Source of the DNA: Bacteroidales bacterium
GTDB taxonomy: Bacteria > Bacteroidota > Bacteroidia > Bacteroidales > UBA1402
DNA: 64,000 nt
Direction: 5' to 3'
Assembly (NCBI GenBank): GCA_017464285.1
Contig: JAFUDT010000013.1
Span: forward strand, 138,962 to 202,961
Of the stretch, positions 1 to 64,000 are shown one piece after another. A program made the translations under genes and the position numbers. Below the pieces are notes generated by a model. The model made no database searches and had not been told where the DNA came from. It saw nothing but the letters and a program-made list of their open reading frames with translations. Within the stretch, counting starts at the first letter, position 1. Every line of letters starts with the position of its first letter.

Positions 1-133
1 ACAGAGTGCAGTATTCGTGCAGGCACAGGGCCGTCAAAAGAGCGAAGATGATGCCGTAGGTGAACGGCCCCAGCAGGATGGCCGCTACGATAAGGGCCAC
101 ATAGAGCGATCCGGTAAGTGCACGCAACCACAT
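1..133 (-). CDS. cdsA: phosphatidate cytidylyltransferase, N-terminal fragment (gene runs off the left edge)
   Basis: Reverse-strand ATG at 133..131, 4 nt after the ftsH stop. Translates MWLRALTGSLYVALIVAAILLGPFTYGIIFALLTALCLHEYCTL, a hydrophobic CdsA-like N-terminus. Only 44 codons are visible. Not in the ORF track because no stop lies in the window. Confidence 0.5.
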   Translation of the reverse strand, partial: MWLRALTGSLYVALIVAAILLGPFTYGIIFALLTALCLHEYCTL

Positions 134-137
134 AGTC

Positions 138-2225
<2,088 letters not shown>

Positions 2226-2240
2226 GATTTGACTTGAGTG

Positions 2241-2600
2241 TTAGCTGAGTTCCGGAATCTCCGTCAGAGCTGCATCCGACCACAGATGTTCCAGGTCGTA
2301 AAACTGGCGGGTTTCCCGGTTGAAGATATGCACTATGATATCGCCGTAGTCCATGGCAATCCACAGGGCATTGCGTTGTCCTTCAGAGGAGTATGGCTTC
2401 ATCTTGCAGTGCTCGCGGACGTAGTCCTCAATGTGCTCGGTGATGGCCAGCATCTGAGTGTTGGAACTTCCCTCACAGATGATGAAATAGTCGCAGACGG
2501 AACTGTCCAGGCTTCTGAGATCGACCACCGTGATCTGTTTGCCCTTGCGTTCCTGTATGGCGTCTGTAATGTGTTTGATCAGTGTCTTGTTGCTTATCAT
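2241..2600 (-). CDS. rsfS: ribosome silencing factor RsfS (iojap-like)
   Basis: ORF 2241..2627. Family-typical DYFIICEGSSNTQ...WIAMDYGDIIVHIF. The ATG at 2600 (MISNKTL, 119 aa) fits the family length better than the TTG at 2627. Confidence 0.88.
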   Translation of the reverse strand: MISNKTLIKHITDAIQERKGKQITVVDLRSLDSSVCDYFIICEGSSNTQMLAITEHIEDYVREHCKMKPYSSEGQRNALWIAMDYGDIIVHIFNRETRQFYDLEHLWSDAALTEIPELS

Positions 2601-2638
2601 TGATAACAAATAGCTTGTCGTGGCCAAAAGTAGTAAAA

Positions 2639-3955
2639 TTATGACTTATATCGTATCCATTTCCACAAATCTTTGTAGGTGACCTTCTTGCCGTACATCA
2701 GAATGCCGGTGCGGTAGATTTTGGCTGCCAGCTTGACGCAGAGCAGGAAGGTGATAACCAGCAAGGCAAACGAGAGTACGATCTGCCAGAATGGAACCCC
2801 CATCGGCAGTCGGACCATCATCACAATTGGTGAAAAGAAGGGGATGAACGAACTCCAGAAGACCAGGGGACCGTCCGGATTCATGGCTCCATAGATGCCG
2901 ATGTAGAGTGCCAGTATGACAGGAATGGTGATGGCCAGGGTGAATTGCTGGGAATCCTCGTTGTTGTCAACGGCTCCGCCGATGGCGGCAAAGAGCGAGG
3001 CGTAAAGCAGATATCCGCCCAGGAAGAACAGGATGAACCAGATGATGAGGCTCGTCCAGTTGAAGGACTGGATAATCTGGATGCCGTCAAGAGCCTCCTG
3101 GCTGAGGTTGACGTTCATTGTCTCGCCGGCCTGCGGCAGATTGGCTGACATGAGCGTGTCCATCGGAAGTCCGACAGCCGACAGGCCGACGGCGCTGAGC
3201 AGCAAGATGAGCAGTACCCAGAGAATGAACTGGGTGAGCCCGACCAGGGCAATGCCGACAATCTTGCCCATCATCAGCTGGAAGGGCTTGACCGAAGAGA
3301 CGATGATCTCGACGATGCGGCTGGACTTTTCCTCCACCACACCGTTCATGACCATACTGCCGTATGCAAAAATGAAAATATAGATCAGCATGGTCGCTAC
3401 CATGCCGATGACCATCGAGATCTCGGAGGAAGTCTTCACTTCCTGCCCGTCGGCCTTGTCAGACCACAGGATATTTTCCGTCCTGACGGTCGGATAGACT
3501 TCTTTCAAAATCTGTGCCAGTTCCGGAATCCGGTAAGAAGAGATCTTGTCTTCGGAAGCCATTTTTTCCAGTTGACTGCGTATTTCGCTGCTCAGTTCCA
3601 TGGGAATCTGCCGGGTGGCATAGATCCTGACCTGTCCCGTGCTGTCGGCAAGATTGCCGCGTATCGACAGCCAGGCGTAGAAATCTTCGCGTTTTTCCGC
3701 GGGCAGGGAGGAGATGTCTTCCCCGATAGCGACAAACTGCCAGCTCTTGCTGTCCTGCAGGCGGCTGACATATTGTCCGCTCTCGTCGTTGACGGCGATG
3801 AGCCGGGTCTTGCCGCTTTTGACTGTGGACAGCAGCAGGGGCACCATGATAAGTGCCACCATGAGCAGCGGCGTGAGGAAGGTCATGATAATGAAAGATT
3901 TTTTGCGGACCCTCGACAGATATTCCCTTTGTATAATAATGGAGAGTTTGTTCAT
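2639..3955 (-). CDS. ABC-2 type exporter permease (NatB-like topology)
   Basis: 438 aa. One N-terminal TM, a large soluble loop, then about 5 hydrophobic helices in the C-terminal half. Lies 12 nt downstream of the ABC ATPase gene. Confidence 0.82.
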   Translation of the reverse strand: MNKLSIIIQREYLSRVRKKSFIIMTFLTPLLMVALIMVPLLLSTVKSGKTRLIAVNDESGQYVSRLQDSKSWQFVAIGEDISSLPAEKREDFYAWLSIRGNLADSTGQVRIYATRQIPMELSSEIRSQLEKMASEDKISSYRIPELAQILKEVYPTVRTENILWSDKADGQEVKTSSEISMVIGMVATMLIYIFIFAYGSMVMNGVVEEKSSRIVEIIVSSVKPFQLMMGKIVGIALVGLTQFILWVLLILLLSAVGLSAVGLPMDTLMSANLPQAGETMNVNLSQEALDGIQIIQSFNWTSLIIWFILFFLGGYLLYASLFAAIGGAVDNNEDSQQFTLAITIPVILALYIGIYGAMNPDGPLVFWSSFIPFFSPIVMMVRLPMGVPFWQIVLSFALLVITFLLCVKLAAKIYRTGILMYGKKVTYKDLWKWIRYKS

Positions 3956-3967
3956 CTTCTTGATGTG

Positions 3968-4900
3968 TTATTGTTGCTGGATATTTTGTACGGTCTTGAT
4001 AAAGATCTCGTTCATGTCGGGAATGAGTTCTTCAAAGGATATAATATCGAAACGGGCGGCAATCTGGCTGAAAATGGCAGGTATGTCGGCCTGCTGCTCC
4101 CTGCGCAGCTGCCAGGTCCAGTAGTGGCTGCTCCGGACCAGACTGTTCCAGCTGTATAGCTGGGAGTCAAGAGCCTGGAGCCCGACCTGTGGGTCGGCAG
4201 GACGGCGCACTTTGACCAGATACTGACCCTGACGGTGGCTTTCCCGGATGTCGTCCACATCGCCTTGGAGCACGAGGCGGGAACGGTTGATCAGGCCGAT
4301 TTCGTCGCAGATTTCCTCGACCGAGGCCATATTGTGCGTAGAGAACATGATGGTAGCTCCCTGGGCCTTGAGTTCCAGTATCTCGTTGCGGATAAGCTGG
4401 GCGTTGACCGGGTCGAAGCCGCTGAAAGGCTCGTCGAAAATCAGGAACTCGGGACGGTGCATGACAGTGATGATGAACTGTACCTTCTGCTGCATGCCCT
4501 TGGACAGCTCGCCAAGTTTTTTGTCGGCCCAGGCGCGGATGTCGAATTTGTCGAACCAGTACCTGAGGCTTTCCCGGGCGTCGTTGCGGGTCATGCCCTT
4601 GAGCCGGGCCAGGTAAATGGCCTGTTCGGCCACCTTCATTTTTTTGTACAGACCTCGTTCTTCGGGCAGATATCCTATCCGGGCCATGTCGGCGGCTGTC
4701 ATCTGCCGGCCGTTGAAAATGACCTGGCCGCTGTCAGGAGCGGTGATGTGGTTGATGATACGGATCAGGGTGCTTTTGCCGGCTCCGTTGGGGCCGAGCA
4801 GACCGTAGATCTTCCCCTCGTGGACCTGGATGCTGACGTCGTCCAGGGCTTTGTGGCCGCTGTATTGCTTGACCACGTGGCTTGTTTCAAGATAGTACAT
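3968..4900 (-). CDS. ABC transporter ATP-binding protein
   Basis: Walker A GPNGAGKST, signature LSKGMQQKV, Walker B FLIFDEPFSGFDP, H-loop STH. Has an extra C-terminal domain. Confidence 0.93.
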   Translation of the reverse strand: MYYLETSHVVKQYSGHKALDDVSIQVHEGKIYGLLGPNGAGKSTLIRIINHITAPDSGQVIFNGRQMTAADMARIGYLPEERGLYKKMKVAEQAIYLARLKGMTRNDARESLRYWFDKFDIRAWADKKLGELSKGMQQKVQFIITVMHRPEFLIFDEPFSGFDPVNAQLIRNEILELKAQGATIMFSTHNMASVEEICDEIGLINRSRLVLQGDVDDIRESHRQGQYLVKVRRPADPQVGLQALDSQLYSWNSLVRSSHYWTWQLRREQQADIPAIFSQIAARFDIISFEELIPDMNEIFIKTVQNIQQQ

Positions 4901-4909
4901 GTGCTGTCG

Positions 4910-6988
4910 TTATAGGCTGATAATTCTTTCTCCCAGGGCTTTGGCAAAGATTTTTTCGGTTTCGCGCAGGTCGCGGTAGACTGTCATCCACCTGGTCAGT
5001 GCCTGAGAGTCGCCGTTGCGCTGGGCCTGCTTGATCTCTTCCATCGCCTGTTTTATTCTGTCTTTCAGTATTCGGTATTTCCAATCTTCAATGAGGTGGG
5101 GCACCAGTTCGCCGAGCGTCTCCTCCTCCTTTTGCACCTTCTTGCGAAAACTCATCGAATCGTTCTCGTCGGGCAGGTAAATCTTGCTCAGTTCGTAGCG
5201 GTCGGTGACCAGCTCTGCGGCTGTCAGGCTGATCTGGCTGTCTTGATGCTGCAAGAAATACCGCTCGGCTACGAACCCTGTGTCTTTAAAGTGTAGGCAT
5301 GCCTCTTCGAACATTTTCCGATAGCAGGGGTCGGAAAAAGTGACCTGGTCAATCTGAAGCTCTTCCATGATATATTCCAGCACGCTGACGGCCTGTCCGT
5401 TTTCATCTTCGAAGAGCGTGCGTTCGCCGTAGCGGACAATCATTCGCAGCAGGTTCTTTTCATACTTCTGCATGCTGCCTGCCGGCGATGATTCCACAGC
5501 GGTCGCTGCCGGCGGCATCTCCTGTCCGCTATCCGGGAGCGGGGGAGCCTCGGTGGGGAAGGGGACCTCCTCCCGGGGTGGCTGCGTCTCCTCCGGAACT
5601 GGTCCGGCCGGTGTGCCGCCTTGCAGGCGGTAGTCCTGATAGCGCTGTTGCAGGTTGCGCTGCTGACGGTTGCGCTCGGCTGTCCGGGCCCGCTGTCTGC
5701 CGACTTGCTTGAGCAGCATCTCCTCGCGCGTGTCCAGCGACCGGCTGCACTCCTTGATATACTCTGATCGGATGATTTCGTTGGGAATCAGGGAAATACT
5801 TTCGACTATGTCCTGGATCAGAGCGGCACGGCTAAGGGGGTCGTTGCCGCAGTCCTTGAGCAGTATGGCGGTCTTGAAGCGGATAAAGTCGGTCTCGTTC
5901 TCCCGGATATAGTCCATGAACTCGGACGAGCTGTGGCTCTGGGCATAGGAATCCGGGTCTTCTCCTTCTGGCAGCAGCACCACCTTGATGTTCAGTCCCT
6001 CCTCAAGCAACAGGTTGATACCTCTCAGGGAAGCCTTGATGCCGGCCGCATCCCCGTCATAGAGCACGGTGACATTCTCCGTAAAGCGGTGGATGAGGCG
6101 GATTTGCCCATGGGTGAGCGAAGTGCCCGAAGAGGCGACGACATTGCAGATGCCTGCCTGATGCATGGAAATGACATCCAGGTAGCCTTCTACCAGGAAA
6201 CAGCGGTTTTGTCTGACAATGGCCTGCTTGGCAAAATACAGGCCGTAGAGTTCAGCGCTCTTGCTGTAGATTTCCGATTCGGGAGAGTTGACATACTTGG
6301 CCAGTTTGTCCGATTTCCTGAGGATGCGGCCGCCGAAGGCCACCACCTTACCCGACACGGTGTGCACCGGGAAGATGACCCGTTCGCGGTAGCGGTCGTA
6401 AAGTCCGCCGTTCTCACTTTGTACGGAAAGACCCGTCTTGACGAGCAGCTCCCGGCTGTAGCCTTTACGCAGGGCGCTGAGACTGAATTCATCACGTTTT
6501 TCGGGGCTGAATCCCAGCTGAAACTGACGGATGATATCGTCCCTGAGTCCGCGCTCCTGCTGGAAATACCTTAGTCCGATACTGCGCCCCTCCGGGGTGT
6601 TGTGCAGGGTGTCGACAAAGAAATCCCGGGCAAATTCGTTGATGACAAACATGCTCTCGCGGTCGCTGCGGCGTTGCTGCTCTTCGGGGCTGAGTTCTTT
6701 TTCGACGACCTCTATGTGGTATTTCCTGGCCAGCCATTTGAGCGCCTCGCTGTAGGAAAGTTGCTCGTGCTCCATGATAAAGTGAACCACGTTGCCGCCC
6801 TTGCCGCAACTGAAGCATTTGCAGATGCCTTTGGACGGAGAAACGCTGAACGAAGGCGTCTTTTCATCATGAAAAGGGCAGAGACCGATGTAGTTGGCCC
6901 CCCTCTTGCGGAGATTGACAAACTCACCGATCACTTCTTCGATGCGGGCAGCGCTCATTATCCTACTAACTGTCTGAGGGTCAATCAT
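4910..6988 (-). CDS. dnaG: DNA primase
   Basis: Zinc ribbon CPFHDEKTPSFSVSPSKGICKCFSCGKGG. TOPRIM motifs LVEGYLDVIS and LYDGDAAGIKA. Long Pro/Glu/Gln-rich linker before the C-terminal domain. Confidence 0.95.
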   Translation of the reverse strand: MIDPQTVSRIMSAARIEEVIGEFVNLRKRGANYIGLCPFHDEKTPSFSVSPSKGICKCFSCGKGGNVVHFIMEHEQLSYSEALKWLARKYHIEVVEKELSPEEQQRRSDRESMFVINEFARDFFVDTLHNTPEGRSIGLRYFQQERGLRDDIIRQFQLGFSPEKRDEFSLSALRKGYSRELLVKTGLSVQSENGGLYDRYRERVIFPVHTVSGKVVAFGGRILRKSDKLAKYVNSPESEIYSKSAELYGLYFAKQAIVRQNRCFLVEGYLDVISMHQAGICNVVASSGTSLTHGQIRLIHRFTENVTVLYDGDAAGIKASLRGINLLLEEGLNIKVVLLPEGEDPDSYAQSHSSSEFMDYIRENETDFIRFKTAILLKDCGNDPLSRAALIQDIVESISLIPNEIIRSEYIKECSRSLDTREEMLLKQVGRQRARTAERNRQQRNLQQRYQDYRLQGGTPAGPVPEETQPPREEVPFPTEAPPLPDSGQEMPPAATAVESSPAGSMQKYEKNLLRMIVRYGERTLFEDENGQAVSVLEYIMEELQIDQVTFSDPCYRKMFEEACLHFKDTGFVAERYFLQHQDSQISLTAAELVTDRYELSKIYLPDENDSMSFRKKVQKEEETLGELVPHLIEDWKYRILKDRIKQAMEEIKQAQRNGDSQALTRWMTVYRDLRETEKIFAKALGERIISL

Positions 6989-7170
6989 ATAATGTCACTT
7001 TTCTTTTTTTTAGGCCGGCAGTGTTTTTTTTAATATTATTTTATCTGAATCGAATTAGGTCAAAACAATATTTGTCTCTATATTTGCGTCCAATTGCGTG
7101 CTTTGTCTCATGCTGACTGCATTGCCGCAAAAGTAATTGTTTTGGAGAGAAAATCAAAGACTATAACTCT

Positions 7171-10100
7171 ATGGATATGTTGAAACGATCACAAAGCCTT
7201 TTGTCGGTGCTTGTGGCTGTGGCACTAGTCTGTGTGTCCTCATGTAAGGATCCGTATTATTACGACGACCGGGAACCGGACTGGCTGGGTGCAAGCATCT
7301 ACGATTATCTGAAGTCGCATCGGGACTCGGCCGGGAAACCGGATTACAGCTACTTTGTCCGCATCATCGATTCGTGTAACTACAAGGAAGTGCTCGCCAA
7401 GACCGGCAGCAAGACCATGTTCGTATGCAAGGACAAATCCTTCGAGGAGTATTTCCGCAACAACGAGGACGGTATCACCTGTTTCGAAGACTTCAACCGT
7501 TCGATGCTGAACCGCATCATGGAATACTCCATGGTCAACGATGCCAACCTGCTGGAGATGCTCTCCTACGAGTCCGGCTACGTCAAGGGCATGGTCATGC
7601 GCCGCGAGACTTCTCTCGACCCGCTCGATATGCTGGATTTCGAGAAGGAGAGCCTGCCGGCGAAGAATCCCTACTTCGCCCCCTACCGCGCCAAAGGCAT
7701 GTACATTCTCAACGACAATACTTCTCCCAGGCTGATTCATCTGCTTCAGGAGCTGGTCGATGTCCATAACATCACCGACGAGGACTTTGCCGTGCTTTTC
7801 AACGGCCTGAAGCACGAAAAAGGCGACGGCTTCGTCCTCAACCACAAGATTATCGAAAAGGACATCACTTGCAAGAACGGTTATATCCATGTGTTGGACG
7901 GCCTGCTGCTGCCCCGCGAGAACATGGCCACCTACATCCGAGAGAACGACAACCTTTCGACTTTCAATTCGCTGATGGACCGTTTCAGCGCTCCCTATCC
8001 TGATGTTTCCCGTACGAATACTTATCGTCAGTTGCATCCCGACTTCCCCCTGGAGGACACCATCTACGTGCGCCGCTATTTCTCTTCTCTTTCCCAGGGT
8101 GGCAGCAACACGCTGACCCCCTCGGGCATTTCGGTGCCTGAAGAGGAACGGCTCATTTTCGATCCGGGCTGGAACAGCTACGAACGGGGCGGCAACGGCC
8201 GCAACGACATGGCCGCCATGTTCGTCCCCAGCAACCAGGCCATGTCGGAGTATTTCTCGCCTACGGGCGAGGGCTCCTACCTCTACGATCGTTACCATAT
8301 CTGGGACAGCGTGCCCAATGACATTGCCAGCAAGTTCATCAACGCCCATATGAAGTATTCCTTCCTGACTTCGCTGCCCAGTAAGTTCATCGGTCTGAAG
8401 AATGAACAGTGGGACGAGATAGGTGTCCGTAAGGAGCATGTCGAGACTGCCCGCGTGACGACCAACGGTGCCGTCTATGTCACCAGCAAGGTCTATCCTC
8501 CTATTGAATACGCCTCGGTCATGGCCCCGGTGCTGGTCGGCCTTGACACCCGTGTCTTCAACAAAGCCATCAAGGATCTGAACTTCGACATCTACCTCAA
8601 GTCGATGGAGACGGTCTACAGCGGCGGCTATGTGCCTCCCTATACCTTTATTATTCCCAGTGACGAAGGCATCAGCAACTATATCTATCCCTCGTCTCTG
8701 ATGCGAGACTACCATGAAGTGCTGGACTTTGTCTTCAATGCCGAGGACAATGCCGTGCAGGCCATCCGTTATGAGATCAACGAAGCGGATCCCTCGTCCC
8801 GCGTCCGTGTGGGCAGTGACGACTCCCGTCTGGGCGGAGCTCCGATTTCGGCACTGATGAACGAAATGCTCGACTACCATATTATATTAGGTGAACTCAA
8901 ACCCGAGCAGGAATACTACCAGACCAAAGGCATGGGCTTTATCCGCGTCCAGATGACCGACGACAACAATGTCAAGATCTGGGGCGGCGGGAACATGGAG
9001 CAGAACCAGACCTGGGGCGGCTCTTCCGGTGCCTGGAACGATGCGGCCTATTCGCCCAACCTGACCAAGTTCCTTAATTTCCGCAATGGTAAGACCTATA
9101 TGGTGGACAAGGTGCTGCAGCAGCCTTTCAACTCGGTTTACAAGACGCTGGGGAGTCACGCCCAGTTCAGCGACTTCTTGAATGCCTGTGCAGATATCTC
9201 CGATGTCAATAAGCTGATATTCAAGTCAAATATCAACAACACCTCGGTCATAGACCAGAATGTCAGCTTCTATATCGGTTACCATTATACGCTTTATGTG
9301 CCCAACAATGCGGCCATGGCCAAGGCCTATGCGGCCGGTCTGCCCACCTGGGCCCAGATCAATGCGGTGACCGATCAGGCCAAGAAGCGTCAGATGACGG
9401 CCAAGATGGTGGATTTCCTGCGCTATCACTTCCAGGACAACTCCATTTTCATCAAGGGCGATCTGGTCAGCGACTCCACCTTCGAGACGGCCTTGATCAA
9501 TTCCAGCACCGGTAAGTTCTTTACCCTGAATATCAGTCAGGACGGTCAGGATCTGACCATCAAGCCAACGGCTGTCTCCAACAGCGGGCAGGAGTTGCCT
9601 TATGACCGGAATGCCCGTGGCGTCATCAAGGTCAACAAGAGCAACAATCTGTACAACCTGATGGCACGCGACATCTATTTCAGCGGCAGCGACAAGCAGA
9701 GAGTCACTGCCTCCCTGTCGGACTATTCGGCCCGCACCACGGTCCACGAGTTGGATACCTTCCTGACGGTCATCAAGGCTCCGACGCTGACTTTCTCCTA
9801 CACGGCCACCAATCCCAACTACATGATCATCCTTGCCGGTACGGCAGTCGACGACAACGGTGACGGCGTGGTCTATAACGGAACGGCTGCCGCCGGTAAT
9901 CAGGTGATTATTGAGAAGGGACTGAATTATTTCTGGTCAAGCAATGCGGACAGCGTTCCCGTAGTGCTGGCCTCCCAGCAGCTTCCCTTGAGCCAGGTGG
10001 TCAGCGATCCCGCCAGAGTAGTCAATCGGGCCTCTGCTGCAACGGACAACAGTCCTGGAGACGTGGATCCCATTTTCGGTGCTCGCAGAATGTTCTATTA

Positions 10101-10296
10101 CAAGGACGGCACGAGACCCTACAATTTCAATGTCGGCAGGGCAGAGGGCGATTCGCTGCTGTATGTGCAGGCTTATGCAGTGAGCAAGTACTACGAGAAC
10201 GGCACAACCACTCCCTCGAGTGCCTCGGACAAGCATCTGCAGGCGGTCAGCAACATTATATGTGTAAACACCAATACGGGTACTATAGTTAAATAG
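7171..10296 (+). CDS. fasciclin (FAS1) multi-domain surface lipoprotein
   Basis: Lipoprotein signal ...ALVCVSSC. Repeated FAS1 boxes, for example TMFVCKDKSFEEYF / KNGYIHVLDGLLLP and AMFVPSNQAMSEYF / NGAVYVTSKVYPP. Sits immediately upstream of a SusC-like gene. Confidence 0.8.
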   Translation: MDMLKRSQSLLSVLVAVALVCVSSCKDPYYYDDREPDWLGASIYDYLKSHRDSAGKPDYSYFVRIIDSCNYKEVLAKTGSKTMFVCKDKSFEEYFRNNEDGITCFEDFNRSMLNRIMEYSMVNDANLLEMLSYESGYVKGMVMRRETSLDPLDMLDFEKESLPAKNPYFAPYRAKGMYILNDNTSPRLIHLLQELVDVHNITDEDFAVLFNGLKHEKGDGFVLNHKIIEKDITCKNGYIHVLDGLLLPRENMATYIRENDNLSTFNSLMDRFSAPYPDVSRTNTYRQLHPDFPLEDTIYVRRYFSSLSQGGSNTLTPSGISVPEEERLIFDPGWNSYERGGNGRNDMAAMFVPSNQAMSEYFSPTGEGSYLYDRYHIWDSVPNDIASKFINAHMKYSFLTSLPSKFIGLKNEQWDEIGVRKEHVETARVTTNGAVYVTSKVYPPIEYASVMAPVLVGLDTRVFNKAIKDLNFDIYLKSMETVYSGGYVPPYTFIIPSDEGISNYIYPSSLMRDYHEVLDFVFNAEDNAVQAIRYEINEADPSSRVRVGSDDSRLGGAPISALMNEMLDYHIILGELKPEQEYYQTKGMGFIRVQMTDDNNVKIWGGGNMEQNQTWGGSSGAWNDAAYSPNLTKFLNFRNGKTYMVDKVLQQPFNSVYKTLGSHAQFSDFLNACADISDVNKLIFKSNINNTSVIDQNVSFYIGYHYTLYVPNNAAMAKAYAAGLPTWAQINAVTDQAKKRQMTAKMVDFLRYHFQDNSIFIKGDLVSDSTFETALINSSTGKFFTLNISQDGQDLTIKPTAVSNSGQELPYDRNARGVIKVNKSNNLYNLMARDIYFSGSDKQRVTASLSDYSARTTVHELDTFLTVIKAPTLTFSYTATNPNYMIILAGTAVDDNGDGVVYNGTAAAGNQVIIEKGLNYFWSSNADSVPVVLASQQLPLSQVVSDPARVVNRASAATDNSPGDVDPIFGARRMFYYKDGTRPYNFNVGRAEGDSLLYVQAYAVSKYYENGTTTPSSASDKHLQAVSNIICVNTNTGTIVK

Positions 10297-10298
10297 TT

Positions 10299-13200
10299 AT
10301 GAGGAAGAGTATAGCAAAGTACGGCATGACGATGTTGCTCTCATGCCTGTTCTCTCTGACAGTGTCGGCTCAGAACAATGCCGCCAATCTTGTCCGCGGC
10401 AAGGTCACGGCCAAGGAGGACGGCGAGCCGCTGATATCCGTCACAGTAACCGAAATGGATGCGAGCAACCGTATCTACGGCGTTACGGTGACCAACTACG
10501 ACGGTGAGTATGTAATACAGGTGAATAATCGTGCCAATAGATTGAGATTTAAGTATATAGGCTTTGAAGACCTGGAAATACCCATTGGTGAACAGAAAGT
10601 GATTAACGCAGCCATGTCAGAAAAGTCCACTATGCTGCAGGAGGCGGTCATTACCGCCAAGGCCATGGTAGACAACGGTGCTTTCAGCATCCCGCAGCGA
10701 GAGGTCTCCATGTCGATGCAAAAAATCGATGCTGAAGAATTTGAAGGCATTTCGGTGGCTTCTATCGATGATGCCCTGCAGGGACAGATAGCCGGTCTGG
10801 ACATTGTCAACGTTTCGGGTGAGCCGGGTGCCGGTATGTCGATGCGTATCCGCGGTACCACTTCGCTGAACGCCTCCAACGAGCCTCTGATCGTGGTGAA
10901 CGATGTCATTTATCAGACAACGATCGATGCCGACTTCGATTTTGCCACCGCCAATGAAGACCAGTATGCCCAGTTGATCAGCGTCGCCCCGGACGACATT
11001 GCCAGTATCACCGTTTTGAAAGACGCTGCTGCTACGGCCATGTGGGGTACCAAAGGTGCCAACGGCGTGCTGCTGATTACCACCAAGCGAGGCAAGAAAG
11101 GTCCGACCCGTGTCAACTACGCCTATTCCTATACGCGTAAGACTCAGCCCAAGGGCATGAACATGCTCAGTGGCGACGACTACACCATGCTCATGAAGCA
11201 GTCGTATTACAACCCCAATCTGGACCCCTCGGCCTCGGATATCCAGGAGTTCAATTACGACACCAACTTCACTGAATACGAGAATTACAACAACAACACC
11301 GACTGGCGGAAAGAGGTGAGCCGCATTGCCCGTGTCCACGACAATCAGCTGACTATCTCCGGCGGCGGTGAGAGTGTGCTGTTCCGTGTGTCTGCCGGCT
11401 ACTATACAGAAACCGGTACGGTCATCGGCCAGCTGCTGAACCGTCTGAGCATGCGTTCTTCAATCGACTATGACGTGTCGAAGCGCATCCGTTTCACAGC
11501 CGACTTTGCCTACACCTATGCAGATAACGACAGAAACTACGAGAATCCTCTGGAGGTCGGTTATAAGAAGATGCCTAACTTGAGTGTCTATGCTCAGGAT
11601 CTGAACGGTCTTGACACGGATGTGTTCTATCATGTGCTGCAGAATTCGACTCTGGCCAAGGAGCAGAAGGAACTGAGCAACCCCGTGGCTGTGGCTTTGC
11701 TGGCACGGAACAACACGCGTAGCTATCGTACGGCGCCTTCGTTCCATCTCCGTTATGAGATTCTGGATCCTCAGCGTACGGCCAGCTCCCTGCGTCTGGA
11801 ACTGACGGCTTCCTTTGACATCAACGCATCGCAGCAGCGGTCGTTTTTCCCCAAAGACGCCTCCAATGCTGCCTGGAGTGATGACAATAAAGTGAACCGC
11901 GCCCAGGGAGCCGAGAGTGAAAGTACCAGTCAGTCGCTTCAGGCCAACCTGGTCTTTGTACCCTCCTTTGCCACTACGGACCACAGTGTCCGCCTGAATG
12001 CCCGTTTCAACCTGTCGTCAGGCTCGACCAACTCTTTGAATACCGGTGTGGCTGGCTTGCCCTCCATGTTTATACAGGCTCCCTCGTCGGATGCCCATGC
12101 GATAGCCCTGAGCAACAGTGCCAATGAGAATCCCCGCTCGCTGACTTATAGCTGGAACTTCCATTATGCCTACAAAGGCCGTTATATCGCCGGCGGTACG
12201 GTGGCCATCAACAGTAGCTCTAAATTCGGTAAAAACTTCAAGACGGGTCTGTTCCCGGCCATTTCCGGTAAGTGGATCATCAGTGATGAGCCTTTCTTCG
12301 GTTCTCTGCGGGACATCATATCGGAGGCCGGTTTCCGCTGGAGCTTCGGTTACACCGGTAACGAGCCTGGCAGCACCTTCCTCTGGCTGAGCCGTTACGG
12401 AGAATATAAGGAGAAATATATCGACATGACGGCTGTCCATCCCAGCAATATGGCACTGGCCAATTTGAGGTGGGAAAACACCACCCAGCTGAACGGAGGT
12501 CTTGACCTGCAGCTTCTGGACGGCAAATATGATGTCGGCTTCGACTATTACTACAAACACACGACCGATGCCCTGTTCAATAATGTGGGTATTTCCACCA
12601 TTGTCGGTTACAGTGCCATCAGCAGCCTGAATGACGGAACCATCGACAACCAGGGTTGGGAATTTCACGGCCGTGTCAGAGATCTGCTCAAGGTCGGCAA
12701 CGTCCGTATGGATTTGAGTTTCAACTTTTCCAACAACAAGAACACCATAGTTGAGCTGTCGGATGAGATTCTGGCTCGTTATAACAGTGATTTCGACTAT
12801 GCGAACGGTTCTTATCTGACCCGTATTCAGGTGGGCAACCCTGTGGGCTCCATTTACGGATTCCTTTATGATGGTGTCTATGAGTACAGCACCTATGATC
12901 CGGAGCATCCTGAACGTACCTGTCCGGTTGTCCGCAATGAAAAGGGCGAGGCTGTCCTGGATGCAGAAGGGAACACCAAGCCTATGTATTTTGCCTACGG
13001 GCGGTCTGCTGCTTACGAGTTCAAGGCCGGTGACGCCATTTACCGCGATATCAACCACGACGGCAGCATCGATGAGCTGGACATCGTCTATCTGGGTAAC
13101 TCCCTGCCGATTGTTACCGGTGGTTTCGGTCTGAATTTCCGCTGGAAGAGATTCTCTGTCAACACTTTCTTTAACTACCGTTACGGTAACAAGGTGGTCA

Positions 13201-13595
13201 ACAAGGCCAGGATGAATGCCGAGAACATGCGCGGCAACGACAACCAGAGTATCGCTGTCAACTGGCGTTGGCGTAAGGAAGGAGACCAGACGGAAATGCC
13301 CCGTGCCCTGTATAACTACGGTTATAACTCACTGGGTAGCGACCGCTATGTGGAAGATGCCTCTTTCCTTCGTTTCAAGTACCTGACCATCAACTACAAC
13401 ATGCCGCGTGAATTGCTCGCTCCGCTGAAACTCAATTCGCTGAGCGTATATCTTTCCATACAGAATATCGCTGTGCTGACCAAATATACAGGCGTTGATC
13501 CTGAAGTCGGTGCGGCCAGTACCTCGGTGGCTACAGACTCGAGCAAGACACCTCGTACCAAAGACTTCTTGTTACGTTTAAGATTGGGATTCTAA
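10299..13595 (+). CDS. SusC/RagA-family TonB-dependent outer-membrane transporter
   Basis: 1098 aa. Signal peptide, carboxypeptidase-regulatory-like N-domain (VRGKVTAKEDGEPLISVTVTE), plug (MRIRGTTSLNASNEPLIVVNDVIY), NTDW motif, C-terminal aromatic residue (..RLGF). Followed by a SusD-like gene. Confidence 0.93.
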   Translation: MRKSIAKYGMTMLLSCLFSLTVSAQNNAANLVRGKVTAKEDGEPLISVTVTEMDASNRIYGVTVTNYDGEYVIQVNNRANRLRFKYIGFEDLEIPIGEQKVINAAMSEKSTMLQEAVITAKAMVDNGAFSIPQREVSMSMQKIDAEEFEGISVASIDDALQGQIAGLDIVNVSGEPGAGMSMRIRGTTSLNASNEPLIVVNDVIYQTTIDADFDFATANEDQYAQLISVAPDDIASITVLKDAAATAMWGTKGANGVLLITTKRGKKGPTRVNYAYSYTRKTQPKGMNMLSGDDYTMLMKQSYYNPNLDPSASDIQEFNYDTNFTEYENYNNNTDWRKEVSRIARVHDNQLTISGGGESVLFRVSAGYYTETGTVIGQLLNRLSMRSSIDYDVSKRIRFTADFAYTYADNDRNYENPLEVGYKKMPNLSVYAQDLNGLDTDVFYHVLQNSTLAKEQKELSNPVAVALLARNNTRSYRTAPSFHLRYEILDPQRTASSLRLELTASFDINASQQRSFFPKDASNAAWSDDNKVNRAQGAESESTSQSLQANLVFVPSFATTDHSVRLNARFNLSSGSTNSLNTGVAGLPSMFIQAPSSDAHAIALSNSANENPRSLTYSWNFHYAYKGRYIAGGTVAINSSSKFGKNFKTGLFPAISGKWIISDEPFFGSLRDIISEAGFRWSFGYTGNEPGSTFLWLSRYGEYKEKYIDMTAVHPSNMALANLRWENTTQLNGGLDLQLLDGKYDVGFDYYYKHTTDALFNNVGISTIVGYSAISSLNDGTIDNQGWEFHGRVRDLLKVGNVRMDLSFNFSNNKNTIVELSDEILARYNSDFDYANGSYLTRIQVGNPVGSIYGFLYDGVYEYSTYDPEHPERTCPVVRNEKGEAVLDAEGNTKPMYFAYGRSAAYEFKAGDAIYRDINHDGSIDELDIVYLGNSLPIVTGGFGLNFRWKRFSVNTFFNYRYGNKVVNKARMNAENMRGNDNQSIAVNWRWRKEGDQTEMPRALYNYGYNSLGSDRYVEDASFLRFKYLTINYNMPRELLAPLKLNSLSVYLSIQNIAVLTKYTGVDPEVGAASTSVATDSSKTPRTKDFLLRLRLGF

Positions 13596-13609
13596 TTAAT
13601 ATTCAGATT

Positions 13610-15247
13610 ATGAAGAAGATATTATACAAAATCGCTTTAATGCTGACGGCTCTGGTGCTGGGTGTCGGAATGAACTCCTGCACCGACTGGCTGTTGATCT
13701 ATCCGGAGGGGGAAACTTTGCTGGAGGATTACTGGAAGACAGGTGCCGACATCGAAAAGGTGGTGGCTTCCTGCTATCGTTCCATGCAGGAGGAAGACTT
13801 TATCGCCAGGACTTTTGTCTGGGGCGAGCTTCGCTCGGACAACCTTGTCGCAGGCAAGGAAGCGACCGATGAGCAGAAATCCCTGCTGGATGTCAATATC
13901 CTGGCCACCAACACTTGGTCAAAATGGTCGGCTTTCTATGTGCCTATCAACTATGCTAACACGGTGCTGCATTACGCTCCCGGTGTCATGGAAGAGGACA
14001 AGAACCTGACTTTGTCCCAGATGAACGCCTATCGCGCTGAGGCTCTGGCTGTCCGTGCCTTCTGCTACTTCTATCTGGTGCGTGCCTTCCGTGATGTTCC
14101 CTTTGTCAGACAGGCCACCATCGATGATACGGCTGAATTTGACATGGCCAAAACACCCGGCCACCTGATTCTCGATACGCTTATTATGGACTTGCAGGAG
14201 GCCAAACGCTACGCTCGTGTTTCGTACGGAGCCAATACCGCCCACAACAAGGGCCGTTTCACCCAGCAGTCCATTCGTGCTCTGCTGGCTGATATTTACC
14301 TCTGGGCCGCCAGCGGTATCGGTACTGATTCCCTGCCCGAGGCCAAAGCCCGCGAATATTGGGAAGGCTGTGTGAGAGAATGCCGGGAATTTCAGGCTTA
14401 CGAAAACTCCCTGGATATTCTGGCGCAGTCTTATCTGGCAGACATGGATTTCTTCCTGTCTGATGTATTCATCGGCGGTAATTCATCAGAGAGCATCTTC
14501 GAGCTGCAGTACAGCTACTCGGCCGGGCTGGCCAACAAGGCAATTCCCGCCTTGTACGGCAGTTCGAAGAAAAGAGGTCAGGTGGCCGTTTCTGAAGTCC
14601 TGAATCCTTTGAACTATACTTCTTTGTTCAAGTCGACGGATATGAGAAAGTATTATTTCGTACAGCCTTCCCAGGAGGGCTTCCGCGATGTGGCCAAATA
14701 TATCTGCGGCTCGGTCGATGCCCTGGGCGATGACAACTTTTCGTTTGGGTACTCTTATGACGAATACAACAACGTTGTCTTCTACCGCCTGCCCGATATC
14801 TATCTCATGGAGGCCGAGGCTCTGGTAGAGCTGTCTTCCGGTTCGACCGATCCCAGAATGACAGATGCCATAGTCTTGTTGAACAAGACTTACAAGCGTG
14901 CTAATCCTAAGATGAACAGAAACGACACCCTGAGTCTGATTTCTTATAATTCGGTGCAGGAAATGCGCAGGCTGGTCTTGGATGAAAGGCAGCGTGAGTT
15001 TATGTTTGAGGGCAAGCGCTGGTTCGATCTGCTCCGCATGGCACGCCGCCTGAACGATACGGAAATCGTGACGGATGCCGTTATGCCCAAATACACTGAC
15101 TTCGCCGATCTGAGCCTGGCCTTGAGCAAGATGTCCAACATGGATGCGCTGTATATGCCGATCAATGCCGAGGAAATCAAGAACAACCAGCTTCTGGAAC
15201 AGAACCCGTTCTATTCTATCGGCAGTGAAGTAACCACGAGTAAATAA
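13610..15247 (+). CDS. SusD/RagB-family nutrient-binding lipoprotein
   Basis: Lipobox GVGMNSC. TPR-like SusD features (RAFCYFYLVRAFRDVPF, ...ERQREFMFEGKRWFDLLR). Paired with the upstream SusC-like gene. Confidence 0.9.
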   Translation: MKKILYKIALMLTALVLGVGMNSCTDWLLIYPEGETLLEDYWKTGADIEKVVASCYRSMQEEDFIARTFVWGELRSDNLVAGKEATDEQKSLLDVNILATNTWSKWSAFYVPINYANTVLHYAPGVMEEDKNLTLSQMNAYRAEALAVRAFCYFYLVRAFRDVPFVRQATIDDTAEFDMAKTPGHLILDTLIMDLQEAKRYARVSYGANTAHNKGRFTQQSIRALLADIYLWAASGIGTDSLPEAKAREYWEGCVRECREFQAYENSLDILAQSYLADMDFFLSDVFIGGNSSESIFELQYSYSAGLANKAIPALYGSSKKRGQVAVSEVLNPLNYTSLFKSTDMRKYYFVQPSQEGFRDVAKYICGSVDALGDDNFSFGYSYDEYNNVVFYRLPDIYLMEAEALVELSSGSTDPRMTDAIVLLNKTYKRANPKMNRNDTLSLISYNSVQEMRRLVLDERQREFMFEGKRWFDLLRMARRLNDTEIVTDAVMPKYTDFADLSLALSKMSNMDALYMPINAEEIKNNQLLEQNPFYSIGSEVTTSK

Positions 15248-15258
15248 ACAAACGAGAT

Positions 15259-16932
15259 ATGAAGAGTTTTATTAAATCCTTATCAGGTCTTTTGCTCATA
15301 GCCGGACTGTCGGCCTGTTCCAATCCCAATTGGGATGAGCATTATGCATCTCACGTGGACGAGACGCTGGAGACGACGCTGCTGGAAGCTATCGAGCAGG
15401 AGCCTTCTCTGTCGTCGTTCCTGACCTTACTCAAGGAAACAGGACAGGACAAGCTCCTTTCCTATAACCAGAGCTTTACGATATGGGCTCCCAACAACAA
15501 CGCCTTGTCCGGAATCACCTTTGATTCGGACTATGACAAGAAGGTTTTCGTATTGAACCATATCTCCCGTTTCCCCTACACGACATCCAGTATCGATAAC
15601 GGATATGCCAAGATCCGTCTGCTGGACCGCAAGCGGGCTGCCTTCACGCAGGTGGGCTCGGACTTCTATTTCGGCGAGAACAAACTGATATCCAAGGATA
15701 TTTCCCGGAAAAACGGTATTCTTCACATCATAGACGGTTATGTCCCTTATGTCAGGAATATCTGGGAGTTCATCCAGTCGACCCCCGGCTATGATTCCAT
15801 CGCCCAATATCTGGCTGGGGGCGAGGAACGCTATTTCTCGGTCGAGCAGAGTACCCTGCTGACGCTTGTGGACGGTCTGGCCATATATGACTCTGTCTTT
15901 GTGGAGAACAACTATATTCTGTCCTACTATATCGGAGAAATCAAAAACGAGGACAGTATCTATACGATGATTGTGCCCAATAATCATGCATGGACGGAAA
16001 TCATGGACAGCCTGATGCCCTACAACCATGTCAGTCCCTACATCACCCAGAGACTGCCCAACGGCAAATATGTCCAGACCAAGCGTTCGGACGGACTGCA
16101 GGATTCAATAGAAAGAGACCATGTCAAGTCTCTGATAGCAGACCGCCTGTGTTTCTACGGCTCACAGACCCCCGAACGGATACAGTCGGCCACAGTGCTG
16201 GAGCTCAGTGCAGACGGAGGGTTTATCACCAATCCGGCAGAATACTTCGAGGGAATGAAGGATACGGTTGCCAGCAACGGACTCGTCTATATGGCCAACC
16301 GGCTGCATTTTCCGTCCTCCCTTTGGTGTTCTCCCTTTCAGGAGGAGGCGGAACGTGCCTGGCTTACCTATCCCTCGAACTATAACACCATGGAGCCCGA
16401 ACAGCAGGAGGAAGCCGATGCTCTGGTAGCCGCCCGTTCGGTCTATGTCCGCAGTTCCGACGGATCCTGGCTGAACAATCGTATTTCCAACCACAGATAT
16501 ATCCAGGTGACCGGCAACTATGCCTCGGCCCGTCCGGTAGTGGATTTCAACTGTTATAATACGGATCAGAGAAGTACTTCCTATCATGTCTATGTCGTCT
16601 TTCTGCCGAGAAACCTGAACAGGAGAGACATGGATTCTGCCATGTTGCTGCCTACCAAGGTGACATTCTCGATTTCTTATACCAACCCCGAGGACGGCAC
16701 CCCCTTCATTCAGGAATACCGTACTCCCAGGACGACCAATCCTTACGACATCGATACCATGTGTGTCACCTTAGATGCCATGGGCAATCCCAGACCCATC
16801 ACCCTTCCGTATTCGAGGGATGATATAACGTTGCGTATTTCCTCTGCTGTCGGCAGTTCTGAAGAGCTGAAGTCCTTCATTACGGACATGTATATCGACG
16901 CGATCTTTTTTGAACCTGTTAAAAACGAATAA
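15259..16932 (+). CDS. fasciclin (FAS1) domain surface lipoprotein
   Basis: Lipobox IAGLSAC. FAS1 boxes FTIWAPNNNALSGI and KNGILHIIDGYVP. A second FAS1-like repeat (IYTMIVPNNHAWTEIM). Confidence 0.8.
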   Translation: MKSFIKSLSGLLLIAGLSACSNPNWDEHYASHVDETLETTLLEAIEQEPSLSSFLTLLKETGQDKLLSYNQSFTIWAPNNNALSGITFDSDYDKKVFVLNHISRFPYTTSSIDNGYAKIRLLDRKRAAFTQVGSDFYFGENKLISKDISRKNGILHIIDGYVPYVRNIWEFIQSTPGYDSIAQYLAGGEERYFSVEQSTLLTLVDGLAIYDSVFVENNYILSYYIGEIKNEDSIYTMIVPNNHAWTEIMDSLMPYNHVSPYITQRLPNGKYVQTKRSDGLQDSIERDHVKSLIADRLCFYGSQTPERIQSATVLELSADGGFITNPAEYFEGMKDTVASNGLVYMANRLHFPSSLWCSPFQEEAERAWLTYPSNYNTMEPEQQEEADALVAARSVYVRSSDGSWLNNRISNHRYIQVTGNYASARPVVDFNCYNTDQRSTSYHVYVVFLPRNLNRRDMDSAMLLPTKVTFSISYTNPEDGTPFIQEYRTPRTTNPYDIDTMCVTLDAMGNPRPITLPYSRDDITLRISSAVGSSEELKSFITDMYIDAIFFEPVKNE

Positions 16933-16937
16933 AACAG

Positions 16938-19900
16938 ATGTATATGAACAAGATAGTACGAGTGCTGACCGTGGCTGCCCTGTTGCTGGCTTTGGCTCCC
17001 GCGAAAGCCTTGGCACAGAATGCGGCCCAAACAGATTCTGCGGTAGTTATCCGAGGTGTCGTCCTTGACGATGCAACGGGCCAACCGATTAACGGCGCCA
17101 CCGTCAGGATGGAGCGCGTCAGTGTCTATACCAACGAAAACGGCGAGTTTACGCTGAAGATCAAGAAACCTTCGACCATGCTGCAGGTGACCGCCCCGGG
17201 TTACGACCGGCGGTACATAGAAAGACGCGGCCGGGATTTCATCAGTATTTACATGGCCGTTGAACAGTTTTCCAACCCTATGGGTGCCAAGGGACAGATA
17301 GAAGTGACCAACAAGATTCTGGTTCCTGAAGGAACGGCTGTCAACACCATTGAGGACCTCTCGCTCTATACCCCTCAGCAGACCATAGACCGTTTCCTGG
17401 AGTCGAAGATAGGTACTGTGCGGACCATCAATCGCTCCGGCCAGGACGGTATCGGTTCGGCCATGTATATCCGCGGTCTGAATTCCCTTAACTCCGAATC
17501 CCAGCCGCTGATTGTCATTGACGGTATTATTATGGAGTCCTATGTCGATTACGAATCGATACATGCAGGCTACTTTGCCAACTACCTGGCCAATCTGGAC
17601 ATGCAGGATATCCAGACCGTCACGGTCATCAAGGATGCCACCTCTATCTACGGCCCCAAAGCCGCCAACGGAGTTATCCTTATCGAAACTGGCAGAAGTA
17701 AGGATGTGGTCACCAAGATTCTGGCCAACCTCGCCTGGGGCGCCTCTTTCAAACCGGCGTCCATCCCCACGCTGGATGCCGAGGAAAGTCGCCAGTATCT
17801 GAGTGAGATGTACAAGAACTCCGTCTATACGGCCGATGATGTGAGCCGTATGCCGATTTTCAACGAAGACGAGGATTATCTGTTCTATAACAGGTACCAT
17901 AACAATACCGACTGGACCAGTTATATCTACCGCAACGGCTTCCATCAGACCTATGGAGCCCGGGCAACCGGCGGCGATGCCATAGGTATGTATGCACTCT
18001 CCGTAGGTTATACGAACAATGTCGGCACCTTGGACGGAACGGATGCCAATCATCTCTCGTTCCGTTTCAATTCCGATCTGAATGTATCGGACAAGGTAAA
18101 TGCCGCTGTGGACTTCAATATCAGCAGCATCAACAGTGAGACCAAGAATGACGGTATGACTTCAATCGCCTCTCCTTCCTATCTGAGTCAGGTGAAGTCG
18201 CCCTTGTTCCATCCCTATCAGTATTCGACTGCCGACAAGAATCTCCTGACTTCCTTCTATGAGGACGCGGATGTCTTGGGCATCAACAACCCGCTGCCCA
18301 TGCAGGAGAAGTCTATGAACACTTCTGACATGACCAACTTCATGGCCCTGCTTCGTCCCGACTGGAAAATCAGCAAAGACTTCACCCTGGTCGGCCTGGC
18401 TGGCTACCAGCTGGACAAGATGTACGAAGCCTATTTCACACCTCATGAGGGGGCTGCTGAAAATGTTGTCTTCACGGACGGCGGACAGTTCGAAGTCTAT
18501 GAGAACGAAGTCAAGGCCCAGAATATGCGAGAGATCCGCTATACACTGGAAGCCCGGCTCAATTACCACAAGGAGCTGAACGATCACGATCTGGCTGCTT
18601 ACCTGGGCACCCGCTTCATCAACAGGTCGCGGACCTGGACCCGTGCTTCGGGGTATAACACTCCCGATGACGACCAGCGTTATCTGACCACTTCGCTCAT
18701 CCGTCGAAAGATGATCGGCGAGGATCTGCATGTCAAGAACCTGTCGTGGTTCCTGGGCGGTAACTGGGACTATCAGAAAAAATACTATCTGAACGCAGTG
18801 GTTTCCATGGACGCCTCTTCGCGTTTCGGCACTGAAATAGAGCATGGTGCCTTGCGCCTGTTCGGGGTCAGCTGGGGTTTCTTCCCCTCTCTCTCGGGGG
18901 CCTGGCTGGTCTCTTCCGAGGACTTCATGAGTGCTATGGAGGCCGTAGAGCATCTTAAGATCCGTGCCAGTGTCGGCGTGACGGGCAATGATAACCTGCC
19001 GGATTACATTGCCAATCCTTACTTCCTGTCACACAGTTTCATCGAGAAGGCCAACGGCTTGGTCCTGGGCAATCTGGGTAATCCCGGGCTGAAGTGGGAG
19101 ACAACCGTCAAGAGCAATGCCGGAGTGGATGTCGGTCTGTTCAGAAACCGGATTTCCGTTTCTGCAGATGTCTATCGCCATCATACTTCCGATCTGCTGG
19201 TCCTCAAGCAGCTGGATCCGTTCGCCGGTTTCCAGGATCACTGGGCCAACGGCGGTGAATTGTCCAATACCGGTTTCGAGCTTGCCCTGAACGCTCGTCT
19301 GATCAACACGCGTGATATCCGCTGGGAGGCAACGGCTACCGTGGCCCACAACCGCAACAAAGTGCTCAGCCTGTCCGACGGCGATTATTCGACCACACTC
19401 TACGACGCGGAGATCAGAACTGCAGTCGGGCAGCCTATTGCGGCTTTCTACGGATACAAATACAAGGGAGTCTACGCCTCGGATGCCATTGCTTCAACGG
19501 CCTATACCAAGGACGACGGCAGCCAGGATTATTACTATAACCGTTTTGCTAACGGCTCTTCGCTTCCCGTCAAGGCCGGTAATGCCATCTTCGAGGACAT
19601 CAGTGGCCCGAACGGTCAGCCGGACGGTTATATCGACGAGTATGACAAGGTGATTATCGGCGATCCCAATCCCGATCTGTTCGGCATGATTTCCACCAGC
19701 CTTTCGTACAAGGATCTGACTCTGTCGGCCGTGTTCAATTATTCTCTGGGTAACGACATGTACAACTACCAGCGTCGCATCCTTGAATCGATGAGCACGC
19801 TGGAGAACCAGTCTAAGGCGGTGATGAACCGCTGGCGTTCCGACGGTCAGGTGACAGATATGCCTCAGGCAGTCTATGCCGATCCGATGGGTAATGCCCG

Positions 19901-20159
19901 TTTTTCGACCCGCTGGATTGAGGACGCTTCCTATATCCGTCTGAAAACCGTCAAGCTGGCCTGGGATGTTCCCTATAATATCCCCTTCATCAATGACCTG
20001 ACTGTATGGGCATCGGGCAACAATCTGTGGATGTACACCAAATATATCGGCCGTGATCCGGAGACCTCGGCTTCCAACAATCCGCTGGCCCAGGGTATCG
20101 ATACGGGACTGCTGCCACAGTGCAAGGGTTTTACTTTCGGTCTGAAAATTAATCTGTAA
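16938..20159 (+). CDS. SusC/RagA-family TonB-dependent outer-membrane transporter
   Basis: 1073 aa. Signal peptide, CarboxypepD_reg-like N-domain (IRGVVLDDATGQPINGATV), plug (MYIRGLNSLNSESQPLIVIDGII), NTDW motif. Confidence 0.93.
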   Translation: MYMNKIVRVLTVAALLLALAPAKALAQNAAQTDSAVVIRGVVLDDATGQPINGATVRMERVSVYTNENGEFTLKIKKPSTMLQVTAPGYDRRYIERRGRDFISIYMAVEQFSNPMGAKGQIEVTNKILVPEGTAVNTIEDLSLYTPQQTIDRFLESKIGTVRTINRSGQDGIGSAMYIRGLNSLNSESQPLIVIDGIIMESYVDYESIHAGYFANYLANLDMQDIQTVTVIKDATSIYGPKAANGVILIETGRSKDVVTKILANLAWGASFKPASIPTLDAEESRQYLSEMYKNSVYTADDVSRMPIFNEDEDYLFYNRYHNNTDWTSYIYRNGFHQTYGARATGGDAIGMYALSVGYTNNVGTLDGTDANHLSFRFNSDLNVSDKVNAAVDFNISSINSETKNDGMTSIASPSYLSQVKSPLFHPYQYSTADKNLLTSFYEDADVLGINNPLPMQEKSMNTSDMTNFMALLRPDWKISKDFTLVGLAGYQLDKMYEAYFTPHEGAAENVVFTDGGQFEVYENEVKAQNMREIRYTLEARLNYHKELNDHDLAAYLGTRFINRSRTWTRASGYNTPDDDQRYLTTSLIRRKMIGEDLHVKNLSWFLGGNWDYQKKYYLNAVVSMDASSRFGTEIEHGALRLFGVSWGFFPSLSGAWLVSSEDFMSAMEAVEHLKIRASVGVTGNDNLPDYIANPYFLSHSFIEKANGLVLGNLGNPGLKWETTVKSNAGVDVGLFRNRISVSADVYRHHTSDLLVLKQLDPFAGFQDHWANGGELSNTGFELALNARLINTRDIRWEATATVAHNRNKVLSLSDGDYSTTLYDAEIRTAVGQPIAAFYGYKYKGVYASDAIASTAYTKDDGSQDYYYNRFANGSSLPVKAGNAIFEDISGPNGQPDGYIDEYDKVIIGDPNPDLFGMISTSLSYKDLTLSAVFNYSLGNDMYNYQRRILESMSTLENQSKAVMNRWRSDGQVTDMPQAVYADPMGNARFSTRWIEDASYIRLKTVKLAWDVPYNIPFINDLTVWASGNNLWMYTKYIGRDPETSASNNPLAQGIDTGLLPQCKGFTFGLKINL

Positions 20160-20176
20160 AATAAATCATCTTGGAT

Positions 20177-21952
20177 ATGAAACGATTGAGTATATACTTT
20201 CTGACCATTTCGGTGCTGGCTGTCGGCCTGGTATCTTGTGAGAAAATGCTCTCTGTGAGTTCAGACCGGTACCTTTACGCCAAGGACAACAAACTGGACA
20301 GTCCCAACGATTCCCTGTATTCCGTGGCCGGTATTCTCTCCAAATTGCAGTTGCTGGGTGACCGTTATGTCATGCTGGGTGAACTTCGGGCGGACATGAT
20401 GGATGTGACCCATAATGCTACAGATGAATTCCGTGAGCTCAGCAGCCTGAATGTCTCCGCCGACAATCCTTTTGTCGATGTGAACGACTATTATGTGGTC
20501 ATCAACCACTGCAACTATCTGATCCAGAATATGGACACTTCTGTCATGGTGGGTGGCGAACGATATATGAAAAGAGAATATGCCATCGCCAAGGCTGTCC
20601 GTGCATGGACTTATCTGCAGCTGGCGCTCAACTATGGCAAGGCGGTTTATTTCGAGGATCCTGTTCTGACCATTGTCCAGAACGAGAAGATATCCCGGGA
20701 TGCCTCATTGGTCAAAACCAGGGAAGAGATCTTCGATCTGCTCATCGCCGACTTGCTGCCCATACAGGATGTCAACAAACCTGTGTATGGCGACCTCTCC
20801 ATTTTCAGCAACAAGAACCTGTTCTTGTCCGTCCACTACCTGCTGGGTGAACTGTATCTGTGGAAAAACATGTACCCCGAAGCAGCGGCACAGTACTATG
20901 CCTATATTGTCAATGAAAACCAGGTAGTCAGTAATCTATACAGATGTCAGCAACAACTTCTGACCGACTTTGAGGGCCGTGTACGGGCCAGTGGCGACTA
21001 CACTATCACCGACGAAAATGCGATTATCACTTATGAATGGATGCGGCAGTTTGTCCTTTCGGCCAGCAATGAAGTCTCGTCCCTGATTCCTTACTATTAC
21101 ACGAATGCCTTCGGTGAGTTCTATGCCTCCCAGCTGGTCAACTATACCAAGAACCGTTATTTGGTAGCTCCCTCCCAGCGGGCCATCGACCTGTATGCCG
21201 GTAAGCCTTTTCTTCAGGCGCAAGCAAATATTTCGTATGATGCCGACGGGAGCATCCTCAGCGCTGATGGTTCGATGGTCTCGACCACCGGCGACCTGAG
21301 AGGATATCCGGCAATGTTCAAGAGACTGACCTCCAACCTCGAAAATATGAGTGCTGCCGACTATACGGATCAGGAGTTGGAGAGAATGCAGTACATGGAC
21401 CTCTACAAGGAAGAACTGGGTACTTACTATATCGATTTCTACGGACGGTCCGCTCAGGATTACGTTATCCTTCAGCGCGGCACCTTGGGCTATCTTCGCT
21501 ACGCGGAGGCTGTCAACCGCATGGGTAAGCCTTCTTTGGCCATGGCTGTGCTGAATAACGGCCTGAAATCCACAACGGTCAATGACAGTCTCTATATCAA
21601 CCAGAACGAACTGGATTCAACCTTAAGGGCACAGTGGAGCCTGGCCCAGTTCTCCCGTAATATCGGCACAGTCTGCCGGGGGGAGGGACTCAGTCAGCGG
21701 GTGCTGTTCCTGACCGATCTGGAGAACCTGCAGGATTCAATCAATTATGTCGAATCTGTGTTGATAGAGGAGATGGGACTGGAGACCGCATTCCAGGGTA
21801 ACCGCTTCCACGATCTGATGCGTATGACCCATCATCGTCCCGAAGCAAACTACATCGGCGAAGCTCTTTCGGCCAAGTTCCCTGCGCGCCGCAGTGAGTT
21901 CATGGCCAAGGGTGAAGGCGACTGGTACCTGCCTTATCCGGGAGAAGAGTAG
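20177..21952 (+). CDS. SusD/RagB-family nutrient-binding lipoprotein
   Basis: ORF 20171..21952. The ATG at 20177 gives MKRLSIYFLTISVLAVGLVSC (lipobox). SusD-like C-terminal segment ...ETAFQGNRFHDLMR. Confidence 0.85.
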   Translation: MKRLSIYFLTISVLAVGLVSCEKMLSVSSDRYLYAKDNKLDSPNDSLYSVAGILSKLQLLGDRYVMLGELRADMMDVTHNATDEFRELSSLNVSADNPFVDVNDYYVVINHCNYLIQNMDTSVMVGGERYMKREYAIAKAVRAWTYLQLALNYGKAVYFEDPVLTIVQNEKISRDASLVKTREEIFDLLIADLLPIQDVNKPVYGDLSIFSNKNLFLSVHYLLGELYLWKNMYPEAAAQYYAYIVNENQVVSNLYRCQQQLLTDFEGRVRASGDYTITDENAIITYEWMRQFVLSASNEVSSLIPYYYTNAFGEFYASQLVNYTKNRYLVAPSQRAIDLYAGKPFLQAQANISYDADGSILSADGSMVSTTGDLRGYPAMFKRLTSNLENMSAADYTDQELERMQYMDLYKEELGTYYIDFYGRSAQDYVILQRGTLGYLRYAEAVNRMGKPSLAMAVLNNGLKSTTVNDSLYINQNELDSTLRAQWSLAQFSRNIGTVCRGEGLSQRVLFLTDLENLQDSINYVESVLIEEMGLETAFQGNRFHDLMRMTHHRPEANYIGEALSAKFPARRSEFMAKGEGDWYLPYPGEE

Positions 21953-22027
21953 CTTTCCCGGACGGGCAGTCACTGCCCGCCAGACAGCCTATACAGGGGC
22001 CGAAAAGCTTATACATTGCTGACAGAC

Positions 22028-22074
22028 AAAGGATTTCGGAAAGATAAATAATCTTTCCGAAATCCTTTTATTTT
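22028..22074 (+). terminator. intrinsic terminator closing the SusC/SusD block
   Basis: Perfect 18-bp stem aaaggatttcggaaagat / atctttccgaaatccttt with a 5-nt loop, followed by T-rich tattttg. A smaller hairpin (cgggcag tca ctgcccg) lies at 21963..21979. Confidence 0.8.
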
Positions 22075-22137
22075 GAGGGGGAAAACACTACTTTTGTACT
22101 CCTGCCGCAAGCAACAAACATCAACAACAGAATACAT

Positions 22138-22725
22138 ATGAACACTATTCAAGACTTGACCGACCAGCTCTATCGCGAGGGTGTGGAAAAAGGCAATCTG
22201 GAAGCTGACAGAATCGTTGCAGCCGCCCGCGAAAAAGAGGCTGCTATTCTCTCCGAGGCCCGCAAGACTGCCGACGACATTTTGTCGGCCGCCCAAAAAC
22301 AGGCTGAAGAACTCGACAAAAATACCAAGGCGGAGCTCAGGCTCTTCGCCGGACAGTCGCTCGAAGCCCTCAAATCGGAAGTGGTCAACCTGCTCACCGA
22401 CAAGGTGGTCACAGACAGTATCAATGAGGCCACGGCCGCCAAGGATTTCATGCCCGACCTGCTGCTCAACTTTGTCAAGAACTGGGCCGGCAAGGGCGAA
22501 CTAGTCATCGAGACAGCCGATGACAAGGCCCTGACCGATTATTTCCGTGCCAAGGCTGCCGATGTTCTGAAAAATGGCCTGGTCATCAAGCAGGTGAATG
22601 GTCTTCCCACCGATTTCGTGCTCTCTCCCGCTGACGGATCCTACAAGATTCAGCTGGGCAAGCAGGATTTCATCGAATATTTCAAGGAATTCCTGCGTCC
22701 GAAACTCGTGGAGATGTTGTTCTGA
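22138..22725 (+). CDS. atpE: V-type ATP synthase subunit E
   Basis: 195 aa. Long charged coiled-coil N-terminus (EADRIVAAAREKEAAILSEARKTADDILSAAQKQAEEL). First gene of the V-ATPase operon. Confidence 0.85.
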   Translation: MNTIQDLTDQLYREGVEKGNLEADRIVAAAREKEAAILSEARKTADDILSAAQKQAEELDKNTKAELRLFAGQSLEALKSEVVNLLTDKVVTDSINEATAAKDFMPDLLLNFVKNWAGKGELVIETADDKALTDYFRAKAADVLKNGLVIKQVNGLPTDFVLSPADGSYKIQLGKQDFIEYFKEFLRPKLVEMLF

Positions 22726-22740
22726 TTTTCCGGGTCTGTC

Positions 22741-23574
22741 ATGAGTCAGTACTACTATCTGGTGTCAGGACTGCCGGACATCACACCGGAAGATGCCAAG
22801 CTCCCCTTGGGCTATACCGACTACCTCGGACAGCTGATGGAAAGCCTTTCCCGTCACGACAGAGGCCTGCTTTCGTATTTTCGCATGGGATACGAGATGC
22901 GCAACCTGCTCACGTGGCTCCGCGATCGGGAGGCTCCTCTGCATCCTCTCGGGCAGCTCACTAAGGAGGATTTTTACGAGCAGTTGCAGCTGATCGATTT
23001 CGAAGAACGCAGCCCTCTGCCGGGAGTGCCGGCCTTTTTCCTGAACTTTCTGCGTGAACGCTCCGAGGGGCTGATTGCCGAAGGACAGGAGGAAAACCGG
23101 TTGACGGCCCTCTTCTACGAACATGCCCGGTGCTGCTCAAATGGTTTTGTCCGCAACTGGTTTACTTTTGAGCAGACGCTCAACAACCTGCTCATTGCTC
23201 TTTCCTGCCGCAAATACGGCTGGGATGTCGAGTCTCAGCTCATCGGTGATACGGAAACAGAGCAGCAGTTGCGGTCGTCCTCAGCCCGTGATTTCGGTCT
23301 TGGACAGATTTTCCCCCAGGCCGAGACGGTAATCCGCCTTTCGGAGGAGGAAGACCTGCTCGAGAGAGAGAAAGGACTCGACCGCATCAAGTGGGACTAT
23401 CTCGACGAACTCTGCTCGACTTGTTATTTCTCGGTCGAGGTGCTGCTGTCGTATCTGGTCAAGATCCAGAGCCTTGAACGCTGGATCGAACTTGATCCGC
23501 GCAGCGGCGAAGAGAAGTTCCGCAGTCTGATAGCCTCGATGAAATCCTCCGTTCAACACAAAGAAGACAAATAA
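22741..23574 (+). CDS. DUF2764-type protein occupying the subunit C/d slot of Bacteroidota V-ATPase operons
   Basis: 277 aa. The position between E and A is the same as in other Bacteroidales V-ATPase operons. I recognised no catalytic motif. Confidence 0.65.
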   Translation: MSQYYYLVSGLPDITPEDAKLPLGYTDYLGQLMESLSRHDRGLLSYFRMGYEMRNLLTWLRDREAPLHPLGQLTKEDFYEQLQLIDFEERSPLPGVPAFFLNFLRERSEGLIAEGQEENRLTALFYEHARCCSNGFVRNWFTFEQTLNNLLIALSCRKYGWDVESQLIGDTETEQQLRSSSARDFGLGQIFPQAETVIRLSEEEDLLEREKGLDRIKWDYLDELCSTCYFSVEVLLSYLVKIQSLERWIELDPRSGEEKFRSLIASMKSSVQHKEDK

Positions 23575-23592
23575 TTTAAAACAAGAAGCATA

Positions 23593-25350
23593 ATGTCAAC
23601 AAAAGGAACTGTAAAAGGAATCATTTCCAACCTGGTCATTGTCACCGTTGACGGCCCGGTCAGCCAGAACGAGATCTGCTATATCAAGACAGGGCAGACC
23701 CGTCTCATGGCGGAGGTCATCAAGGTCATCGGGGCAGATGCCTATGTGCAGGTATTCGAGAGTACCCGTGGCCTGAAAGTGGGCAGCGAGGCTGAATTCT
23801 CCGGCCATATGCTGGAGGTAGCCCTGGGGCCGGGCCTGCTGTCGCGCAACCTGGACGGTCTGGAAAACGATTTGGATAAGATGCAGGGCGTCTTCCTGCG
23901 CCGTGGCGAATACACCTCGCCACTGGACGAGGACAAGCTCTGGCAATTCAAGGCTTTGGCCAAGGTGGGCGACACGGTGGCTGCCGCCGACTGGCTGGGC
24001 GAGGTCGATGAGAACTTCCAGCCTCATAAAATCATGGTGCCCTTTGTCTTTGAGGGCAGCTATACGGTCAAAAGCATCGTGCCTGACGGAGAGTATCGTA
24101 TCAACGACACCATTGCCGTGCTGACTGATGCCTCGGGCAAGGAGGTCGGCGTGACCATGGTACAGCACTGGCCCGTCAAGCGGGCCATCACCGCCTATCG
24201 GGAGAAACCCCGTCCCTTCCGTCTGCTGGAAACTGGTGTCCGTATCATTGACATTGCCAATCCGATCGTCGAGGGCGGTACGGGTTTTATCCCCGGCCCT
24301 TTCGGTACAGGTAAGACGGTGCTCCAGCATGCCATTTCCAAACAGGCCGAGGCCGACATTGTCATCATGGCAGCCTGCGGTGAACGTGCCAATGAGGTGG
24401 TGGAAATCTTCACCGAATTTCCCGAACTGGTCGACCCGCATACCGGCCGCAAGCTCATGGAACGTACCATCATCGTGGCCAATACGTCCAACATGCCGGT
24501 AGCTGCCCGTGAGGCATCTGTCTATACGGCCATGACCATTGCCGAGTATTATCGCTCGATGGGACTGAAAGTCCTGCTCATGGCCGACTCTACCTCCCGT
24601 TGGGCGCAGGCTTTGCGTGAGATGTCCAACCGCCTGGAGGAACTGCCCGGTCAGGATGCCTTCCCGATGGACCTTTCGGCTATTATTTCGGCTTTCTACG
24701 GCCGTGCCGGCTATGTCTTCCTCAATAATGGCCATACAGGCTCCATTACCTTCATCGGTACGGTGTCTCCGGCCGGCGGCAACCTGAAAGAGCCGGTCAC
24801 CGAGGGCACCAAGAAGGCAGCCCGCTGCTTCTATGCCTTGGAACAGGCTCGTGCCGACCGTAAGCGTTATCCCGCGGTCAATCCTATCGACTCCTATTCC
24901 AAGTATATTGAATACCCCGAATTTGAGGAATATATCTCCAAGCTGATATCACCCGACTGGATTCCCATGGTCAACGAGATGAAGACCCTCATGCAACGTG
25001 GCAAGGAAGTGCAGGAGCAGATCAATATCCTGGGTGACGACGGCGTACCCTTGGACTACCACCTGACGTTCTGGAAATCGGAGGTGGTCGATTTCGTCAT
25101 CCTTCAGCAGGATGCCTTCGACAAGGTGGACAGTGTCTGTCCCATTGAGCGTCAGCAGTATATGCTGCAGCTGGTCATCGGCATCACCCGCACCCAGTTC
25201 AAGTTTGACAGTTTCACCGAGGTGATGGATTATTTCAAACGCATGATCAACATCTTGCGTCAGATGAACTACAGTGAGTTCCAAAGCGACGATTTCAAAC
25301 GCTTCGAGCAGGAATTGGAGCAGATTATCAGCGAACGTGCAATCCGATAA
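23593..25350 (+). CDS. atpA: V-type ATP synthase catalytic subunit A
   Basis: 585 aa. Walker A GPFGTGKTVLQ, Walker B region VLLMADSTSRWAQALRE. Confidence 0.96.
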   Translation: MSTKGTVKGIISNLVIVTVDGPVSQNEICYIKTGQTRLMAEVIKVIGADAYVQVFESTRGLKVGSEAEFSGHMLEVALGPGLLSRNLDGLENDLDKMQGVFLRRGEYTSPLDEDKLWQFKALAKVGDTVAAADWLGEVDENFQPHKIMVPFVFEGSYTVKSIVPDGEYRINDTIAVLTDASGKEVGVTMVQHWPVKRAITAYREKPRPFRLLETGVRIIDIANPIVEGGTGFIPGPFGTGKTVLQHAISKQAEADIVIMAACGERANEVVEIFTEFPELVDPHTGRKLMERTIIVANTSNMPVAAREASVYTAMTIAEYYRSMGLKVLLMADSTSRWAQALREMSNRLEELPGQDAFPMDLSAIISAFYGRAGYVFLNNGHTGSITFIGTVSPAGGNLKEPVTEGTKKAARCFYALEQARADRKRYPAVNPIDSYSKYIEYPEFEEYISKLISPDWIPMVNEMKTLMQRGKEVQEQINILGDDGVPLDYHLTFWKSEVVDFVILQQDAFDKVDSVCPIERQQYMLQLVIGITRTQFKFDSFTEVMDYFKRMINILRQMNYSEFQSDDFKRFEQELEQIISERAIR

Positions 25351-25362
25351 AACTTGACATCC

Positions 25363-26685
25363 ATGGCAACAAAAGCATTTCAAAAGATTTATACCAAGAT
25401 TACCCAGATTACCAAGGCTACCTGTACGCTGAAAGCTACGAACGTGGGTTATGACGAACTGGCTACGGTCGATGGCAAGCTGGCCCAGGTGGTCAAGATC
25501 ATGGGCGAAGACATCACCTTGCAGGTGTTCGGTGGCACGGAAGGTCTGAGAACCAATGCCGAAGTGGTCTTTCTTGGCAAGGCACCTACCTTGCGTGTGG
25601 GAGATCAGCTTTCGGGCCGTTTCTTCAATGCCTTCGGCGATCCCATCGACGGAGGTCCCGTGCCCGAGGGCAGGGAAGTGGAGATCGGCGGTCCTTCGGT
25701 CAATCCCGTGCGGCGCAAGCAGCCCTCAGAGCTGATCGCCACAGGTATTGCCGGTATCGACCTGAACAATACCCTGGTGTCCGGCCAGAAGATCCCCTTC
25801 TTCGCCGATCCTGACCAGCCCTACAATCAGGTAATGGCCAACGTGGCCCTGCGCGCCCAGACCGACAAGATCATTCTGGGAGGCATGGGACTGACCAACG
25901 ACGACTATCTCTACTTCAAGAATGTATTCAGCAATGCCGGCGTGCTCGACCACATCGTCAGCTTTGTCAACACCACCGAAAACCCGCCTGTCGAGCGTCT
26001 GCTCATTCCCGACATGGCCCTGACGGCAGCAGAGTATTTCGCGGTCGAAAAGCATGAGAAGGTGCTGGTGCTGCTCACCGACATGACGCTCTATGCCGAT
26101 GCACTGTCGATTGTGTCCAACCGTATGGACCAGATTCCTTCCAAGGACTCGATGCCCGGCTCGCTGTATTCCGACCTGGCCAAGATTTACGAAAAAGCTG
26201 TGCAGTTCCCCGACGGAGGCTCTATCACGATTATTGCCGTGACCACGCTGTCGGGAGGCGACATCACCCATGCCATCCCCGACAATACGGGCTACATTAC
26301 CGAAGGTCAGCTTTATCTGCGCCGTGACAGCGATGTGGGCAAAGTCATCGTCGATCCCTTCCGTTCGCTGTCGCGTCTGAAACAGCTGGTGGCCGGCAAG
26401 AAGACCCGTGAGGATCATCCGCAGGTGATGAACGCCGCCGTCCGTCTGTATTCGGATGCGGCCAATGCCAAGACCAAGCTTGAAAACGGATTTGACCTGA
26501 GCGACTACGACGAGCGTGCCCTGGCTTTTGCCAAGGAGTATTCCAAGGAGATTCTGGCCGTCGATGTCAATCTGGACACCACCGAGATGCTGGATATGAC
26601 CTGGCGCATCATGGCCAGGAATTTCCGTGTCGAGGAACTGAATATCAAACAGCAGCTGGTTGACAAATATTTCCCGAAAAACTGA
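25363..26685 (+). CDS. atpB: V-type ATP synthase subunit B
   Basis: ORF 25354..26685 (TTG). The ATG at 25363 gives MATKAFQKIYTKI. B-subunit pattern ...LLTDMTLYADALSIVSN, SITIIAVTTLSGGDITHAIPDNTGYITEGQ. Confidence 0.95.
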   Translation: MATKAFQKIYTKITQITKATCTLKATNVGYDELATVDGKLAQVVKIMGEDITLQVFGGTEGLRTNAEVVFLGKAPTLRVGDQLSGRFFNAFGDPIDGGPVPEGREVEIGGPSVNPVRRKQPSELIATGIAGIDLNNTLVSGQKIPFFADPDQPYNQVMANVALRAQTDKIILGGMGLTNDDYLYFKNVFSNAGVLDHIVSFVNTTENPPVERLLIPDMALTAAEYFAVEKHEKVLVLLTDMTLYADALSIVSNRMDQIPSKDSMPGSLYSDLAKIYEKAVQFPDGGSITIIAVTTLSGGDITHAIPDNTGYITEGQLYLRRDSDVGKVIVDPFRSLSRLKQLVAGKKTREDHPQVMNAAVRLYSDAANAKTKLENGFDLSDYDERALAFAKEYSKEILAVDVNLDTTEMLDMTWRIMARNFRVEELNIKQQLVDKYFPKN

Positions 26686-27296
26686 TGGCCATTTCGTTTC
26701 AATACAACAAAACCTCCTTGCAGGGGCTGGAAAAACAGCTCAAGATGCGGGAACGCTCTCTGCCGACCATCAAGAACAAGGAGAGTGCGCTGCGTCTGGA
26801 AGTGAAACGTGCCAAGGACGAAGAAAAGGCTCTGGCTCAGGCGCTTGAAGACAACATCGTCCGCTACGAGGGCATGCATGCGCTCTGGAATGAGTTTGAC
26901 GGCTCCCTCCTGAGTGTCAGGGACGTGACGCTTTCCACCCGCAAAGTGGCCGGCACGCGGGTTCCGCAGCTCGATGAAGTGCTGTTCAGCCTCAAGCCCT
27001 ACAACATGTTCAACGCGCCCAAGTGGTATGCCGACGGTATCGCCCTGCTGCAGCAGTTGGCCCGTATCGGCATCGAGCACGATTTCTGTGTGCAGAAGCT
27101 GGAACTGCTGGAATACGCCCGCAAGAAGATTACCCAGAAGGTGAACCTTTTTGAAAAGGTCCAGATTCCCGGCTATCAGGATGCCATTCGTAAAATCAAG
27201 CGCTACATGGAGGATGAGGAAAATCTGGCCAAGTCTTCCCAGAAGATCGTCAAGACGCGTCAGAGCGCTCAAAAAGCAGAGGAGGGCAACCAATGA
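26685..27296 (+). CDS. atpD: V-type ATP synthase subunit D
   Basis: 203 aa coiled-coil protein. The start overlaps the atpB stop by 1 nt (TGATG). Confidence 0.9.
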   Translation: MAISFQYNKTSLQGLEKQLKMRERSLPTIKNKESALRLEVKRAKDEEKALAQALEDNIVRYEGMHALWNEFDGSLLSVRDVTLSTRKVAGTRVPQLDEVLFSLKPYNMFNAPKWYADGIALLQQLARIGIEHDFCVQKLELLEYARKKITQKVNLFEKVQIPGYQDAIRKIKRYMEDEENLAKSSQKIVKTRQSAQKAEEGNQ

Positions 27297-29167
27297 TCGT
27301 ACCTATGAACAAATACACCTTCGTGGTGTACCATCGCTACTATACGGATTTCCTGCAGCAGTTGCGCGAAACCGGCGTGTTGCATGTCAAGGAACGCAAG
27401 GAGGTGGATCTCTCGGAAAACGAAGATCTGCACCGGCGTCTGGAAGAAGACCGTCGCCTGAGCGCGGCTATCGGACAGCTTCGTGCCCTGGCTCCTGAAG
27501 GGGCAGACCTTGCTCCCGCCGACACCTCGCTGGACAGCATGGCGGCCCTGTCGCACATCGAAGAGCTGCTGCAGCGGCGGTCGGAGACAGAACAGAAGAT
27601 GCAGAGTCTGCGCAAGGAAATCGACGGCATGCAGCCCTGGGGCGATTTCGACTGGGATTTGGTCGAAAAGCTCCGTCAGGCCGGTTGCCGGACGGATTTC
27701 TTCACCTGCGGCAAGAGCGCCTTCCGCCCTGAGTGGGAACAGCAGTACCACGCAGTCGTCGTAGGTCAGACCAATGCCTCTGTCTGCTTTGTCACCTTCT
27801 CGCCCGACGGCCGGCGTCCCGATATTGAGGCCGATCAGGCCCGTCTGTCGGCCAGTTCGCTTTCCGAACTAAACAGCCGGCTGGAGGCCTTGGAAGCAGA
27901 ACGCCGTCAGCTCGGCCAGCAGTTGGAGGCCCTGTCCCTGTCACAGCTCCGCAGTCTGGAGCTGGCCCGGCGGCAGGTCAGCGACAACTACCAGTTCTCC
28001 AGAGTGCTCTGCGAGACGGCTCATGCGGCCGATGACAAAATCTGTGTCCTGGAGGGTTATGTTCCCCAGGACAAGGAAACGGCCCTGGCCTCCCTGCTTG
28101 AGAGTGCCCCCGTCTGGTATCAGAAGGAGAAAGCTCTCCCCGTAGAGCAGGAGGAGGTCCCTGTCAAGCTCAAAAACGGCCGTTTCGCCCGTCTGTTCGA
28201 GCCGCTGACCAAGCTATATTCTCTCCCCAGCTATTCCGAACTTGATCCTACGGCGGCTTTTGCTCCCTTCTTTACACTCTTTTTCGGTCTGTGTCTGGGC
28301 GACGGCGGCTACGGGCTGGTGGTCTTCCTGGCTGCCACCTGGGCCAAACGCAAGTTCCCCAAGCTCAGAAGCTATGCCGTTATGGGGCAGTGGTTGGGCC
28401 TTTCGACCATCCTCGTGGGACTGCTCACGGGCATGGTGTTCGGAGTCTCGCTCGATACGGTGGCATGGCCTTGGCTGGCCCGGGTCAAGCACCTGTTCAT
28501 CACCGACCGTAACTACAGCATCATGGGTTACAGTCCGATGATGGTCTTTGCCATCTGCATCGGCTTCTGCCAGATCCTGTTTGCCATGGGATTCAAGGTG
28601 GTCCGTATCTCGATGCAGCTCGGTCTCAAGTATGCCCTGAGCGATCTGGGCTGGCTCGTCCTGCTTATCGACATGCTGGCCTATCTGGTGCTCCGACTGG
28701 CCGGTGTGGCTGTTCCGCAGCCCCTGACCTATGTCATTTTGGGCATTGCCGCCGTATGCGCCGTGTTGATTTTCTTCTTCAACAGTCCTGGCAAGAATCC
28801 GCTTCTGCAGTTCGGCTCTGGGCTGTGGGGCACCTACAACATGGTGAGCGGTCTGCTGGGCGACGTGTTGTCCTATATCCGCCTGTTCGCCCTGGGACTG
28901 GCCGGCGGTATCCTGGGCAGCGTGTTCAACAGCCTGGCCTTCCAGGCCGGCGGAGCCCTGCCAGTCTGGATCGGCTGGCTGCCCACGGCTTTCATCCTGC
29001 TCTTCGGACACGGGCTGAATTTCTTCCTGTGCATCATCAGCTCTATCGTGCATCCCCTGCGACTGACCTATGTGGAGTTTTTCAAGAACTGCGGCTATGC
29101 CGGAGGAGGGAAGGAGTACCGTCCTTTCCGTCGGACGGCTGTGGCCGAGGAAGCGACCCAAAACTGA
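27293..29167 (+). CDS. atpI: V-type ATP synthase subunit I (a-subunit, stator/ion channel)
   Basis: 624 aa. Soluble coiled-coil N-half, multi-TM C-half with the conserved Arg context LSYIRLFALGLA. ATGA overlap with atpD. Confidence 0.9.
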   Translation: MIVPMNKYTFVVYHRYYTDFLQQLRETGVLHVKERKEVDLSENEDLHRRLEEDRRLSAAIGQLRALAPEGADLAPADTSLDSMAALSHIEELLQRRSETEQKMQSLRKEIDGMQPWGDFDWDLVEKLRQAGCRTDFFTCGKSAFRPEWEQQYHAVVVGQTNASVCFVTFSPDGRRPDIEADQARLSASSLSELNSRLEALEAERRQLGQQLEALSLSQLRSLELARRQVSDNYQFSRVLCETAHAADDKICVLEGYVPQDKETALASLLESAPVWYQKEKALPVEQEEVPVKLKNGRFARLFEPLTKLYSLPSYSELDPTAAFAPFFTLFFGLCLGDGGYGLVVFLAATWAKRKFPKLRSYAVMGQWLGLSTILVGLLTGMVFGVSLDTVAWPWLARVKHLFITDRNYSIMGYSPMMVFAICIGFCQILFAMGFKVVRISMQLGLKYALSDLGWLVLLIDMLAYLVLRLAGVAVPQPLTYVILGIAAVCAVLIFFFNSPGKNPLLQFGSGLWGTYNMVSGLLGDVLSYIRLFALGLAGGILGSVFNSLAFQAGGALPVWIGWLPTAFILLFGHGLNFFLCIISSIVHPLRLTYVEFFKNCGYAGGGKEYRPFRRTAVAEEATQN

Positions 29168-29200
29168 AGTAATACAGTAATTACAAACAAAACAATTTAA

Positions 29201-29659
<459 letters not shown>

Positions 29660-29754
29660 TCAAAGCGGGCTGTCGTCGGCCGGAAGGGCCTCGGCCCTCT
29701 GCCGGTATCCCGGAAAGCCTTAGACCCTGCGTCGGCGACATCTCCATGTAACAC

Positions 29755-29791
29755 GACATCCCATCCGGATTTTTCCGAGTGGGATGTCTTT
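29755..29791 (+). terminator. candidate terminator hairpin after the V-ATPase operon
   Basis: 9-bp stem gacatccca / tgggatgtc with a 16-nt loop, followed by only ttt. The U-tract is weak. Confidence 0.4.
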
Positions 29792-29827
29792 CCCTGAAAC
29801 AGCATCAAGTCACTAACGATTCGCCAC

Positions 29828-31018
29828 ATGAAGCAGAAAGTCGTCGTCGGATTGTCGGGCGGTGTGGATTCCAGCGTCGCAGCCTGGCTGCTCAAGGAGC
29901 AGGGCTACGAGGTGACGGGGGTCTATATGATCAACTGGAAGGACACCGAGGGGACGCTGTCGGGCTCCTGTCCTTACGAGGAGGATGTGCTGGTCGCCGA
30001 GCTGGTGGCCCGCAAACTGCAGATCCCGTTTCAGGTGGTCGATCTGAGCGACTCCTACCGCCGCCGGGTGGTGGACTATATGTTTTCGGAGTATGAGAAG
30101 GGGCGCACGCCCAATCCCGACGTACTCTGCAACCGCGAAATCAAGTTTGACGCCTTCTGGCAGACCGCCCGGGAGCTGGGGGCCGACCTGGTGGCCACCG
30201 GCCACTACTGCCGCTGCGACCAGGTGCGGGGAGAGGACGGACAGTCTTACTACCGCCTGCTGGCCGGCACGGACACCAACAAAGACCAGTCCTATTTCCT
30301 GTGCCAGTTGTCGCAGGAGCAGTTGTCGCATGCCCTGTTTCCCATCGGAGGCATGCTCAAGCCCGAAATTCGCCGCCTTGCTGCTCAGAAAGGTTTGGCG
30401 ACGGCCCAGAGGCGTGACTCGCAGGGCATCTGTTTCGTGGGCAAAGTGGATCTGCCGGTCTTCCTGCAGCAGCAGCTGGCAGCCAAGGAAGGCGATATTT
30501 ACGAGATCCCGGCCGATTTCAAGGCCTACGCCCGCAAGTATCCCGACGAGCTGCATGCCCGTTTGCAGAAGCTCTCGCAGCCCTATTACTACCGTCCCCG
30601 CGACGGCCGCCTGCTGGGCCGTCACCAGGGAGCCCATTTCTACACCGTCGGCCAGCGCAAGGGCCTGCATATCGGTGGCACGGAAAAGCCAATGTATATC
30701 ATAGCCACCGACATCGAAAGCAACTGTATCTACATGGGTCGGGGCGATGAACATCCCGGCCTCTACCGTCGCTCACTGTTCATCGCCTCCGATGAGATTC
30801 ACTGGATTCGTCCCGACAAGGCTTTGCAGGAGGGGGGACAGCGTGACTATGAGGTCCGTATCCGTTATCGCCAGCCTCTGCAGCAGGCCCGTCTCTATGC
30901 CTTTGAAGAGGGTATCTACATCGAGTTTGCCGAGCCTCAGAAGAGTATCACCGCCGGTCAGTTCGCCGCCTGGTATGACGGTGACGAACTCGTCGGCTCG
31001 GGGGTGATTCACGCCTGA
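29828..31018 (+). CDS. mnmA: tRNA 2-thiouridine(34) synthase
   Basis: PP-loop VVGLSGGVDSSVAA. Family-wide segments NPDVLCNREIKF, KDQSYFL and DSQGICFVG. Confidence 0.95.
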   Translation: MKQKVVVGLSGGVDSSVAAWLLKEQGYEVTGVYMINWKDTEGTLSGSCPYEEDVLVAELVARKLQIPFQVVDLSDSYRRRVVDYMFSEYEKGRTPNPDVLCNREIKFDAFWQTARELGADLVATGHYCRCDQVRGEDGQSYYRLLAGTDTNKDQSYFLCQLSQEQLSHALFPIGGMLKPEIRRLAAQKGLATAQRRDSQGICFVGKVDLPVFLQQQLAAKEGDIYEIPADFKAYARKYPDELHARLQKLSQPYYYRPRDGRLLGRHQGAHFYTVGQRKGLHIGGTEKPMYIIATDIESNCIYMGRGDEHPGLYRRSLFIASDEIHWIRPDKALQEGGQRDYEVRIRYRQPLQQARLYAFEEGIYIEFAEPQKSITAGQFAAWYDGDELVGSGVIHA

Positions 31019-31030
31019 AATTTTTTGCAC

Positions 31031-33079
31031 TCAGGGTTCCTGGAGGAATCTCAGGAAGTCGTCGGCGTTTTCACTGAAGGCAAACGACGGGGCCAGTGGT
31101 CGCCCGGCGGTGTCGAGAATGACATAGAAAGGCTGTGCATTGGCACCGAACTTGTGTCTCTGAAGATAGCTCCATTTGTCGCCGATGGTGCGCAGTTTGC
31201 GCTTTTGACCATATTCCTCGATCGTCAGTGACTCGGGCAGGGCAGTCTTGTCATCGACCATCAGGGAAATCAGCACGTAGTTTTTACGGATGCAGTCCTG
31301 GACGCGGGGGTCCTGCCAGACGGCATTCTCCATCTTGCGGCAGTTGACGCAGCCGTAGCCAGAGAAATCAATCAACACCTTTTTATTGTGTTCCCGAGCA
31401 TAGGCCACGCCTTGCTCATAATCGAGAAAATCGGCTTCCAGCTGTTCCCCGAAAAGCTTAATGGTCTGGGTGGACATGGGAGGAGAGAAGGCGCTGATGG
31501 ATTTGAGCGGGGCACCCAACAGACCTGGCACCAGATATAGGGCGAAGGCAAAGCAGAGCAGGGAAAGTGTCACCGGCAGGAAGCCTTTCCTGCGGCGGGT
31601 CTTGTCGTCGTGCGGGAAACGGATGATTCCTAGCAGGTACAGACCTGCGCACAGGGCTATGGCTATCCACAGCAACAGGAATACTTCGCGCGGCAGGATG
31701 CCCCAGCCGTAGGCCAGATCGGCCACCGACAGGAATTTCAGCGAGAATGCCAGCTCGAAGAAGCCCAGCAGTACTTTGACCGAATTGAGCCATCCTCCGC
31801 TTTTGGGCAGTGACTGCATCAAGTTGGGGAAAAGGGCAAACAGGCTGAAGGGCAGTGCCAGTGCCAGCGCGAAACCGCCCATGCCGACGGCCGGGCCTGT
31901 CAGGGAGCCTTGGGATGCGGCTTCGACCAGCAAGGTGCCGATAATGGGGCCGGTGCAGGAGAAGGAGACCAGCACCAGGGTGAAAGCCATGAAAAAGATA
32001 CTGAGCAGGCCCGAGGTACTGTCGGCCTTCATATCCATCTTGTTGGACCAGGAGGCTGGCAGGACTATTTCGAACAGCCCGAAGAAGGATAGGGCAAAGG
32101 CTACCAGCAGCAGGAAGAACAGCAGGTTGAACAGGGCGTTGGTGGCCAGGCTGTTCAGGGCACTGGCTCCGAAGATGAGCGTGATGCCCAGTCCCATGAG
32201 CAGGTAGATGACGATGATGGACAGTCCGTAGACGGCTGCATCCTGAACGGCTTTGCGACGGCTGCGGGTCCGTTTGAGGAAGAAACTGACAGTCATGGGA
32301 ATGATGGGCCATACACAAGGAGTGAGCAGGGCCAGCAGTCCGCCCAGGAATCCCAGCGCAAACAGCCGCCAGAGCGAACGGTCGGTGCCGCTGTGCGTGC
32401 CGTAGGCCTGCAGTTCTCCGATAACCGGGGTCCAGAGCTCAGGCTGGGGACTGAGGCCTTCCGGCAAACCGTCCTGTCCTGTGGCAGCCGCGGTGGCGGT
32501 CTGCAAGGGCGGTGTGCTGTTGCCGGGCAACAGGGCCTCCTCGTCCAGTTCGATTTCCAGGGTGTAGGGAGCCAGGCAGGTCTCATCGTTGCAGGCCATG
32601 AAGCGCAGGTAGCCCTTCATGCTGAACTTCCCGGGATCAGTGATATGAAGTGGCAGGAAAAACAGGGCCGTATCGGGGTACATGCGCAGTTGCATGCCGA
32701 AGACTTTGTCATAATAGCTCACCGGGGCCGTCAGGCTGCGCAAAGGGCCTCCCGGGCTGACCCCCTGCAACTCTTCCAGGACTATTTCGGTCGAATTGGG
32801 ACCGCCCTGGGGCAGGTTGATGTCGTACAGGTGCCAGGGCTGTGTGACACGGGCTTTTGCCAGCAGTCCCGTGTCCTGTCCGTCGGCCACGACTGCGACT
32901 GTCCAGCTGACAACGGAAACGGCTTCTATGGGCTGCTGCGCTTGCCCGAAGGAGAAGGGACGGGCTTCACTCCGGGCCGGAAAATTAAACGGCAGGGAGA
33001 GCAGGAGGAGGGTTGTCAGTGCCGGCAGCAGACTGCGGTGCAAAGGCCGGGACACGGTTTTCATGACGGAGGTCTTCAT
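31031..33079 (-). CDS. DsbD-family protein-disulfide reductase (N-domain + CcdA-like membrane core + C-terminal thioredoxin fold)
   Basis: ORF 31031..33139. The ATG at 33079 (MKTSVMKTV.., signal-like) overlaps the topB stop as ATGA. Membrane Cys in LLTPCVWPIIP and SFSCTGPIIG. C-terminal CXXC GYGCVNCRKME. Confidence 0.85.
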   Translation of the reverse strand: MKTSVMKTVSRPLHRSLLPALTTLLLLSLPFNFPARSEARPFSFGQAQQPIEAVSVVSWTVAVVADGQDTGLLAKARVTQPWHLYDINLPQGGPNSTEIVLEELQGVSPGGPLRSLTAPVSYYDKVFGMQLRMYPDTALFFLPLHITDPGKFSMKGYLRFMACNDETCLAPYTLEIELDEEALLPGNSTPPLQTATAAATGQDGLPEGLSPQPELWTPVIGELQAYGTHSGTDRSLWRLFALGFLGGLLALLTPCVWPIIPMTVSFFLKRTRSRRKAVQDAAVYGLSIIVIYLLMGLGITLIFGASALNSLATNALFNLLFFLLLVAFALSFFGLFEIVLPASWSNKMDMKADSTSGLLSIFFMAFTLVLVSFSCTGPIIGTLLVEAASQGSLTGPAVGMGGFALALALPFSLFALFPNLMQSLPKSGGWLNSVKVLLGFFELAFSLKFLSVADLAYGWGILPREVFLLLWIAIALCAGLYLLGIIRFPHDDKTRRRKGFLPVTLSLLCFAFALYLVPGLLGAPLKSISAFSPPMSTQTIKLFGEQLEADFLDYEQGVAYAREHNKKVLIDFSGYGCVNCRKMENAVWQDPRVQDCIRKNYVLISLMVDDKTALPESLTIEEYGQKRKLRTIGDKWSYLQRHKFGANAQPFYVILDTAGRPLAPSFAFSENADDFLRFLQEP

Positions 33080-35022
33080 TTGTCGGTGTTTTCTTGTGTG
33101 TCTTCTGTATTTTGTGCAAAGGGTTCCCGCCAGGTGCATCCTTCCCGCCAGCGGCTACAGCCGTAGGCGGTGCGGCCTCGGATGATGCGGCCCTGCTGGC
33201 AGAGTGGACACAGGTCGCCGCTTTTGTCACTCTTGACGGAAATCATCAGACGGCTCACCATGTCTTTGAGTTCGCAGAGGAAGTCGGCTGCCTGATAGCG
33301 GCCGTGCTCGATTTCCCGGAGTTTCTTTTCCCAGCGGCCTGTCAGCGAGGCCGACTTGAGCAGCTCGTCGTTGATGGTGTGGATCAGCTCTATACCGGTA
33401 TCAGTGGGTATCAGGTTCTTCCGCTCCTTGACGACATAGTGCCGTTTGAAAAGCGTCTCGATGATGGCAGCGCGGGTGCTGGGCCGGCCGATTCCGTTTT
33501 CCTTGAGAGCTTCGCGCAGGCTTTCGTCTTCGACCGTCTTGCCGGCTGTTTCCATGGCGCGGAGCAGGGTGGCCTCGGTATAGGGCTTGGGGGGCAAGGT
33601 CGTTTTGGCCGAGATCTCGGGCTGATGCGGACCGCTTTCACCCCGGGCAAAGTCGGGGAGGGTCCTTTCCTCCTCAGCTCCGGCGTTTTCGCCGTTTTCG
33701 CCTTCGTCCCGGGAAGGGGCACCGGGGTCTTTTTTCTCGAAGACTGTCCGCCAACCGGGCTCGAGTATCTGTTTGCCGCTCGCTTTGAAGGGGACCTCGG
33801 CAGCTTGGCCCTGCACCGTGGTGGTGGCAATCTGGCAGTCGGGCCAGAAAGCGGCGATAAAGCGGCGGGTCACCAGATCGTAGACCTTCATTTCGCGGTC
33901 GTTCAGGCCGACCGCTTTCATGCCTGTGGGAATGATGGCATGGTGGTCGGTGACTTTGCTGTTGTCAAAAACCTTCTTGGATCTGGGCAGTTTTTTCCCC
34001 TCCAGCAGGGGGGCTATTATTTCTGGATAGCTGTCGCGGATGCCTTGCAGGATGCCGGGCACCTTGGGATAGATATCGTCGCTCAGATAGGTGGTATCGA
34101 CACGGGGGTAAGTGGTGGCTTTTTTCTCGTAGAGGCTCTGGATAATCTGCAGTGTCTCTTCTGCAGAATAGGAGAACTTCCTGTTGCACTCCACCTGCAG
34201 GGAGGTCAGATCAAACAGGCGGGGGGCGAACTCCTTGCCTTTTTTTTTCTCGACGGAGGTCACCACAAAGGGGGTCTGGCGAATCTCCTCCAGGCGGGCC
34301 AGAGCTTCGTCTTCCTTGTCAAAGCGGCCCTTGGCGGCCGAAAATACTGTGTCGCGATAAGTGGTCTTGAGTTCCCAGTAGGGTTCGGGCTTGAAATTGT
34401 CAATCTCTTCCTGCCGGCGGACAATCAAGGCCAGGGTGGGGGTCTGCACACGGCCGATGGACAACACTTGACGATCTTTGCCATAGCGCAGGGTGTAGGC
34501 TCTGGTGGCGTTCATGCCCAGCAGCCAGTCGCCGATGGCCCGCATCAGCCCGGCCTCATAGAGCGGTCGGTAGTCTTCGGCCGGATGCAGGTGTCCGAAA
34601 CCTTCCTTGATGGCCTCGGGGGTGAGCGAAGATATCCACAGTCGCTGTACCGGACACTGGCAGTGGGCTTTCTGCAATACCCAACGCTGTATTAGTTCGC
34701 CCTCCTGGCCGGCATCGCCGCAGTTGATGACCAATTCGGCTTTTTCGACCAGGGAACGGATGATGTTGAATTGTTTCTGCACACCGGCATCGTCGGCCAC
34801 CTTGATGGAAAAACGCTCGGGTATCATCGGCAGACGGCTGAGCGCCCAGGGCTTCCAGAAGTCGGAATACTCCTGGGGCTCAAGCAGACGGCAGAGATGG
34901 CCGAAGGTCCAGGTGACCTGGTAGCCGTTGCCTTCGAGATAGCCCTCATGTCGCTGACCGGCTCCCAGGACGGCAGCTATGTCACGGGCGACGGACGGCT
35001 TCTCGGCAATGCAGACAATCAT
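33076..35022 (-). CDS. topB: DNA topoisomerase III
   Basis: ORF 33076..35070. The ATG at 35022 gives MIVCIAEKPSVARDIA (TOPRIM start typical of TopB). GQEGELI acidic cluster. C-terminal zinc ribbon CPLCQQGRIIRGRTAYGCSRWREGC. Confidence 0.92.
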   Translation of the reverse strand: MIVCIAEKPSVARDIAAVLGAGQRHEGYLEGNGYQVTWTFGHLCRLLEPQEYSDFWKPWALSRLPMIPERFSIKVADDAGVQKQFNIIRSLVEKAELVINCGDAGQEGELIQRWVLQKAHCQCPVQRLWISSLTPEAIKEGFGHLHPAEDYRPLYEAGLMRAIGDWLLGMNATRAYTLRYGKDRQVLSIGRVQTPTLALIVRRQEEIDNFKPEPYWELKTTYRDTVFSAAKGRFDKEDEALARLEEIRQTPFVVTSVEKKKGKEFAPRLFDLTSLQVECNRKFSYSAEETLQIIQSLYEKKATTYPRVDTTYLSDDIYPKVPGILQGIRDSYPEIIAPLLEGKKLPRSKKVFDNSKVTDHHAIIPTGMKAVGLNDREMKVYDLVTRRFIAAFWPDCQIATTTVQGQAAEVPFKASGKQILEPGWRTVFEKKDPGAPSRDEGENGENAGAEEERTLPDFARGESGPHQPEISAKTTLPPKPYTEATLLRAMETAGKTVEDESLREALKENGIGRPSTRAAIIETLFKRHYVVKERKNLIPTDTGIELIHTINDELLKSASLTGRWEKKLREIEHGRYQAADFLCELKDMVSRLMISVKSDKSGDLCPLCQQGRIIRGRTAYGCSRWREGCTWREPFAQNTEDTQENTDK

Positions 35023-35024
35023 GC

Positions 35025-35183
35025 TCAGGCCTTGGAGAAGTCGTCCTTGCCTACGCCGCAGAGCGGACAAGTCCAGTCTTCGGGCAGCTCTTCGAAAGGA
35101 GTACCGGGGGCAATGCCGTTGTCAGGGTCGCCTGTTTCAGGGTTATAGGTATAACCGCACACATCACATACGTACTGATCCAT
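35025..35183 (-). CDS. rubredoxin (52 aa, below the ORF-track size cut-off)
   Basis: Hand translation of the reverse strand gives [52 protein letters not shown]. Both CxxCG knuckles and the invariant aromatic residues of rubredoxins are present. The stop lies 2 nt before the topB ATG. Confidence 0.9.
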
Positions 35184-35445
35184 AGTCGTTTCTAATAATA
35201 AAGGGGTGAATACTGTGCTGCACGGGGCAGCGTCACAAAAATAACATCTTTGCCGTTTTTCTCAAAGCTGAATGACCATTATTTGTCGAGGATAGTTGTC
35301 AGTCTGCCGGCGACTCATGTGTCAGTCTGTCCATGCTGGCGGGGAAACCTGGTCTATTGTTCCCCGGAAATGTTCTGTTTTTCCCCGGATGTCTGTAAAA
35401 TGCTCTTTTTGGACTGTAATTTGATAACAGAAGCGACTGGAAAAA

Positions 35446-36900
35446 ATGTACAAAGCGATGAAAAAACCTGACAAGTATCTGCCCTTCCTGCTGGCCGCAG
35501 TGAGCCTCCTTTCTCTGACAGGACGGGCAGAGACAATGAAACTGGACCTGCAGACCTGCCGCGATCTGGCCCTGCAGGGCAACAAACAGATCCAGGTAGA
35601 CCGGGAAAACGCCGAGGCTGCCAAGAACCTTCGTAAAGCTGCTTTGGCTGCCATGTTTCCGAAACTCTCCGCCAACGGCGGCTATGTCTGGAACCAGAAC
35701 AACCTCTATCTGTTGTCCCAGGAAGCCACACTGCCATTCGGCACTATGAATGCCGACGGGACTTTTGTCTTCAGTCCGAACCTGATCGGTACGGCCTACC
35801 CGCAGTTGGAAGGCCCTGCCAGCCAATGGGTGGCTTCCGAATATCTGAAGGCACGGGAGGCTACGGCCATTGACATCGAGAATATCGTGGTCGGTGAGAT
35901 TGGGATTACCCAGCCTATTTATCTGGGCGGAAAGCTGATTGAACTTTACAAAATCGCCCAGGCCACCGAGGCCATCGAGCAGTTGAAAAGCGGGCAGACC
36001 GACATGGAACTGCTCGTCTCTGTCGACGAGGCCTACTGGCGGGTGCTGTCTGTCTCGGCCAAGTTCCGGCTGGCCGACGAGTACTGCCGGATGCTGCGCA
36101 AGGTGGAACAGGATCTGACTGCGGCCGTCGAGGAAGGTACTGCCACACAGTCCGACCTGCTCAAGGTGCGTGTCAGTCTGAACGAGGCGGAGGTGAGCCT
36201 GCTCAAGGCCGAAAACGGTCTTAAACTTTCGAAAATGGCCCTTTGCCAGGTTTGCGGACTGGAATTGGATACCGATGTCGAGCTGGACGACAGCGGTCTG
36301 GAACAGACTTCTTTTCGTCTGGACACGCTCAGCATGGAGCAGGTCTGGGACCGGCGCAATGAACTCCAGCTTCTCGAACAGGCCGACCGGATAGCCCGTT
36401 CGGGAGTCCGCATAGCCGCATCGACGCTCAAGCCCAACATCGTCGCCCGGGCCAATTACTACGTAACCAACCCCAATCTATTCCATGGTCTGAGTGATAT
36501 GAAGTCTTATGGAGGCTCTTTTGCCGCCGGGGTAGTGGTCAATATTCCGATAGCCCATGCCGATGACATTCTCCGCCTGAAGGCAGCCAAGAACAAAGCC
36601 AGGACGGTTTCCCTGCAGCTCGAGGAGGCCAGGGAGAAGATCCATCTGCAGGTGAGTCAGTCCACCCGGCAACTGGAGGAGTCCGACCGCAATTTTGCCA
36701 TGGCCTTGGCCAACATCGACAATGCGGAAGAAAACCTTCGCCTGGCCCAGGCCGGTTTCGAAGAAGGGATGGTTACCTCAACCGAACTGCTGGGAGCCCA
36801 GACCGCCTGGCTCAAAGCCTATTCCGAAAAAATCGACGCTTCGGTCAACTTGCGCCTTTATGAGACCTATCTGAAGAAGAATACGGGAAATTTAAAATAA
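35446..36900 (+). CDS. TolC-family outer-membrane efflux protein
   Basis: 484 aa. Signal peptide and two-fold repeated coiled-coil/beta pattern typical of OEP/TolC. First gene of an efflux operon. Confidence 0.88.
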   Translation: MYKAMKKPDKYLPFLLAAVSLLSLTGRAETMKLDLQTCRDLALQGNKQIQVDRENAEAAKNLRKAALAAMFPKLSANGGYVWNQNNLYLLSQEATLPFGTMNADGTFVFSPNLIGTAYPQLEGPASQWVASEYLKAREATAIDIENIVVGEIGITQPIYLGGKLIELYKIAQATEAIEQLKSGQTDMELLVSVDEAYWRVLSVSAKFRLADEYCRMLRKVEQDLTAAVEEGTATQSDLLKVRVSLNEAEVSLLKAENGLKLSKMALCQVCGLELDTDVELDDSGLEQTSFRLDTLSMEQVWDRRNELQLLEQADRIARSGVRIAASTLKPNIVARANYYVTNPNLFHGLSDMKSYGGSFAAGVVVNIPIAHADDILRLKAAKNKARTVSLQLEEAREKIHLQVSQSTRQLEESDRNFAMALANIDNAEENLRLAQAGFEEGMVTSTELLGAQTAWLKAYSEKIDASVNLRLYETYLKKNTGNLK

Positions 36901-36935
36901 TACACAAATAATCAAAGCTTTAATTCATTACAGTC

Positions 36936-37931
36936 ATGGATGCAAAAAACAAGAAATACAATCTGCTGATCGGTCTGATCGGCCTGGTTTCAATCATCTT
37001 GGTTGTCAGTGTCATCGGTTATCTTTCGCTAAAGTCGGATCCGCTGATTATCTCCGGCGAGGCTGAGGCTACGGAATATCGTGTCTCGGGCAAGGTGCCG
37101 GGCCGTGTCGGACTCTTCTTCGTTGAAGAGGGTGACCGGGTGCATAAGGGCGATACCCTGGTCTTCATAGACTCTCCCGAGGTGCGTGCCAAACTTTCTC
37201 AGGCCAGTGCGGCCAGGGCTGCGGCCGAGGCTCAGAACCAGAAGGCCATCAAGGGGGCTCGCGAGGAACAAGTCCAAGGTGCTTTCGAAATGTATCAGAA
37301 GGCCAAGGTGGGAGAGGAAATACTGGAGAAATCCTACCGCCGTATCAAGAATCTGTATGACAAAGGGGTTGTCTCGGCTCAGAAACTTGACGAGGTGGAA
37401 GCCCAGTATAAAGCAGCTGTAGCTACGACCAAGGCGGCCAAATCGCAATATGACATGGCCCGCAACGGTGCCCAGAAAGAGGACAAGGAAGCTGCTGCCG
37501 CCCTGGTGGCCAGGGCCGATGGTGCCGTCAGCGAGGTGGAGGCCTATATGAATGAGCTGTATCTGACATCGCCGGCCGACGGAGAAGTCAGCGTCCGCTT
37601 CCCGAAAGTCGGAGAACTGGTCGGCAGCGGTTCGCCTGTCGTTTCTGTCACAGACCTGGATGACATGTGGCTGACCTTTTCTGTCCGTGAGGACCTGCTG
37701 CCCGACCTGACTGTGGGGACGGTCTTTGATTTTACAGTTCCGGCTCTGGGAGAGGAGGTCTGGCAAGCTAGGATCACCTATATGCAGGCCAAGGCTTCCT
37801 ATGCTACTTGGCGAGCCACCAAGACCAGCGGCCAGTTTGATGCCAAGACTTTCGAATTGAAAGCCAGGCCGGTGATTCCTGTCCCGAATCTCCGTCCGGG
37901 CATGACGGTGGTCATGGAAAAGAGGTTCTGA
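36936..37931 (+). CDS. HlyD-family membrane-fusion (periplasmic adaptor) protein
   Basis: 331 aa. N-terminal TM anchor, lipoyl-like motif (GDRVHKGDTLVFIDS), long alpha-hairpin, beta-barrel C-terminal part. Confidence 0.88.
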   Translation: MDAKNKKYNLLIGLIGLVSIILVVSVIGYLSLKSDPLIISGEAEATEYRVSGKVPGRVGLFFVEEGDRVHKGDTLVFIDSPEVRAKLSQASAARAAAEAQNQKAIKGAREEQVQGAFEMYQKAKVGEEILEKSYRRIKNLYDKGVVSAQKLDEVEAQYKAAVATTKAAKSQYDMARNGAQKEDKEAAAALVARADGAVSEVEAYMNELYLTSPADGEVSVRFPKVGELVGSGSPVVSVTDLDDMWLTFSVREDLLPDLTVGTVFDFTVPALGEEVWQARITYMQAKASYATWRATKTSGQFDAKTFELKARPVIPVPNLRPGMTVVMEKRF

Positions 37932-37958
37932 TCTGTCCCTGTTCTCATTCTGGTAATC

Positions 37959-39122
37959 ATGTCATCTTTGAAAGCTGTCTTTTTTAGGGAACTCAGACAG
38001 ATGTTCGCCCGTCCTGGCTATCCCTTCGTGGCGGTGTTGGGCATGGCCTTCTGTTGCCTGTTCTTCCTGACGGTCATGGACGAAGGTCTGCCGCAACGGC
38101 TGCCCGTCGGCATTGTCGATCATGACGGCTCCAGCATCGCCCGTATGCTCAAACGGGAAGTGGATGCCGGACAGTCTGTCCGTGTCGTGGCCGAATACGC
38201 TTCCTACACGGACGCCCGCCAGGCTATGCAGCGTGGCGAAATCTATGCTTTTCTGGTCATCCCTGAGAATCTCTACGGCGACCTTCTGTCCTACAAACGG
38301 CCGACGCTGACACTCTATGCCAATTCGGCCTATACTCTGGGCGGCACGCTGACCTACAGACAGCTGACGACCATGGCCAACCTGGTATCCGCCGCTGTCC
38401 AGCGTGAAGTGCTGCGGAGCCGGGGTTATCGCGATGACCAGATCATGGCCCTGATACAGCCGATTGTCCTGGATACGCATGCCATCGGCAATCCCTGGGT
38501 AAACTATTCTGTCTATCTGTCTTCTACGCTGTTGCCCGGTCTCCTGGGCATGATTGTGCTGATGCTGTCCGCTTTCAGTATGACCCACGAGCTGAAAATG
38601 CGTACATCGCCCGACTGGCTACAGGCAGCCGGGGACCATGTGCCGACGGCCGTGCTGGGCAAGATGCTGCCATATACGATCCTGTTCACGATCCTGGGAT
38701 GGGCCATGAATGTGCTGATGTACAAAGTGATGCATTTCCCTCTGGCTGGATCTTTCCTGTTCCTGTGTCTGGCTACGGCCGCCTATGTCGTGGCCATGCA
38801 GGCCGTTGCCGTCTTTGTTGTCAGCTGGCTGCCCACGCCCGGTCTGGCCGTAAGCCTGTGTGCGCTCTACAGTACGCTTTCACTGACACTGTCCGGCTTT
38901 TCCTACCCCGTGGAGGCCATGTTGTCTCCTTTTCAGGCACTGACCTGGCTGGTACCGCTCAGACACTATTATTTGATTACTGTCGATCAGACACTTCTGG
39001 GGCTGCCGGTGGCTAAGTCCTGCCTGCGACTGGCCATTCTGCTGGCGGCCGTGCTGTTGCCGCTGCCGCTGTCCGGCCGTCTGAAAAAAGCGATGTCGGA
39101 TCCCGAATTTATAGGAGACTGA
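37959..39122 (+). CDS. ABC-2 type transporter permease
   Basis: 387 aa. N-terminal TM, large periplasmic domain, then 5 TM helices (YbhS/YhhJ-like topology). Confidence 0.83.
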   Translation: MSSLKAVFFRELRQMFARPGYPFVAVLGMAFCCLFFLTVMDEGLPQRLPVGIVDHDGSSIARMLKREVDAGQSVRVVAEYASYTDARQAMQRGEIYAFLVIPENLYGDLLSYKRPTLTLYANSAYTLGGTLTYRQLTTMANLVSAAVQREVLRSRGYRDDQIMALIQPIVLDTHAIGNPWVNYSVYLSSTLLPGLLGMIVLMLSAFSMTHELKMRTSPDWLQAAGDHVPTAVLGKMLPYTILFTILGWAMNVLMYKVMHFPLAGSFLFLCLATAAYVVAMQAVAVFVVSWLPTPGLAVSLCALYSTLSLTLSGFSYPVEAMLSPFQALTWLVPLRHYYLITVDQTLLGLPVAKSCLRLAILLAAVLLPLPLSGRLKKAMSDPEFIGD

Positions 39123-39126
39123 AAAG

Positions 39127-40356
39127 ATGAAAGATACGAAATATCCTTTTTCACGTCGTTTGCTTTACCGTCTGGAAGATATCTGGTATGTCTATGTCAG
39201 GGAATTGCAGCGTATCATCCACGACAAGGGGGTAGCCGTGATCTTCTTTGTGGCCGGCATCGCCTATCCCTTGCTCTATCCCCTGGTCTATAACCGTGAG
39301 TCGATAGACAAGCTGCCGATAGCCGTGGTGGACGACTCAGACACACCCCGCTCGAGGGAATATATCCGCAGTCTGTCTGCCACGCGCGAAGTGGATGTGC
39401 GCTACAAGTGCATGAACCTGCAGGAAGCAGCCGCTCTCTACCATGCCCGTAAATGCCATGGCGTGGTCTGCCTGCCTGCTGACTTCGACTACCAGATAGA
39501 GACCGTCGGCGGTCAAGCCGTAGTGTCGGTCTATTGCGACATGTCTTCGTTCCTTTATTACAAAAACCTGCTGCAGGCATCCAATTTTGTCATGCTCGAC
39601 TATCACCGTGGCATACAGTTGCAGCGCTATGAGCTGTCGGGCAACGACAGGCCCATGGCCGAGATACTGGCACAGCCGGTGCAGTACGAAACGGTGATGC
39701 TCTACAATCCGGGAGGAGGCTATCCTTCTTTTCTGCTGCCGGCCATCCTGGTGCTGATTCTCTACCAGACTATGTTCTTTGGCATCTGCATGCTGGCGGG
39801 CGTGGCCCGGGAAACAAACGGCGAACTGTATTATATTGACGGACGTCGTTATGAACGTTCGACTTTCCGGCTGGTCTTCGGACGGGGATTTGCCTACTTC
39901 ACCATTTATCTTGGTCTGTCGGTCTATGCGCTGGGACTGGTGCCCCGCCTGTTCGGACTGCCGCATATCGGCGATTTCCGTGACATTATGCGCCTTGTCG
40001 TGCCTTTCCTGCTGGCTACGGCGTTCTTCTCGATGACCGTCTCGGTCTTTATCCGGGAGAGGGAAACGGCTATGGTGCTGCTGCTATTCTCTTCGGTGGT
40101 GCTGCTCTTTCTCTCCGGCTGTTCCTGGCCTGCCGGCAACCTGCCTTCTTTCTGGCGGCATTTTGCCATGCTCTTTCCTTCTACCTACGGTGTGAACGCC
40201 TACATCCATATCAATACGATGGGAGCCACGCTGTCGGAAACCTCGCGTGAATATGCGGCTTTGTGGGTACAGGCCGGCGTCTATCTGCTGACGGCCTGTC
40301 TGGGCTATTATTTCTCGGGGCGGATTTATGAACGTCAGAGCAGGCTGTTCCGGTAG
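39127..40356 (+). CDS. ABC-2 type transporter permease (paralogue of the upstream gene)
   Basis: 409 aa with the same topology as the preceding permease. Confidence 0.83.
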   Translation: MKDTKYPFSRRLLYRLEDIWYVYVRELQRIIHDKGVAVIFFVAGIAYPLLYPLVYNRESIDKLPIAVVDDSDTPRSREYIRSLSATREVDVRYKCMNLQEAAALYHARKCHGVVCLPADFDYQIETVGGQAVVSVYCDMSSFLYYKNLLQASNFVMLDYHRGIQLQRYELSGNDRPMAEILAQPVQYETVMLYNPGGGYPSFLLPAILVLILYQTMFFGICMLAGVARETNGELYYIDGRRYERSTFRLVFGRGFAYFTIYLGLSVYALGLVPRLFGLPHIGDFRDIMRLVVPFLLATAFFSMTVSVFIRERETAMVLLLFSSVVLLFLSGCSWPAGNLPSFWRHFAMLFPSTYGVNAYIHINTMGATLSETSREYAALWVQAGVYLLTACLGYYFSGRIYERQSRLFR

Positions 40357-41285
40357 GTCTTGGGGGTCATTCCCGTGTGCTGCCTGAAATACTTCCCGAA
40401 AAAGGACTGACTCGGGAAGCCGAGTTCGGCCGCAATTTCCTTGACAGACAGCCGGGATGTCTTGAGCAGGGTCTTGGCCTCTTCGATGACTTGACTCTGT
40501 ATCCATTCTCCGGCGGTTTTTCCGCTGATACGTTTGACCGTGGTGGACAGGTATTTGGGTGTCAGACACAGTAGCCGGGCATAGAAGGCTACGTCGCCGT
40601 GCTCTTTGTAGTGGAGGCTGAGCTGTCGGAGGAACTCTCCGAAAATCTCTTCTCCCCGGTTTCGGTATTCCGGCCTTTCGAGCAGTGTGTGACCGTAGAT
40701 GTTGCAGACTTTGTAGAAAAGTGCCATCATGATCGACTGTCCCGTCTCGCGCCGGAAAAGATTGCTGCTGTCTTTGACTTCCCGGAAGAGTTGCCGGTAA
40801 TAGTCGCTGATCCATTCTGTGTCTTTTTCAGAAAGCTGGGCGCAGGGATGCTCGCGGATATACAGGAACAGAGGCAGCAGATGATGCATCTGCCGGATCA
40901 GGTGCTCGTAAGTACTGTTGTTGATACAGATGAAGATACCTCTGCCGGAGCGTTCCGCCTTGACTGTGTCCCTGGGGTCTTCCCCCGGGCTGAGGACGAC
41001 TTTGACTACCTGGTTGGGAAACAAGGTGATGTAGCTGTTTCTTCGGCAGAGGAAAGTCCTCGAATCGATGGATATCTCGTAGCTGCCTTCCAGACAGAGC
41101 CCGAAAACGGCCATGTTGATTCTGTAATGTTGACGGCTGTGGATCTGACCAATCTGGTTGATATCCTCGAAAACGGCATAGTCGTTCTCGTCGGCTGCTA
41201 TTTTTTCGCTGTTGGTGTCGATCTCCTGCAGCTGCCTTTTGAGGGCCTTCAGGTCAAAACTCTGTATCTCACCGGTCGGTTTCAT
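40335..41285 (-). CDS. AraC-family transcriptional regulator
   Basis: 316 aa. C-terminal double HTH (LSVKEIAAELGFPSQSFFGKYFRQHTGMTPKTYR). The 3' end overlaps the convergent permease gene by 22 nt. Confidence 0.9.
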   Translation of the reverse strand: MKPTGEIQSFDLKALKRQLQEIDTNSEKIAADENDYAVFEDINQIGQIHSRQHYRINMAVFGLCLEGSYEISIDSRTFLCRRNSYITLFPNQVVKVVLSPGEDPRDTVKAERSGRGIFICINNSTYEHLIRQMHHLLPLFLYIREHPCAQLSEKDTEWISDYYRQLFREVKDSSNLFRRETGQSIMMALFYKVCNIYGHTLLERPEYRNRGEEIFGEFLRQLSLHYKEHGDVAFYARLLCLTPKYLSTTVKRISGKTAGEWIQSQVIEEAKTLLKTSRLSVKEIAAELGFPSQSFFGKYFRQHTGMTPKTYRNSLL

Positions 41286-41341
41286 GCCCCAAATTAAGGC
41301 ATTTAAATCTATAGCTGCAAATGAATTTATTGTAAGATTTT

Positions 41342-41373
41342 CTTGCGGCGGCTTTACACTTGCATTATATTTG
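41342..41373 (+). promoter_or_regulatory. candidate Bacteroides-type promoter for the acyl-CoA ligase gene
   Basis: -7 box TATATTTG (41366..41373) matches TAnnTTTG. There is an imperfect -33 element cTTG 20 nt upstream. The ATG lies at 41406. Confidence 0.35.
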
Positions 41374-41405
41374 CGGCGTTTAATACAAATAGAGGAAATT
41401 TACCT

Positions 41406-43079
41406 ATGTCAGACAACAAAGCCCTGAGTCCGGTAAGACATTTTTTTGACTACTACAACCGGACAATCCCCGAAAACTGGAACGAACCGGCATTGACCGA
41501 TTTTGACGGTGAACTGAACTACACATTCGGCCAAATGGCCGCCCAAATGGCTAAAATACAACTGCTGCTGGAAACAGCCGGCATCGGAAAAGGTGACAAG
41601 GTGGTGATTTGCAGCCGCAACTGTGCCAACTGGGCCATTTCTTTCTTAAGTATCGCTGCCAACCGCGGCGTCGTGGTTTCTGTGATGGATGCCTTTGTGG
41701 GTCCTGATATCGAGAAACTGGTCAACCATTCCGACGCCAAAGCCTTGTTTGCCGGTCCGGCTGTCTGGAACAAGATCGATGTGGCCAACATGCCGAATCT
41801 GGAGTTGGTCATTGGTACGGAACACTTCGAACGGCTCTATGCCAAAGGTGAGTTGCAGCAGCGGGCTTTTGACTCGCTCGAGGAGAGCTTTCAGAACCGA
41901 TACCCAAAGGGTTATCAGAAGGAGGATGTCGCTTTTCCGACCGACAATCTGGACGATTTGCTCATCATTAACTATACCTCTGGCACGACCAGCGATCCCA
42001 AGGGCGTGATGCTCTCATACCGGGCCATCTCGGCCAATGTGCAGTTCAGCCAGGAAGCCATTCCCAACCACAGCGGTTGGACGGAAGTCTGCATGCTGCC
42101 GCTGGCCCATATGTTCGGTATGACCATTGAGTTCCTCTATCAGGTGGCCGGTGGCTGCCATGTCTTTTTTCTGAGCAAGACGCCTTCTCCTTCAGTCCTG
42201 ATGAAGGCTTATGCCGAGGCTAAACCCTACATGATCCTGACCGTGCCGCTGGTACTGGAAAAAATCTTCAAAGCCAAGATATTCCCTGCACTCGAAAAAC
42301 CGATGGTCAAAATTCTTTGGCATACGCCCTTGCTGTGCAGGATAGTCGAGAAGAAGATATACAGTCAGCTCATGGAGGCTTTCGGCGGCAACCTGATCTG
42401 GCTCATCACGGGTGGAGCCGCCATCAACCGGGAAGTCGAAAAGATTTTCCGTCGCATCAAGTTCCCCTTTGTGGTGGGGTACGGCATGACCGAATGCGGC
42501 CCGCTTATCTGCTATCAGGACTGGGACAAGGAGGTGACGGGCTGCTGCGGGGTTGTCGTCTCGCGCAATGAACTCAAAATCGATTCGGCCGATCCATATT
42601 CCATTGTGGGTGAAATCCTTGTGCGCGGCGAACATGTCATGATGGGCTACTATAAGAACGAGCAGGCCACCCGCAACGCCTTGGATGAGGAGGGTTGGCT
42701 GCATACCGGCGATCTGGGAATCCTCGACCACGAGGGACACCTCTTTATCAAAGGCCGCAGCAAGGCCATGATCCTCAGTTCGAACGGACAGAATATCTAC
42801 CCCGAGGAGATCGAAGACAAGATCAATAACCTTCCCGGTGTGGAAGAGTCGGTGGTGGTCGGCCGTGACGGTAAACTGGTGGCGCTGGTCTATCCCGATT
42901 ATTCCCTCGAGGGAAAGCCCGAGCTGCAGGGCCGGACCCTTGCCCAGCTTATGGAGGACAATCGTCAGAAACTCAACACGATGCTGCCATACTATGCCAA
43001 GGTCAACGAATTTGAACTGGTCAGGGAGGAATTCCAGAAGACGCCCAAGCGCAGCATCAGGCGTTTCCTCTATAAATAA
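41406..43079 (+). CDS. AMP-dependent synthetase/ligase (long-chain acyl-CoA ligase-like)
   Basis: ORF 41343..43079. The ATG at 41406 gives MSDNKALSPV. AMP-binding motif INYTSGTTSDPKGVML, plus GYGMTECGP and TGDLG. Confidence 0.9.
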   Translation: MSDNKALSPVRHFFDYYNRTIPENWNEPALTDFDGELNYTFGQMAAQMAKIQLLLETAGIGKGDKVVICSRNCANWAISFLSIAANRGVVVSVMDAFVGPDIEKLVNHSDAKALFAGPAVWNKIDVANMPNLELVIGTEHFERLYAKGELQQRAFDSLEESFQNRYPKGYQKEDVAFPTDNLDDLLIINYTSGTTSDPKGVMLSYRAISANVQFSQEAIPNHSGWTEVCMLPLAHMFGMTIEFLYQVAGGCHVFFLSKTPSPSVLMKAYAEAKPYMILTVPLVLEKIFKAKIFPALEKPMVKILWHTPLLCRIVEKKIYSQLMEAFGGNLIWLITGGAAINREVEKIFRRIKFPFVVGYGMTECGPLICYQDWDKEVTGCCGVVVSRNELKIDSADPYSIVGEILVRGEHVMMGYYKNEQATRNALDEEGWLHTGDLGILDHEGHLFIKGRSKAMILSSNGQNIYPEEIEDKINNLPGVEESVVVGRDGKLVALVYPDYSLEGKPELQGRTLAQLMEDNRQKLNTMLPYYAKVNEFELVREEFQKTPKRSIRRFLYK

Positions 43080-43092
43080 TGTATTTGTTCTA

Positions 43093-44505
43093 TCAGATAC
43101 CTTTCCCGAGCAGTATCGGCTTGACGGTGGAGACAAGTATGGTCAGATCCATCAACAGTGACTGGTTTTTCAGGTAGATTATATCGTAGTCGAGCCGCTC
43201 GATCATTTTCCCGATGGTGTCGGCATAGCCGTACTTGACTTCACCCATGGAGGTCAGGCCCGGCTTGACCTGCCATACCAGCTGATAATGGGGAGCCTGG
43301 CTGATGATCTGCCGGGCGTAGAATTCTCTTTCCGGCCTTGGACCGACCAGGGACATTTCTCCTTTGAGTACATTGTAGAGCTGCGGCAGCTCGTCCAGAC
43401 GATATTTGCGCATAAGACGGCCGAAGGGCGTGACGCGGTTGTCGTTGAGTGTGGACAGCAGGGGACCATCGGCCTCGGCATCGGTGTACATGGTCCTGAA
43501 CTTGATGATATTGAACGGTCTGGCGTTTTTACCCAGCCGCTCCTGTCGGTAGAGGACCGGCCCGGGAGAATCGCGACGCACGCGCAGGGCCAGATAGAGG
43601 AACAGCGGACTTAGCAGAGTCAGTCCCAAGATGGAAATCAGCAGGTCGGCGGTACGTTTCAGATGCAGTTCGGCGACGGACATCCCAGCCGGGGTCAGGC
43701 GGCGTAGCGGCACTCCGGAGACCGAATACAGCGAGACATCCGACAGCAGGACTTCCTGCGGGTGCATAGTGGTCTGTATCTCCAGTCCGTAGGCATACAG
43801 CCGGTCGGTCAGGTGACGGATATAAGCATCATCACGCTGGTCAGAGGCGATGATCAGGCTCTCGGTCTGTCGCCGGGCAATGATCTGGTCCAGGTCGTCC
43901 AGAGTTCCCAGTACCGGCCCCTGTACCAGCACTCGGTCCTCCGGGGCTGTCTTGACAAAGCCCTGAGCCAGATAGGGGGAACTGTTCTTGCGGCGGCTCA
44001 GGTAGCGGCGTATGTCCTCGGCCTCCTGTCCGCATCCGATGACCAAGGCGGAAACCCCGACCTTGCCGGCGGCATGTCCGTTGAGCATGGACAGGGTCTG
44101 TATGAGACGCAGCAGCAGCGTGCAGAAGAAATGTATGAGCAGGAGCCCTGCCAAGACACTGTAGAACTGGGTATATTCGGCCGGATAGTCGTTGATGATG
44201 ACCATGAAGAAAATCAGCAGGCTGCCGACCAGGGTGCTGAAAAGGGTGGACAGCAGGTCGGAAGAGCTGGTTTTACGCCTGGGCTGGTGGTAGTAGCCCA
44301 GAAAGGCATAGAGCAACACCCATAGAACGGGCAGTGTCAGGCTCATCGTATAGGCCTTGGGATTGTTCAGAAAATCCCAGGCCGAGGCAAAATCGATGGT
44401 GGAACGAAACTCGTAGAAACGGAACACGTTGAACAGCTGCCAGGCAATCAGCGCCGACAGATAGTCCAGGCAGATGTAGCGTAGTATGCGTTTGTGGTCG
44501 TTCAT
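43093..44505 (-). CDS. polyprenyl-phosphate sugar-1-phosphate transferase (WbaP/EpsB-like initiating transferase)
   Basis: ORF 43093..44871. The ATG at 44505 (MNDHKRILRY) avoids overlap with tsaC. N-terminal TMs. C-terminal Bac_transf domain (FNIIKFRTMYTDAE, LDELPQLYNVLKGEMSLVGPRPE). Confidence 0.9.
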   Translation of the reverse strand: MNDHKRILRYICLDYLSALIAWQLFNVFRFYEFRSTIDFASAWDFLNNPKAYTMSLTLPVLWVLLYAFLGYYHQPRRKTSSSDLLSTLFSTLVGSLLIFFMVIINDYPAEYTQFYSVLAGLLLIHFFCTLLLRLIQTLSMLNGHAAGKVGVSALVIGCGQEAEDIRRYLSRRKNSSPYLAQGFVKTAPEDRVLVQGPVLGTLDDLDQIIARRQTESLIIASDQRDDAYIRHLTDRLYAYGLEIQTTMHPQEVLLSDVSLYSVSGVPLRRLTPAGMSVAELHLKRTADLLISILGLTLLSPLFLYLALRVRRDSPGPVLYRQERLGKNARPFNIIKFRTMYTDAEADGPLLSTLNDNRVTPFGRLMRKYRLDELPQLYNVLKGEMSLVGPRPEREFYARQIISQAPHYQLVWQVKPGLTSMGEVKYGYADTIGKMIERLDYDIIYLKNQSLLMDLTILVSTVKPILLGKGI

Positions 44506-44578
44506 CTTACTTTTGGTTTGGCGTTGTCCGGAATCCATCCCCGAAAACGGGGTTCCCTCATGGTCAAATCCCTCGCTG

Positions 44579-45148
44579 TCATGGCCGTATGATGCGAATC
44601 TGTCCGTCAATCCCCAGCTTGACAATGGAAGAGGGAACGGCCTTGTCCTTCTCGTCCTGCCGATAGTCGACGATATAGTCGACTGCCTTTCTGATCTCTT
44701 CCGAAACCTCGGCAAAACAGGCAGGCGACGGCTCTCCGGCAATATTGGCCGAGGTCGAGACAATGGCTTTATGGAAGGCCTGGCACAGTCCTTGTGAAAA
44801 GGCTTCCCGGGTGACCCTGATGCCGATGCTGCCGTCCGGGGCCACCAGGTTGTCAGCCAGATTGCGGGCACCGTCGTAAATAACGGTCAGGGGTTTGTCG
44901 GAGAATTCGGTCAGGTCCCAGGCCAGCTCGGGCAATTCCTGTACGTAAGCGGCCGCCTTCTGAAGGGAATCGACCAGAACCAGCATGGCTTTGCTTTCGG
45001 CCCGATGCTTGATTTCATAGATGCGCCGTACCGCCTCGGGGTTGGTGGCATCGCAGCCCAGCCCCCAGATTGTATCGGTCGGGTAGAGGATGACGCCTCC
45101 CCCGATCAGTACTTCACGTGCATTCCTTATTTCCCGGCTCAGTGACAT
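44579..45148 (-). CDS. tsaC: L-threonylcarbamoyladenylate synthase (YrdC/TsaC type)
   Basis: ORF 44579..45202. The ATG at 45148 gives MSLSREIRNAREVL. YrdC motifs ILYPTDTIWGLGCDA and STSANIAGEP. Confidence 0.9.
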   Translation of the reverse strand: MSLSREIRNAREVLIGGGVILYPTDTIWGLGCDATNPEAVRRIYEIKHRAESKAMLVLVDSLQKAAAYVQELPELAWDLTEFSDKPLTVIYDGARNLADNLVAPDGSIGIRVTREAFSQGLCQAFHKAIVSTSANIAGEPSPACFAEVSEEIRKAVDYIVDYRQDEKDKAVPSSIVKLGIDGQIRIIRP

Positions 45149-45214
45149 AACGCCGCAAATGTAGTGAAAGTCGGGGAAAAGAAGAACCCAAAATACCGTC
45201 AATCGAAAATTATA

Positions 45215-45246
45215 TTTGCTATTGGATACGATTTGCCTTATCTTTG
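45215..45246 (+). promoter_or_regulatory. candidate Bacteroides-type promoter upstream of recJ
   Basis: TTTG (45215..45218), 20 nt, then TAtcTTTG (45239..45246), matching the TTTG/TAnnTTTG consensus. It would produce a GC-rich leader of about 160 nt before the recJ ATG. Confidence 0.45.
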
Positions 45247-45411
45247 CGCATGGCGTCTGGTCATGCTGCGGACGGATTTGTTCCCAAGCCGCACGGCAGA
45301 CAGCGGACGGTTGCGGCCGGGAGCCGGAGGTCTCCCCGGGGCAGGCGACAGTCCAGGAGGTTTCAAACCTCTGTCTCTGTGAAAGAAAAGAGAAACAAAT
45401 ATATAGACTTA

Positions 45412-47130
45412 ATGAACACCAAGTGGAATTTATTAACTCTAACCCCCCAGCAAGAAAAGAATAAGAAAGTATTAGCAGAAGAATTAGGAGTGAGCCCGGT
45501 ATTGGCTCAGCTTCTCATACAGAGAGGCATCACGACATTTGAAGAGGCTAAGAAATTTTTCCGGCCGCAACTGTCCGATTTGCACGATCCTTTTTTGATG
45601 AAGGATATGGACAAAGCGGTGAATCGTCTGAACCAGGCGATAGCCAACAAGGAAAAGATCCTTATTTACGGGGATTATGACGTTGACGGTGCTACAGCAG
45701 TAGCACTGGTTTACAGATTTTTACGCCAGTACACCACTCATCTGGACTACTATCTGCCCGACCGTTATGTGGAGGGCTACGGCGTATCGTATCAAGGCAT
45801 AGACTATGCCGCCAACAACCATTTCTCGCTGGTCATCGTGCTCGACTGTGGCATTAAGGCAGTGGACAAGATCGCTTATGCCAAGGAAAAAGGCGTCGAC
45901 TTTATCGTTTGCGACCATCACAAGCCGGACGACAAGCTGCCCGACGCAGTGGCCGTGCTGGATGCCAAACGCGAGGATTCGACTTATCCCTATGGAGAGT
46001 TGTCGGGTTGCGGCGTGGGTTTCAAACTTATGCAGGCCTTTGCCCAGAACAACGGTATTCCGTTTTCGGAGCTGATCCCCTTGCTCGACCTGGTGGCCGT
46101 GAGCATCGCTTCGGATATTGTCCCCATCACGGGTGAGAACCGCATCCTGGCTTTTCATGGGCTCAAGCAGCTGAACGCCAGCCCGAACATCGGGCTGAAG
46201 TCCATCATCCACATCTGCAGCCTGGACGACAAGGAAATCACTATCAGTGACATTGTCTTCAAGATCGGTCCTCGGCTGAATGCTTCGGGCCGTATCCAGT
46301 CGGCTGCCGAGGCGGTCGATCTGCTGGTGACCAAGGATGCCTACCTGGCCAAGGAGATTGCCATGAAGATTGACGCCTACAACCAGGAGCGCAAGAGCCT
46401 GGACAAGACCATCACCGAGGAAGCGACGACCATCCTGCAGAACTATCCCGACCTGTCCGACAAACGCGGTATCGTGGTCTATAACGAGGAGTGGCACAAG
46501 GGGGTAATCGGTATTGTAGCCTCCCGCCTGTCGGAAGAATATTACCGGCCCGTGGTGGTGCTCACCCGCTCGGGCAGTCTGGCCACCGGTTCGGCACGTT
46601 CCGTTCCGGGATTCGACATCTACAAGGCCATAGAATCCTGTCGCGACCTGCTGGAGAACTTCGGCGGCCACACCTATGCGGCCGGGCTGTCCATGAAGAT
46701 GGAGAACCTGGAGGCCTTTACCCGTCGTTTCGAGGACTACGTAGCCGAGAATATCCAGTTCGACCAGATGATTCCGACCATCGACATCGATGCCGAAATC
46801 AAGTTCCAGGAGATTACCCCCAAGTTTTTCCGCATCCTCAAGCAGTTCAATCCTTTCGGACCGGAGAACAACAAGCCGGTGTTCTGTACCCGCCGTGTGT
46901 TCGACTATGGTACCAGCCGGCTGGTGGGCCGCGATCAGGAACATCTCAAGCTGGAGCTGGTGGACAGCCATTCGGAGAATATCATGAACGGGATTGCTTT
47001 CGGCATGTCAGAGCACAATGACCACGTCAAGTCGTTCAATCCCTTTGATATCTGCTATCATATCGAGGAGAACACCTACAACGGCAACACCTCGATCCAG
47101 CTGCTTGTCAAGGATATTAAGAACGACTGA
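45412..47130 (+). CDS. recJ: single-stranded-DNA-specific exonuclease RecJ
   Basis: ORF 45244..47130. The ATG at 45412 gives MNTKWNLLTL. DHH motifs IYGDYDVDGATA, VLDCG and VCDHHKP. DHHA1 GGHTYAAG. Confidence 0.94.
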   Translation: MNTKWNLLTLTPQQEKNKKVLAEELGVSPVLAQLLIQRGITTFEEAKKFFRPQLSDLHDPFLMKDMDKAVNRLNQAIANKEKILIYGDYDVDGATAVALVYRFLRQYTTHLDYYLPDRYVEGYGVSYQGIDYAANNHFSLVIVLDCGIKAVDKIAYAKEKGVDFIVCDHHKPDDKLPDAVAVLDAKREDSTYPYGELSGCGVGFKLMQAFAQNNGIPFSELIPLLDLVAVSIASDIVPITGENRILAFHGLKQLNASPNIGLKSIIHICSLDDKEITISDIVFKIGPRLNASGRIQSAAEAVDLLVTKDAYLAKEIAMKIDAYNQERKSLDKTITEEATTILQNYPDLSDKRGIVVYNEEWHKGVIGIVASRLSEEYYRPVVVLTRSGSLATGSARSVPGFDIYKAIESCRDLLENFGGHTYAAGLSMKMENLEAFTRRFEDYVAENIQFDQMIPTIDIDAEIKFQEITPKFFRILKQFNPFGPENNKPVFCTRRVFDYGTSRLVGRDQEHLKLELVDSHSENIMNGIAFGMSEHNDHVKSFNPFDICYHIEENTYNGNTSIQLLVKDIKND

Positions 47131-47146
47131 CGTCACGCGCCGGGCC

Positions 47147-49051
47147 ATGGATGTCTATCAAGAGATACTGAAGAAGTATTGGGGGTATGATGCCTTCCGG
47201 CCCTTACAGCTGGATATCATCCGTTCGGTGGCTGCCGGTCGTGACACCCTGGGGCTGATGCCCACGGGCGGCGGTAAGTCGCTGACTTTCCAGGTGCCGG
47301 CCCTGGCCATGGAGGGACTCTGTCTGGTGGTCACTCCTCTGGTGGCCCTGATGAAAGACCAGGTCGAGCACCTGCGGGCCATGGGTATCCGGGCTGCCTG
47401 CATCCATTCGGGACTGAGCCAGGGGGAAATCATTGAGACCTTCGACAACTGTCTCTACGGAGACTACAAGTTCCTGTATATTTCCCCCGAGCGTCTGGGA
47501 ACCCGTCTGTTCCAGGAACGTCTGGCTTCGTATCGAATCAGTCTGCTGGTGGTCGATGAGGCTCATTGCATCTCACAGTGGGGATACGACTTCCGGCCAT
47601 CCTACCTGCAGATTGCCCGTATCCGGGAGCTGTTGCCCGAGGTGCCGGTGCTGGCTGTCACAGCCACGGCAACACCTCAGGTGGTGACCGACATCCAGCA
47701 GCAGCTGCATTTCCGGGAACCTAATGTCTTCCAGGTCAGTTTCGAGCGCAAGAACCTGGCCTACGTGGTCCGCCAGACCGAAGACAAGGACAGTCAGCTC
47801 CTGGGCTGGCTGGAGAATGTGCCGGGAACGGCCATTGTTTATGTGCGCATGCGCAGCCGTACGCGCGAGATCGCCTCTTTCCTGAAAAAGAACGGCCTGT
47901 CGGCCGACTATTATCATGCAGGTCTGAGCCAGGAGACCAGGAACGAACGCCAACAGGCCTGGAAAAGCGGTCGGACACGTATTATCGTCTCGACCAACGC
48001 CTTTGGCATGGGTATTGACAAGGCCGATGTCCGTCTGGTGCTGCACTACGATCTGCCCGATTCTCCGGAAGCTTATTTCCAGGAGGCGGGCCGTGCAGGT
48101 CGCGACGGTAAGAAGGCCTATGCCGTGCTGCTCTTCCACAAGTCGGATGCCACACAGCTCAAGCGGCGCATCAGTGACACTTTTCCCGACAAGAAGTATA
48201 TCCGCAAGGTCTATGACAGCCTTTGTTACTATTATGAGCTGCCGGCCGGGGCGGGAGAGGGCCTGAGCCGTATTTTCGACCTGACGGATTTCTGCACGCG
48301 CTTCCATCTGAATGCCAATCAGGCTTTCGGAGCTCTGAAAGTCCTGCAGCAGGCCGGCTATCTCGAATATACAGATGAGCAGGATGCCCATTCCCGCCTA
48401 TGTATTACCATGGATCGCGATGAACTGTATCAGCTGGAACTGGACGAGCTCGGCGACGAACTTCTGCAGATGCTGCTACGCTCTTATTCAGGACTGTTCG
48501 CCGATTTTGTCCCCATTGATGAGGCAGTACTGGCAGGGCATCTTGGCTGCAGCCGCGAGCAGGTCTACCACGGACTGAAAAAACTCGTTTCTTACGGGGT
48601 GCTGCAATATATTCCCCGTCGCACCTCCCCCTTGCTCACTTTTACGCAGGACAGGGTCGAGGGCAAAGACCTGCACCTCTCGCCGGAAGTCTATGAGCTG
48701 CGTCGCCGTCGCTTCGAGGAGCGTATCATGGCCATGGTCGAATATGCCTCGGACAATTCGGTTTGCCGCAGTCGTCGTCTGATGCATTATTTCGGCCAGC
48801 AAAAAGCCGGCAACTGCGGCCAGTGCGATGTCTGTCTCCGTAAGCAGGGCCGTCTGCGCCATTACGAAGTGGAGGATATCTCGGCTGCTATTCTCGGGGC
48901 GCTGCAGGACCGGCCTCTTTCGCTGGAGGACCTGATTGACACGCTGGGGGGTGATAAGGACAAGACCATAGAGGTTTTGCGCTTCATGTGTGAGCAGCAC
49001 CGTCTCCGTGAAGACAAATTCCTGTACTATCCCTGCGAGGAAAGCCATTAG
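47147..49051 (+). CDS. recQ: ATP-dependent DNA helicase RecQ
   Basis: ORF 46994..49051. The ATG at 47147 gives MDVYQEILKKYWGYDAFRPLQ. Motif I MPTGGGKSL, DEAH VVDEAHCISQWGYDFRPSY, zinc-binding Cys cluster CRSRRLMHYFG...CGQCDVC. Confidence 0.96.
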   Translation: MDVYQEILKKYWGYDAFRPLQLDIIRSVAAGRDTLGLMPTGGGKSLTFQVPALAMEGLCLVVTPLVALMKDQVEHLRAMGIRAACIHSGLSQGEIIETFDNCLYGDYKFLYISPERLGTRLFQERLASYRISLLVVDEAHCISQWGYDFRPSYLQIARIRELLPEVPVLAVTATATPQVVTDIQQQLHFREPNVFQVSFERKNLAYVVRQTEDKDSQLLGWLENVPGTAIVYVRMRSRTREIASFLKKNGLSADYYHAGLSQETRNERQQAWKSGRTRIIVSTNAFGMGIDKADVRLVLHYDLPDSPEAYFQEAGRAGRDGKKAYAVLLFHKSDATQLKRRISDTFPDKKYIRKVYDSLCYYYELPAGAGEGLSRIFDLTDFCTRFHLNANQAFGALKVLQQAGYLEYTDEQDAHSRLCITMDRDELYQLELDELGDELLQMLLRSYSGLFADFVPIDEAVLAGHLGCSREQVYHGLKKLVSYGVLQYIPRRTSPLLTFTQDRVEGKDLHLSPEVYELRRRRFEERIMAMVEYASDNSVCRSRRLMHYFGQQKAGNCGQCDVCLRKQGRLRHYEVEDISAAILGALQDRPLSLEDLIDTLGGDKDKTIEVLRFMCEQHRLREDKFLYYPCEESH

Positions 49052-49098
49052 CTGCTTGTTGGCGATAATAAGTTGAATTTCAGCGCTTTTATTAATAA

Positions 49099-49170
49099 TT
49101 GACAAATTATCCTCAAGGTAATGTCGGCACTCATGCAGAATATGAAAAAATTGATGTTTCGTTAATATAA
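49099..49170 (+). pseudogene. 3' stub of a HigB-type (E. coli YgjN-like) toxin gene
   Basis: Only 23 codons are open after an in-frame TAA: LTNYPQGNVGTHAEYEKIDVSLI*. The H-A-E-Y-[DE]-K tail matches the C-terminus of HigB toxins. It sits 6 nt before the higA-like ATG. No N-terminal part is present. Confidence 0.55.
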
Positions 49171-49176
49171 GAGGCC

Positions 49177-49538
49177 ATGGCGAAAATTAAAGACGAAAGG
49201 CAATATAAAGCGATGCTTTCCAGGATTGACACGCTTTTTTTGAGACAGACGAACGGACTCCCTCGGATGATCCTCGTCTGTTGGAACTAGATTTGCTTGC
49301 TTCTCTGATAGAAGAGTATGAAAAGGAACATTTCCCTATCGAAACGCCTTCTCTTTCTGCAGCAATGAATGCTCGATTGTCAGAGTATCATTTGACACAG
49401 AAAGAACTGGCTGCGATGCTCGGTATGACTGCACCGCGTCTCAGTGCCATTTTAAGCGGCAAGGCTAATCCGACTTTTGAACAGGCTCGAGTCATTTCAT
49501 CCAGATTAAATATTGCCCCGGCAATTATTTTGGGATAA
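49177..49538 (+). pseudogene. HigA-type HTH antitoxin, frameshifted in a T7 run
   Basis: ATG 49177 reads MAKIKDERQYKAMLSRIDTLF, then goes out of frame at the T7 run (49235..49241) and stops at 49288. The other frame continues ETDERTPSDDPRLLELDLLASLIEEYE...LTQKELAAMLGMTAPRLSAILSGK... to 49538. A T8 run would restore a protein of about 120 aa. Confidence 0.75.
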
Positions 49539-49570
49539 TTCTCCACAGAAAAGAGATCACTCAGGACCTC

Positions 49571-49602
49571 AGAACGTGGACGGTTGTGTCCACGTTCTTT
49601 TT
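49571..49602 (+). terminator. intrinsic terminator after the higA remnant
   Basis: 11-bp stem agaacgtggac / gtccacgttct with loop ggttgt, followed by tttt. Confidence 0.7.
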
Positions 49603-49633
49603 GTTCTGAAAAATCCGTTTCACCGATAAGTAG

Positions 49634-49837
49634 CCGCCCGTAAAAGTATTGCGTATGTGGTCTATTAAAGATGAAGTTATTTTTTTCAATGATATCGTCC
49701 TGGATCCATTTATGGGAAGTGGTACAACTGCGATAGCCGCATTGAAGAACCGGCGGAAATATATCGGGTATGAGATATCGGAGGAATATGTGAAGATTGC
49801 CAATAATCGTATCGCTAACGTGGGAGCCTTGTTATAG
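49634..49837 (+). pseudogene. C-terminal fragment of a beta-class amino (N6-A/N4-C) DNA methyltransferase
   Basis: The frame opens after TAG 49631. It reads PPVKVLRMWSIKDEVIFFNDIVLDPFMGSGTTAIAALKNRRKYIGYEISEEYVKIANNRI. This holds the AdoMet motif I (DPFMGSGTT) and tail only. The catalytic (D/S)PP(Y/F/H) part is absent. Confidence 0.75.
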
Positions 49838-49874
49838 CGCCTGCCAGCGGCGACCCGGTTTTCGAGAATATCCT

Positions 49875-50822
49875 TCACTGATTGCCGTCCGGGGCGGTGC
49901 CTCCTATGTCGGTCGAGACAGGTACGCGGGGACGCAGGGAACGGACTTGCTGCAGGAAATCGAGAATCAGGCTGTTGAAGACTGCAGGCTGTTCCATGTT
50001 GAGCATGTGACCGCAGTCGGGCAGCACGACATAGCGACACTGGCTCAGGTACTCCATTTCCCCGGGAGTTCCTTTGCGGTCTTTTACCTCGTTTTCACCC
50101 CTGACAATCAGTGTGGGGATATCGGTTTTCCCCCGTTGGCGAAGTATCTCCCAGGCCTCCCTTCCGTAGAAGAGTCTGACCTCTTTGTGCAGCGGCTGCC
50201 AAGCCGACCAGTCACGGATCATCCTTTGTAAGGGAGCGCGCATTCTCTCCTTTTGGGAGCCCCCCGAGGACATCAGTGTTTCCAGCCACTCCTTTTTGTA
50301 GTTGTCGACACCTTTCTGGCGGAGTGCTGCAATTTCCCGGTCTCTTTGGGCACTTTCCACGGAATCCATCGGCTGGGAAGGTCCCGGAGTACTGCGTATT
50401 CCGCCGCTGACCAACACGCAGCTGAGCATCCTCTGCGGGCAGAGTGCCAGCATGTCGCCGGCCACGAAAGCCCCCATCGACAGACCGACGACATGGGCTT
50501 TATCTATCTGCAGGGCATCCATCAACCGGAGCAGATCCCCCAGGTGGGTGGCCTGCTGGGTCTGGGTCTGCTCCGAAGATTTGCCGTAGCCACGAAAATC
50601 AAATCGGATGGTGCGGTATTGACGGGAAAACTCGTGGAACTGACTGTCCCACATACGCCGGTCCAGCGAGTGACCGTGGAGCAGTATCAGTGGTTCCCCC
50701 TGGCCGCATTCTTCGTAATAGAGCCGGGCACCATCCCCGAGACTCAGGTAGCCGCTTTCCTTTCTCTGGCAGGCAAACAGCCCGAGAATCAGGATAAGAT
50801 AGAACAATAGTCTGGTTTTCAT
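49875..50822 (-). CDS. alpha/beta-fold hydrolase lipoprotein
   Basis: Lipobox ILGLFAC. HG oxyanion motif LLHGHSL. Nucleophile elbow GLSMGAF. C-terminal His context DCGHML. Confidence 0.85.
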   Translation of the reverse strand: MKTRLLFYLILILGLFACQRKESGYLSLGDGARLYYEECGQGEPLILLHGHSLDRRMWDSQFHEFSRQYRTIRFDFRGYGKSSEQTQTQQATHLGDLLRLMDALQIDKAHVVGLSMGAFVAGDMLALCPQRMLSCVLVSGGIRSTPGPSQPMDSVESAQRDREIAALRQKGVDNYKKEWLETLMSSGGSQKERMRAPLQRMIRDWSAWQPLHKEVRLFYGREAWEILRQRGKTDIPTLIVRGENEVKDRKGTPGEMEYLSQCRYVVLPDCGHMLNMEQPAVFNSLILDFLQQVRSLRPRVPVSTDIGGTAPDGNQ

Positions 50823-50951
50823 GTTCTTGTGTAAAATCCTCTGCGCTATGTCAATGACTATGCTGTCTGTTTTCAGGGTGCAACCGTAAAGGTAATAAAT
50901 AATTCCGAAGAAAGGCGGTTTTGCCGAATAATCAAAAAAAACGGGAAAATG

Positions 50952-50982
50952 TTTGCGGGGGGAAAAATGTTCTATATCTTTG
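50952..50982 (+). promoter_or_regulatory. candidate Bacteroides-type promoter for the leader/aromatic operon
   Basis: TTTG (50952..50955), 19 nt, then TAtcTTTG (50975..50982). The first AUG downstream is the leader ORF at 51005. Confidence 0.5.
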
Positions 50983-51004
50983 CCCCCGATTTATCCGGAC
51001 AGTG

Positions 51005-51064
51005 ATGAACAGTTTTACTTTTGCATACTTCTATTACGGCTTTTACTTTAGCTTCGACAGTTAA
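51005..51064 (+). CDS. 19-codon Phe/Tyr-rich leader peptide (candidate attenuation leader)
   Basis: ATG AAC AGT TTT ACT TTT GCA TAC TTC TAT TAC GGC TTT TAC TTT AGC TTC GAC AGT TAA translates to MNSFTFAYFYYGFYFSFDS*. It has 6 Phe and 4 Tyr in 19 residues. It lies between a promoter-like element and a terminator, directly upstream of aromatic amino-acid genes. Confidence 0.7.
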   Translation: MNSFTFAYFYYGFYFSFDS

Positions 51065-51120
51065 GGGCAGGTCGTCTTGTATGTGAGAGTTCCGAGAAAA
51101 CGATAACACGAAATATGAGG

Positions 51121-51149
51121 TCCCGCCCAGACAAGGCGGGATTTTTTTT
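51121..51149 (+). terminator. intrinsic terminator (attenuator) between the leader ORF and the aminotransferase gene
   Basis: Stem tcccgcc / ggcggga with loop cagacaa, followed by T8 (51142..51149). It ends 15 nt before the ATG at 51165. Confidence 0.8.
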
Positions 51150-51164
51150 AGACAACCAGAGAAT

Positions 51165-52391
51165 ATGGGAGACCAGAGATTGAATCCAGACAGCGGCGCC
51201 AAAGGCGGGGAAGCACCCTTGGCCGGCATCCGTCCGGCCGAACGCCTGCAGGAACTGAGCGAATATTACTTCTCGCGCAAACTGCGCGAAATCGCCCGAC
51301 GCAACGAGCAGGGCCAGGACATCATCAGCCTGGGTATCGGCAGTCCCGATTGCCCGCCCAGTGAGGCTGCCATCGCTGTCTTGTGCGAGCAGGCCCGGCG
51401 CAGCGATACGCACGGCTATCAGCCTAACAACGGTACAAAAGAACTCAGACAGGCCTTTGCCGGCTGGTATGACCGCTGGTATGGCATCCGTCTGGACCCG
51501 GAGCGGGAAATCCTGCCTCTGATGGGTTCCAAGGAAGGGGTGCTGCATGTATCGATGGCTTTCCTGAATCCTGGTGACGGAGTGCTGATCCCCAATCCGG
51601 GCTATCCGACCTACCGGGCTGTGAGTAAATTGCTTCAGGCACGCATCGTTGAATATGATCTGGACGAGAACCGCGGCTGGTGGCCCGATTTCGAAGCCTT
51701 GGAAGCCGGCGACCTGAGCGGTGTGAAACTGATGTGGGTCAACTATCCCAACATGCCGACCGGTGCACCGGCCAGCCGTGAACTGTTCGAGGAGCTTGTC
51801 GCCTTCGGCCGCCGTCATGGGATCGTTATCGTACATGACAATCCTTACAGCTTTATCCTGAACGAGCATCCGCTGAGCATCCTCTCGGTCGAGGGAGCGA
51901 GAGACATTGCCATCGAGCTCAACTCGATGAGCAAAGCCCACAACATGCCAGGCTGGCGTCTGGGCATGCTGGCCGCCAATCCCGAGTTCATGTCCTGGAT
52001 CATGAAGGTCATCACCAATATCGAGTCGGGGCAGTTCCGCCCCATGCAACTGGCGGCAGTGCGCGCCTTGCAGGCAGACAAAAGCTGGTATGACGGGATG
52101 AATGCCGTCTATCGCCGGCGCAGAGAACTGGCCGAAGCCATCATGACAGAGTTGGGTTGCCGCTATGATCCGCGTCAGGCGGGAATGTTCCTGTGGGGAC
52201 GTATCCCCGATGACTGCCAGAGTGCCGAGAGCCTATCCGATCGGGTGCTCGACCTGGCCAGGGTTTTTGTCACTCCAGGCTTTATTTTCGGGAGTCGGGG
52301 AGAGCGTTATCTGCGCCTGTCGCTCTGCTGCTCGGAAGAAAAACTCTCGGAGGCACTCAAGCGTATCCGTGAGGCCTTGAAGAGGGGGTAA
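51165..52391 (+). CDS. class I/II PLP-dependent aminotransferase (aromatic/prephenate aminotransferase by context)
   Basis: 408 aa. PLP-lysine context NSMSKAHNMPGWRLG, plus NYPNMPTG. First enzyme gene of the operon with DAHP synthase/CM and prephenate dehydrogenase. Confidence 0.88.
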   Translation: MGDQRLNPDSGAKGGEAPLAGIRPAERLQELSEYYFSRKLREIARRNEQGQDIISLGIGSPDCPPSEAAIAVLCEQARRSDTHGYQPNNGTKELRQAFAGWYDRWYGIRLDPEREILPLMGSKEGVLHVSMAFLNPGDGVLIPNPGYPTYRAVSKLLQARIVEYDLDENRGWWPDFEALEAGDLSGVKLMWVNYPNMPTGAPASRELFEELVAFGRRHGIVIVHDNPYSFILNEHPLSILSVEGARDIAIELNSMSKAHNMPGWRLGMLAANPEFMSWIMKVITNIESGQFRPMQLAAVRALQADKSWYDGMNAVYRRRRELAEAIMTELGCRYDPRQAGMFLWGRIPDDCQSAESLSDRVLDLARVFVTPGFIFGSRGERYLRLSLCCSEEKLSEALKRIREALKRG

Positions 52392-52441
52392 GGTCAAATA
52401 GAACAACCATTCAATAAACACATAGACAAATCTTTCCTACT

Positions 52442-53521
52442 ATGTCAGACATTAAATTCAACAGAGAACTGCTGCCGGGGCTGGATCTGAGCCGTCCGAT
52501 GGTGATTTCAGGACCCTGCAGCGCTGAAACAGAGGAACAAGTAATGACCACTGCCCGTCAGCTGGCAGCGATGGGTGTCAAGATATTCCGGGCCGGCATC
52601 TGGAAGCCGCGTACCCGGCCGGGTGCCTTCGAGGGAGTTGGGGCGGAAGGTTTGTCCTGGCTCAAGCGTGTCAAGCGAGAGACGGGTATGGCCGTCTCTA
52701 CCGAGGTGGCTTCGGCCCAGCATGTCTACAGTGCCCTGAAGGCCGGCGTGGATATGCTCTGGATAGGAGCCCGCACTTCGGTCAATCCCTTTCTGATGCA
52801 GGAAATCGCCGAATCCCTGCAGGGGGTCGATGTCCCTGTCCTGGTGAAAAATCCGGTCAATCCCGACCTGGATCTGTGGACCGGGGCCATCGAACGGCTG
52901 GCCAAGTCGGGTCTGGACAAAATAGGTATCATACACCGTGGTTTCAGCGCCGGCGACAAAACCATCTACCGCAATCATCCCAAATGGCAGGTCCCCATTG
53001 AACTGCACCGCCGTTTCCCCGAACTCCCGATGTTCTGTGATCCCAGTCACATGGGCGGCCGTCGGGAGCTGATTGCTCCTCTTTCGCAGCAGGCCATGGA
53101 TCTCGGTTTTGACGGACTGTTCATCGAGACGCACTGCGACCCGGATAAGGCCTGGAGCGACGCTGCGCAGCAGATAACCCCCGAAGTGCTCAAGCTGATT
53201 CTCTCGACGCTGGTCATCCGTGACGGAGGTAAGCAGCACCTGTCCAAGCTGGCCGAATACCGTACCAGCATCGACGAACTTGACGACAAGCTGGTCGAAC
53301 TGCTGGGCAAGCGTATGGAAGTCTGCCGCGAAATCGGCTGTTTCAAGCGGGACAATAATATGCAGGTGCTGCAGGCCGGCCGCTACAACGAGATCATGGT
53401 CAAACGTCAGCAGCTGGCCCAGTCCATGGGCATCGGGGAAGACTGTGTCCAGAAGATTTTCGAGGCCATCCACGAGGAGTCGGTCCACCAGCAAATGGAA
53501 ATAGTCAACGGAACCAAATAA
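52442..53521 (+). CDS. bifunctional 3-deoxy-7-phosphoheptulonate (DAHP) synthase / chorismate mutase
   Basis: 359 aa. N-terminal type I-beta DAHPS/KDO8PS-like barrel (GPCSAE, FRAGIWKPRT, CDPSH). C-terminal AroQ chorismate mutase helix bundle (IDELDDKLVELLGKRMEVCREIGCFK). Confidence 0.92.
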   Translation: MSDIKFNRELLPGLDLSRPMVISGPCSAETEEQVMTTARQLAAMGVKIFRAGIWKPRTRPGAFEGVGAEGLSWLKRVKRETGMAVSTEVASAQHVYSALKAGVDMLWIGARTSVNPFLMQEIAESLQGVDVPVLVKNPVNPDLDLWTGAIERLAKSGLDKIGIIHRGFSAGDKTIYRNHPKWQVPIELHRRFPELPMFCDPSHMGGRRELIAPLSQQAMDLGFDGLFIETHCDPDKAWSDAAQQITPEVLKLILSTLVIRDGGKQHLSKLAEYRTSIDELDDKLVELLGKRMEVCREIGCFKRDNNMQVLQAGRYNEIMVKRQQLAQSMGIGEDCVQKIFEAIHEESVHQQMEIVNGTK

Positions 53522-53530
53522 CTGAGAACT

Positions 53531-54304
53531 ATGCGTATAGCTATCCTTGGAGCTGGGAAAATGGGCTCCTTCTTTGCCCGCGTGCTCTGTCTGCAGCACG
53601 AAGTGGCGCTTTACGATGCAGACGCATCCCGCCTGGAGGGCTTGGGTTATATCCATCCGCTGCATCAGCTGGAGGAAATCTCCGGTTTTCAGCCCGAGCT
53701 GCTAATTAACGCCGTGACGCTTAAATTCACCTTGGAAGCCTTCTCCCAGGTGCTGCCCTTGCTGCCGGCCGACTGCGTTATCAGTGATATAGCCAGTGTT
53801 AAGACAGGTCTGTCGGACTACTACCGGCAAAGCGGTTTCCGCTATGTCTCTTCTCATCCTATGTTCGGCCCCACTTTTGCCAATCTGGAAAAACTCTCCT
53901 CGGAAAATGCCATTGTCATCACCGAAGGCGACGAGCAGGGCAGGGCCTTTTTCAGGGACCTGTATCTGTCCCTGCATCTGAATCTCTATGAGTACAGTTT
54001 TCAGGAACACGACAGGACGGCCGCCTATTCGCTGTCCATACCTTTTGTCTCGACACTGGTCTTTTCGGCTGTCATGAAACACCAGGATGCTCCCGGTACG
54101 ACTTTCAAGAAACACCTGGACATCGCCAAGGGACTGATGAGCGAAGACGACTACCTGCTGCAGGAGATCCTCTTCAATCCGGAAACACCTGCCCAGATCA
54201 ACCAGATCTGCATCGAACTGCTCACCTTGCAGCAGATTATCCGCGACCGCAATGCCTCGGATATGAAAAACTATCTCAATAAGATACGGAAGAATTTGGA
54301 ATAG
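53531..54304 (+). CDS. tyrA: prephenate dehydrogenase
   Basis: 257 aa. Rossmann start MRIAILGAGKMGSFFA. SHPMFGP motif. Confidence 0.88.
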   Translation: MRIAILGAGKMGSFFARVLCLQHEVALYDADASRLEGLGYIHPLHQLEEISGFQPELLINAVTLKFTLEAFSQVLPLLPADCVISDIASVKTGLSDYYRQSGFRYVSSHPMFGPTFANLEKLSSENAIVITEGDEQGRAFFRDLYLSLHLNLYEYSFQEHDRTAAYSLSIPFVSTLVFSAVMKHQDAPGTTFKKHLDIAKGLMSEDDYLLQEILFNPETPAQINQICIELLTLQQIIRDRNASDMKNYLNKIRKNLE

Positions 54305-54427
54305 CCGCCCGAAAGCCTTATTTTCGCACTTTCATGAGATTTGAGGCATGAAACATGCCCTCCCGGCCGGGCTGTCTTCGGAAGGCCGGGCTGTGAATGA
54401 ATCCGGACAGTTGAATGTGAGTGCCAT

Positions 54428-55174
54428 ATGAGATTTTTAGGACTGATTCCCGCCAGATACGCTTCAACCCGTTTTCCGGGGAAGCCCCTGGCCGACATCG
54501 GCGGCAAGCCGATGATCCGCAGAGTGTATGAACAGGTGTGCGGTTGCCTGGACGCGGTGTGCGTGGCGACAGACGATGAGCGTATTTTCAAGGCTGTCGA
54601 AGATTTCGGCGGCAGGGTCGTGATGACCTCCGAGGCTCACCGCAGCGGCACGGACCGCTGTGCTGAGGCCATGGAAAAGTTGCCCGGCGATTTTGACGTC
54701 ATTATCAATATTCAGGGGGACGAACCCTTTGTCCGTCCCTCTCAGATTGCTCAGCTGAAAGCCTGCTTTGATTCTCCGCAGACAGAGATTGCCACACTGG
54801 TAAGGGCTTTTCGCCCGGAAGAAGGACTGGAGGCCCTGATGAATCCCAATTCGCCAAAGGTGGTGCTCAACAGCCGGGGAGAGGCTATGTATTTCAGCCG
54901 CTCGGTGATTCCTTTCCTGCGCCGCCTTCCACAGGAGGAGTGGCTGCAGACTCATGTCTTCTACAAGCATATCGGTATCTATGCTTATCGGCGAGACGTG
55001 CTCTCCCGTCTGGCGGCCCTGCCTCAGACTCCGCTCGAACAGGCCGAATCGCTGGAGCAGTTGCGCTGGATTGAGAGCGGCTACCGTATCCGCGTGGCGC
55101 TGACCGAAAGTGAGAACCTGGCAGTCGACACCCCCGAGGATCTGCAGCGAATATTGGCCAGCGGCCTGCTGTAA
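54428..55174 (+). CDS. kdsB: 3-deoxy-manno-octulosonate cytidylyltransferase (CMP-KDO synthetase)
   Basis: MRFLGLIPARYASTRFPGKPLADIGGKPMI, and NIQGDEPF. Confidence 0.95.
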   Translation: MRFLGLIPARYASTRFPGKPLADIGGKPMIRRVYEQVCGCLDAVCVATDDERIFKAVEDFGGRVVMTSEAHRSGTDRCAEAMEKLPGDFDVIINIQGDEPFVRPSQIAQLKACFDSPQTEIATLVRAFRPEEGLEALMNPNSPKVVLNSRGEAMYFSRSVIPFLRRLPQEEWLQTHVFYKHIGIYAYRRDVLSRLAALPQTPLEQAESLEQLRWIESGYRIRVALTESENLAVDTPEDLQRILASGLL

Positions 55175-55189
55175 TCGCTTTGCTTCCCC

Positions 55190-56686
55190 ATGAAAAAACT
55201 GATAGAATTGCAGAATGCCGTACCGCGGCTGCCGCACATGAGGCTGGCCGCTCCGGTCGATTTTGCCTTGTCGGAAGGGGAGCATGTGGCCGTTACCGGA
55301 CTGAATGCTTCGGGCAAGACCCTGCTGGTCAATATGCTCACGGGTAAGTCTCTGCTGGCCCGGGGCAGCGCCCTTTTTCACCGGGCCCAGGCCATACGTT
55401 ACCTGCCATTTCGCGATGCTTACGGCACATCCGATGCCGGCTACTACTATCAGCAGCGTTGGAATATGGGCGATCAGGGAGAACTCACTGTGGTGAGTGA
55501 CAGCCTGGGGCTGTGCACCGATGCCGGGTTACGTGATGAACTGATTCAATTATTTGATTTCAAGGAACTTATTGATAAGCCTCTGATTTATCTTTCGAGT
55601 GGCGAATTGCGTAAGTTTCAATTGATGAAGGCTCTATTCGCAGATCCGGAGGTCCTGATATTGGACAATCCGTATATAGGGTTGGACGCTGCGACTCGCC
55701 AGTCGCTCACCGAGCTGCTCGAACGCCTGGCCCGGCGCAGACATCTCAGTCTGGTTCTGGTCACGCCCTTGCTGGATGACATCCCCCGGTTCGTCACACA
55801 CGTCTACGTGATGAAGGACCTGGTCTGTCTGCCGCGCATGACACGCGCGGCCTATTTGGACAGCCTGGATATGTCGTGTTATGAACGTCCCCTCGAGCGG
55901 GAAAAGCAGGAGGCTATTCTGGCCCTCCCGGCTTCAGAGTCCCTGTCCGTGCTTTCACCTGAGGGTCTCCTTTTCCCCGTGGTCAGGATGGAGCAGGTCA
56001 GTCTTCGTTACGGCCGGCGTACCATCTTGCAGGACATCGACTGGGAAATTGCTTCCGGGGAGCGCTGGGCCCTGTCGGGCGAGAACGGCGCCGGAAAATC
56101 CGCTCTGCTCAGCCTGGTCTGTGCCGACAATCCGCAGGCCTACGCCTGCCGCCTGTCGCTTTTCGGCCGGAGACGGGGCAGCGGAGAAAGTATCTGGGAG
56201 ATAAAGAAACATATCGGCTATATCAGTCCGGAAATGCACCGGGCCTACATGAAGAACTGTCCGGCCGTGGATATCGTGGCCAGCGGACTGCACGACAGCA
56301 TCGGCCTGTATGTGCGTCCGCACGCACAGGATTACAGAATTTGCGATTTCTGGATGAACATCTTTGATATCGCCCCCCTCAGGGACCGTCCTTTCCTGGA
56401 GCTCTCCAGTGGTGAGCAACGGCTCTGCCTGCTGGCGAGGGCTTTTGTCAAGGATCCGGCCCTGCTGGTACTTGACGAGCCTCTGCACGGGTTGGATACT
56501 GTCTGCCGTCAGCGTGTCCGCAGCATCATCGAGTGCTTTTGCCGCCGGCCGGGCAAGACCCTGGTCATGGCCTCGCACTACCGCGAAGAATTGCCTGAGG
56601 GCATACAGAAGGAGCTGACACTGGCCAAGGACCATTCCTATCATATCGGCCCCTGGGAGGGCCTCATGGCTGGAAAAGTACAATAA
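55190..56686 (+). CDS. ABC ATPase with two nucleotide-binding domains (ModF-like, no permease partner)
   Basis: 498 aa. Walker A GLNASGKTLL and GENGAGKSALL. Signatures LSSGELRKF and LSSGEQRLC. Walker B ILDNPYIGLD and LVLDEPLHGLD. Confidence 0.88.
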   Translation: MKKLIELQNAVPRLPHMRLAAPVDFALSEGEHVAVTGLNASGKTLLVNMLTGKSLLARGSALFHRAQAIRYLPFRDAYGTSDAGYYYQQRWNMGDQGELTVVSDSLGLCTDAGLRDELIQLFDFKELIDKPLIYLSSGELRKFQLMKALFADPEVLILDNPYIGLDAATRQSLTELLERLARRRHLSLVLVTPLLDDIPRFVTHVYVMKDLVCLPRMTRAAYLDSLDMSCYERPLEREKQEAILALPASESLSVLSPEGLLFPVVRMEQVSLRYGRRTILQDIDWEIASGERWALSGENGAGKSALLSLVCADNPQAYACRLSLFGRRRGSGESIWEIKKHIGYISPEMHRAYMKNCPAVDIVASGLHDSIGLYVRPHAQDYRICDFWMNIFDIAPLRDRPFLELSSGEQRLCLLARAFVKDPALLVLDEPLHGLDTVCRQRVRSIIECFCRRPGKTLVMASHYREELPEGIQKELTLAKDHSYHIGPWEGLMAGKVQ

Positions 56687-56690
56687 ATAA

Positions 56691-58013
56691 TTGAAAAATG
56701 GCGTTATTAATTATATGACGGACAGAACGCATCCCCCTATGCTTCAAGCCCTGGAAAATGTGGATATTCCCGAGCTGAACCGCCTCTTGCTGCCGGGCGG
56801 CGTCGAGGTGGACTATCTTGACACCGGCTGCCGGAATCTGGTTCGGGTAGACCTCATGTGCCGTGCCGGAGCTCTCTTTCAGCCGCGACCGCTGGTGGCC
56901 ATGCTGACCAATCTCTTGCTCAAGGAGGGCTGCCGGGGTATGTCTTCGGCCGAGATAGCGGAAAAGTTCGATTCCTTCGGCGCCTTTCTGTACTGCTCCA
57001 GCGGCATGGAATACACCTACGTCAATCTGTGTACGACCAGGAAGTTCTACCGACAGACCCTTACACTGCTGCGTGACATCTGGCAGAGCCCGACCTTTCC
57101 GGAGCATGACCTGAAGGTGGTGCTTGAGCAGCGCTACCAGCAGATGATAATCGACCGCCGGAAGGTCAAGGTCATGTCGTCGCTCAAAATGAACGAACTG
57201 CTTTTCGGGCCTTCCCATCCTTACGGCCGTGCCTTGGAAGAAGCCGACTTCGAACATTTCGACCGGGGGCTGCTGGCCGATTTCCACGCCCGTTATTACG
57301 GACCTGGACGTACACGTCTGGTACTGACGGGCGATGTGGATCAGGAGGTACTTGATATAACCGGGCAGGTTTTCGGCCTGCACGGCGTCGGTACAGCCTC
57401 GGTGCAGGATGACACTCAGGACTATCCCCTGGCGCAGCCGTCGGCCTCTCACCGCTGTTTCCTGCCCAAGGCGGACAGCCTGCAGGCTTCTGTCCGTTTT
57501 TCCCTGCCGACAGTGGGACAGGAGCATCCCGACTTTATGGGACTGAAGGTGCTCAATGCCCTGTTGGGAGGCTATTTCGGCAGTCGCCTGATGGCGACTG
57601 TCAGGGAGGAAAAGGGCTATACTTACGGCATTTTCTCGACGCATACGGTCTACCGGAAAGATTCTTACATCGACATTGAGACCCAGACGGCCCTGGAATA
57701 TGTGCCGGCCCTGATCGAGGCTGTTTTCCAGGAGATGGACAAACTGAAAAAGGAGCCTGCCGGGGCAGAGGAGATGCAGCTGCTGCGCAACTATCTCTCG
57801 GGCGAGTATGCCCGCATGATGGATGGTCCCTTTGCCCTGTCCGACCTTTATATAGCTGCCGAATCGGTAGGCATGGACATGACCGGCTACCGTCGTCAGC
57901 TCGAGGTGATGAACCGTATCAGTGCGGAAGAACTGCAGGATCTGGCCCGCCGCTATTTCCACGAGGATGATTTTTACCTGGTGGTGGCGGGCGGCACCCA
58001 GTCTCCCTTTTGA
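56691..58013 (+). CDS. M16 (pitrilysin/insulinase) family protein, apparently non-catalytic
   Basis: 440 aa (TTG 56691; alternative in-frame ATG 56715). Two-lobe M16 pattern (LNALLGGYFGSRLMATVREEKGYTYG). The HxxEH zinc site is replaced by a ...MLTNLLLKEG context. Confidence 0.78.
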   Translation: MKNGVINYMTDRTHPPMLQALENVDIPELNRLLLPGGVEVDYLDTGCRNLVRVDLMCRAGALFQPRPLVAMLTNLLLKEGCRGMSSAEIAEKFDSFGAFLYCSSGMEYTYVNLCTTRKFYRQTLTLLRDIWQSPTFPEHDLKVVLEQRYQQMIIDRRKVKVMSSLKMNELLFGPSHPYGRALEEADFEHFDRGLLADFHARYYGPGRTRLVLTGDVDQEVLDITGQVFGLHGVGTASVQDDTQDYPLAQPSASHRCFLPKADSLQASVRFSLPTVGQEHPDFMGLKVLNALLGGYFGSRLMATVREEKGYTYGIFSTHTVYRKDSYIDIETQTALEYVPALIEAVFQEMDKLKKEPAGAEEMQLLRNYLSGEYARMMDGPFALSDLYIAAESVGMDMTGYRRQLEVMNRISAEELQDLARRYFHEDDFYLVVAGGTQSPF

Positions 58014-58025
58014 TTTTCGACCCTC

Positions 58026-59519
58026 ATGGAAAAGCAGGAGCATTCATACGGACAGATTGTGAAGTCCACCGGCATTTTCGGCGGATCGCAGGTCTTCAAC
58101 CTTCTGCTGGGCATCGTGCGCAACAAACTGGTCTCAGTACTGCTGGGACCGGCTGGTGTGGGTATCATCGGTCTGTATCAGTCTGTCATCGACACGGTCC
58201 GTTCGGCGACCGACCTGGGGCTGAGCTTCAGTTCGGTCAGGGATATGTCCTCTGCTGCCGCTTCGGGTGACCGGATCAGGATGGCACGCACGGCCAAGGT
58301 GCTGAGGCGTTGGATTCTCTTCACCTCGGTTTTCGGTGCGGCATTCACCCTGGTGTTTTCCAGGCAGATCAGCCGGCTGGCCTTCCAGGATACGAAGCAT
58401 GTCTTTGCTATCTGCCTGCTGTCGGTCTGCGTGCTGATGTCCTCCCTGTCGGCCGGTCAGCGTGCCCTGCTGCAGGGAATGCGCTGCATCGGTGATATGG
58501 CGAAGGCTTCGGTCATCGGCAGCGGCCTGTCCTGTGTTGTGGCAGTGGCGCTCTATTACTTTTTCGGGCAGAAGGGTATTATCCCGGCTTTCCTGGCAAC
58601 TGGTCTGATTATGCTGCTCTGCAGCTCCTGGTATGCTCTGCGGCTGAAATTCGGCCATGTCTCCCTGACAATCAGAGAAACACTTCTGCACGGCCGGGGG
58701 ATGGTGACACTGGGCTGCTACAGCATGGCCGTCGGTCTGGTCAGTTCCTTGTTCGCCCTGCTTATCCGCAGCCTGATCGAACAATGGTCGGATTTGAGTA
58801 CTGTCGGCCTGTTCCAGTCCTCGAACAGTATCGCCGCCACTGCCTTGTCGTCGATATTCGCGGCCATGGCCGCCGATTACTACCCGCGGCTCTGCAGCGT
58901 GGGTAGCGACAAATTGCGCATGAGCCGCTATGTCAACGAACAGATGCGGGTGGCCATGCTGCTCTCTGCTCCGGTATTGGTACTCATGCTGGTGCTGGCT
59001 CCCTGGATTCTGCGGATATTCTGTTCGGGAGAATTTGTCCAGGCCCGGGATCTGCTGCGCTGGCAGCTGCTGGGCTGTTTCCTGAAAGTGCTCAACTGGC
59101 CCTTGGGCTATGTCCCGCTGAGTAAGGGCAAAGGGTTGGTCTTCATGCTCACCGAGCTGCTTTGGCACGCTCTGTATCTGGGACTGAGCTGTCTGCTCTG
59201 GCCCCTGGACGGGCTGGAAGGCATCGGCATGGCATACTTGGGAGCCCATCTTCTCTATACGGTGGTCATGCTGTTTGTCGTCAGAAAGATGTGCGATTTC
59301 CGCCTGTCGTCCTACAACCTTGTCCTGGGCCTGGTGACAGGGCTGCTGACCCTGCTGGCCTTCCTCCTGCCCCTGACAGGACTGCGCCTCTGTTGGCAAT
59401 ACCTCCTCTCGGGGCTGATTCTTGCCGTCACGGGAGCCGTGTCGCTGCGTGAACTGAACCGGATATGGCCCTTGAAGGATCATCTGGGCCACTGCCTGCA
59501 AAAATTGCGTTCCAACTAA
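58026..59519 (+). CDS. Wzx-type oligosaccharide flippase (MOP superfamily)
   Basis: 497 aa. About 12 or more TM helices. N-terminal GQIVKSTGIFGGSQVFNLLLGIVRNKLVSVLLGPAGVGIIGLYQS is typical of O-antigen/capsule translocases. Confidence 0.85.
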   Translation: MEKQEHSYGQIVKSTGIFGGSQVFNLLLGIVRNKLVSVLLGPAGVGIIGLYQSVIDTVRSATDLGLSFSSVRDMSSAAASGDRIRMARTAKVLRRWILFTSVFGAAFTLVFSRQISRLAFQDTKHVFAICLLSVCVLMSSLSAGQRALLQGMRCIGDMAKASVIGSGLSCVVAVALYYFFGQKGIIPAFLATGLIMLLCSSWYALRLKFGHVSLTIRETLLHGRGMVTLGCYSMAVGLVSSLFALLIRSLIEQWSDLSTVGLFQSSNSIAATALSSIFAAMAADYYPRLCSVGSDKLRMSRYVNEQMRVAMLLSAPVLVLMLVLAPWILRIFCSGEFVQARDLLRWQLLGCFLKVLNWPLGYVPLSKGKGLVFMLTELLWHALYLGLSCLLWPLDGLEGIGMAYLGAHLLYTVVMLFVVRKMCDFRLSSYNLVLGLVTGLLTLLAFLLPLTGLRLCWQYLLSGLILAVTGAVSLRELNRIWPLKDHLGHCLQKLRSN

Positions 59520-59525
59520 AAGCCT

Positions 59526-60485
59526 ATGAACAAGCCATTGGTATCGGTTATTGTCCTGACATACAATCAACAGGATTATATCGCCCGCAATCTGGACGCC
59601 ATCCTCTCTCAGGAAGTCGGCTTCGACTATGAAATCGTGCTGGGTGAGGATGCCTCGCAGGACCGCACGGCCGATATATGCCGCGAGTATCAGGCCCGCT
59701 ATCCCGACCGGATAGTCCTGCAGCTCAATGAGCAGAACAAGGGGCTGGTGCGCAACTATGCCGACTGTGTGCGCATGAGCCGTGGCAAGTACATCGCCGA
59801 CTGCGGAGGAGACGACTATTGGCTGGATCCCTGTAAAATGCAGCGCGAAGTGGACATGCTGGAACGTCACCCTTCCCTGAGCCTGGTGTATGCCAATTAC
59901 CGGAACTATCACCAGCAGACAGGAATCTTTGACCGTCCCCATGCGGAGTTCGGTGAAGATATCCTTGATTTGGAAGACTACGGTCCCCAGACGGCTGCCC
60001 GTTTCCTGGACGGCTGCTGGAATCCGCCCATCGTCCTGTCGGCCGCCTGCTACCGCAAAAGTATGCTGGAAGAGGTCTGGCAGCAGCATCCCGACCTGTT
60101 TGAAGGGGAGGGCTGTGTGGCCGAGGATATTCCCGTAACGGCGATTCTGCTCAGCCGGGGGCCGGCCTGCTATCTGGCCCATGACCATCTGGTCTATCGG
60201 GTGCTGGACGAATCACTGAGTCATTCCGGAAATCAGACACGCTACTACCGTTTTGCGGTGGATTGTTTCTTCCAGAGGATGCAGGTGGCTGAATATCTTG
60301 GAATTAAACATGAAAGCCTAAAGCATGCTCTTCAGTGCTGGCATGCCGATTACCTGCATTATGCCTTCCTGCATCGGGACGGCCTTATGGCACAGCGGCT
60401 GGCCGAAGCCATAGCCCGTGTGGGCTACGAGCCCTCCTGTAAAGAGAAACTGAAATACGCTTTTTTGAAACGCTTCGGAAAATGA
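59526..60485 (+). CDS. glycosyltransferase family 2
   Basis: VSVIVLTYNQQDYIARNLDAILSQ, EIVLGEDASQDRT, and DXD-type CGGDDYW. Confidence 0.9.
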   Translation: MNKPLVSVIVLTYNQQDYIARNLDAILSQEVGFDYEIVLGEDASQDRTADICREYQARYPDRIVLQLNEQNKGLVRNYADCVRMSRGKYIADCGGDDYWLDPCKMQREVDMLERHPSLSLVYANYRNYHQQTGIFDRPHAEFGEDILDLEDYGPQTAARFLDGCWNPPIVLSAACYRKSMLEEVWQQHPDLFEGEGCVAEDIPVTAILLSRGPACYLAHDHLVYRVLDESLSHSGNQTRYYRFAVDCFFQRMQVAEYLGIKHESLKHALQCWHADYLHYAFLHRDGLMAQRLAEAIARVGYEPSCKEKLKYAFLKRFGK

Positions 60486-61657
60486 AGGAAGGTCTGTACA
60501 ACATACTGATAGTGCTCAACGCATTTCCGGCCTTAGGCGGCGTGGCCAAGGTCAGCCGTCTGCTGGCCGCCCGCTGGCAGGAGCAGGGGCATCGCGTCGA
60601 TATACTCTCCCTGAAAGCCGAAGCCGGCGCTGAAGCCGGCGGTTTTACCGGGCGTTGCCTTTATCTGCCCGACAGACAGGACGCAGACAGTCCGGCCAAC
60701 CGGGAGTTTATCCGTCGGCTGGTGCTGGAGGAGGATTATCAGATCATCGTCAATCAAGGCACAGTCTCTTCTGTCTTCCTGGATTTCATCGGTGACAGGG
60801 AGCATCGGGTGGTCAATGTCCTTCACGGCTGTCCTGCCTGGCTGCCACAACGGGCGCGGCACATGAGTTTCGTTCGGCAGGTCTGGCCCTCTCACAGTCT
60901 GAGAATGTGGCTGCGCTATGCCTTTGTCAAGTGTCTGCCTTTCCTGTCAGACAGGCGTGTCAAGAATCGTCTGAAAACCGAAATCGAGGCTTCGTCGGCC
61001 TATGTAGTCCTGACCGACAGCTACAAACGACAGATAGAAAAGTGGTTCTACGGCGGCGTGCCGCAAGACCGTATCCGGGTGATACCCAACCCTGTGCCCC
61101 CTGTGTCCGAACCGAAAGACCAAGGGCCGGCAGTGCTCTACGCCGGTCGCTACACCAAGGCAGACAAGCATCCGGAACGTTTGCTCCATATCTGGCAGCA
61201 AGTCGGCCCCAGCCATCCCGACTGGAGGCTGTGCTTCTGTGGCGAAGGTCCGCAGGAGCAGTCTTTACGCCGGCTGGCCCGTCGTCTGCGACTGACCCGG
61301 GTCGATTTCCTGCCGCCCTGCTGGGATGACAGCCTCTATGAGGGATGTTCACTGCTATGCCAGACCTCCTCTTATGAAGGCATGAGCCTGGCGGTGCTGG
61401 AAGCGCAGGCGGCCGGGGTGGTGCCGGTGGTCTTCGACAGCGGCCCCTGGCTGCAGATCGCCACTGTCCCCGGACAGACGGCCGTGGTGGTGCCGGCCTT
61501 CGATCTGAAGGCTTTTGCCCGAGAACTGTCGTCTCTGATGGAAGATGCAGGACGTCGGGCGCAGATGGCCCGGGAGGGCCGCAGGCATGTCGTCCGTTTT
61601 GATCCCGCTGCCATCGCCGCCCGTTGGACTGAATTGTTCAAATCTTTGCCACTATGA
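60482..61657 (+). CDS. glycosyltransferase family 4 (GT-B, retaining type)
   Basis: 391 aa. C-terminal EX7E region SSYEGMSLAVLEAQAAGVVPVV. ATGA overlaps with both neighbours. Confidence 0.87.
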   Translation: MKEGLYNILIVLNAFPALGGVAKVSRLLAARWQEQGHRVDILSLKAEAGAEAGGFTGRCLYLPDRQDADSPANREFIRRLVLEEDYQIIVNQGTVSSVFLDFIGDREHRVVNVLHGCPAWLPQRARHMSFVRQVWPSHSLRMWLRYAFVKCLPFLSDRRVKNRLKTEIEASSAYVVLTDSYKRQIEKWFYGGVPQDRIRVIPNPVPPVSEPKDQGPAVLYAGRYTKADKHPERLLHIWQQVGPSHPDWRLCFCGEGPQEQSLRRLARRLRLTRVDFLPPCWDDSLYEGCSLLCQTSSYEGMSLAVLEAQAAGVVPVVFDSGPWLQIATVPGQTAVVVPAFDLKAFARELSSLMEDAGRRAQMAREGRRHVVRFDPAAIAARWTELFKSLPL

Positions 61658-62544
61658 TGAAACTTGAATGCCTGATATCGACCTGTGGCAGCCGACTGGC
61701 TGATGTTCCCGCCCTGCTTCTGGCACCGGATCCCTCAATGGGATATCTGGTCTCGCACCAGGTCCGGTCCGATCAGAGGGATGAGTTGCCGCCGGCACAG
61801 CTCCTACGCGAAGATGTCCGTTATGCCGCCACCTCCACGACCGGCATAGCGGCCAACCGCAACCACTGTCTGGACCGGGCCTGTGCTGAACTCTCCTGGC
61901 TGCTCGACGACGATGTCAGGCTGCTGCCTGAGGCTCCGGCCCTGATTTGCCGGTTTTTCGAGCAGCATCCCGAGACAGATGTAGCCTGCTTCAGGATTGA
62001 AACCCCTCAGGGAGAGCCCTACCGTGCCTATCCAGTCTCGGCCTGCCGGCTGGCGACCATTGAGGATGTCCGTCAGGTCAGCTCCATAGAGATTGTCTTT
62101 CGCACGCAGCGTGTCATCGGCCGGGGCATTCGTTTTGACGAACGCTTCGGCCTGGGCAGGCCCTGGCCCTGTTCGGAGGAATTCCTGTTCCTGGTGGCCT
62201 GTCTCAGGGCTGGCCTGAGGATTGACTATTACCCTTTGACAACAGTGGTGCACCCCAAGGAAAGCACCACCAGGCGACGCAGTCAGGCAGAGCCGGCCAT
62301 GCTGGAGAAATCCGGAGCTGTGAATGCCGTGCTGTACGGCTGTCCGGGAGCCTATCTGCGCAATCTGCTCTCTGTGTTCAAAGCCGGTGACCTCAGGCGG
62401 GAGGTGCAACTGTCGGCCTGGGAGTTCCTGCGCTGCAAGAACCGGGGTACCCGTCAGGCATTGCGCGGAACGCCTCCGGCACCCGGCGCTGAACCGGCTT
62501 TCGAATCCCATCCGACGTCCGACGGAACGGTTGCGGGCGAATAA
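61654..62544 (+). CDS. GT-A fold glycosyltransferase (GT2-like)
   Basis: 296 aa. GIAANRNHCLDRA...LLDDDV (DXD). Weak family assignment. Confidence 0.68.
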   Translation: MMKLECLISTCGSRLADVPALLLAPDPSMGYLVSHQVRSDQRDELPPAQLLREDVRYAATSTTGIAANRNHCLDRACAELSWLLDDDVRLLPEAPALICRFFEQHPETDVACFRIETPQGEPYRAYPVSACRLATIEDVRQVSSIEIVFRTQRVIGRGIRFDERFGLGRPWPCSEEFLFLVACLRAGLRIDYYPLTTVVHPKESTTRRRSQAEPAMLEKSGAVNAVLYGCPGAYLRNLLSVFKAGDLRREVQLSAWEFLRCKNRGTRQALRGTPPAPGAEPAFESHPTSDGTVAGE

Positions 62545-62557
62545 AGCATCGATCCTT

Positions 62558-64000
62558 ATGACAGACTGGAAGAATGTACTGAAAAAACAGCTGGCCAAGG
62601 CCGGCTATCTGCTGCGAAGACGCAGCGTGGTGGAGCGTAACGAGCAGCTGGCCCGGGAAAGTCTGGCCCTGGCCCGTGAAAGCACGCCGGAAGGCATTGC
62701 CTCGGTAGTGTTCTCCTGCAACCGGGCCATGCAGCTGCAGGCCTTTCTGGAATCCTACCGCCGGCAAGTGGCGCATCCCGGCCGTCTGTATATCCTCTAT
62801 CGGGCTACGGACAGCGCGCATGGGCGCAGTTATCGGGAACTGGAACAGGAAATGGCTGCCGGTTCGCTCTCGGACCTGCTCGTCTGGGTCGAGGAAGATG
62901 ATTTCCGTTCCCAGCTGCTGGATATCATCGAGCACTGTGCCTGTCGCACGGTGGCCCTCTACGTCGATGACATGCTCTTTCTGCATCCTTTCGACTATGA
63001 AACGCTCAAAGGGGTGGATACCACACGCTTTATTCCTTCTCTGTGCCGTGGAAGAGACATGACCTACAGCGCGGTGCTGGGCAAGCCGATCGATCTGCCC
63101 GATTTGAGTCCTTCGCCTTATCCCTCCCTGCTGGCCTTCCGCTGGAACCAGTATACCGAACTCTCCGATTGGACCTATCCTCTGGGAGTGTCTGGCTATT
63201 GCTACGGAAGGGAGGAGCTGCTGGCGCTGTGCCGGCGGATAGACTTCCGCCATCCGAATTCCCTGGAAAGCGCCATGCAGGCCTACCGGGATGTGTTCGT
63301 CCTCAGGATGGGTCTGTGCTGCGAACAGGCTGTCTGCTGCTGTGTCCATGCCAACCGGGTGCAGACCGAAGTGGCCAACGCCCATTTGGGCTATTTCACG
63401 GCAGACGAGCTGCTGACCCGCTGGCAAAACGGCGAACGCATCGACCTCAGTCCCTTTGACGGTCTTTCCCGCAGTGAAGCCTGGTGCCGCCGATACAGCT
63501 TTGTCCCGCGTCGGCGCATGCCTGCCGAATGGGAACCGCAGTCTTTCGTGCAGCTCACCTGGCCTCATGAGGATACCGACTGGTGCGATATCCTGCCACA
63601 GGTGACCGAGTGTTTTGTGACCCTGGCCCGAACTATCTTGCGCTATGAGCCTCTCTTGGTCGTATGCCACGATGCCGCTCTGGTGCGACGGCTGATCGAT
63701 GCACCCTCCGATGCTCCCCTCAGACTGTGCGAACTGCCCACGGACGACACCTGGGCCCGCGATCATGGGGGCATCTGCCGCTGTGACGGACAAAAGACAG
63801 TCGTCTGTGATTTCGGCTACAATGCCTGGGGTGGCAAGTTCCCCTATGAAAAGGACAATCGCATTACCGCCAGGCTGCAGGAGGCCGGCTGTTTCGGCCA
63901 GCGTGAATATGCCGACTGTCTGGACTTCGTCCTTGAAGGTGGAAGTCTTGAATCGGACGGCCAGGGAACGCTGCTCACCACGTCAAGTTGTCTGCTCTCG
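62558..64000 (+). CDS. fusion ORF: N-terminal GT-A-like domain (aa 1-320) + agmatine deiminase/PAD_porph-family domain (from aa 321); 3' end outside the window
   Basis: I checked this frame line by line. It is open from ATG 62558 to 64000 (481 codons, no stop), so it is absent from the ORF track. From ATG 63518 it reads MPAEWEPQSFVQLTWPHEDTDW, DDTWARDHGG, FGYNAWGGKFPYEKDN and LEGGSLESDGQGTLLTTSSCLL, which are agmatine-deiminase family hallmarks. Upstream it reads IASVVFSCNRAMQLQAFLESY and ALYVDDM, which is GT-A/DXD-like. Confidence 0.8.
   Translation, partial: MTDWKNVLKKQLAKAGYLLRRRSVVERNEQLARESLALARESTPEGIASVVFSCNRAMQLQAFLESYRRQVAHPGRLYILYRATDSAHGRSYRELEQEMAAGSLSDLLVWVEEDDFRSQLLDIIEHCACRTVALYVDDMLFLHPFDYETLKGVDTTRFIPSLCRGRDMTYSAVLGKPIDLPDLSPSPYPSLLAFRWNQYTELSDWTYPLGVSGYCYGREELLALCRRIDFRHPNSLESAMQAYRDVFVLRMGLCCEQAVCCCVHANRVQTEVANAHLGYFTADELLTRWQNGERIDLSPFDGLSRSEAWCRRYSFVPRRRMPAEWEPQSFVQLTWPHEDTDWCDILPQVTECFVTLARTILRYEPLLVVCHDAALVRRLIDAPSDAPLRLCELPTDDTWARDHGGICRCDGQKTVVCDFGYNAWGGKFPYEKDNRITARLQEAGCFGQREYADCLDFVLEGGSLESDGQGTLLTTSSCLLS

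Follow-up and report, generated by a model that had tools for sequence, protein, structure and literature searches.

A candidate phenylalanine/tyrosine leader-peptide attenuator of the aromatic amino-acid operon in Bacteroidales

We analyzed the region between the promoter and the first gene of an aromatic amino-acid operon in a Bacteroidales genome. All coordinates refer to the plus strand of the 64-kb stretch of DNA that was studied (hereafter, the window). The results indicate that this region is probably a classical ribosome-mediated, leader-peptide attenuator that would sense charged tRNA-Phe and tRNA-Tyr jointly, and we place the probability of this reading at roughly 0.85 on the basis of comparative sequence analysis and modelled RNA folds. 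A leader-peptide layout like that of pheL had been proposed by a first inspection of the letters of this region (the sequence-only reading), and the anatomy of the element, its conservation, its covariation and its in silico folding all agree with that proposal. The dynamic parts of the scheme, namely ribosome stalling, coupling of the ribosome to RNA polymerase and a response to Phe and Tyr in vivo, are parts that we infer.

Results

Anatomy of the element

The features of the element and of the operon behind it were as follows.

50952..50955, + strand: TTTG, the -33-like box of a Bacteroides-type promoter, 19 nt 5' of the -7 box
50975..50982, + strand: -7 box TATCTTTG (consensus TAnnTTTG), read from the sequence
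51005..51064, + strand: leader ORF of 19 codons plus TAA, MNSFTFAYFYYGFYFSFDS (ATG at 51005, TAA at 51062-51064)
51014..51055, + strand: putative regulatory codon run, codons 4-17, with 6 Phe and 4 Tyr codons
51017..51028, + strand: 5' strand of the outer anti-antiterminator helix (region 1), leader codons 5-8, in the MFE fold
51036..51066, + strand: inner helices 51036-42:51069-75 and 51046-53:51059-66, from folding
51065..51071, + strand: predicted antiterminator strand GGGCAGG (core of region 2), columns 79-85 of alignment A2
51079..51090, + strand: 3' strand of the outer anti-antiterminator helix, paired with 51017-51028 in the MFE fold
51121..51127, + strand: terminator 5' arm UCCCGCC (region 3), columns 154-166 of alignment A2
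51135..51141, + strand: terminator 3' arm GGCGGGA (region 4), in the RNAalifold consensus helix of the family
51142..51149, + strand: T8 tract, read from the sequence, the predicted 3' end of the attenuated transcript
51165..52391, + strand: class I/II aminotransferase, 408 aa, PF00155
52442..53521, + strand: fused DAHP synthase/chorismate mutase (DAHPS/CM)
53531..54304, + strand: prephenate dehydrogenase
51165..54304, + strand: the regulated genes, whole operon; all genes assigned by Pfam/NCBIfam scans

Most of these parts had been named by the sequence-only reading. Its promoter, TTTG-N19-TAtcTTTG, was recovered with both boxes and the 19-nt spacer at 50952-50982, and its unlisted 19-codon ORF with 10 Phe/Tyr codons was re-derived at 51005-51064. 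It had matched the regulatory codons to the products of the genes downstream, and the Pfam/NCBIfam scans bore out the aminotransferase, DAHPS/CM and prephenate dehydrogenase. The 6-of-7 complementarity that it had seen between GGGCAGG and CCCGCCC was found at 51065-51071 and 51122-51128, with one A.C mismatch as the exception. Its claim of a 7-bp GC stem followed by T8 at 51121..51149 stood for the 7 bp and the T8 tract, but not for an all-GC stem, as there are six G-C pairs and one U-A pair.

Transcription probably starts at about 50989-50993, a few bases past the TAnnTTTG box, and the attenuated RNA would be roughly 155-160 nt long. The leader ATG lies 22 nt after the -7 box, and the leader is the first ORF on the predicted transcript. 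Its Phe codons are four UUU and two UUC, and its Tyr codons three UAC and one UAU, so that F and Y take up 10 of the 19 codons; the proteins of the operon contain about 3.1% F and 2.6% Y. When all six frames were screened for stop-free stretches of 10 residues with at least 8 F or Y, the leader was the only such stretch in the window. In 863,535 bases of related loci, the same screen detected 60 stretches at the leader position and 4 elsewhere, one of which belonged to a second leader.

The hairpin at 51121-51141, whose arms enclose the loop CAGACAA, had a calculated energy of -15.5 to -16.4 kcal/mol. A consensus scan reported it for the minus strand only; in further scans it came up on the plus strand, followed by its T8 tail. 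The neighbouring gene on the 5' side encodes a divergent alpha/beta hydrolase, and the hairpin is therefore not the terminator of that gene.

Conservation of the element across Bacteroidales

We retrieved 80 Bacteroidales genome loci through an alignment of the DAHPS/CM protein. At 68 of them, the operon was preceded by an F/Y-rich ORF (16-37 codons, approximately 20% F and 20% Y) located 60-140 nt 5' of the first gene, and the carriers included Prevotella, Parabacteroides, Alistipes, Paludibacter, Dysgonomonas and Muribaculaceae. Examples of the encoded leaders are MNHFSFTYYFFYFYFSRIKAGICM, MKLYASFYYFYFYFARNCEAGSCV and MKTLFAYFYFYFYFSR, and family leaders averaged 4.6 F and 4.6 Y. The first operon gene in the relatives was usually prephenate dehydratase (PF00800), followed by the aminotransferase and DAHPS/CM; the order aminotransferase, DAHPS/CM, prephenate dehydrogenase seen in the window was also present at loci L001, L082 and L085. 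A TAnnTTTG box was located no more than 90 nt 5' of the leader ATG at 65 of the 68 loci, most of them with a TTTG at a spacing like that in the window, and the distance from the end of the -7 box to the ATG was 22 nt in the window versus a median of 28 nt in the relatives. A T-run followed the hairpin, between leader and gene, at about 65 of the 68 loci.

A covariance model (R1) was built from 40 other loci with the window left out. R1 matched the window at 51014-51150 (62.8 bits, E about 2e-12, model positions 1-143), and this was its sole match in the 64 kb. Among independent metagenome loci with enough upstream sequence, R1 detected the full-length element 5' of the operon in 56 of approximately 59. 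The whole layout was thus kept in more than 120 loci from the two independent collections, and the alignment of orthologous upstream regions that the sequence-only reading had proposed showed the F/Y run, the promoter and the terminator to be conserved across Bacteroidales. A scan of the window itself for further codon-run leaders with terminators gave no convincing second case.

Covariation of terminator and antiterminator

Alignment A2 comprised 64 sequences of the family. The terminator helix, which is also the RNAalifold consensus, was paired in 89.3% of cells of this alignment, with 127 compensatory cells. A strand at or just past the end of the leader was complementary to the terminator 5' arm across A2 and changed together with it, as in the strand/arm pairs AGCGGG/CCCGCU, GACAGG/CCUGUC, GGCAGG/CCUGCC, AACGGG/CCCGUU, AGCGAG/CUCGCU and GGUGGG/CCCACC. 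In the window this strand is GGGCAGG, which begins immediately 3' of the leader stop codon and extends to about 51091 in the folds; 51122-51128 doubles as its partner. The antiterminator guessed by the sequence-only reading was therefore in register with the conserved, covarying strand of a large family.

In A2, 72.5% of antiterminator cells were paired, compared with 37-45% when the partner was slid. There were 69 double-change cells versus 33.9 in shuffles, and the covariation score was reached by none of 500 shuffles, counts and score alike ignoring phylogeny. Two core pairs were paired in 64 of 64 and 62 of 64 sequences, with 10 and 13 GC-to-AU switches, respectively. The result was replicated with the independent metagenome loci, for which the aligning model had been fitted to the terminator alone: 81.3% of cells were paired versus 33-47% when slid, with 52 double-change cells versus 24.4 in shuffles (0 of 500; phylogeny again ignored).

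The same stretch of RNA carries the motif GAAGCGGGA, which is read as Cys-Glu-Ala-Gly (CEAG) in Prevotella-type leaders and as Val-Lys-Arg-Glu (VKRE) in Bacteroidaceae-type leaders, and which lies past the stop codon in short leaders. As the reading frame of the motif varies, and some leaders end before it, the constraint acts on the RNA and not on the peptide. By this pattern of change, the covarying strand is a predicted antiterminator at the RNA level, and the apparently conserved peptide "tails" of the leaders are shadows of the RNA constraint.

With one A.C and one U.U mismatch, the antiterminator of the window pairs less strongly than is usual in the family. Another candidate antiterminator in the window, CGUCUUGU (51073-80) with ACAAGGCG (51131-38), was tried and rejected; it was absent from both the constrained folds and the family alignment, and its partner ACAAGGCG lies in the terminator loop and 3' arm.

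Dependence of the fold on ribosome position

In folds of the window leader without a stalled ribosome, the helices 51017-28:51079-90, 51036-42:51069-75 and 51046-53:51059-66 held or covered the antiterminator strand. The outer helix also formed in L082 (1617-1628 with 1678-1689) and a counterpart can be drawn in L085 (UUUUGCAUAC with GUGUGCAAAA). The hairpin 51046-53/51059-66 stayed paired in L082 despite changes on both sides (CUUUAGCU/AGUUAAGG versus CUUUAACC/GGUUAGGG). When the anti-antiterminator helix was counted family-wide in a single register (A2 columns 26-36 with 93-104), 63% of cells were paired versus 59% at a slide of -2; this count kept unrealigned the Prevotella-type leaders, in which the register is shifted by 4 (ACGCA:UGCGU).

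The full-length window leader always gave the terminator fold at equilibrium, with or without masks, and only truncated, co-transcriptional folds told the two states apart. A terminator-only equilibrium is expected of a kinetically controlled switch, and it means that the attenuator model needs kinetic, co-transcriptional competition and a ribosome close behind the polymerase. The whole-region fold of the window had a shuffle z-score of -2.26.

We therefore examined the nascent RNA at 50990-51134, the state before the 3' arm exists, and took as antiterminator probability the pairing of 51122-28 with the strand after the stop codon. The ribosome footprint was assumed to span -12 to +15 around the P site, and the results on position depend on this assumption. 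In these constrained folds, the antiterminator probability of the window was 0.97-1.0 when the A site was placed on F/Y codons 8-15; it was 0.0 both for RNA free of ribosomes and when the ribosome stood at the stop codon. In the stalled state, 51079-51090 lay within an extended antiterminator and paired with 51099-51120. Folding of L082 gave a dependence on ribosome position identical to that of the window. The folding raised by the sequence-only reading thus yields mutually exclusive terminator and antiterminator structures, and the choice between them is set in silico by the position of the ribosome.

The same dependence was seen in the family at large. With the ribosome stalled midway along the codon run, the predicted antiterminator probability was above 0.5 in 64 of 64 members, and with a ribosome at the stop codon it was below 0.2 in 57 of 64; in the seven exceptions the ORFs were long, and a ribosome terminating at their distant stop codon would not reach back to the antiterminator strand. 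For ribosome-free RNA, the terminator was predicted in the window and the antiterminator in most relatives (median 0.92). Because ribosome-free RNA would read through in most relatives and the leader-codon helix is weak family-wide, it is apparently the masking of the antiterminator strand by the terminating ribosome that is conserved in the modelled family.

The leader as a putatively translated codon run

Nearly all leaders in the relatives have an in-frame ATG 3-10 codons before the repeat, and three have GTG or TTG. The leader is presumably translated in vivo. The core UACUUUUACUUU was more than 90% conserved in nucleotides in A2, wobble positions included, and F and Y swapped freely outside this core. 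The Phe codon UUU made up 83% of Phe codons in family leaders and 36% in the operon genes, a bias that agrees with selection for how the leader is decoded; RNA-sequence constraint could be another cause.

The conservation of the core could also mark a binding site for RNA or protein, and the purine-rich spacer from the antiterminator strand to the terminator could pair with the U-rich run. Both points would suit a terminator/antiterminator pair switched by an RNA-binding protein, a small-molecule ligand or uncharged tRNA, with the F/Y ORF as a by-product of a U-rich (UUUUAC)n sequence. We consider such a switch unlikely, since a plain nucleotide repeat would also read as F-T or L-L, while the observed leaders have a start codon in frame, interchange F with Y outside the core and place their stop codon at or beside the antiterminator strand. 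In addition, the promoter sets the ATG about 20 nt from the start of the transcript, no Rfam family, T-box included, matches the element, and ribosome position alone suffices to flip the fold in silico.

It is very unlikely that the ORF encodes a functional hydrophobic micro-peptide, or serves to load ribosomes for re-initiation, with the hairpin as a leaky terminator or an RNA-stability element. In favour of these readings, peptides so rich in F and Y would act on membranes, and re-initiation was put forward by Korolev et al. 2016 (PMC4833913) as the way in which many leader genes raise downstream translation. However, the distance from stop to start is 100 nt in the window and 60-140 nt in relatives, compared with 10-14 nt in that study, and the C-termini are not conserved as peptides but only as the RNA motif. 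Neither version gives a role to the covarying antiterminator. The leader peptides also had no protein family match or annotation: an NCBIfam scan of six family leader peptides at E up to 10 returned no families, and an exact look-up in a collection of 15 billion proteins found one of seven, without a name (the 19-aa window peptide was too short for both searches). Finally, a functionless arrangement in which an AT-rich intergenic ORF merely happens to lie beside an unrelated terminator, for which it may be said that short ORFs and hairpins are common and that the z-score of the whole-region fold is modest, is effectively refuted by the uniqueness of the F/Y stretch in the 64 kb, by the layout shared among the two collections and by the match of a model made without the window.

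Proposed mechanism

Under the attenuator reading, transcription would begin a few bases past the TAnnTTTG box, and the 19-codon leader would be the first ORF that the ribosome meets on the RNA. When Phe and Tyr are both plentiful, the ribosome would reach the UAA at 51062-51064, where its footprint would cover GGGCAGG. Behind the ribosome, or after its release, the leader codons would re-pair with 51069-51090; this would leave the terminator 5' arm free, so that the hairpin at 51121-51141 could form and the polymerase would halt at the T8 tract. When Phe or Tyr is scarce, the ribosome would stall on the F/Y codons at 51014-51055, melting the leader helices and exposing GGGCAGG. Pairing of the exposed strand with CCCGCCC (51122-51128) would then precede synthesis of the 3' arm and block the terminator, and the polymerase would read through into the aminotransferase, DAHPS/CM and prephenate dehydrogenase genes.

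The close coupling of ribosome and polymerase on which this scheme depends is not known from Bacteroidota, in which translation is initiated without Shine-Dalgarno pairing.

The window lineage and its close relatives

The leaders of the closest relatives, MNSFTFAYFYYGYYFNLEG (L082) and MNSFTFAYFYYGFYFSKR (L085), have an N-terminus nearly equal to that of the window leader (MNSFTFAYFYYG...). A metagenome scan for close relatives added only L085, whose DAHPS/CM is 93% identical to that of the window. L085 retains prephenate dehydratase and has a perfect antiterminator (GCGGGAU:AUCCCGC). In the window and in L082, the corresponding pair is GGGCAGG:CCCGCCC with its A.C mismatch, and the locus lacks prephenate dehydratase. 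A tblastn search detected no prephenate dehydratase homolog in the 64-kb window. The window lineage has lost prephenate dehydratase from the operon position. The window leader keeps six Phe codons, even though its operon is without this gene.

Discussion

In this study, a candidate attenuator in front of an aromatic operon proved to belong to a family whose predicted mechanism is classical, and which is, judged from the sequences compared, widespread in Bacteroidales, dual-specific and absent from the catalogues searched. Searches of Rfam 15 at permissive E-values gave only chance-level matches in the window region, the best one within the element being anti-hemB (13.2 bits, covering the terminator only). 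For five relatives, no match at the leader reached the gathering score, and the sole overlap with the leader region of a relative was ncr1015 (39.8 bits versus a gathering score of 60; L030, 1005-1099). The remark in the sequence-only reading that leader-peptide attenuation is rarely annotated in Bacteroidota fits these results, as no entry for the element was present in Rfam 15, NCBIfam or the literature searched. Since the leader ORFs are unannotated, the element would supply something that both Rfam and genome annotation lack.

Our literature search found no description of this element, nor any Term-seq, Northern-blot or reporter-mutant results on its read-through; two older studies of attenuators in Bacteroidetes/Chlorobi lay outside that search. 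Both of these, Vitreschak et al. 2004 (FEMS Microbiol Lett) and Lopatovskaya et al. 2010 (Mol Biol), reportedly describe candidate amino-acid attenuators in Bacteroidetes/Chlorobi. The latter is cited in PMC4833913. Some 5' UTRs of B. thetaiotaomicron hold sORFs that have been likened to leader peptides (PMC7366714). Amino-acid attenuators have been described as essentially proteobacterial (gamma-proteobacterial), and the catalogued RNA-level regulation of Bacteroidales comprises little beyond cobalamin and TPP riboswitches (PMC3766115). Attenuators have also been stated to be shown nowhere beyond Proteobacteria and Actinobacteria (PMC2965389); if the present reading is correct, leader-peptide attenuation would be less confined to those two phyla than that survey says.

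A wider reading, to which we give slightly less than even odds, is that a large, uncatalogued family of dual Phe+Tyr attenuators operates throughout gut and environmental Bacteroidales, that it implies coupling of ribosome and polymerase, and that individual lineages have remodelled the device. The remodelling in that reading comprises the missing prephenate dehydratase and weaker antiterminator of the window lineage and the two tandem attenuators of L005. If true, a near-universal attenuator would imply close ribosome-polymerase coupling in a phylum without Shine-Dalgarno-directed initiation, and the element would offer a natural test of transcription-translation coupling there. Bacteroidales are the dominant bacteria of the human gut, and metabolites relevant to the host derive from their metabolism of aromatic amino acids. 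A conserved attenuator would be a concrete and testable answer to how Phe and Tyr synthesis is controlled in these bacteria, and may serve as a compact Phe/Tyr-responsive part for the engineering of Bacteroides.

In its design, the element follows the enterobacterial attenuators of the trp, his and pheA operons. Like the E. coli pheA leader (pheL), the element described here combines a short leader ORF rich in Phe codons with mutually exclusive antiterminator and terminator structures before a gene of the phenylalanine branch; prephenate dehydratase heads the regulated genes in most Bacteroidales relatives, as it does behind pheL. Unlike pheL, which is Phe-only, the Bacteroidales leaders carry Phe and Tyr about equally (4.6 each), and the operon also includes the Tyr branch and the first enzyme of the pathway, while the window operon is without prephenate dehydratase. 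The Bacteroidales element further differs in its TTTG/TAnnTTTG promoter, in having no Shine-Dalgarno sequence and in showing no homology to pheL in sequence or structure (no Rfam 15 match).

The arrangement is also that of trpL and hisL of E. coli and Salmonella, with region 1 in the leader codons, region 2 by the stop codon and regions 3 and 4 forming the terminator. As in those leaders, a ribosome at the stop codon blocks 2:3 pairing and a stall at the regulatory codons permits it, in silico in the present case. In contrast to trpL and hisL, the 1:2 helix is clear only in the lineage of the window and weak across the Bacteroidales family, and the element would sense two amino acids rather than one. 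Outside Proteobacteria, the Lactococcus Leu/Phe leader (RF01743) and the His leaders of Firmicutes, found by comparative genomics (PMC2864571; PMC2965389), are likewise examples of leader-peptide attenuation, but they differ from the present family in sequence, phylum and codon content and gave no Rfam match here.

Prephenate dehydratase and the Phe/Tyr-rich leader

In almost all relatives, including L085 (690-2965), a close relative with 93% identity, the prephenate dehydratase gene comes after the leader. The gene is missing at this locus in the window (50823-52391) and in a second close relative, L082 (1500-2973), and no prephenate dehydratase homolog was found across the entire 64-kb window. 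It seems that this Phe-branch gene was lost or relocated in the lineage of the window and L082, with the Phe codons of the leader being retained.

The codon usage of the leaders was compared with that of the operon genes at 68 loci, including the window (leader ORF, 51005-51064). UUU accounted for 83% of Phe codons in the leaders versus 36% in the operon genes, whereas the Tyr codon UAC changed little (63% versus 55%). Slow decoding, or simply a U-rich RNA, may be what selection favours in this UUU bias.

In the related locus L005, a tandem pair of Phe/Tyr leader-attenuators was located upstream of prephenate dehydratase (3672-3955). Scores are from R1, the covariance model of the leader family built from 40 loci without the window.

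Predicted tandem leader-attenuators in L005
Attenuator 1: leader MKHCFSYTYFFYFYFTQK; terminator of the CCCGUU type; 76 bits
Attenuator 2: leader beginning MKHSFSRFYGFYFFYF; antiterminator-terminator pair GGUGGG/CCCACC; 17 bits

Terminator calling and flanking features

At window 51121-51141, the consensus terminator scan reported only a minus-strand hairpin (8 pairs counting G.U, with a weak T tail). The plus-strand hairpin with its T8 tract was absent from that scan and was recovered by separate hairpin scans; therefore, genuine plus-strand terminators can escape the consensus scan. The same scan gave no plus-strand terminator in the 123-nt gap (54305-54427) between the prephenate dehydrogenase gene and kdsB (54428-55174), the latter being followed by an ABC ATPase gene.

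At 49571-49598, a strong hairpin of 12 bp, accompanied by a T-run, adjoins a 62-codon ORF (49649-49837), the product of which matched only a fragment of N6/N4 DNA methyltransferase (PF01555). This ORF is probably a gene remnant.

Peptide tails and the RNA motif

A single RNA motif, GAAGCGGGA/GGCAGGA, yielded the peptide tails …CEAGSCV, …VKAGICM and …VKREVVC as its reading frame varied.

Motif behind the conserved peptide tails: columns 70-100 of A2, the 64-sequence family alignment of the leader RNA (window 51056-51086)

Grouping the leader sORFs into small-protein families is thus a pitfall, because their tails are readings of one RNA motif in different frames.

Follow-up and report, generated by a model that had tools for sequence, protein, structure and literature searches.

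In-frame fusion of a predicted GT-A-fold domain to an agmatine-deiminase-type domain at the end of a Wzx glycan locus in rumen Bacteroidales

Introduction

The peptidylarginine deiminase of Porphyromonas (PPAD), namesake of the Pfam family PF04371 (PAD_porph), is a secreted multi-domain enzyme with the pentein fold. Agmatine deiminases (AguA) match the same family, and structures have been solved for the enzymes of H. pylori (AgD; 3HVM and 2CMU), P. gingivalis (PgAIH; 1ZBR) and C. jejuni (6B10). In Bacteroides, AguA takes part in the SpeA–AguA–NCPAH polyamine route (PMC10135574), and the roles of the catalytic residues have been described together with the agmatine contacts, including Asp94 and Asp89 of MtAIH (PMC6447857). 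Among glycan loci of the Bacteroidota, the general protein O-glycosylation locus LFG begins metG-wzx and ends in two conserved glycosyltransferase genes, the last encoding a GT2/GT-A fucosyltransferase (BF4306; Tanf_01305 GtfE) (PMC8698959, PMC12871550).

We analysed a 64,000-nucleotide stretch of Bacteroidales DNA (the window) that ends inside a gene uniting a deiminase with a glycosyltransferase-like domain. The deiminase half resembles AguA in its full-length PF04371 match and in its catalytic and binding residues. It differs from AguA in carrying a 320-residue glycosyltransferase-like domain at its N terminus, in lacking its first native residues, in having no adjacent aguB and in belonging to a separate clade marked by G511S, T524M, T603S and the loss of C539. 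PPAD shares the Pfam family and the pentein fold; unlike PPAD, the window protein has no extra domains in this half, residues 320–662 being covered by the deiminase profile alone, and PPAD was not among the solved-structure matches at E ≤ 0.001. The N-terminal domain (N-domain) is alike in predicted fold to GT-A enzymes such as the GT6 ABO transferases, α3GalT, the GT13 enzymes GnT-I and POMGNT1, and the GT2 enzyme SpsA, and its invariant Asp-Asp pair after a core β-strand resembles a DxD motif. It is set apart from them by having no sequence relationship to Pfam, NCBIfam or PDB families.

Like LFG, the window locus is small, carries Wzx and glycosyltransferase genes without Wzy or Wzz, holds a conserved position across related genomes and, ahead of the fusion gene, ends in GT4 and then a GT2-like protein of about 280–296 residues. 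Unlike LFG, which starts metG-wzx (PMC12871550), it has kdsB and an M16 peptidase gene upstream, and metG was absent from the window ORFs of 315–702 residues that were tested. Its flippase, for which WzxE is the best NCBIfam model (82.5 bits), falls far below the cut-off of the O-glycosylation flippase model NF058658 (31.7 versus 720 bits). The resemblance to LFG is a lead only. Closer to hand are a sister GT2-like::PAD_porph protein (P0036, 626 residues) and an unfused gene pair at locus L094, which belong to the same deiminase clade at 59–65% identity and share with the window a syntenic kdsB-M16-Wzx-GT2-GT4-GT2-like locus. In P0036 the deiminase is joined to the GT2-like protein, encoded in the window by an upstream gene of its own, and P0036 has a linker of ~30 residues where the window protein has none.

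Results

A single reading frame spans both domains

From the ATG at 62558, the plus-strand frame runs for 481 stop-free codons to the window end at 64000, as the first-pass annotation had read it. Codon 321 (nt 63518) is a methionine, with ...YSFVPRRR directly followed by MPAEWEPQSFVQLTWPHEDTDW. Locus L090 matches the window without a single difference across the 1,443 nt that they share, which places the stop codon at window-equivalent coordinate 64549. The full protein of the gene (P0032) has 663 residues, is 100% identical over residues 1–481 and ends ...GSLHCSTMQYR, thereby supplying both the end of the ORF and the catalytic cysteine (C657) that had been left to be sought beyond 64000. This identical 663-residue protein is recorded on six contigs, which derive from four or more separate assemblies, and the four loci encoding it that we fetched represent four samples, one from ENA and three from Logan. 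The same frame is also open 5′ of 62558, as far as an ATG at 62324; gene calls and homologue alignment favour the start at 62558. Homology and purifying selection are carried by this sense frame, opposite the long antisense ORF (Table 1).

Other genomes hold the same architecture, for which the first-pass annotation had suggested a search: it was found at loci L001, L002 and L003, which have the same junction, as well as in the identical copies. Relatives with this linker-less junction, at 77–78% identity, come from yak-rumen and goat-reticulum MAGs in GenBank; carriers of the fusion include the MAGs JAGDCW01 and JAFSRR01 and the genome to which contig k141_347201 of ENA ERZ27256836 belongs. 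At dS of about 1, dN/dS is 0.06–0.17 for the N-domain and 0.17–0.22 for the deiminase, and it is 0.09–0.13 across the junction ±30 codons. Both halves are under purifying selection. We regard it as very probable that the in-frame GT-A::deiminase fusion is genuine and conserved, with both halves functional.

Table 1. Features of the fusion gene and its glycan locus (window coordinates)
Feature	Position	Strand	Basis or remark
Wzx-type flippase	58026–59519	+	Pfam
GT2	59526–60485	+	Pfam
GT4	60482–61657	+	Pfam
Weak GT2-like glycosyltransferase gene, directly upstream of fusion	61654–62544	+	PF00535, 23.7 bits
466-aa antisense ORF	62393–63793	-	Shadow ORF, not a gene; no Pfam match
GT-A-fold glycosyltransferase-like domain, unclassified family, aa 1–320	62558–63517	+	Predicted structure
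FSxxRAMQL family signature, first β-strand/helix of N-domain	62711–62737	+	Invariant positions
VDDM motif (D137, D138), candidate DxD-type metal/nucleotide-sugar binding	62963–62974	+	Invariant in 29-sequence alignment
Junction PRRR/MPAEWE	63506–63535	+	Neither linker nor stop
Agmatine-deiminase-type (PAD_porph) domain, first 161 residues	63518–64000	+	PF04371; continues to window-equivalent 64549
TWARD motif, predicted guanidinium-binding D402 (D397 just upstream)	63749–63763	+	Aligns with 1ZBR, 2CMU, 3HVM

The deiminase half is complete

Within the window, PF04371 matches residues 320–481 at profile positions 1–152 of 321 (E 1.4e-45 to 7e-45); on P0032 the match extends over residues 320–662 and profile positions 1–320 of 321, with 373.8 bits. 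This full-profile match, together with a complete catalytic set, upholds the earlier assignment of the C-terminal half to the agmatine deiminase family. The set comprises C657 (GSLHC), H521 and D523 (GDDTDGHID) and D402 (TWARD), of which only D402 lies within the window, and its motifs align to 1ZBR, 2CMU and 3HVM. For the orthologous deiminase domain of L002, the best solved relatives are 1ZBR from P. gingivalis (E 1.8e-99, estimated identity near 55%) and 3HVM/2CMU from H. pylori.

Placed by motif register rather than by structural superposition, D402 and D397 correspond to Asp94 and Asp89 of MtAIH. The residues that hold the terminal amine, Asp220 and Asp89 of MtAIH, correspond in the same register to D517 (four before H521) and D397 (five before D402). 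On this register D397, D402, D517, H521, D523 and C657 are all present and match the agmatine contacts of plant and bacterial enzymes. Because every agmatine-contacting residue is kept, the deiminase half most likely still acts on agmatine, deiminating it as its relatives do.

Conservation among aguB-linked enzymes reaches 95% or more at 92 sites, and 74 of these are retained by all five members of the clade. Against the NCBIfam equivalog TIGR03380 the score is 206 bits, short of the cut-off of 381.8. The aguB-linked AguAs of Bacteroidales score alike (203–209 bits), so missing the cut-off characterizes Bacteroidales enzymes at large rather than the fusion. Since canonical aguB-linked enzymes fall equally short, we rejected the low score as evidence for a new function. 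At sites otherwise invariant in canonical enzymes, the clade carries G511S and T524M, the latter next to the guanidinium-binding D523, and C539 has been lost, to proline in four members and to tyrosine in L087. T603S is also common to the clade. We gave it no weight as a change of specificity, since plant and Enterococcus agmatine deiminases also have serine at this position.

The N-terminal half is predicted to adopt a GT-A fold

Searches of Pfam and NCBIfam with the N-domain returned no match, a 29-sequence N-domain profile found nothing among PDB sequences at E ≤ 10, and hhalign comparison with the GT2 and GT2-like proteins of the window gave probabilities below 1%. The AF2 model (pLDDT 91, pTM 0.89) is a single Rossmann-like α/β/α domain that matches solved GT-A enzymes. 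The best 50 Foldseek matches in the PDB are all GT-A glycosyltransferases (E about 1e-6, TM-scores 0.3–0.44), including GT6 ABO transferases, GnT-I, POMGNT1 and SpsA. It is thus the predicted structure, and not a sequence link to any glycosyltransferase family, that points to a GT-A fold, the TM-scores being modest. The label 'GT-A-like' given at first pass stands as a description of the predicted fold; the likeness is not visible by sequence search. Residues F52, S53, R56, A57, M58, Q59 and L60 do not vary among 29 homologues, and D137-D138 lies at the end of a predicted core strand (E131-136).

The N-domain has 31 homologues, 30 of them stand-alone proteins of 259–330 residues; the remaining one, P0001, is also the closest and represents the fusion with a frameshift, and one relative is fused to GT4 and TPR domains. 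Three stand-alone homologues, from three unrelated contig groups, were examined in context. All sit in Wzx glycan loci, between a DegT aminotransferase gene and wzx, with genes for FdtA, a hexapeptide acyltransferase and GT2 adjoining. A 313-residue ORF of L099–L101 that has no Pfam match was considered as a further homologue and rejected by tblastn at 1e-6.

The junction is more than a lost stop codon

The deiminase domain does begin at Met321, as first proposed, but ancestral aguA did not start at this codon. In the alignment of stand-alone deiminases the column of Met321 holds Leu in 51, Phe in 25, Ala in 6 and Trp in 1, and among stop-delimited ORFs with a readable ATG the first ATG mostly lies 2–13 residues 5′ of the column; on both grounds Met321 was rejected as the original start. 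The join costs the deiminase its first few native residues. Fusion by loss of a stop codon, the origin put forward in the first-pass annotation, does not account for a junction that has no linker, has shed these residues and has Met321 in place of a core Leu or Phe. None of the loci examined had the N-domain and the deiminase as neighbouring, unfused genes.

The 20 nt upstream of the ATG at 63518 are 25% A+T and contain no A, compared with 62% ± 13% A+T at 38 gene starts; the value lies below that of 37 of these 38 window gene starts and below the mean for internal ATGs (43%). The Bacteroidetes −7 promoter motif TAnnTTTG does not occur on the plus strand from 51024 to 64000. An A+T-poor, A-free leader and the lack of this motif give no sign of a separate start at Met321. 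On the L002 contig from yak rumen, the GenBank protein P0179 is a 347-residue 'agmatine deiminase family protein' that begins at the Met321 equivalent.

The deiminase clade has moved into a glycan locus

The flippase and three-glycosyltransferase cluster recognized at first pass is borne out at 58026–62544 as Wzx, GT2, GT4 and GT2-like, preceded by kdsB and genes for an ABC-F-type ATPase and an M16 peptidase. The fusion gene ends this conserved locus, which is syntenic with L003, L087 and L099–L101; the order GT4 then GT2-like is conserved in L003, L087, L094 and L099–L101. The product of the GT2-like gene shares 31% identity with the N-terminal half of P0036 (E 2e-29), and in sister lineages this gene is either an overlapping neighbour of the deiminase or its fusion partner. 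Synteny between lineages also takes in kdsB, the M16 peptidase and a MacB-type efflux pump. Since the whole neighbourhood is syntenic, unrelated genes included, linkage to the glycan locus is by itself weak evidence. The sister locus L087 carries a gene for an ATP-grasp ligase.

In line with the earlier statement that the family is normally stand-alone, all 78 other aguA loci hold stand-alone ORFs, of 339–407 residues where complete, and aguB lies directly downstream in 58 of them; a GT::deiminase fusion occurs in none. Only two fusion architectures, GT-A::deiminase and GT2-like::deiminase, appear among the best 150 of 5,311 matches (E ≤ 0.001). A tblastn search for aguB in the 64-kb window gave chance matches only, and aguB was not seen in the window, in L090 or in the fetched flanks of L002, L003, L087 and L094.

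The glycan-linked deiminases are monophyletic in 200 of 200 neighbour-joining bootstraps, and they lie at a mean distance of 0.74 from canonical enzymes, which differ from one another by 0.60 on average. In the glycan locus the deiminase exists in three states: as a separate overlapping gene, as a GT2-like::deiminase fusion and as a GT-A::deiminase fusion. The unfused state is that of L094, where the GT2-like and deiminase genes overlap by 11 nt, and L094 is nested between the two fused forms in the neighbour-joining tree. The three states imply at least two independent fusions. The clade has left the usual aguA-aguB pairing for the 3′ end of the kdsB-Wzx-GT2-GT4-GT2-like locus. In the two canonical groups examined, aguA heads its operon and the upstream queC is divergent, so only a relocated copy could fuse N-terminally, and the recurrence of fusion could be explained without invoking function.

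Discussion

The overall explanation that we favour, and consider reasonably probable, is a conserved two-domain enzyme in which each half keeps its ancestral chemistry. The 663-residue protein would be cytoplasmic, with a GT-A-fold half (residues 1–320) and a complete pentein-type deiminase half (residues 321–663). In a rumen Bacteroidales lineage, aguA had parted from aguB and taken up a place at the 3′ end of the glycan locus, tightly abutting or overlapping the upstream glycosyltransferase gene. An in-frame, linker-less join would then have made the GT-A::deiminase protein, and a sister lineage would independently have made the GT2-like::deiminase. The N-domain would transfer a sugar from a nucleotide sugar onto the lipid-linked oligosaccharide of the locus, and the C-terminal domain would hydrolyse agmatine to N-carbamoylputrescine and ammonia through a thiouronium intermediate on Cys657. 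The fusion itself may mainly enforce co-expression and membrane-proximal placement. Counted against this explanation are the absence of aguB from the window and from the fetched flanks of relatives, the clade-specific G511S, T524M and loss of C539, the larger distance to canonical enzymes, and the modest TM-scores behind the GT-A assignment. We give an even chance to the further claim that the deiminase continues to work in polyamine synthesis, with no mechanistic coupling to the glycan; one observation against it is that the same deiminase was fused independently to two different glycosyltransferase folds, which hints at functional coupling and not coincidence.

One could suppose that two genes only look fused because an error in sequencing or assembly masks the stop or frameshift between them, or that the contig is chimeric. 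The L001 contig of a relative does have a single-base indel elsewhere in the gene, so such errors or variants do occur in these data, but the identical protein comes from four independently assembled samples, and three diverged relatives, at ~78% identity, share the junction with many synonymous differences around it. An artefact is effectively refuted, and the in-frame fusion first proposed is not a sequencing error. It is a good deal harder to dismiss, if still distinctly improbable, that one ORF yields two products, with a start at Met321 giving a near-normal deiminase of 343 residues besides or instead of the 75-kDa fusion. Met321 is conserved in three fused-clade lineages where stand-alone enzymes have Leu or Phe, the NCBI pipeline annotates the yak-rumen orthologue (P0179) from the equivalent position, and the deiminase frame stays open in L001 in spite of a 1-nt deletion in the N-domain. 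Such a start fits poorly with the A-free, A+T-poor 20 nt before it and the absence of a −7 motif from the plus strand of the cluster; moreover, in the sister fusion P0036 the corresponding residue is Phe, and purifying selection on the junction codons is the same as on the domains. Were there two products, the fusion would have little functional weight.

Functional coupling, in which the deiminase clade was recruited to the glycan pathway and fusion to a glycosyltransferase channels a step at the membrane, seems to us somewhat unlikely. In one version the deiminase acts on an agmatine-type (4-aminobutylguanidine) substituent or supplies N-carbamoylputrescine for attachment, and the glycan would bear an undescribed ureido or polyamine-type decoration. 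Several genomic observations speak for coupling: a monophyletic clade lodged in a glycan locus with no adjacent aguB, at least two independent fusions to different glycosyltransferase domains with an overlapping-gene state between them, the restriction of such fusions to two architectures among the best 150 matches and their absence from the 78 other aguA loci, and clade-specific substitutions near the active site at otherwise invariant sites. The ATP-grasp ligase of L087 could conceivably amidate a carboxylate with an amine. Yet all contacts to free agmatine are unchanged, including D517 and D397, which hold its terminal amine, and this fits a small free substrate. The syntenic kdsB, M16 peptidase and MacB-type pump leave linkage as a weak argument, and recurrent fusion could need no function if only a relocated aguA has the chance to fuse N-terminally. 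Neither agmatine nor carbamoylputrescine is known to us as a glycan substituent, and the literature searched gave no precedent either way for these groups in glycans or for GT–deiminase fusions. A role of the deiminase in glycan decoration is possible but unproven. That a deiminase clade of rumen or gut Bacteroidales was captured by a Wzx glycan locus and performs or feeds an undescribed decoration step there, for example with a ureido/N-carbamoylputrescine-type or polyamine substituent, we judge unlikely; on that reading the locus product might be an outer O-glycan or an LPS-type oligosaccharide, and the two independent fusions would be a Rosetta-stone record of the coupling.

What is new here is the domain architecture, which is built from known families. 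The N-domain appears to define a widespread GT-A family that the curated libraries searched (Pfam and NCBIfam) miss, and the three relatives examined beside wzx lie in loci for sugars of the 3-amino-3,6-dideoxyhexose type. Automatic annotation hides fusions of this kind, as the GenBank entry for the yak-rumen orthologue, a plain 347-residue deiminase, illustrates. If the two halves merely share a transcript, the clade exemplifies the repeated fusion of densely packed, overlapping genes. If they are functionally coupled, they would point to a novel type of surface-glycan modification, drawing on arginine and polyamine metabolism, among the abundant Bacteroidales of the rumen.

The fusion is a complete and conserved gene

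The + strand frame opening at ATG 62558 translates to 481 codons without a stop up to 64000, as the first-pass annotation had read it, and codon 321 (nt 63518) is the Met in ...AWCRRYSFVPRRR/MPAEWEPQSFVQLTWPHEDTDW.... An exhaustive search of representative proteins recovered the full-length product (P0032), which comprises 663 aa, is 100% identical to the window over residues 1–481 and ends in ...IRQHGSLHCSTMQYR. This exact sequence is on record for six contigs; we fetched four of its loci, one from an ENA assembly (557-kb contig) and three from Logan assemblies. One of these copies, L090, matches the window at every one of the 1443 nt they have in common, so the stop falls at window-equivalent 64549, and the extension supplies the catalytic Cys, C657. 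Two GenBank MAGs (L002 and L003) carry the whole query at 77–78% identity, with the same junction, (V/E)PRRRMPAEWEPQ, in ORFs of 667 aa when counted from MTDWK. At a dS of about 1 between the window and these relatives, dN/dS is 0.06–0.17 for the N-domain, 0.17–0.22 for the deiminase domain and 0.09–0.13 for the 60 codons spanning the junction. That the fusion stems from an error of sequencing or assembly is excluded, because the identical protein recurs independently, diverged relatives share the junction and dN/dS is low throughout. A conserved 663-aa GT-A::agmatine-deiminase-type fusion exists, with both halves under purifying selection.

In NCBI's annotation the L002 gene is P0179, an 'agmatine deiminase family protein' of 347 aa that begins at the internal Met. 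The collection searched has no protein on record for the 320 aa of N-domain that share this open frame, and NCBI's call hides the fusion in public records. L001, 99.8% identical to L003, is one T short in a TTT run inside the N-domain (L001:2000–2010), which cuts that domain short with the deiminase frame still open; the missing base reflects an error of assembly or else a variant that undoes the fusion naturally. The window's fusion frame also stays open for 78 codons further 5′, back into the GT2-like gene's 3′ end as far as ATG 62324, and relatives show a like extension with GTG instead (L002:482). The upstream ATG is probably not the start in use; gene callers and homologue alignment favour 62558. 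We rejected the 466-aa antisense ORF as a gene, given its empty Pfam search and the shadow ORFs found opposite many genes of this window (G+C 55%).

Features of the window and of related loci
Feature	Position	Strand	Remarks
Bac_transf + CoA_binding_3 protein	43093–44538	-	
Wzx-type flippase	58026–59519		
GT2	59526–60485		
GT4	60482–61657		
GT2-like gene	61654–62544		weak match
Upstream extension of fusion frame	62324–62557	+	
Antisense 466-aa ORF	62393–63793	-	no Pfam match
P0179	L002:1490–2533		GenBank JAGDCW010000053.1
L002			Bacteroidales RGIG10352, yak rumen; whole fusion, one frame
L003			RGIG3412, goat reticulum; whole fusion, one frame
P0036 gene	L087:8628–10508		also L088, L089; GT2-like + linker of ~30 aa + same-clade deiminase
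Double FdtA gene	L087:2816–3715		299 aa
ATP-grasp ligase gene	L087:6173–7420		
Downstream efflux set	L087:10766–18040		
Downstream efflux set	L090:12113–19315		
Unfused pair	L094:316–2185		GT2-like gene 316–1173, deiminase gene 1163–2185; 11-nt overlap, different frames

The N-terminal half is predicted to adopt a GT-A fold

HMM searches of both halves matched residues 320–481 to PF04371, whereas residues 1–320 matched nothing in Pfam or NCBIfam. We found 31 homologues of the N-domain. The nearest one, P0001, is the fusion with a frameshift; the other 30 stand alone, measure 259–330 aa and carry no Pfam domain. Their alignment contains an invariant FSxxRAMQL block and Asp-Asp pair (D137, D138), and AlphaFold2 run on it predicted a core of alternating β and α elements (pLDDT 91, pTM 0.89). 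Foldseek returned 255 PDB matches to this model at E ≤ 0.001, the best 50 of which are all GT-A glycosyltransferases, including ABO GTA/GTB, α3GalT, GnT-I, POMGNT1 and SpsA, at E about 1e-6 and TM-scores of only 0.3–0.44. A sequence-level link to any GT family was sought and none was found. The predicted structure supports a GT-A-like domain of unclassified family, with the fold and motif of GT-A enzymes but no described sequence family that fits; the earlier GT-A-like reading survives for the fold.

In three unrelated contig groups a stand-alone homologue lies between a DegT-type aminotransferase gene and wzx, with FdtA, hexapeptide-acyltransferase and GT2 genes alongside, a context that would be expected for a 3-acylamido-3,6-dideoxyhexose transferase. 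Sugar-synthesis genes of these DegT, FdtA and hexapeptide-acyltransferase types are absent from the window's cluster. N-domain-like modules are also joined to other partners, namely GT4 and TPR domains in P0116 (1025 aa; module at residues 724–982) and a Pfam-less C-terminal extension in P0085 (466 aa).

The deiminase half retains the catalytic residues of AguA

In the window, PAD_porph (PF04371) covers residues 320–481 (profile positions 1–152 of 321, E 7e-45), and two NCBIfam agmatine-deiminase models are the only other matches of the 481-residue translation. Over its full length the domain reaches 373.8 bits on PF04371 and has the catalytic residues, bearing out the family named from sequence alone. 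Among solved structures, the orthologous domain of L002 is closest to P. gingivalis protein 1ZBR (E 1.8e-99), H. pylori agmatine deiminase 2CMU/3HVM, C. jejuni 6B10 and C. tepidum 1XKN; the matches did not include PPAD. Medicago AIH uses Cys366, His224 and Asp226 for catalysis, Asp94 for guanidinium binding and Asp220 and Asp89 for amine binding (PMC6447857). By motif register these correspond, in that order, to C657, H521, D523, D402, D517 and D397, all present. With every contact residue intact, this half most likely still hydrolyses agmatine. Its TIGR03380 score of 206 bits, under the equivalog cut-off of 381.8, does not set the fused copy apart, since 203 and 209 bits were obtained for two canonical Bacteroidales enzymes linked to aguB.

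We compared the fused gene with 78 other aguA loci from a species-representative genome collection. The family is normally stand-alone, as supposed: this holds in 78/78 loci (complete ORFs 339–407 aa, three others cut by contig ends), and an N-domain homologue was found in none of them. The N-carbamoylputrescine amidase gene aguB (CN_hydrolase, ~292 aa) directly follows in 58/78, and several more have an aguB-like ORF slightly further off. Two canonical contig groups show the order queC / aguA-aguB, and one adjoins a saccharopine-dehydrogenase-family gene, a type including carboxyspermidine dehydrogenase. For the fused gene, neither the window nor the flanks of L002, L003 and L090 yielded an aguB, and efflux-pump genes follow in its place. 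The deiminase half is thus AguA-like in structure and catalytic residues but not in aguB linkage.

The join is essentially linker-less

In stand-alone enzymes the column of Met321 holds Leu (51), Phe (25), Ala (6) or Trp (1), and the ATG, where readable, mostly lies 2–13 residues upstream. Because N-domain homologues terminate at ...Y(S/T)Fxx(R) and these ATGs are mostly upstream of the Met321 column, the join is essentially linker-less: the N-domain is kept up to its final conserved residue, two Arg come next and the deiminase core starts after them, without the deiminase's native first residues. The first-pass annotation had proposed that two genes fused by stop loss. The in-frame fusion stands, but a point mutation in the stop codon would not leave a linker-less join devoid of the native deiminase start; the origin is more likely a small deletion or a frameshift between genes that overlapped.

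Internal initiation at Met321, which could coexist with the fusion, seems quite improbable. The 20 nt before ATG 63518 are 25% A+T with zero A, against a mean of 62% ± 13% at 38 window gene starts and 43% at 466 internal ATGs, and the Bacteroidetes −7 promoter consensus TAnnTTTG was not found on the + strand of window 51024–64000; both argue weakly against an independent start. The last + strand match in the window is 51016–51023, and the ensuing 13 kb holds 12 co-directional genes, from an aminotransferase gene at 51165 through the fusion, which suggests long co-transcription or non-consensus promoters.

Deiminase genes of a conserved glycan locus have fused at least twice

The upstream cluster is as first described: a flippase, a GT2, a GT4 and a weak GT2-like gene. 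It resembles the Bacteroidota LFG O-glycosylation locus in its small wzx and GT set ending in GT4 then GT2 (PMC8698959, PMC12871550), but no metG was found among the window ORFs of 315–702 aa that were searched, and its flippase fails the NCBIfam O-glycosylation flippase model; the resemblance is only a lead. An undecaprenyl-phosphate sugar phosphotransferase-type protein (Bac_transf + CoA_binding_3), on the opposite strand ~14 kb upstream of the cluster, is a possible initiating transferase.

The search of representative proteins also turned up a sister protein, P0036 (626 aa), which joins a GT2 domain (PF00535, 28.8 bits) to a PAD_porph domain that shares 62% identity with the part of the domain lying inside the window. 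In its N-terminal half, P0036 is a homologue of the GT2-like gene that stands alone in the window (31% identity, E 2e-29). Its loci (L087–L089) are syntenic with the window, in the order kdsB–M16 peptidase–(FdtA)–Wzx–GT2–(ATP-grasp)–GT4–GT2-like::deiminase, then membrane-fusion proteins–MacB–ABC–OEP. Synteny reaches beyond the glycan genes, because both fused lineages share this downstream efflux set: directly 3′ of the fusion, three membrane-fusion-protein genes, then MacB (FtsX), an ABC ATPase and an outer-membrane factor. The double FdtA gene of L087 and its ATP-grasp gene between GT2 and GT4 are missing from the window's cluster; an ATP-grasp ligase might in theory link an amine to the carboxylate of a sugar as an amide.

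The next closest deiminase, P0180 (L094; 65% identity), is a separate gene, and a single indel would join it to the overlapping GT2-like gene. The more distant L099–L101 have kdsB...Wzx–GT2–GT4...GT2-like without a deiminase. Neighbour-joining analysis of 84 deiminase sequences (200 bootstraps) united five glycan-linked lineages in one clade (200/200); unfused L094 groups with the window clade (141/200), and the GT2-like::deiminase form branches outside both. In the simplest history suggested by these sequences, aguA would have relocated to the 3′ end of a conserved kdsB...Wzx–GT2–GT4–GT2-like locus. One lineage would then have fused it a single time to the GT2-like gene, and another, separately, to a newly inserted GT-A gene. 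The fusion ends a conserved Wzx/GT locus, and its deiminase clade has fused to glycosyltransferases at least twice.

Polyamine metabolism or glycan decoration

That the deiminase is functionally coupled to the glycan seems rather unlikely, even with recurrent fusion to glycosyltransferases, linkage of the whole clade to a glycan locus and lost aguB adjacency in its favour. Clade-specific substitutions also speak for coupling: G511S and T524M (next to D523) are clade-wide, and C539 is replaced by Pro in four members and Tyr in L087. T603S is clade-wide as well but was given no weight. Of the 92 sites with conservation of 95% or more in aguB-linked enzymes, the clade retains 74; it evolves somewhat faster, lying on average 0.74 from canonical enzymes versus 0.60 among these. 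Against coupling, the substrate pocket is unchanged, synteny also takes in neighbours with plainly no connection (kdsB, M16 peptidase, efflux pump), and the opportunity for N-terminal fusion existed only for an aguA that had moved and lay tightly against an upstream gene. It is reasonably probable that the deiminase is uncoupled from the glycan or only co-expressed, and it may serve polyamine synthesis.

Our literature search found no report of a GT–agmatine deiminase fusion, nor of agmatine or carbamoylputrescine as glycan substituents, although absence there is not proof. The fusion is a new domain architecture built from known enzyme kinds, and its weight would be clearly greater if the same genomes carried a separate canonical aguA-aguB pair.
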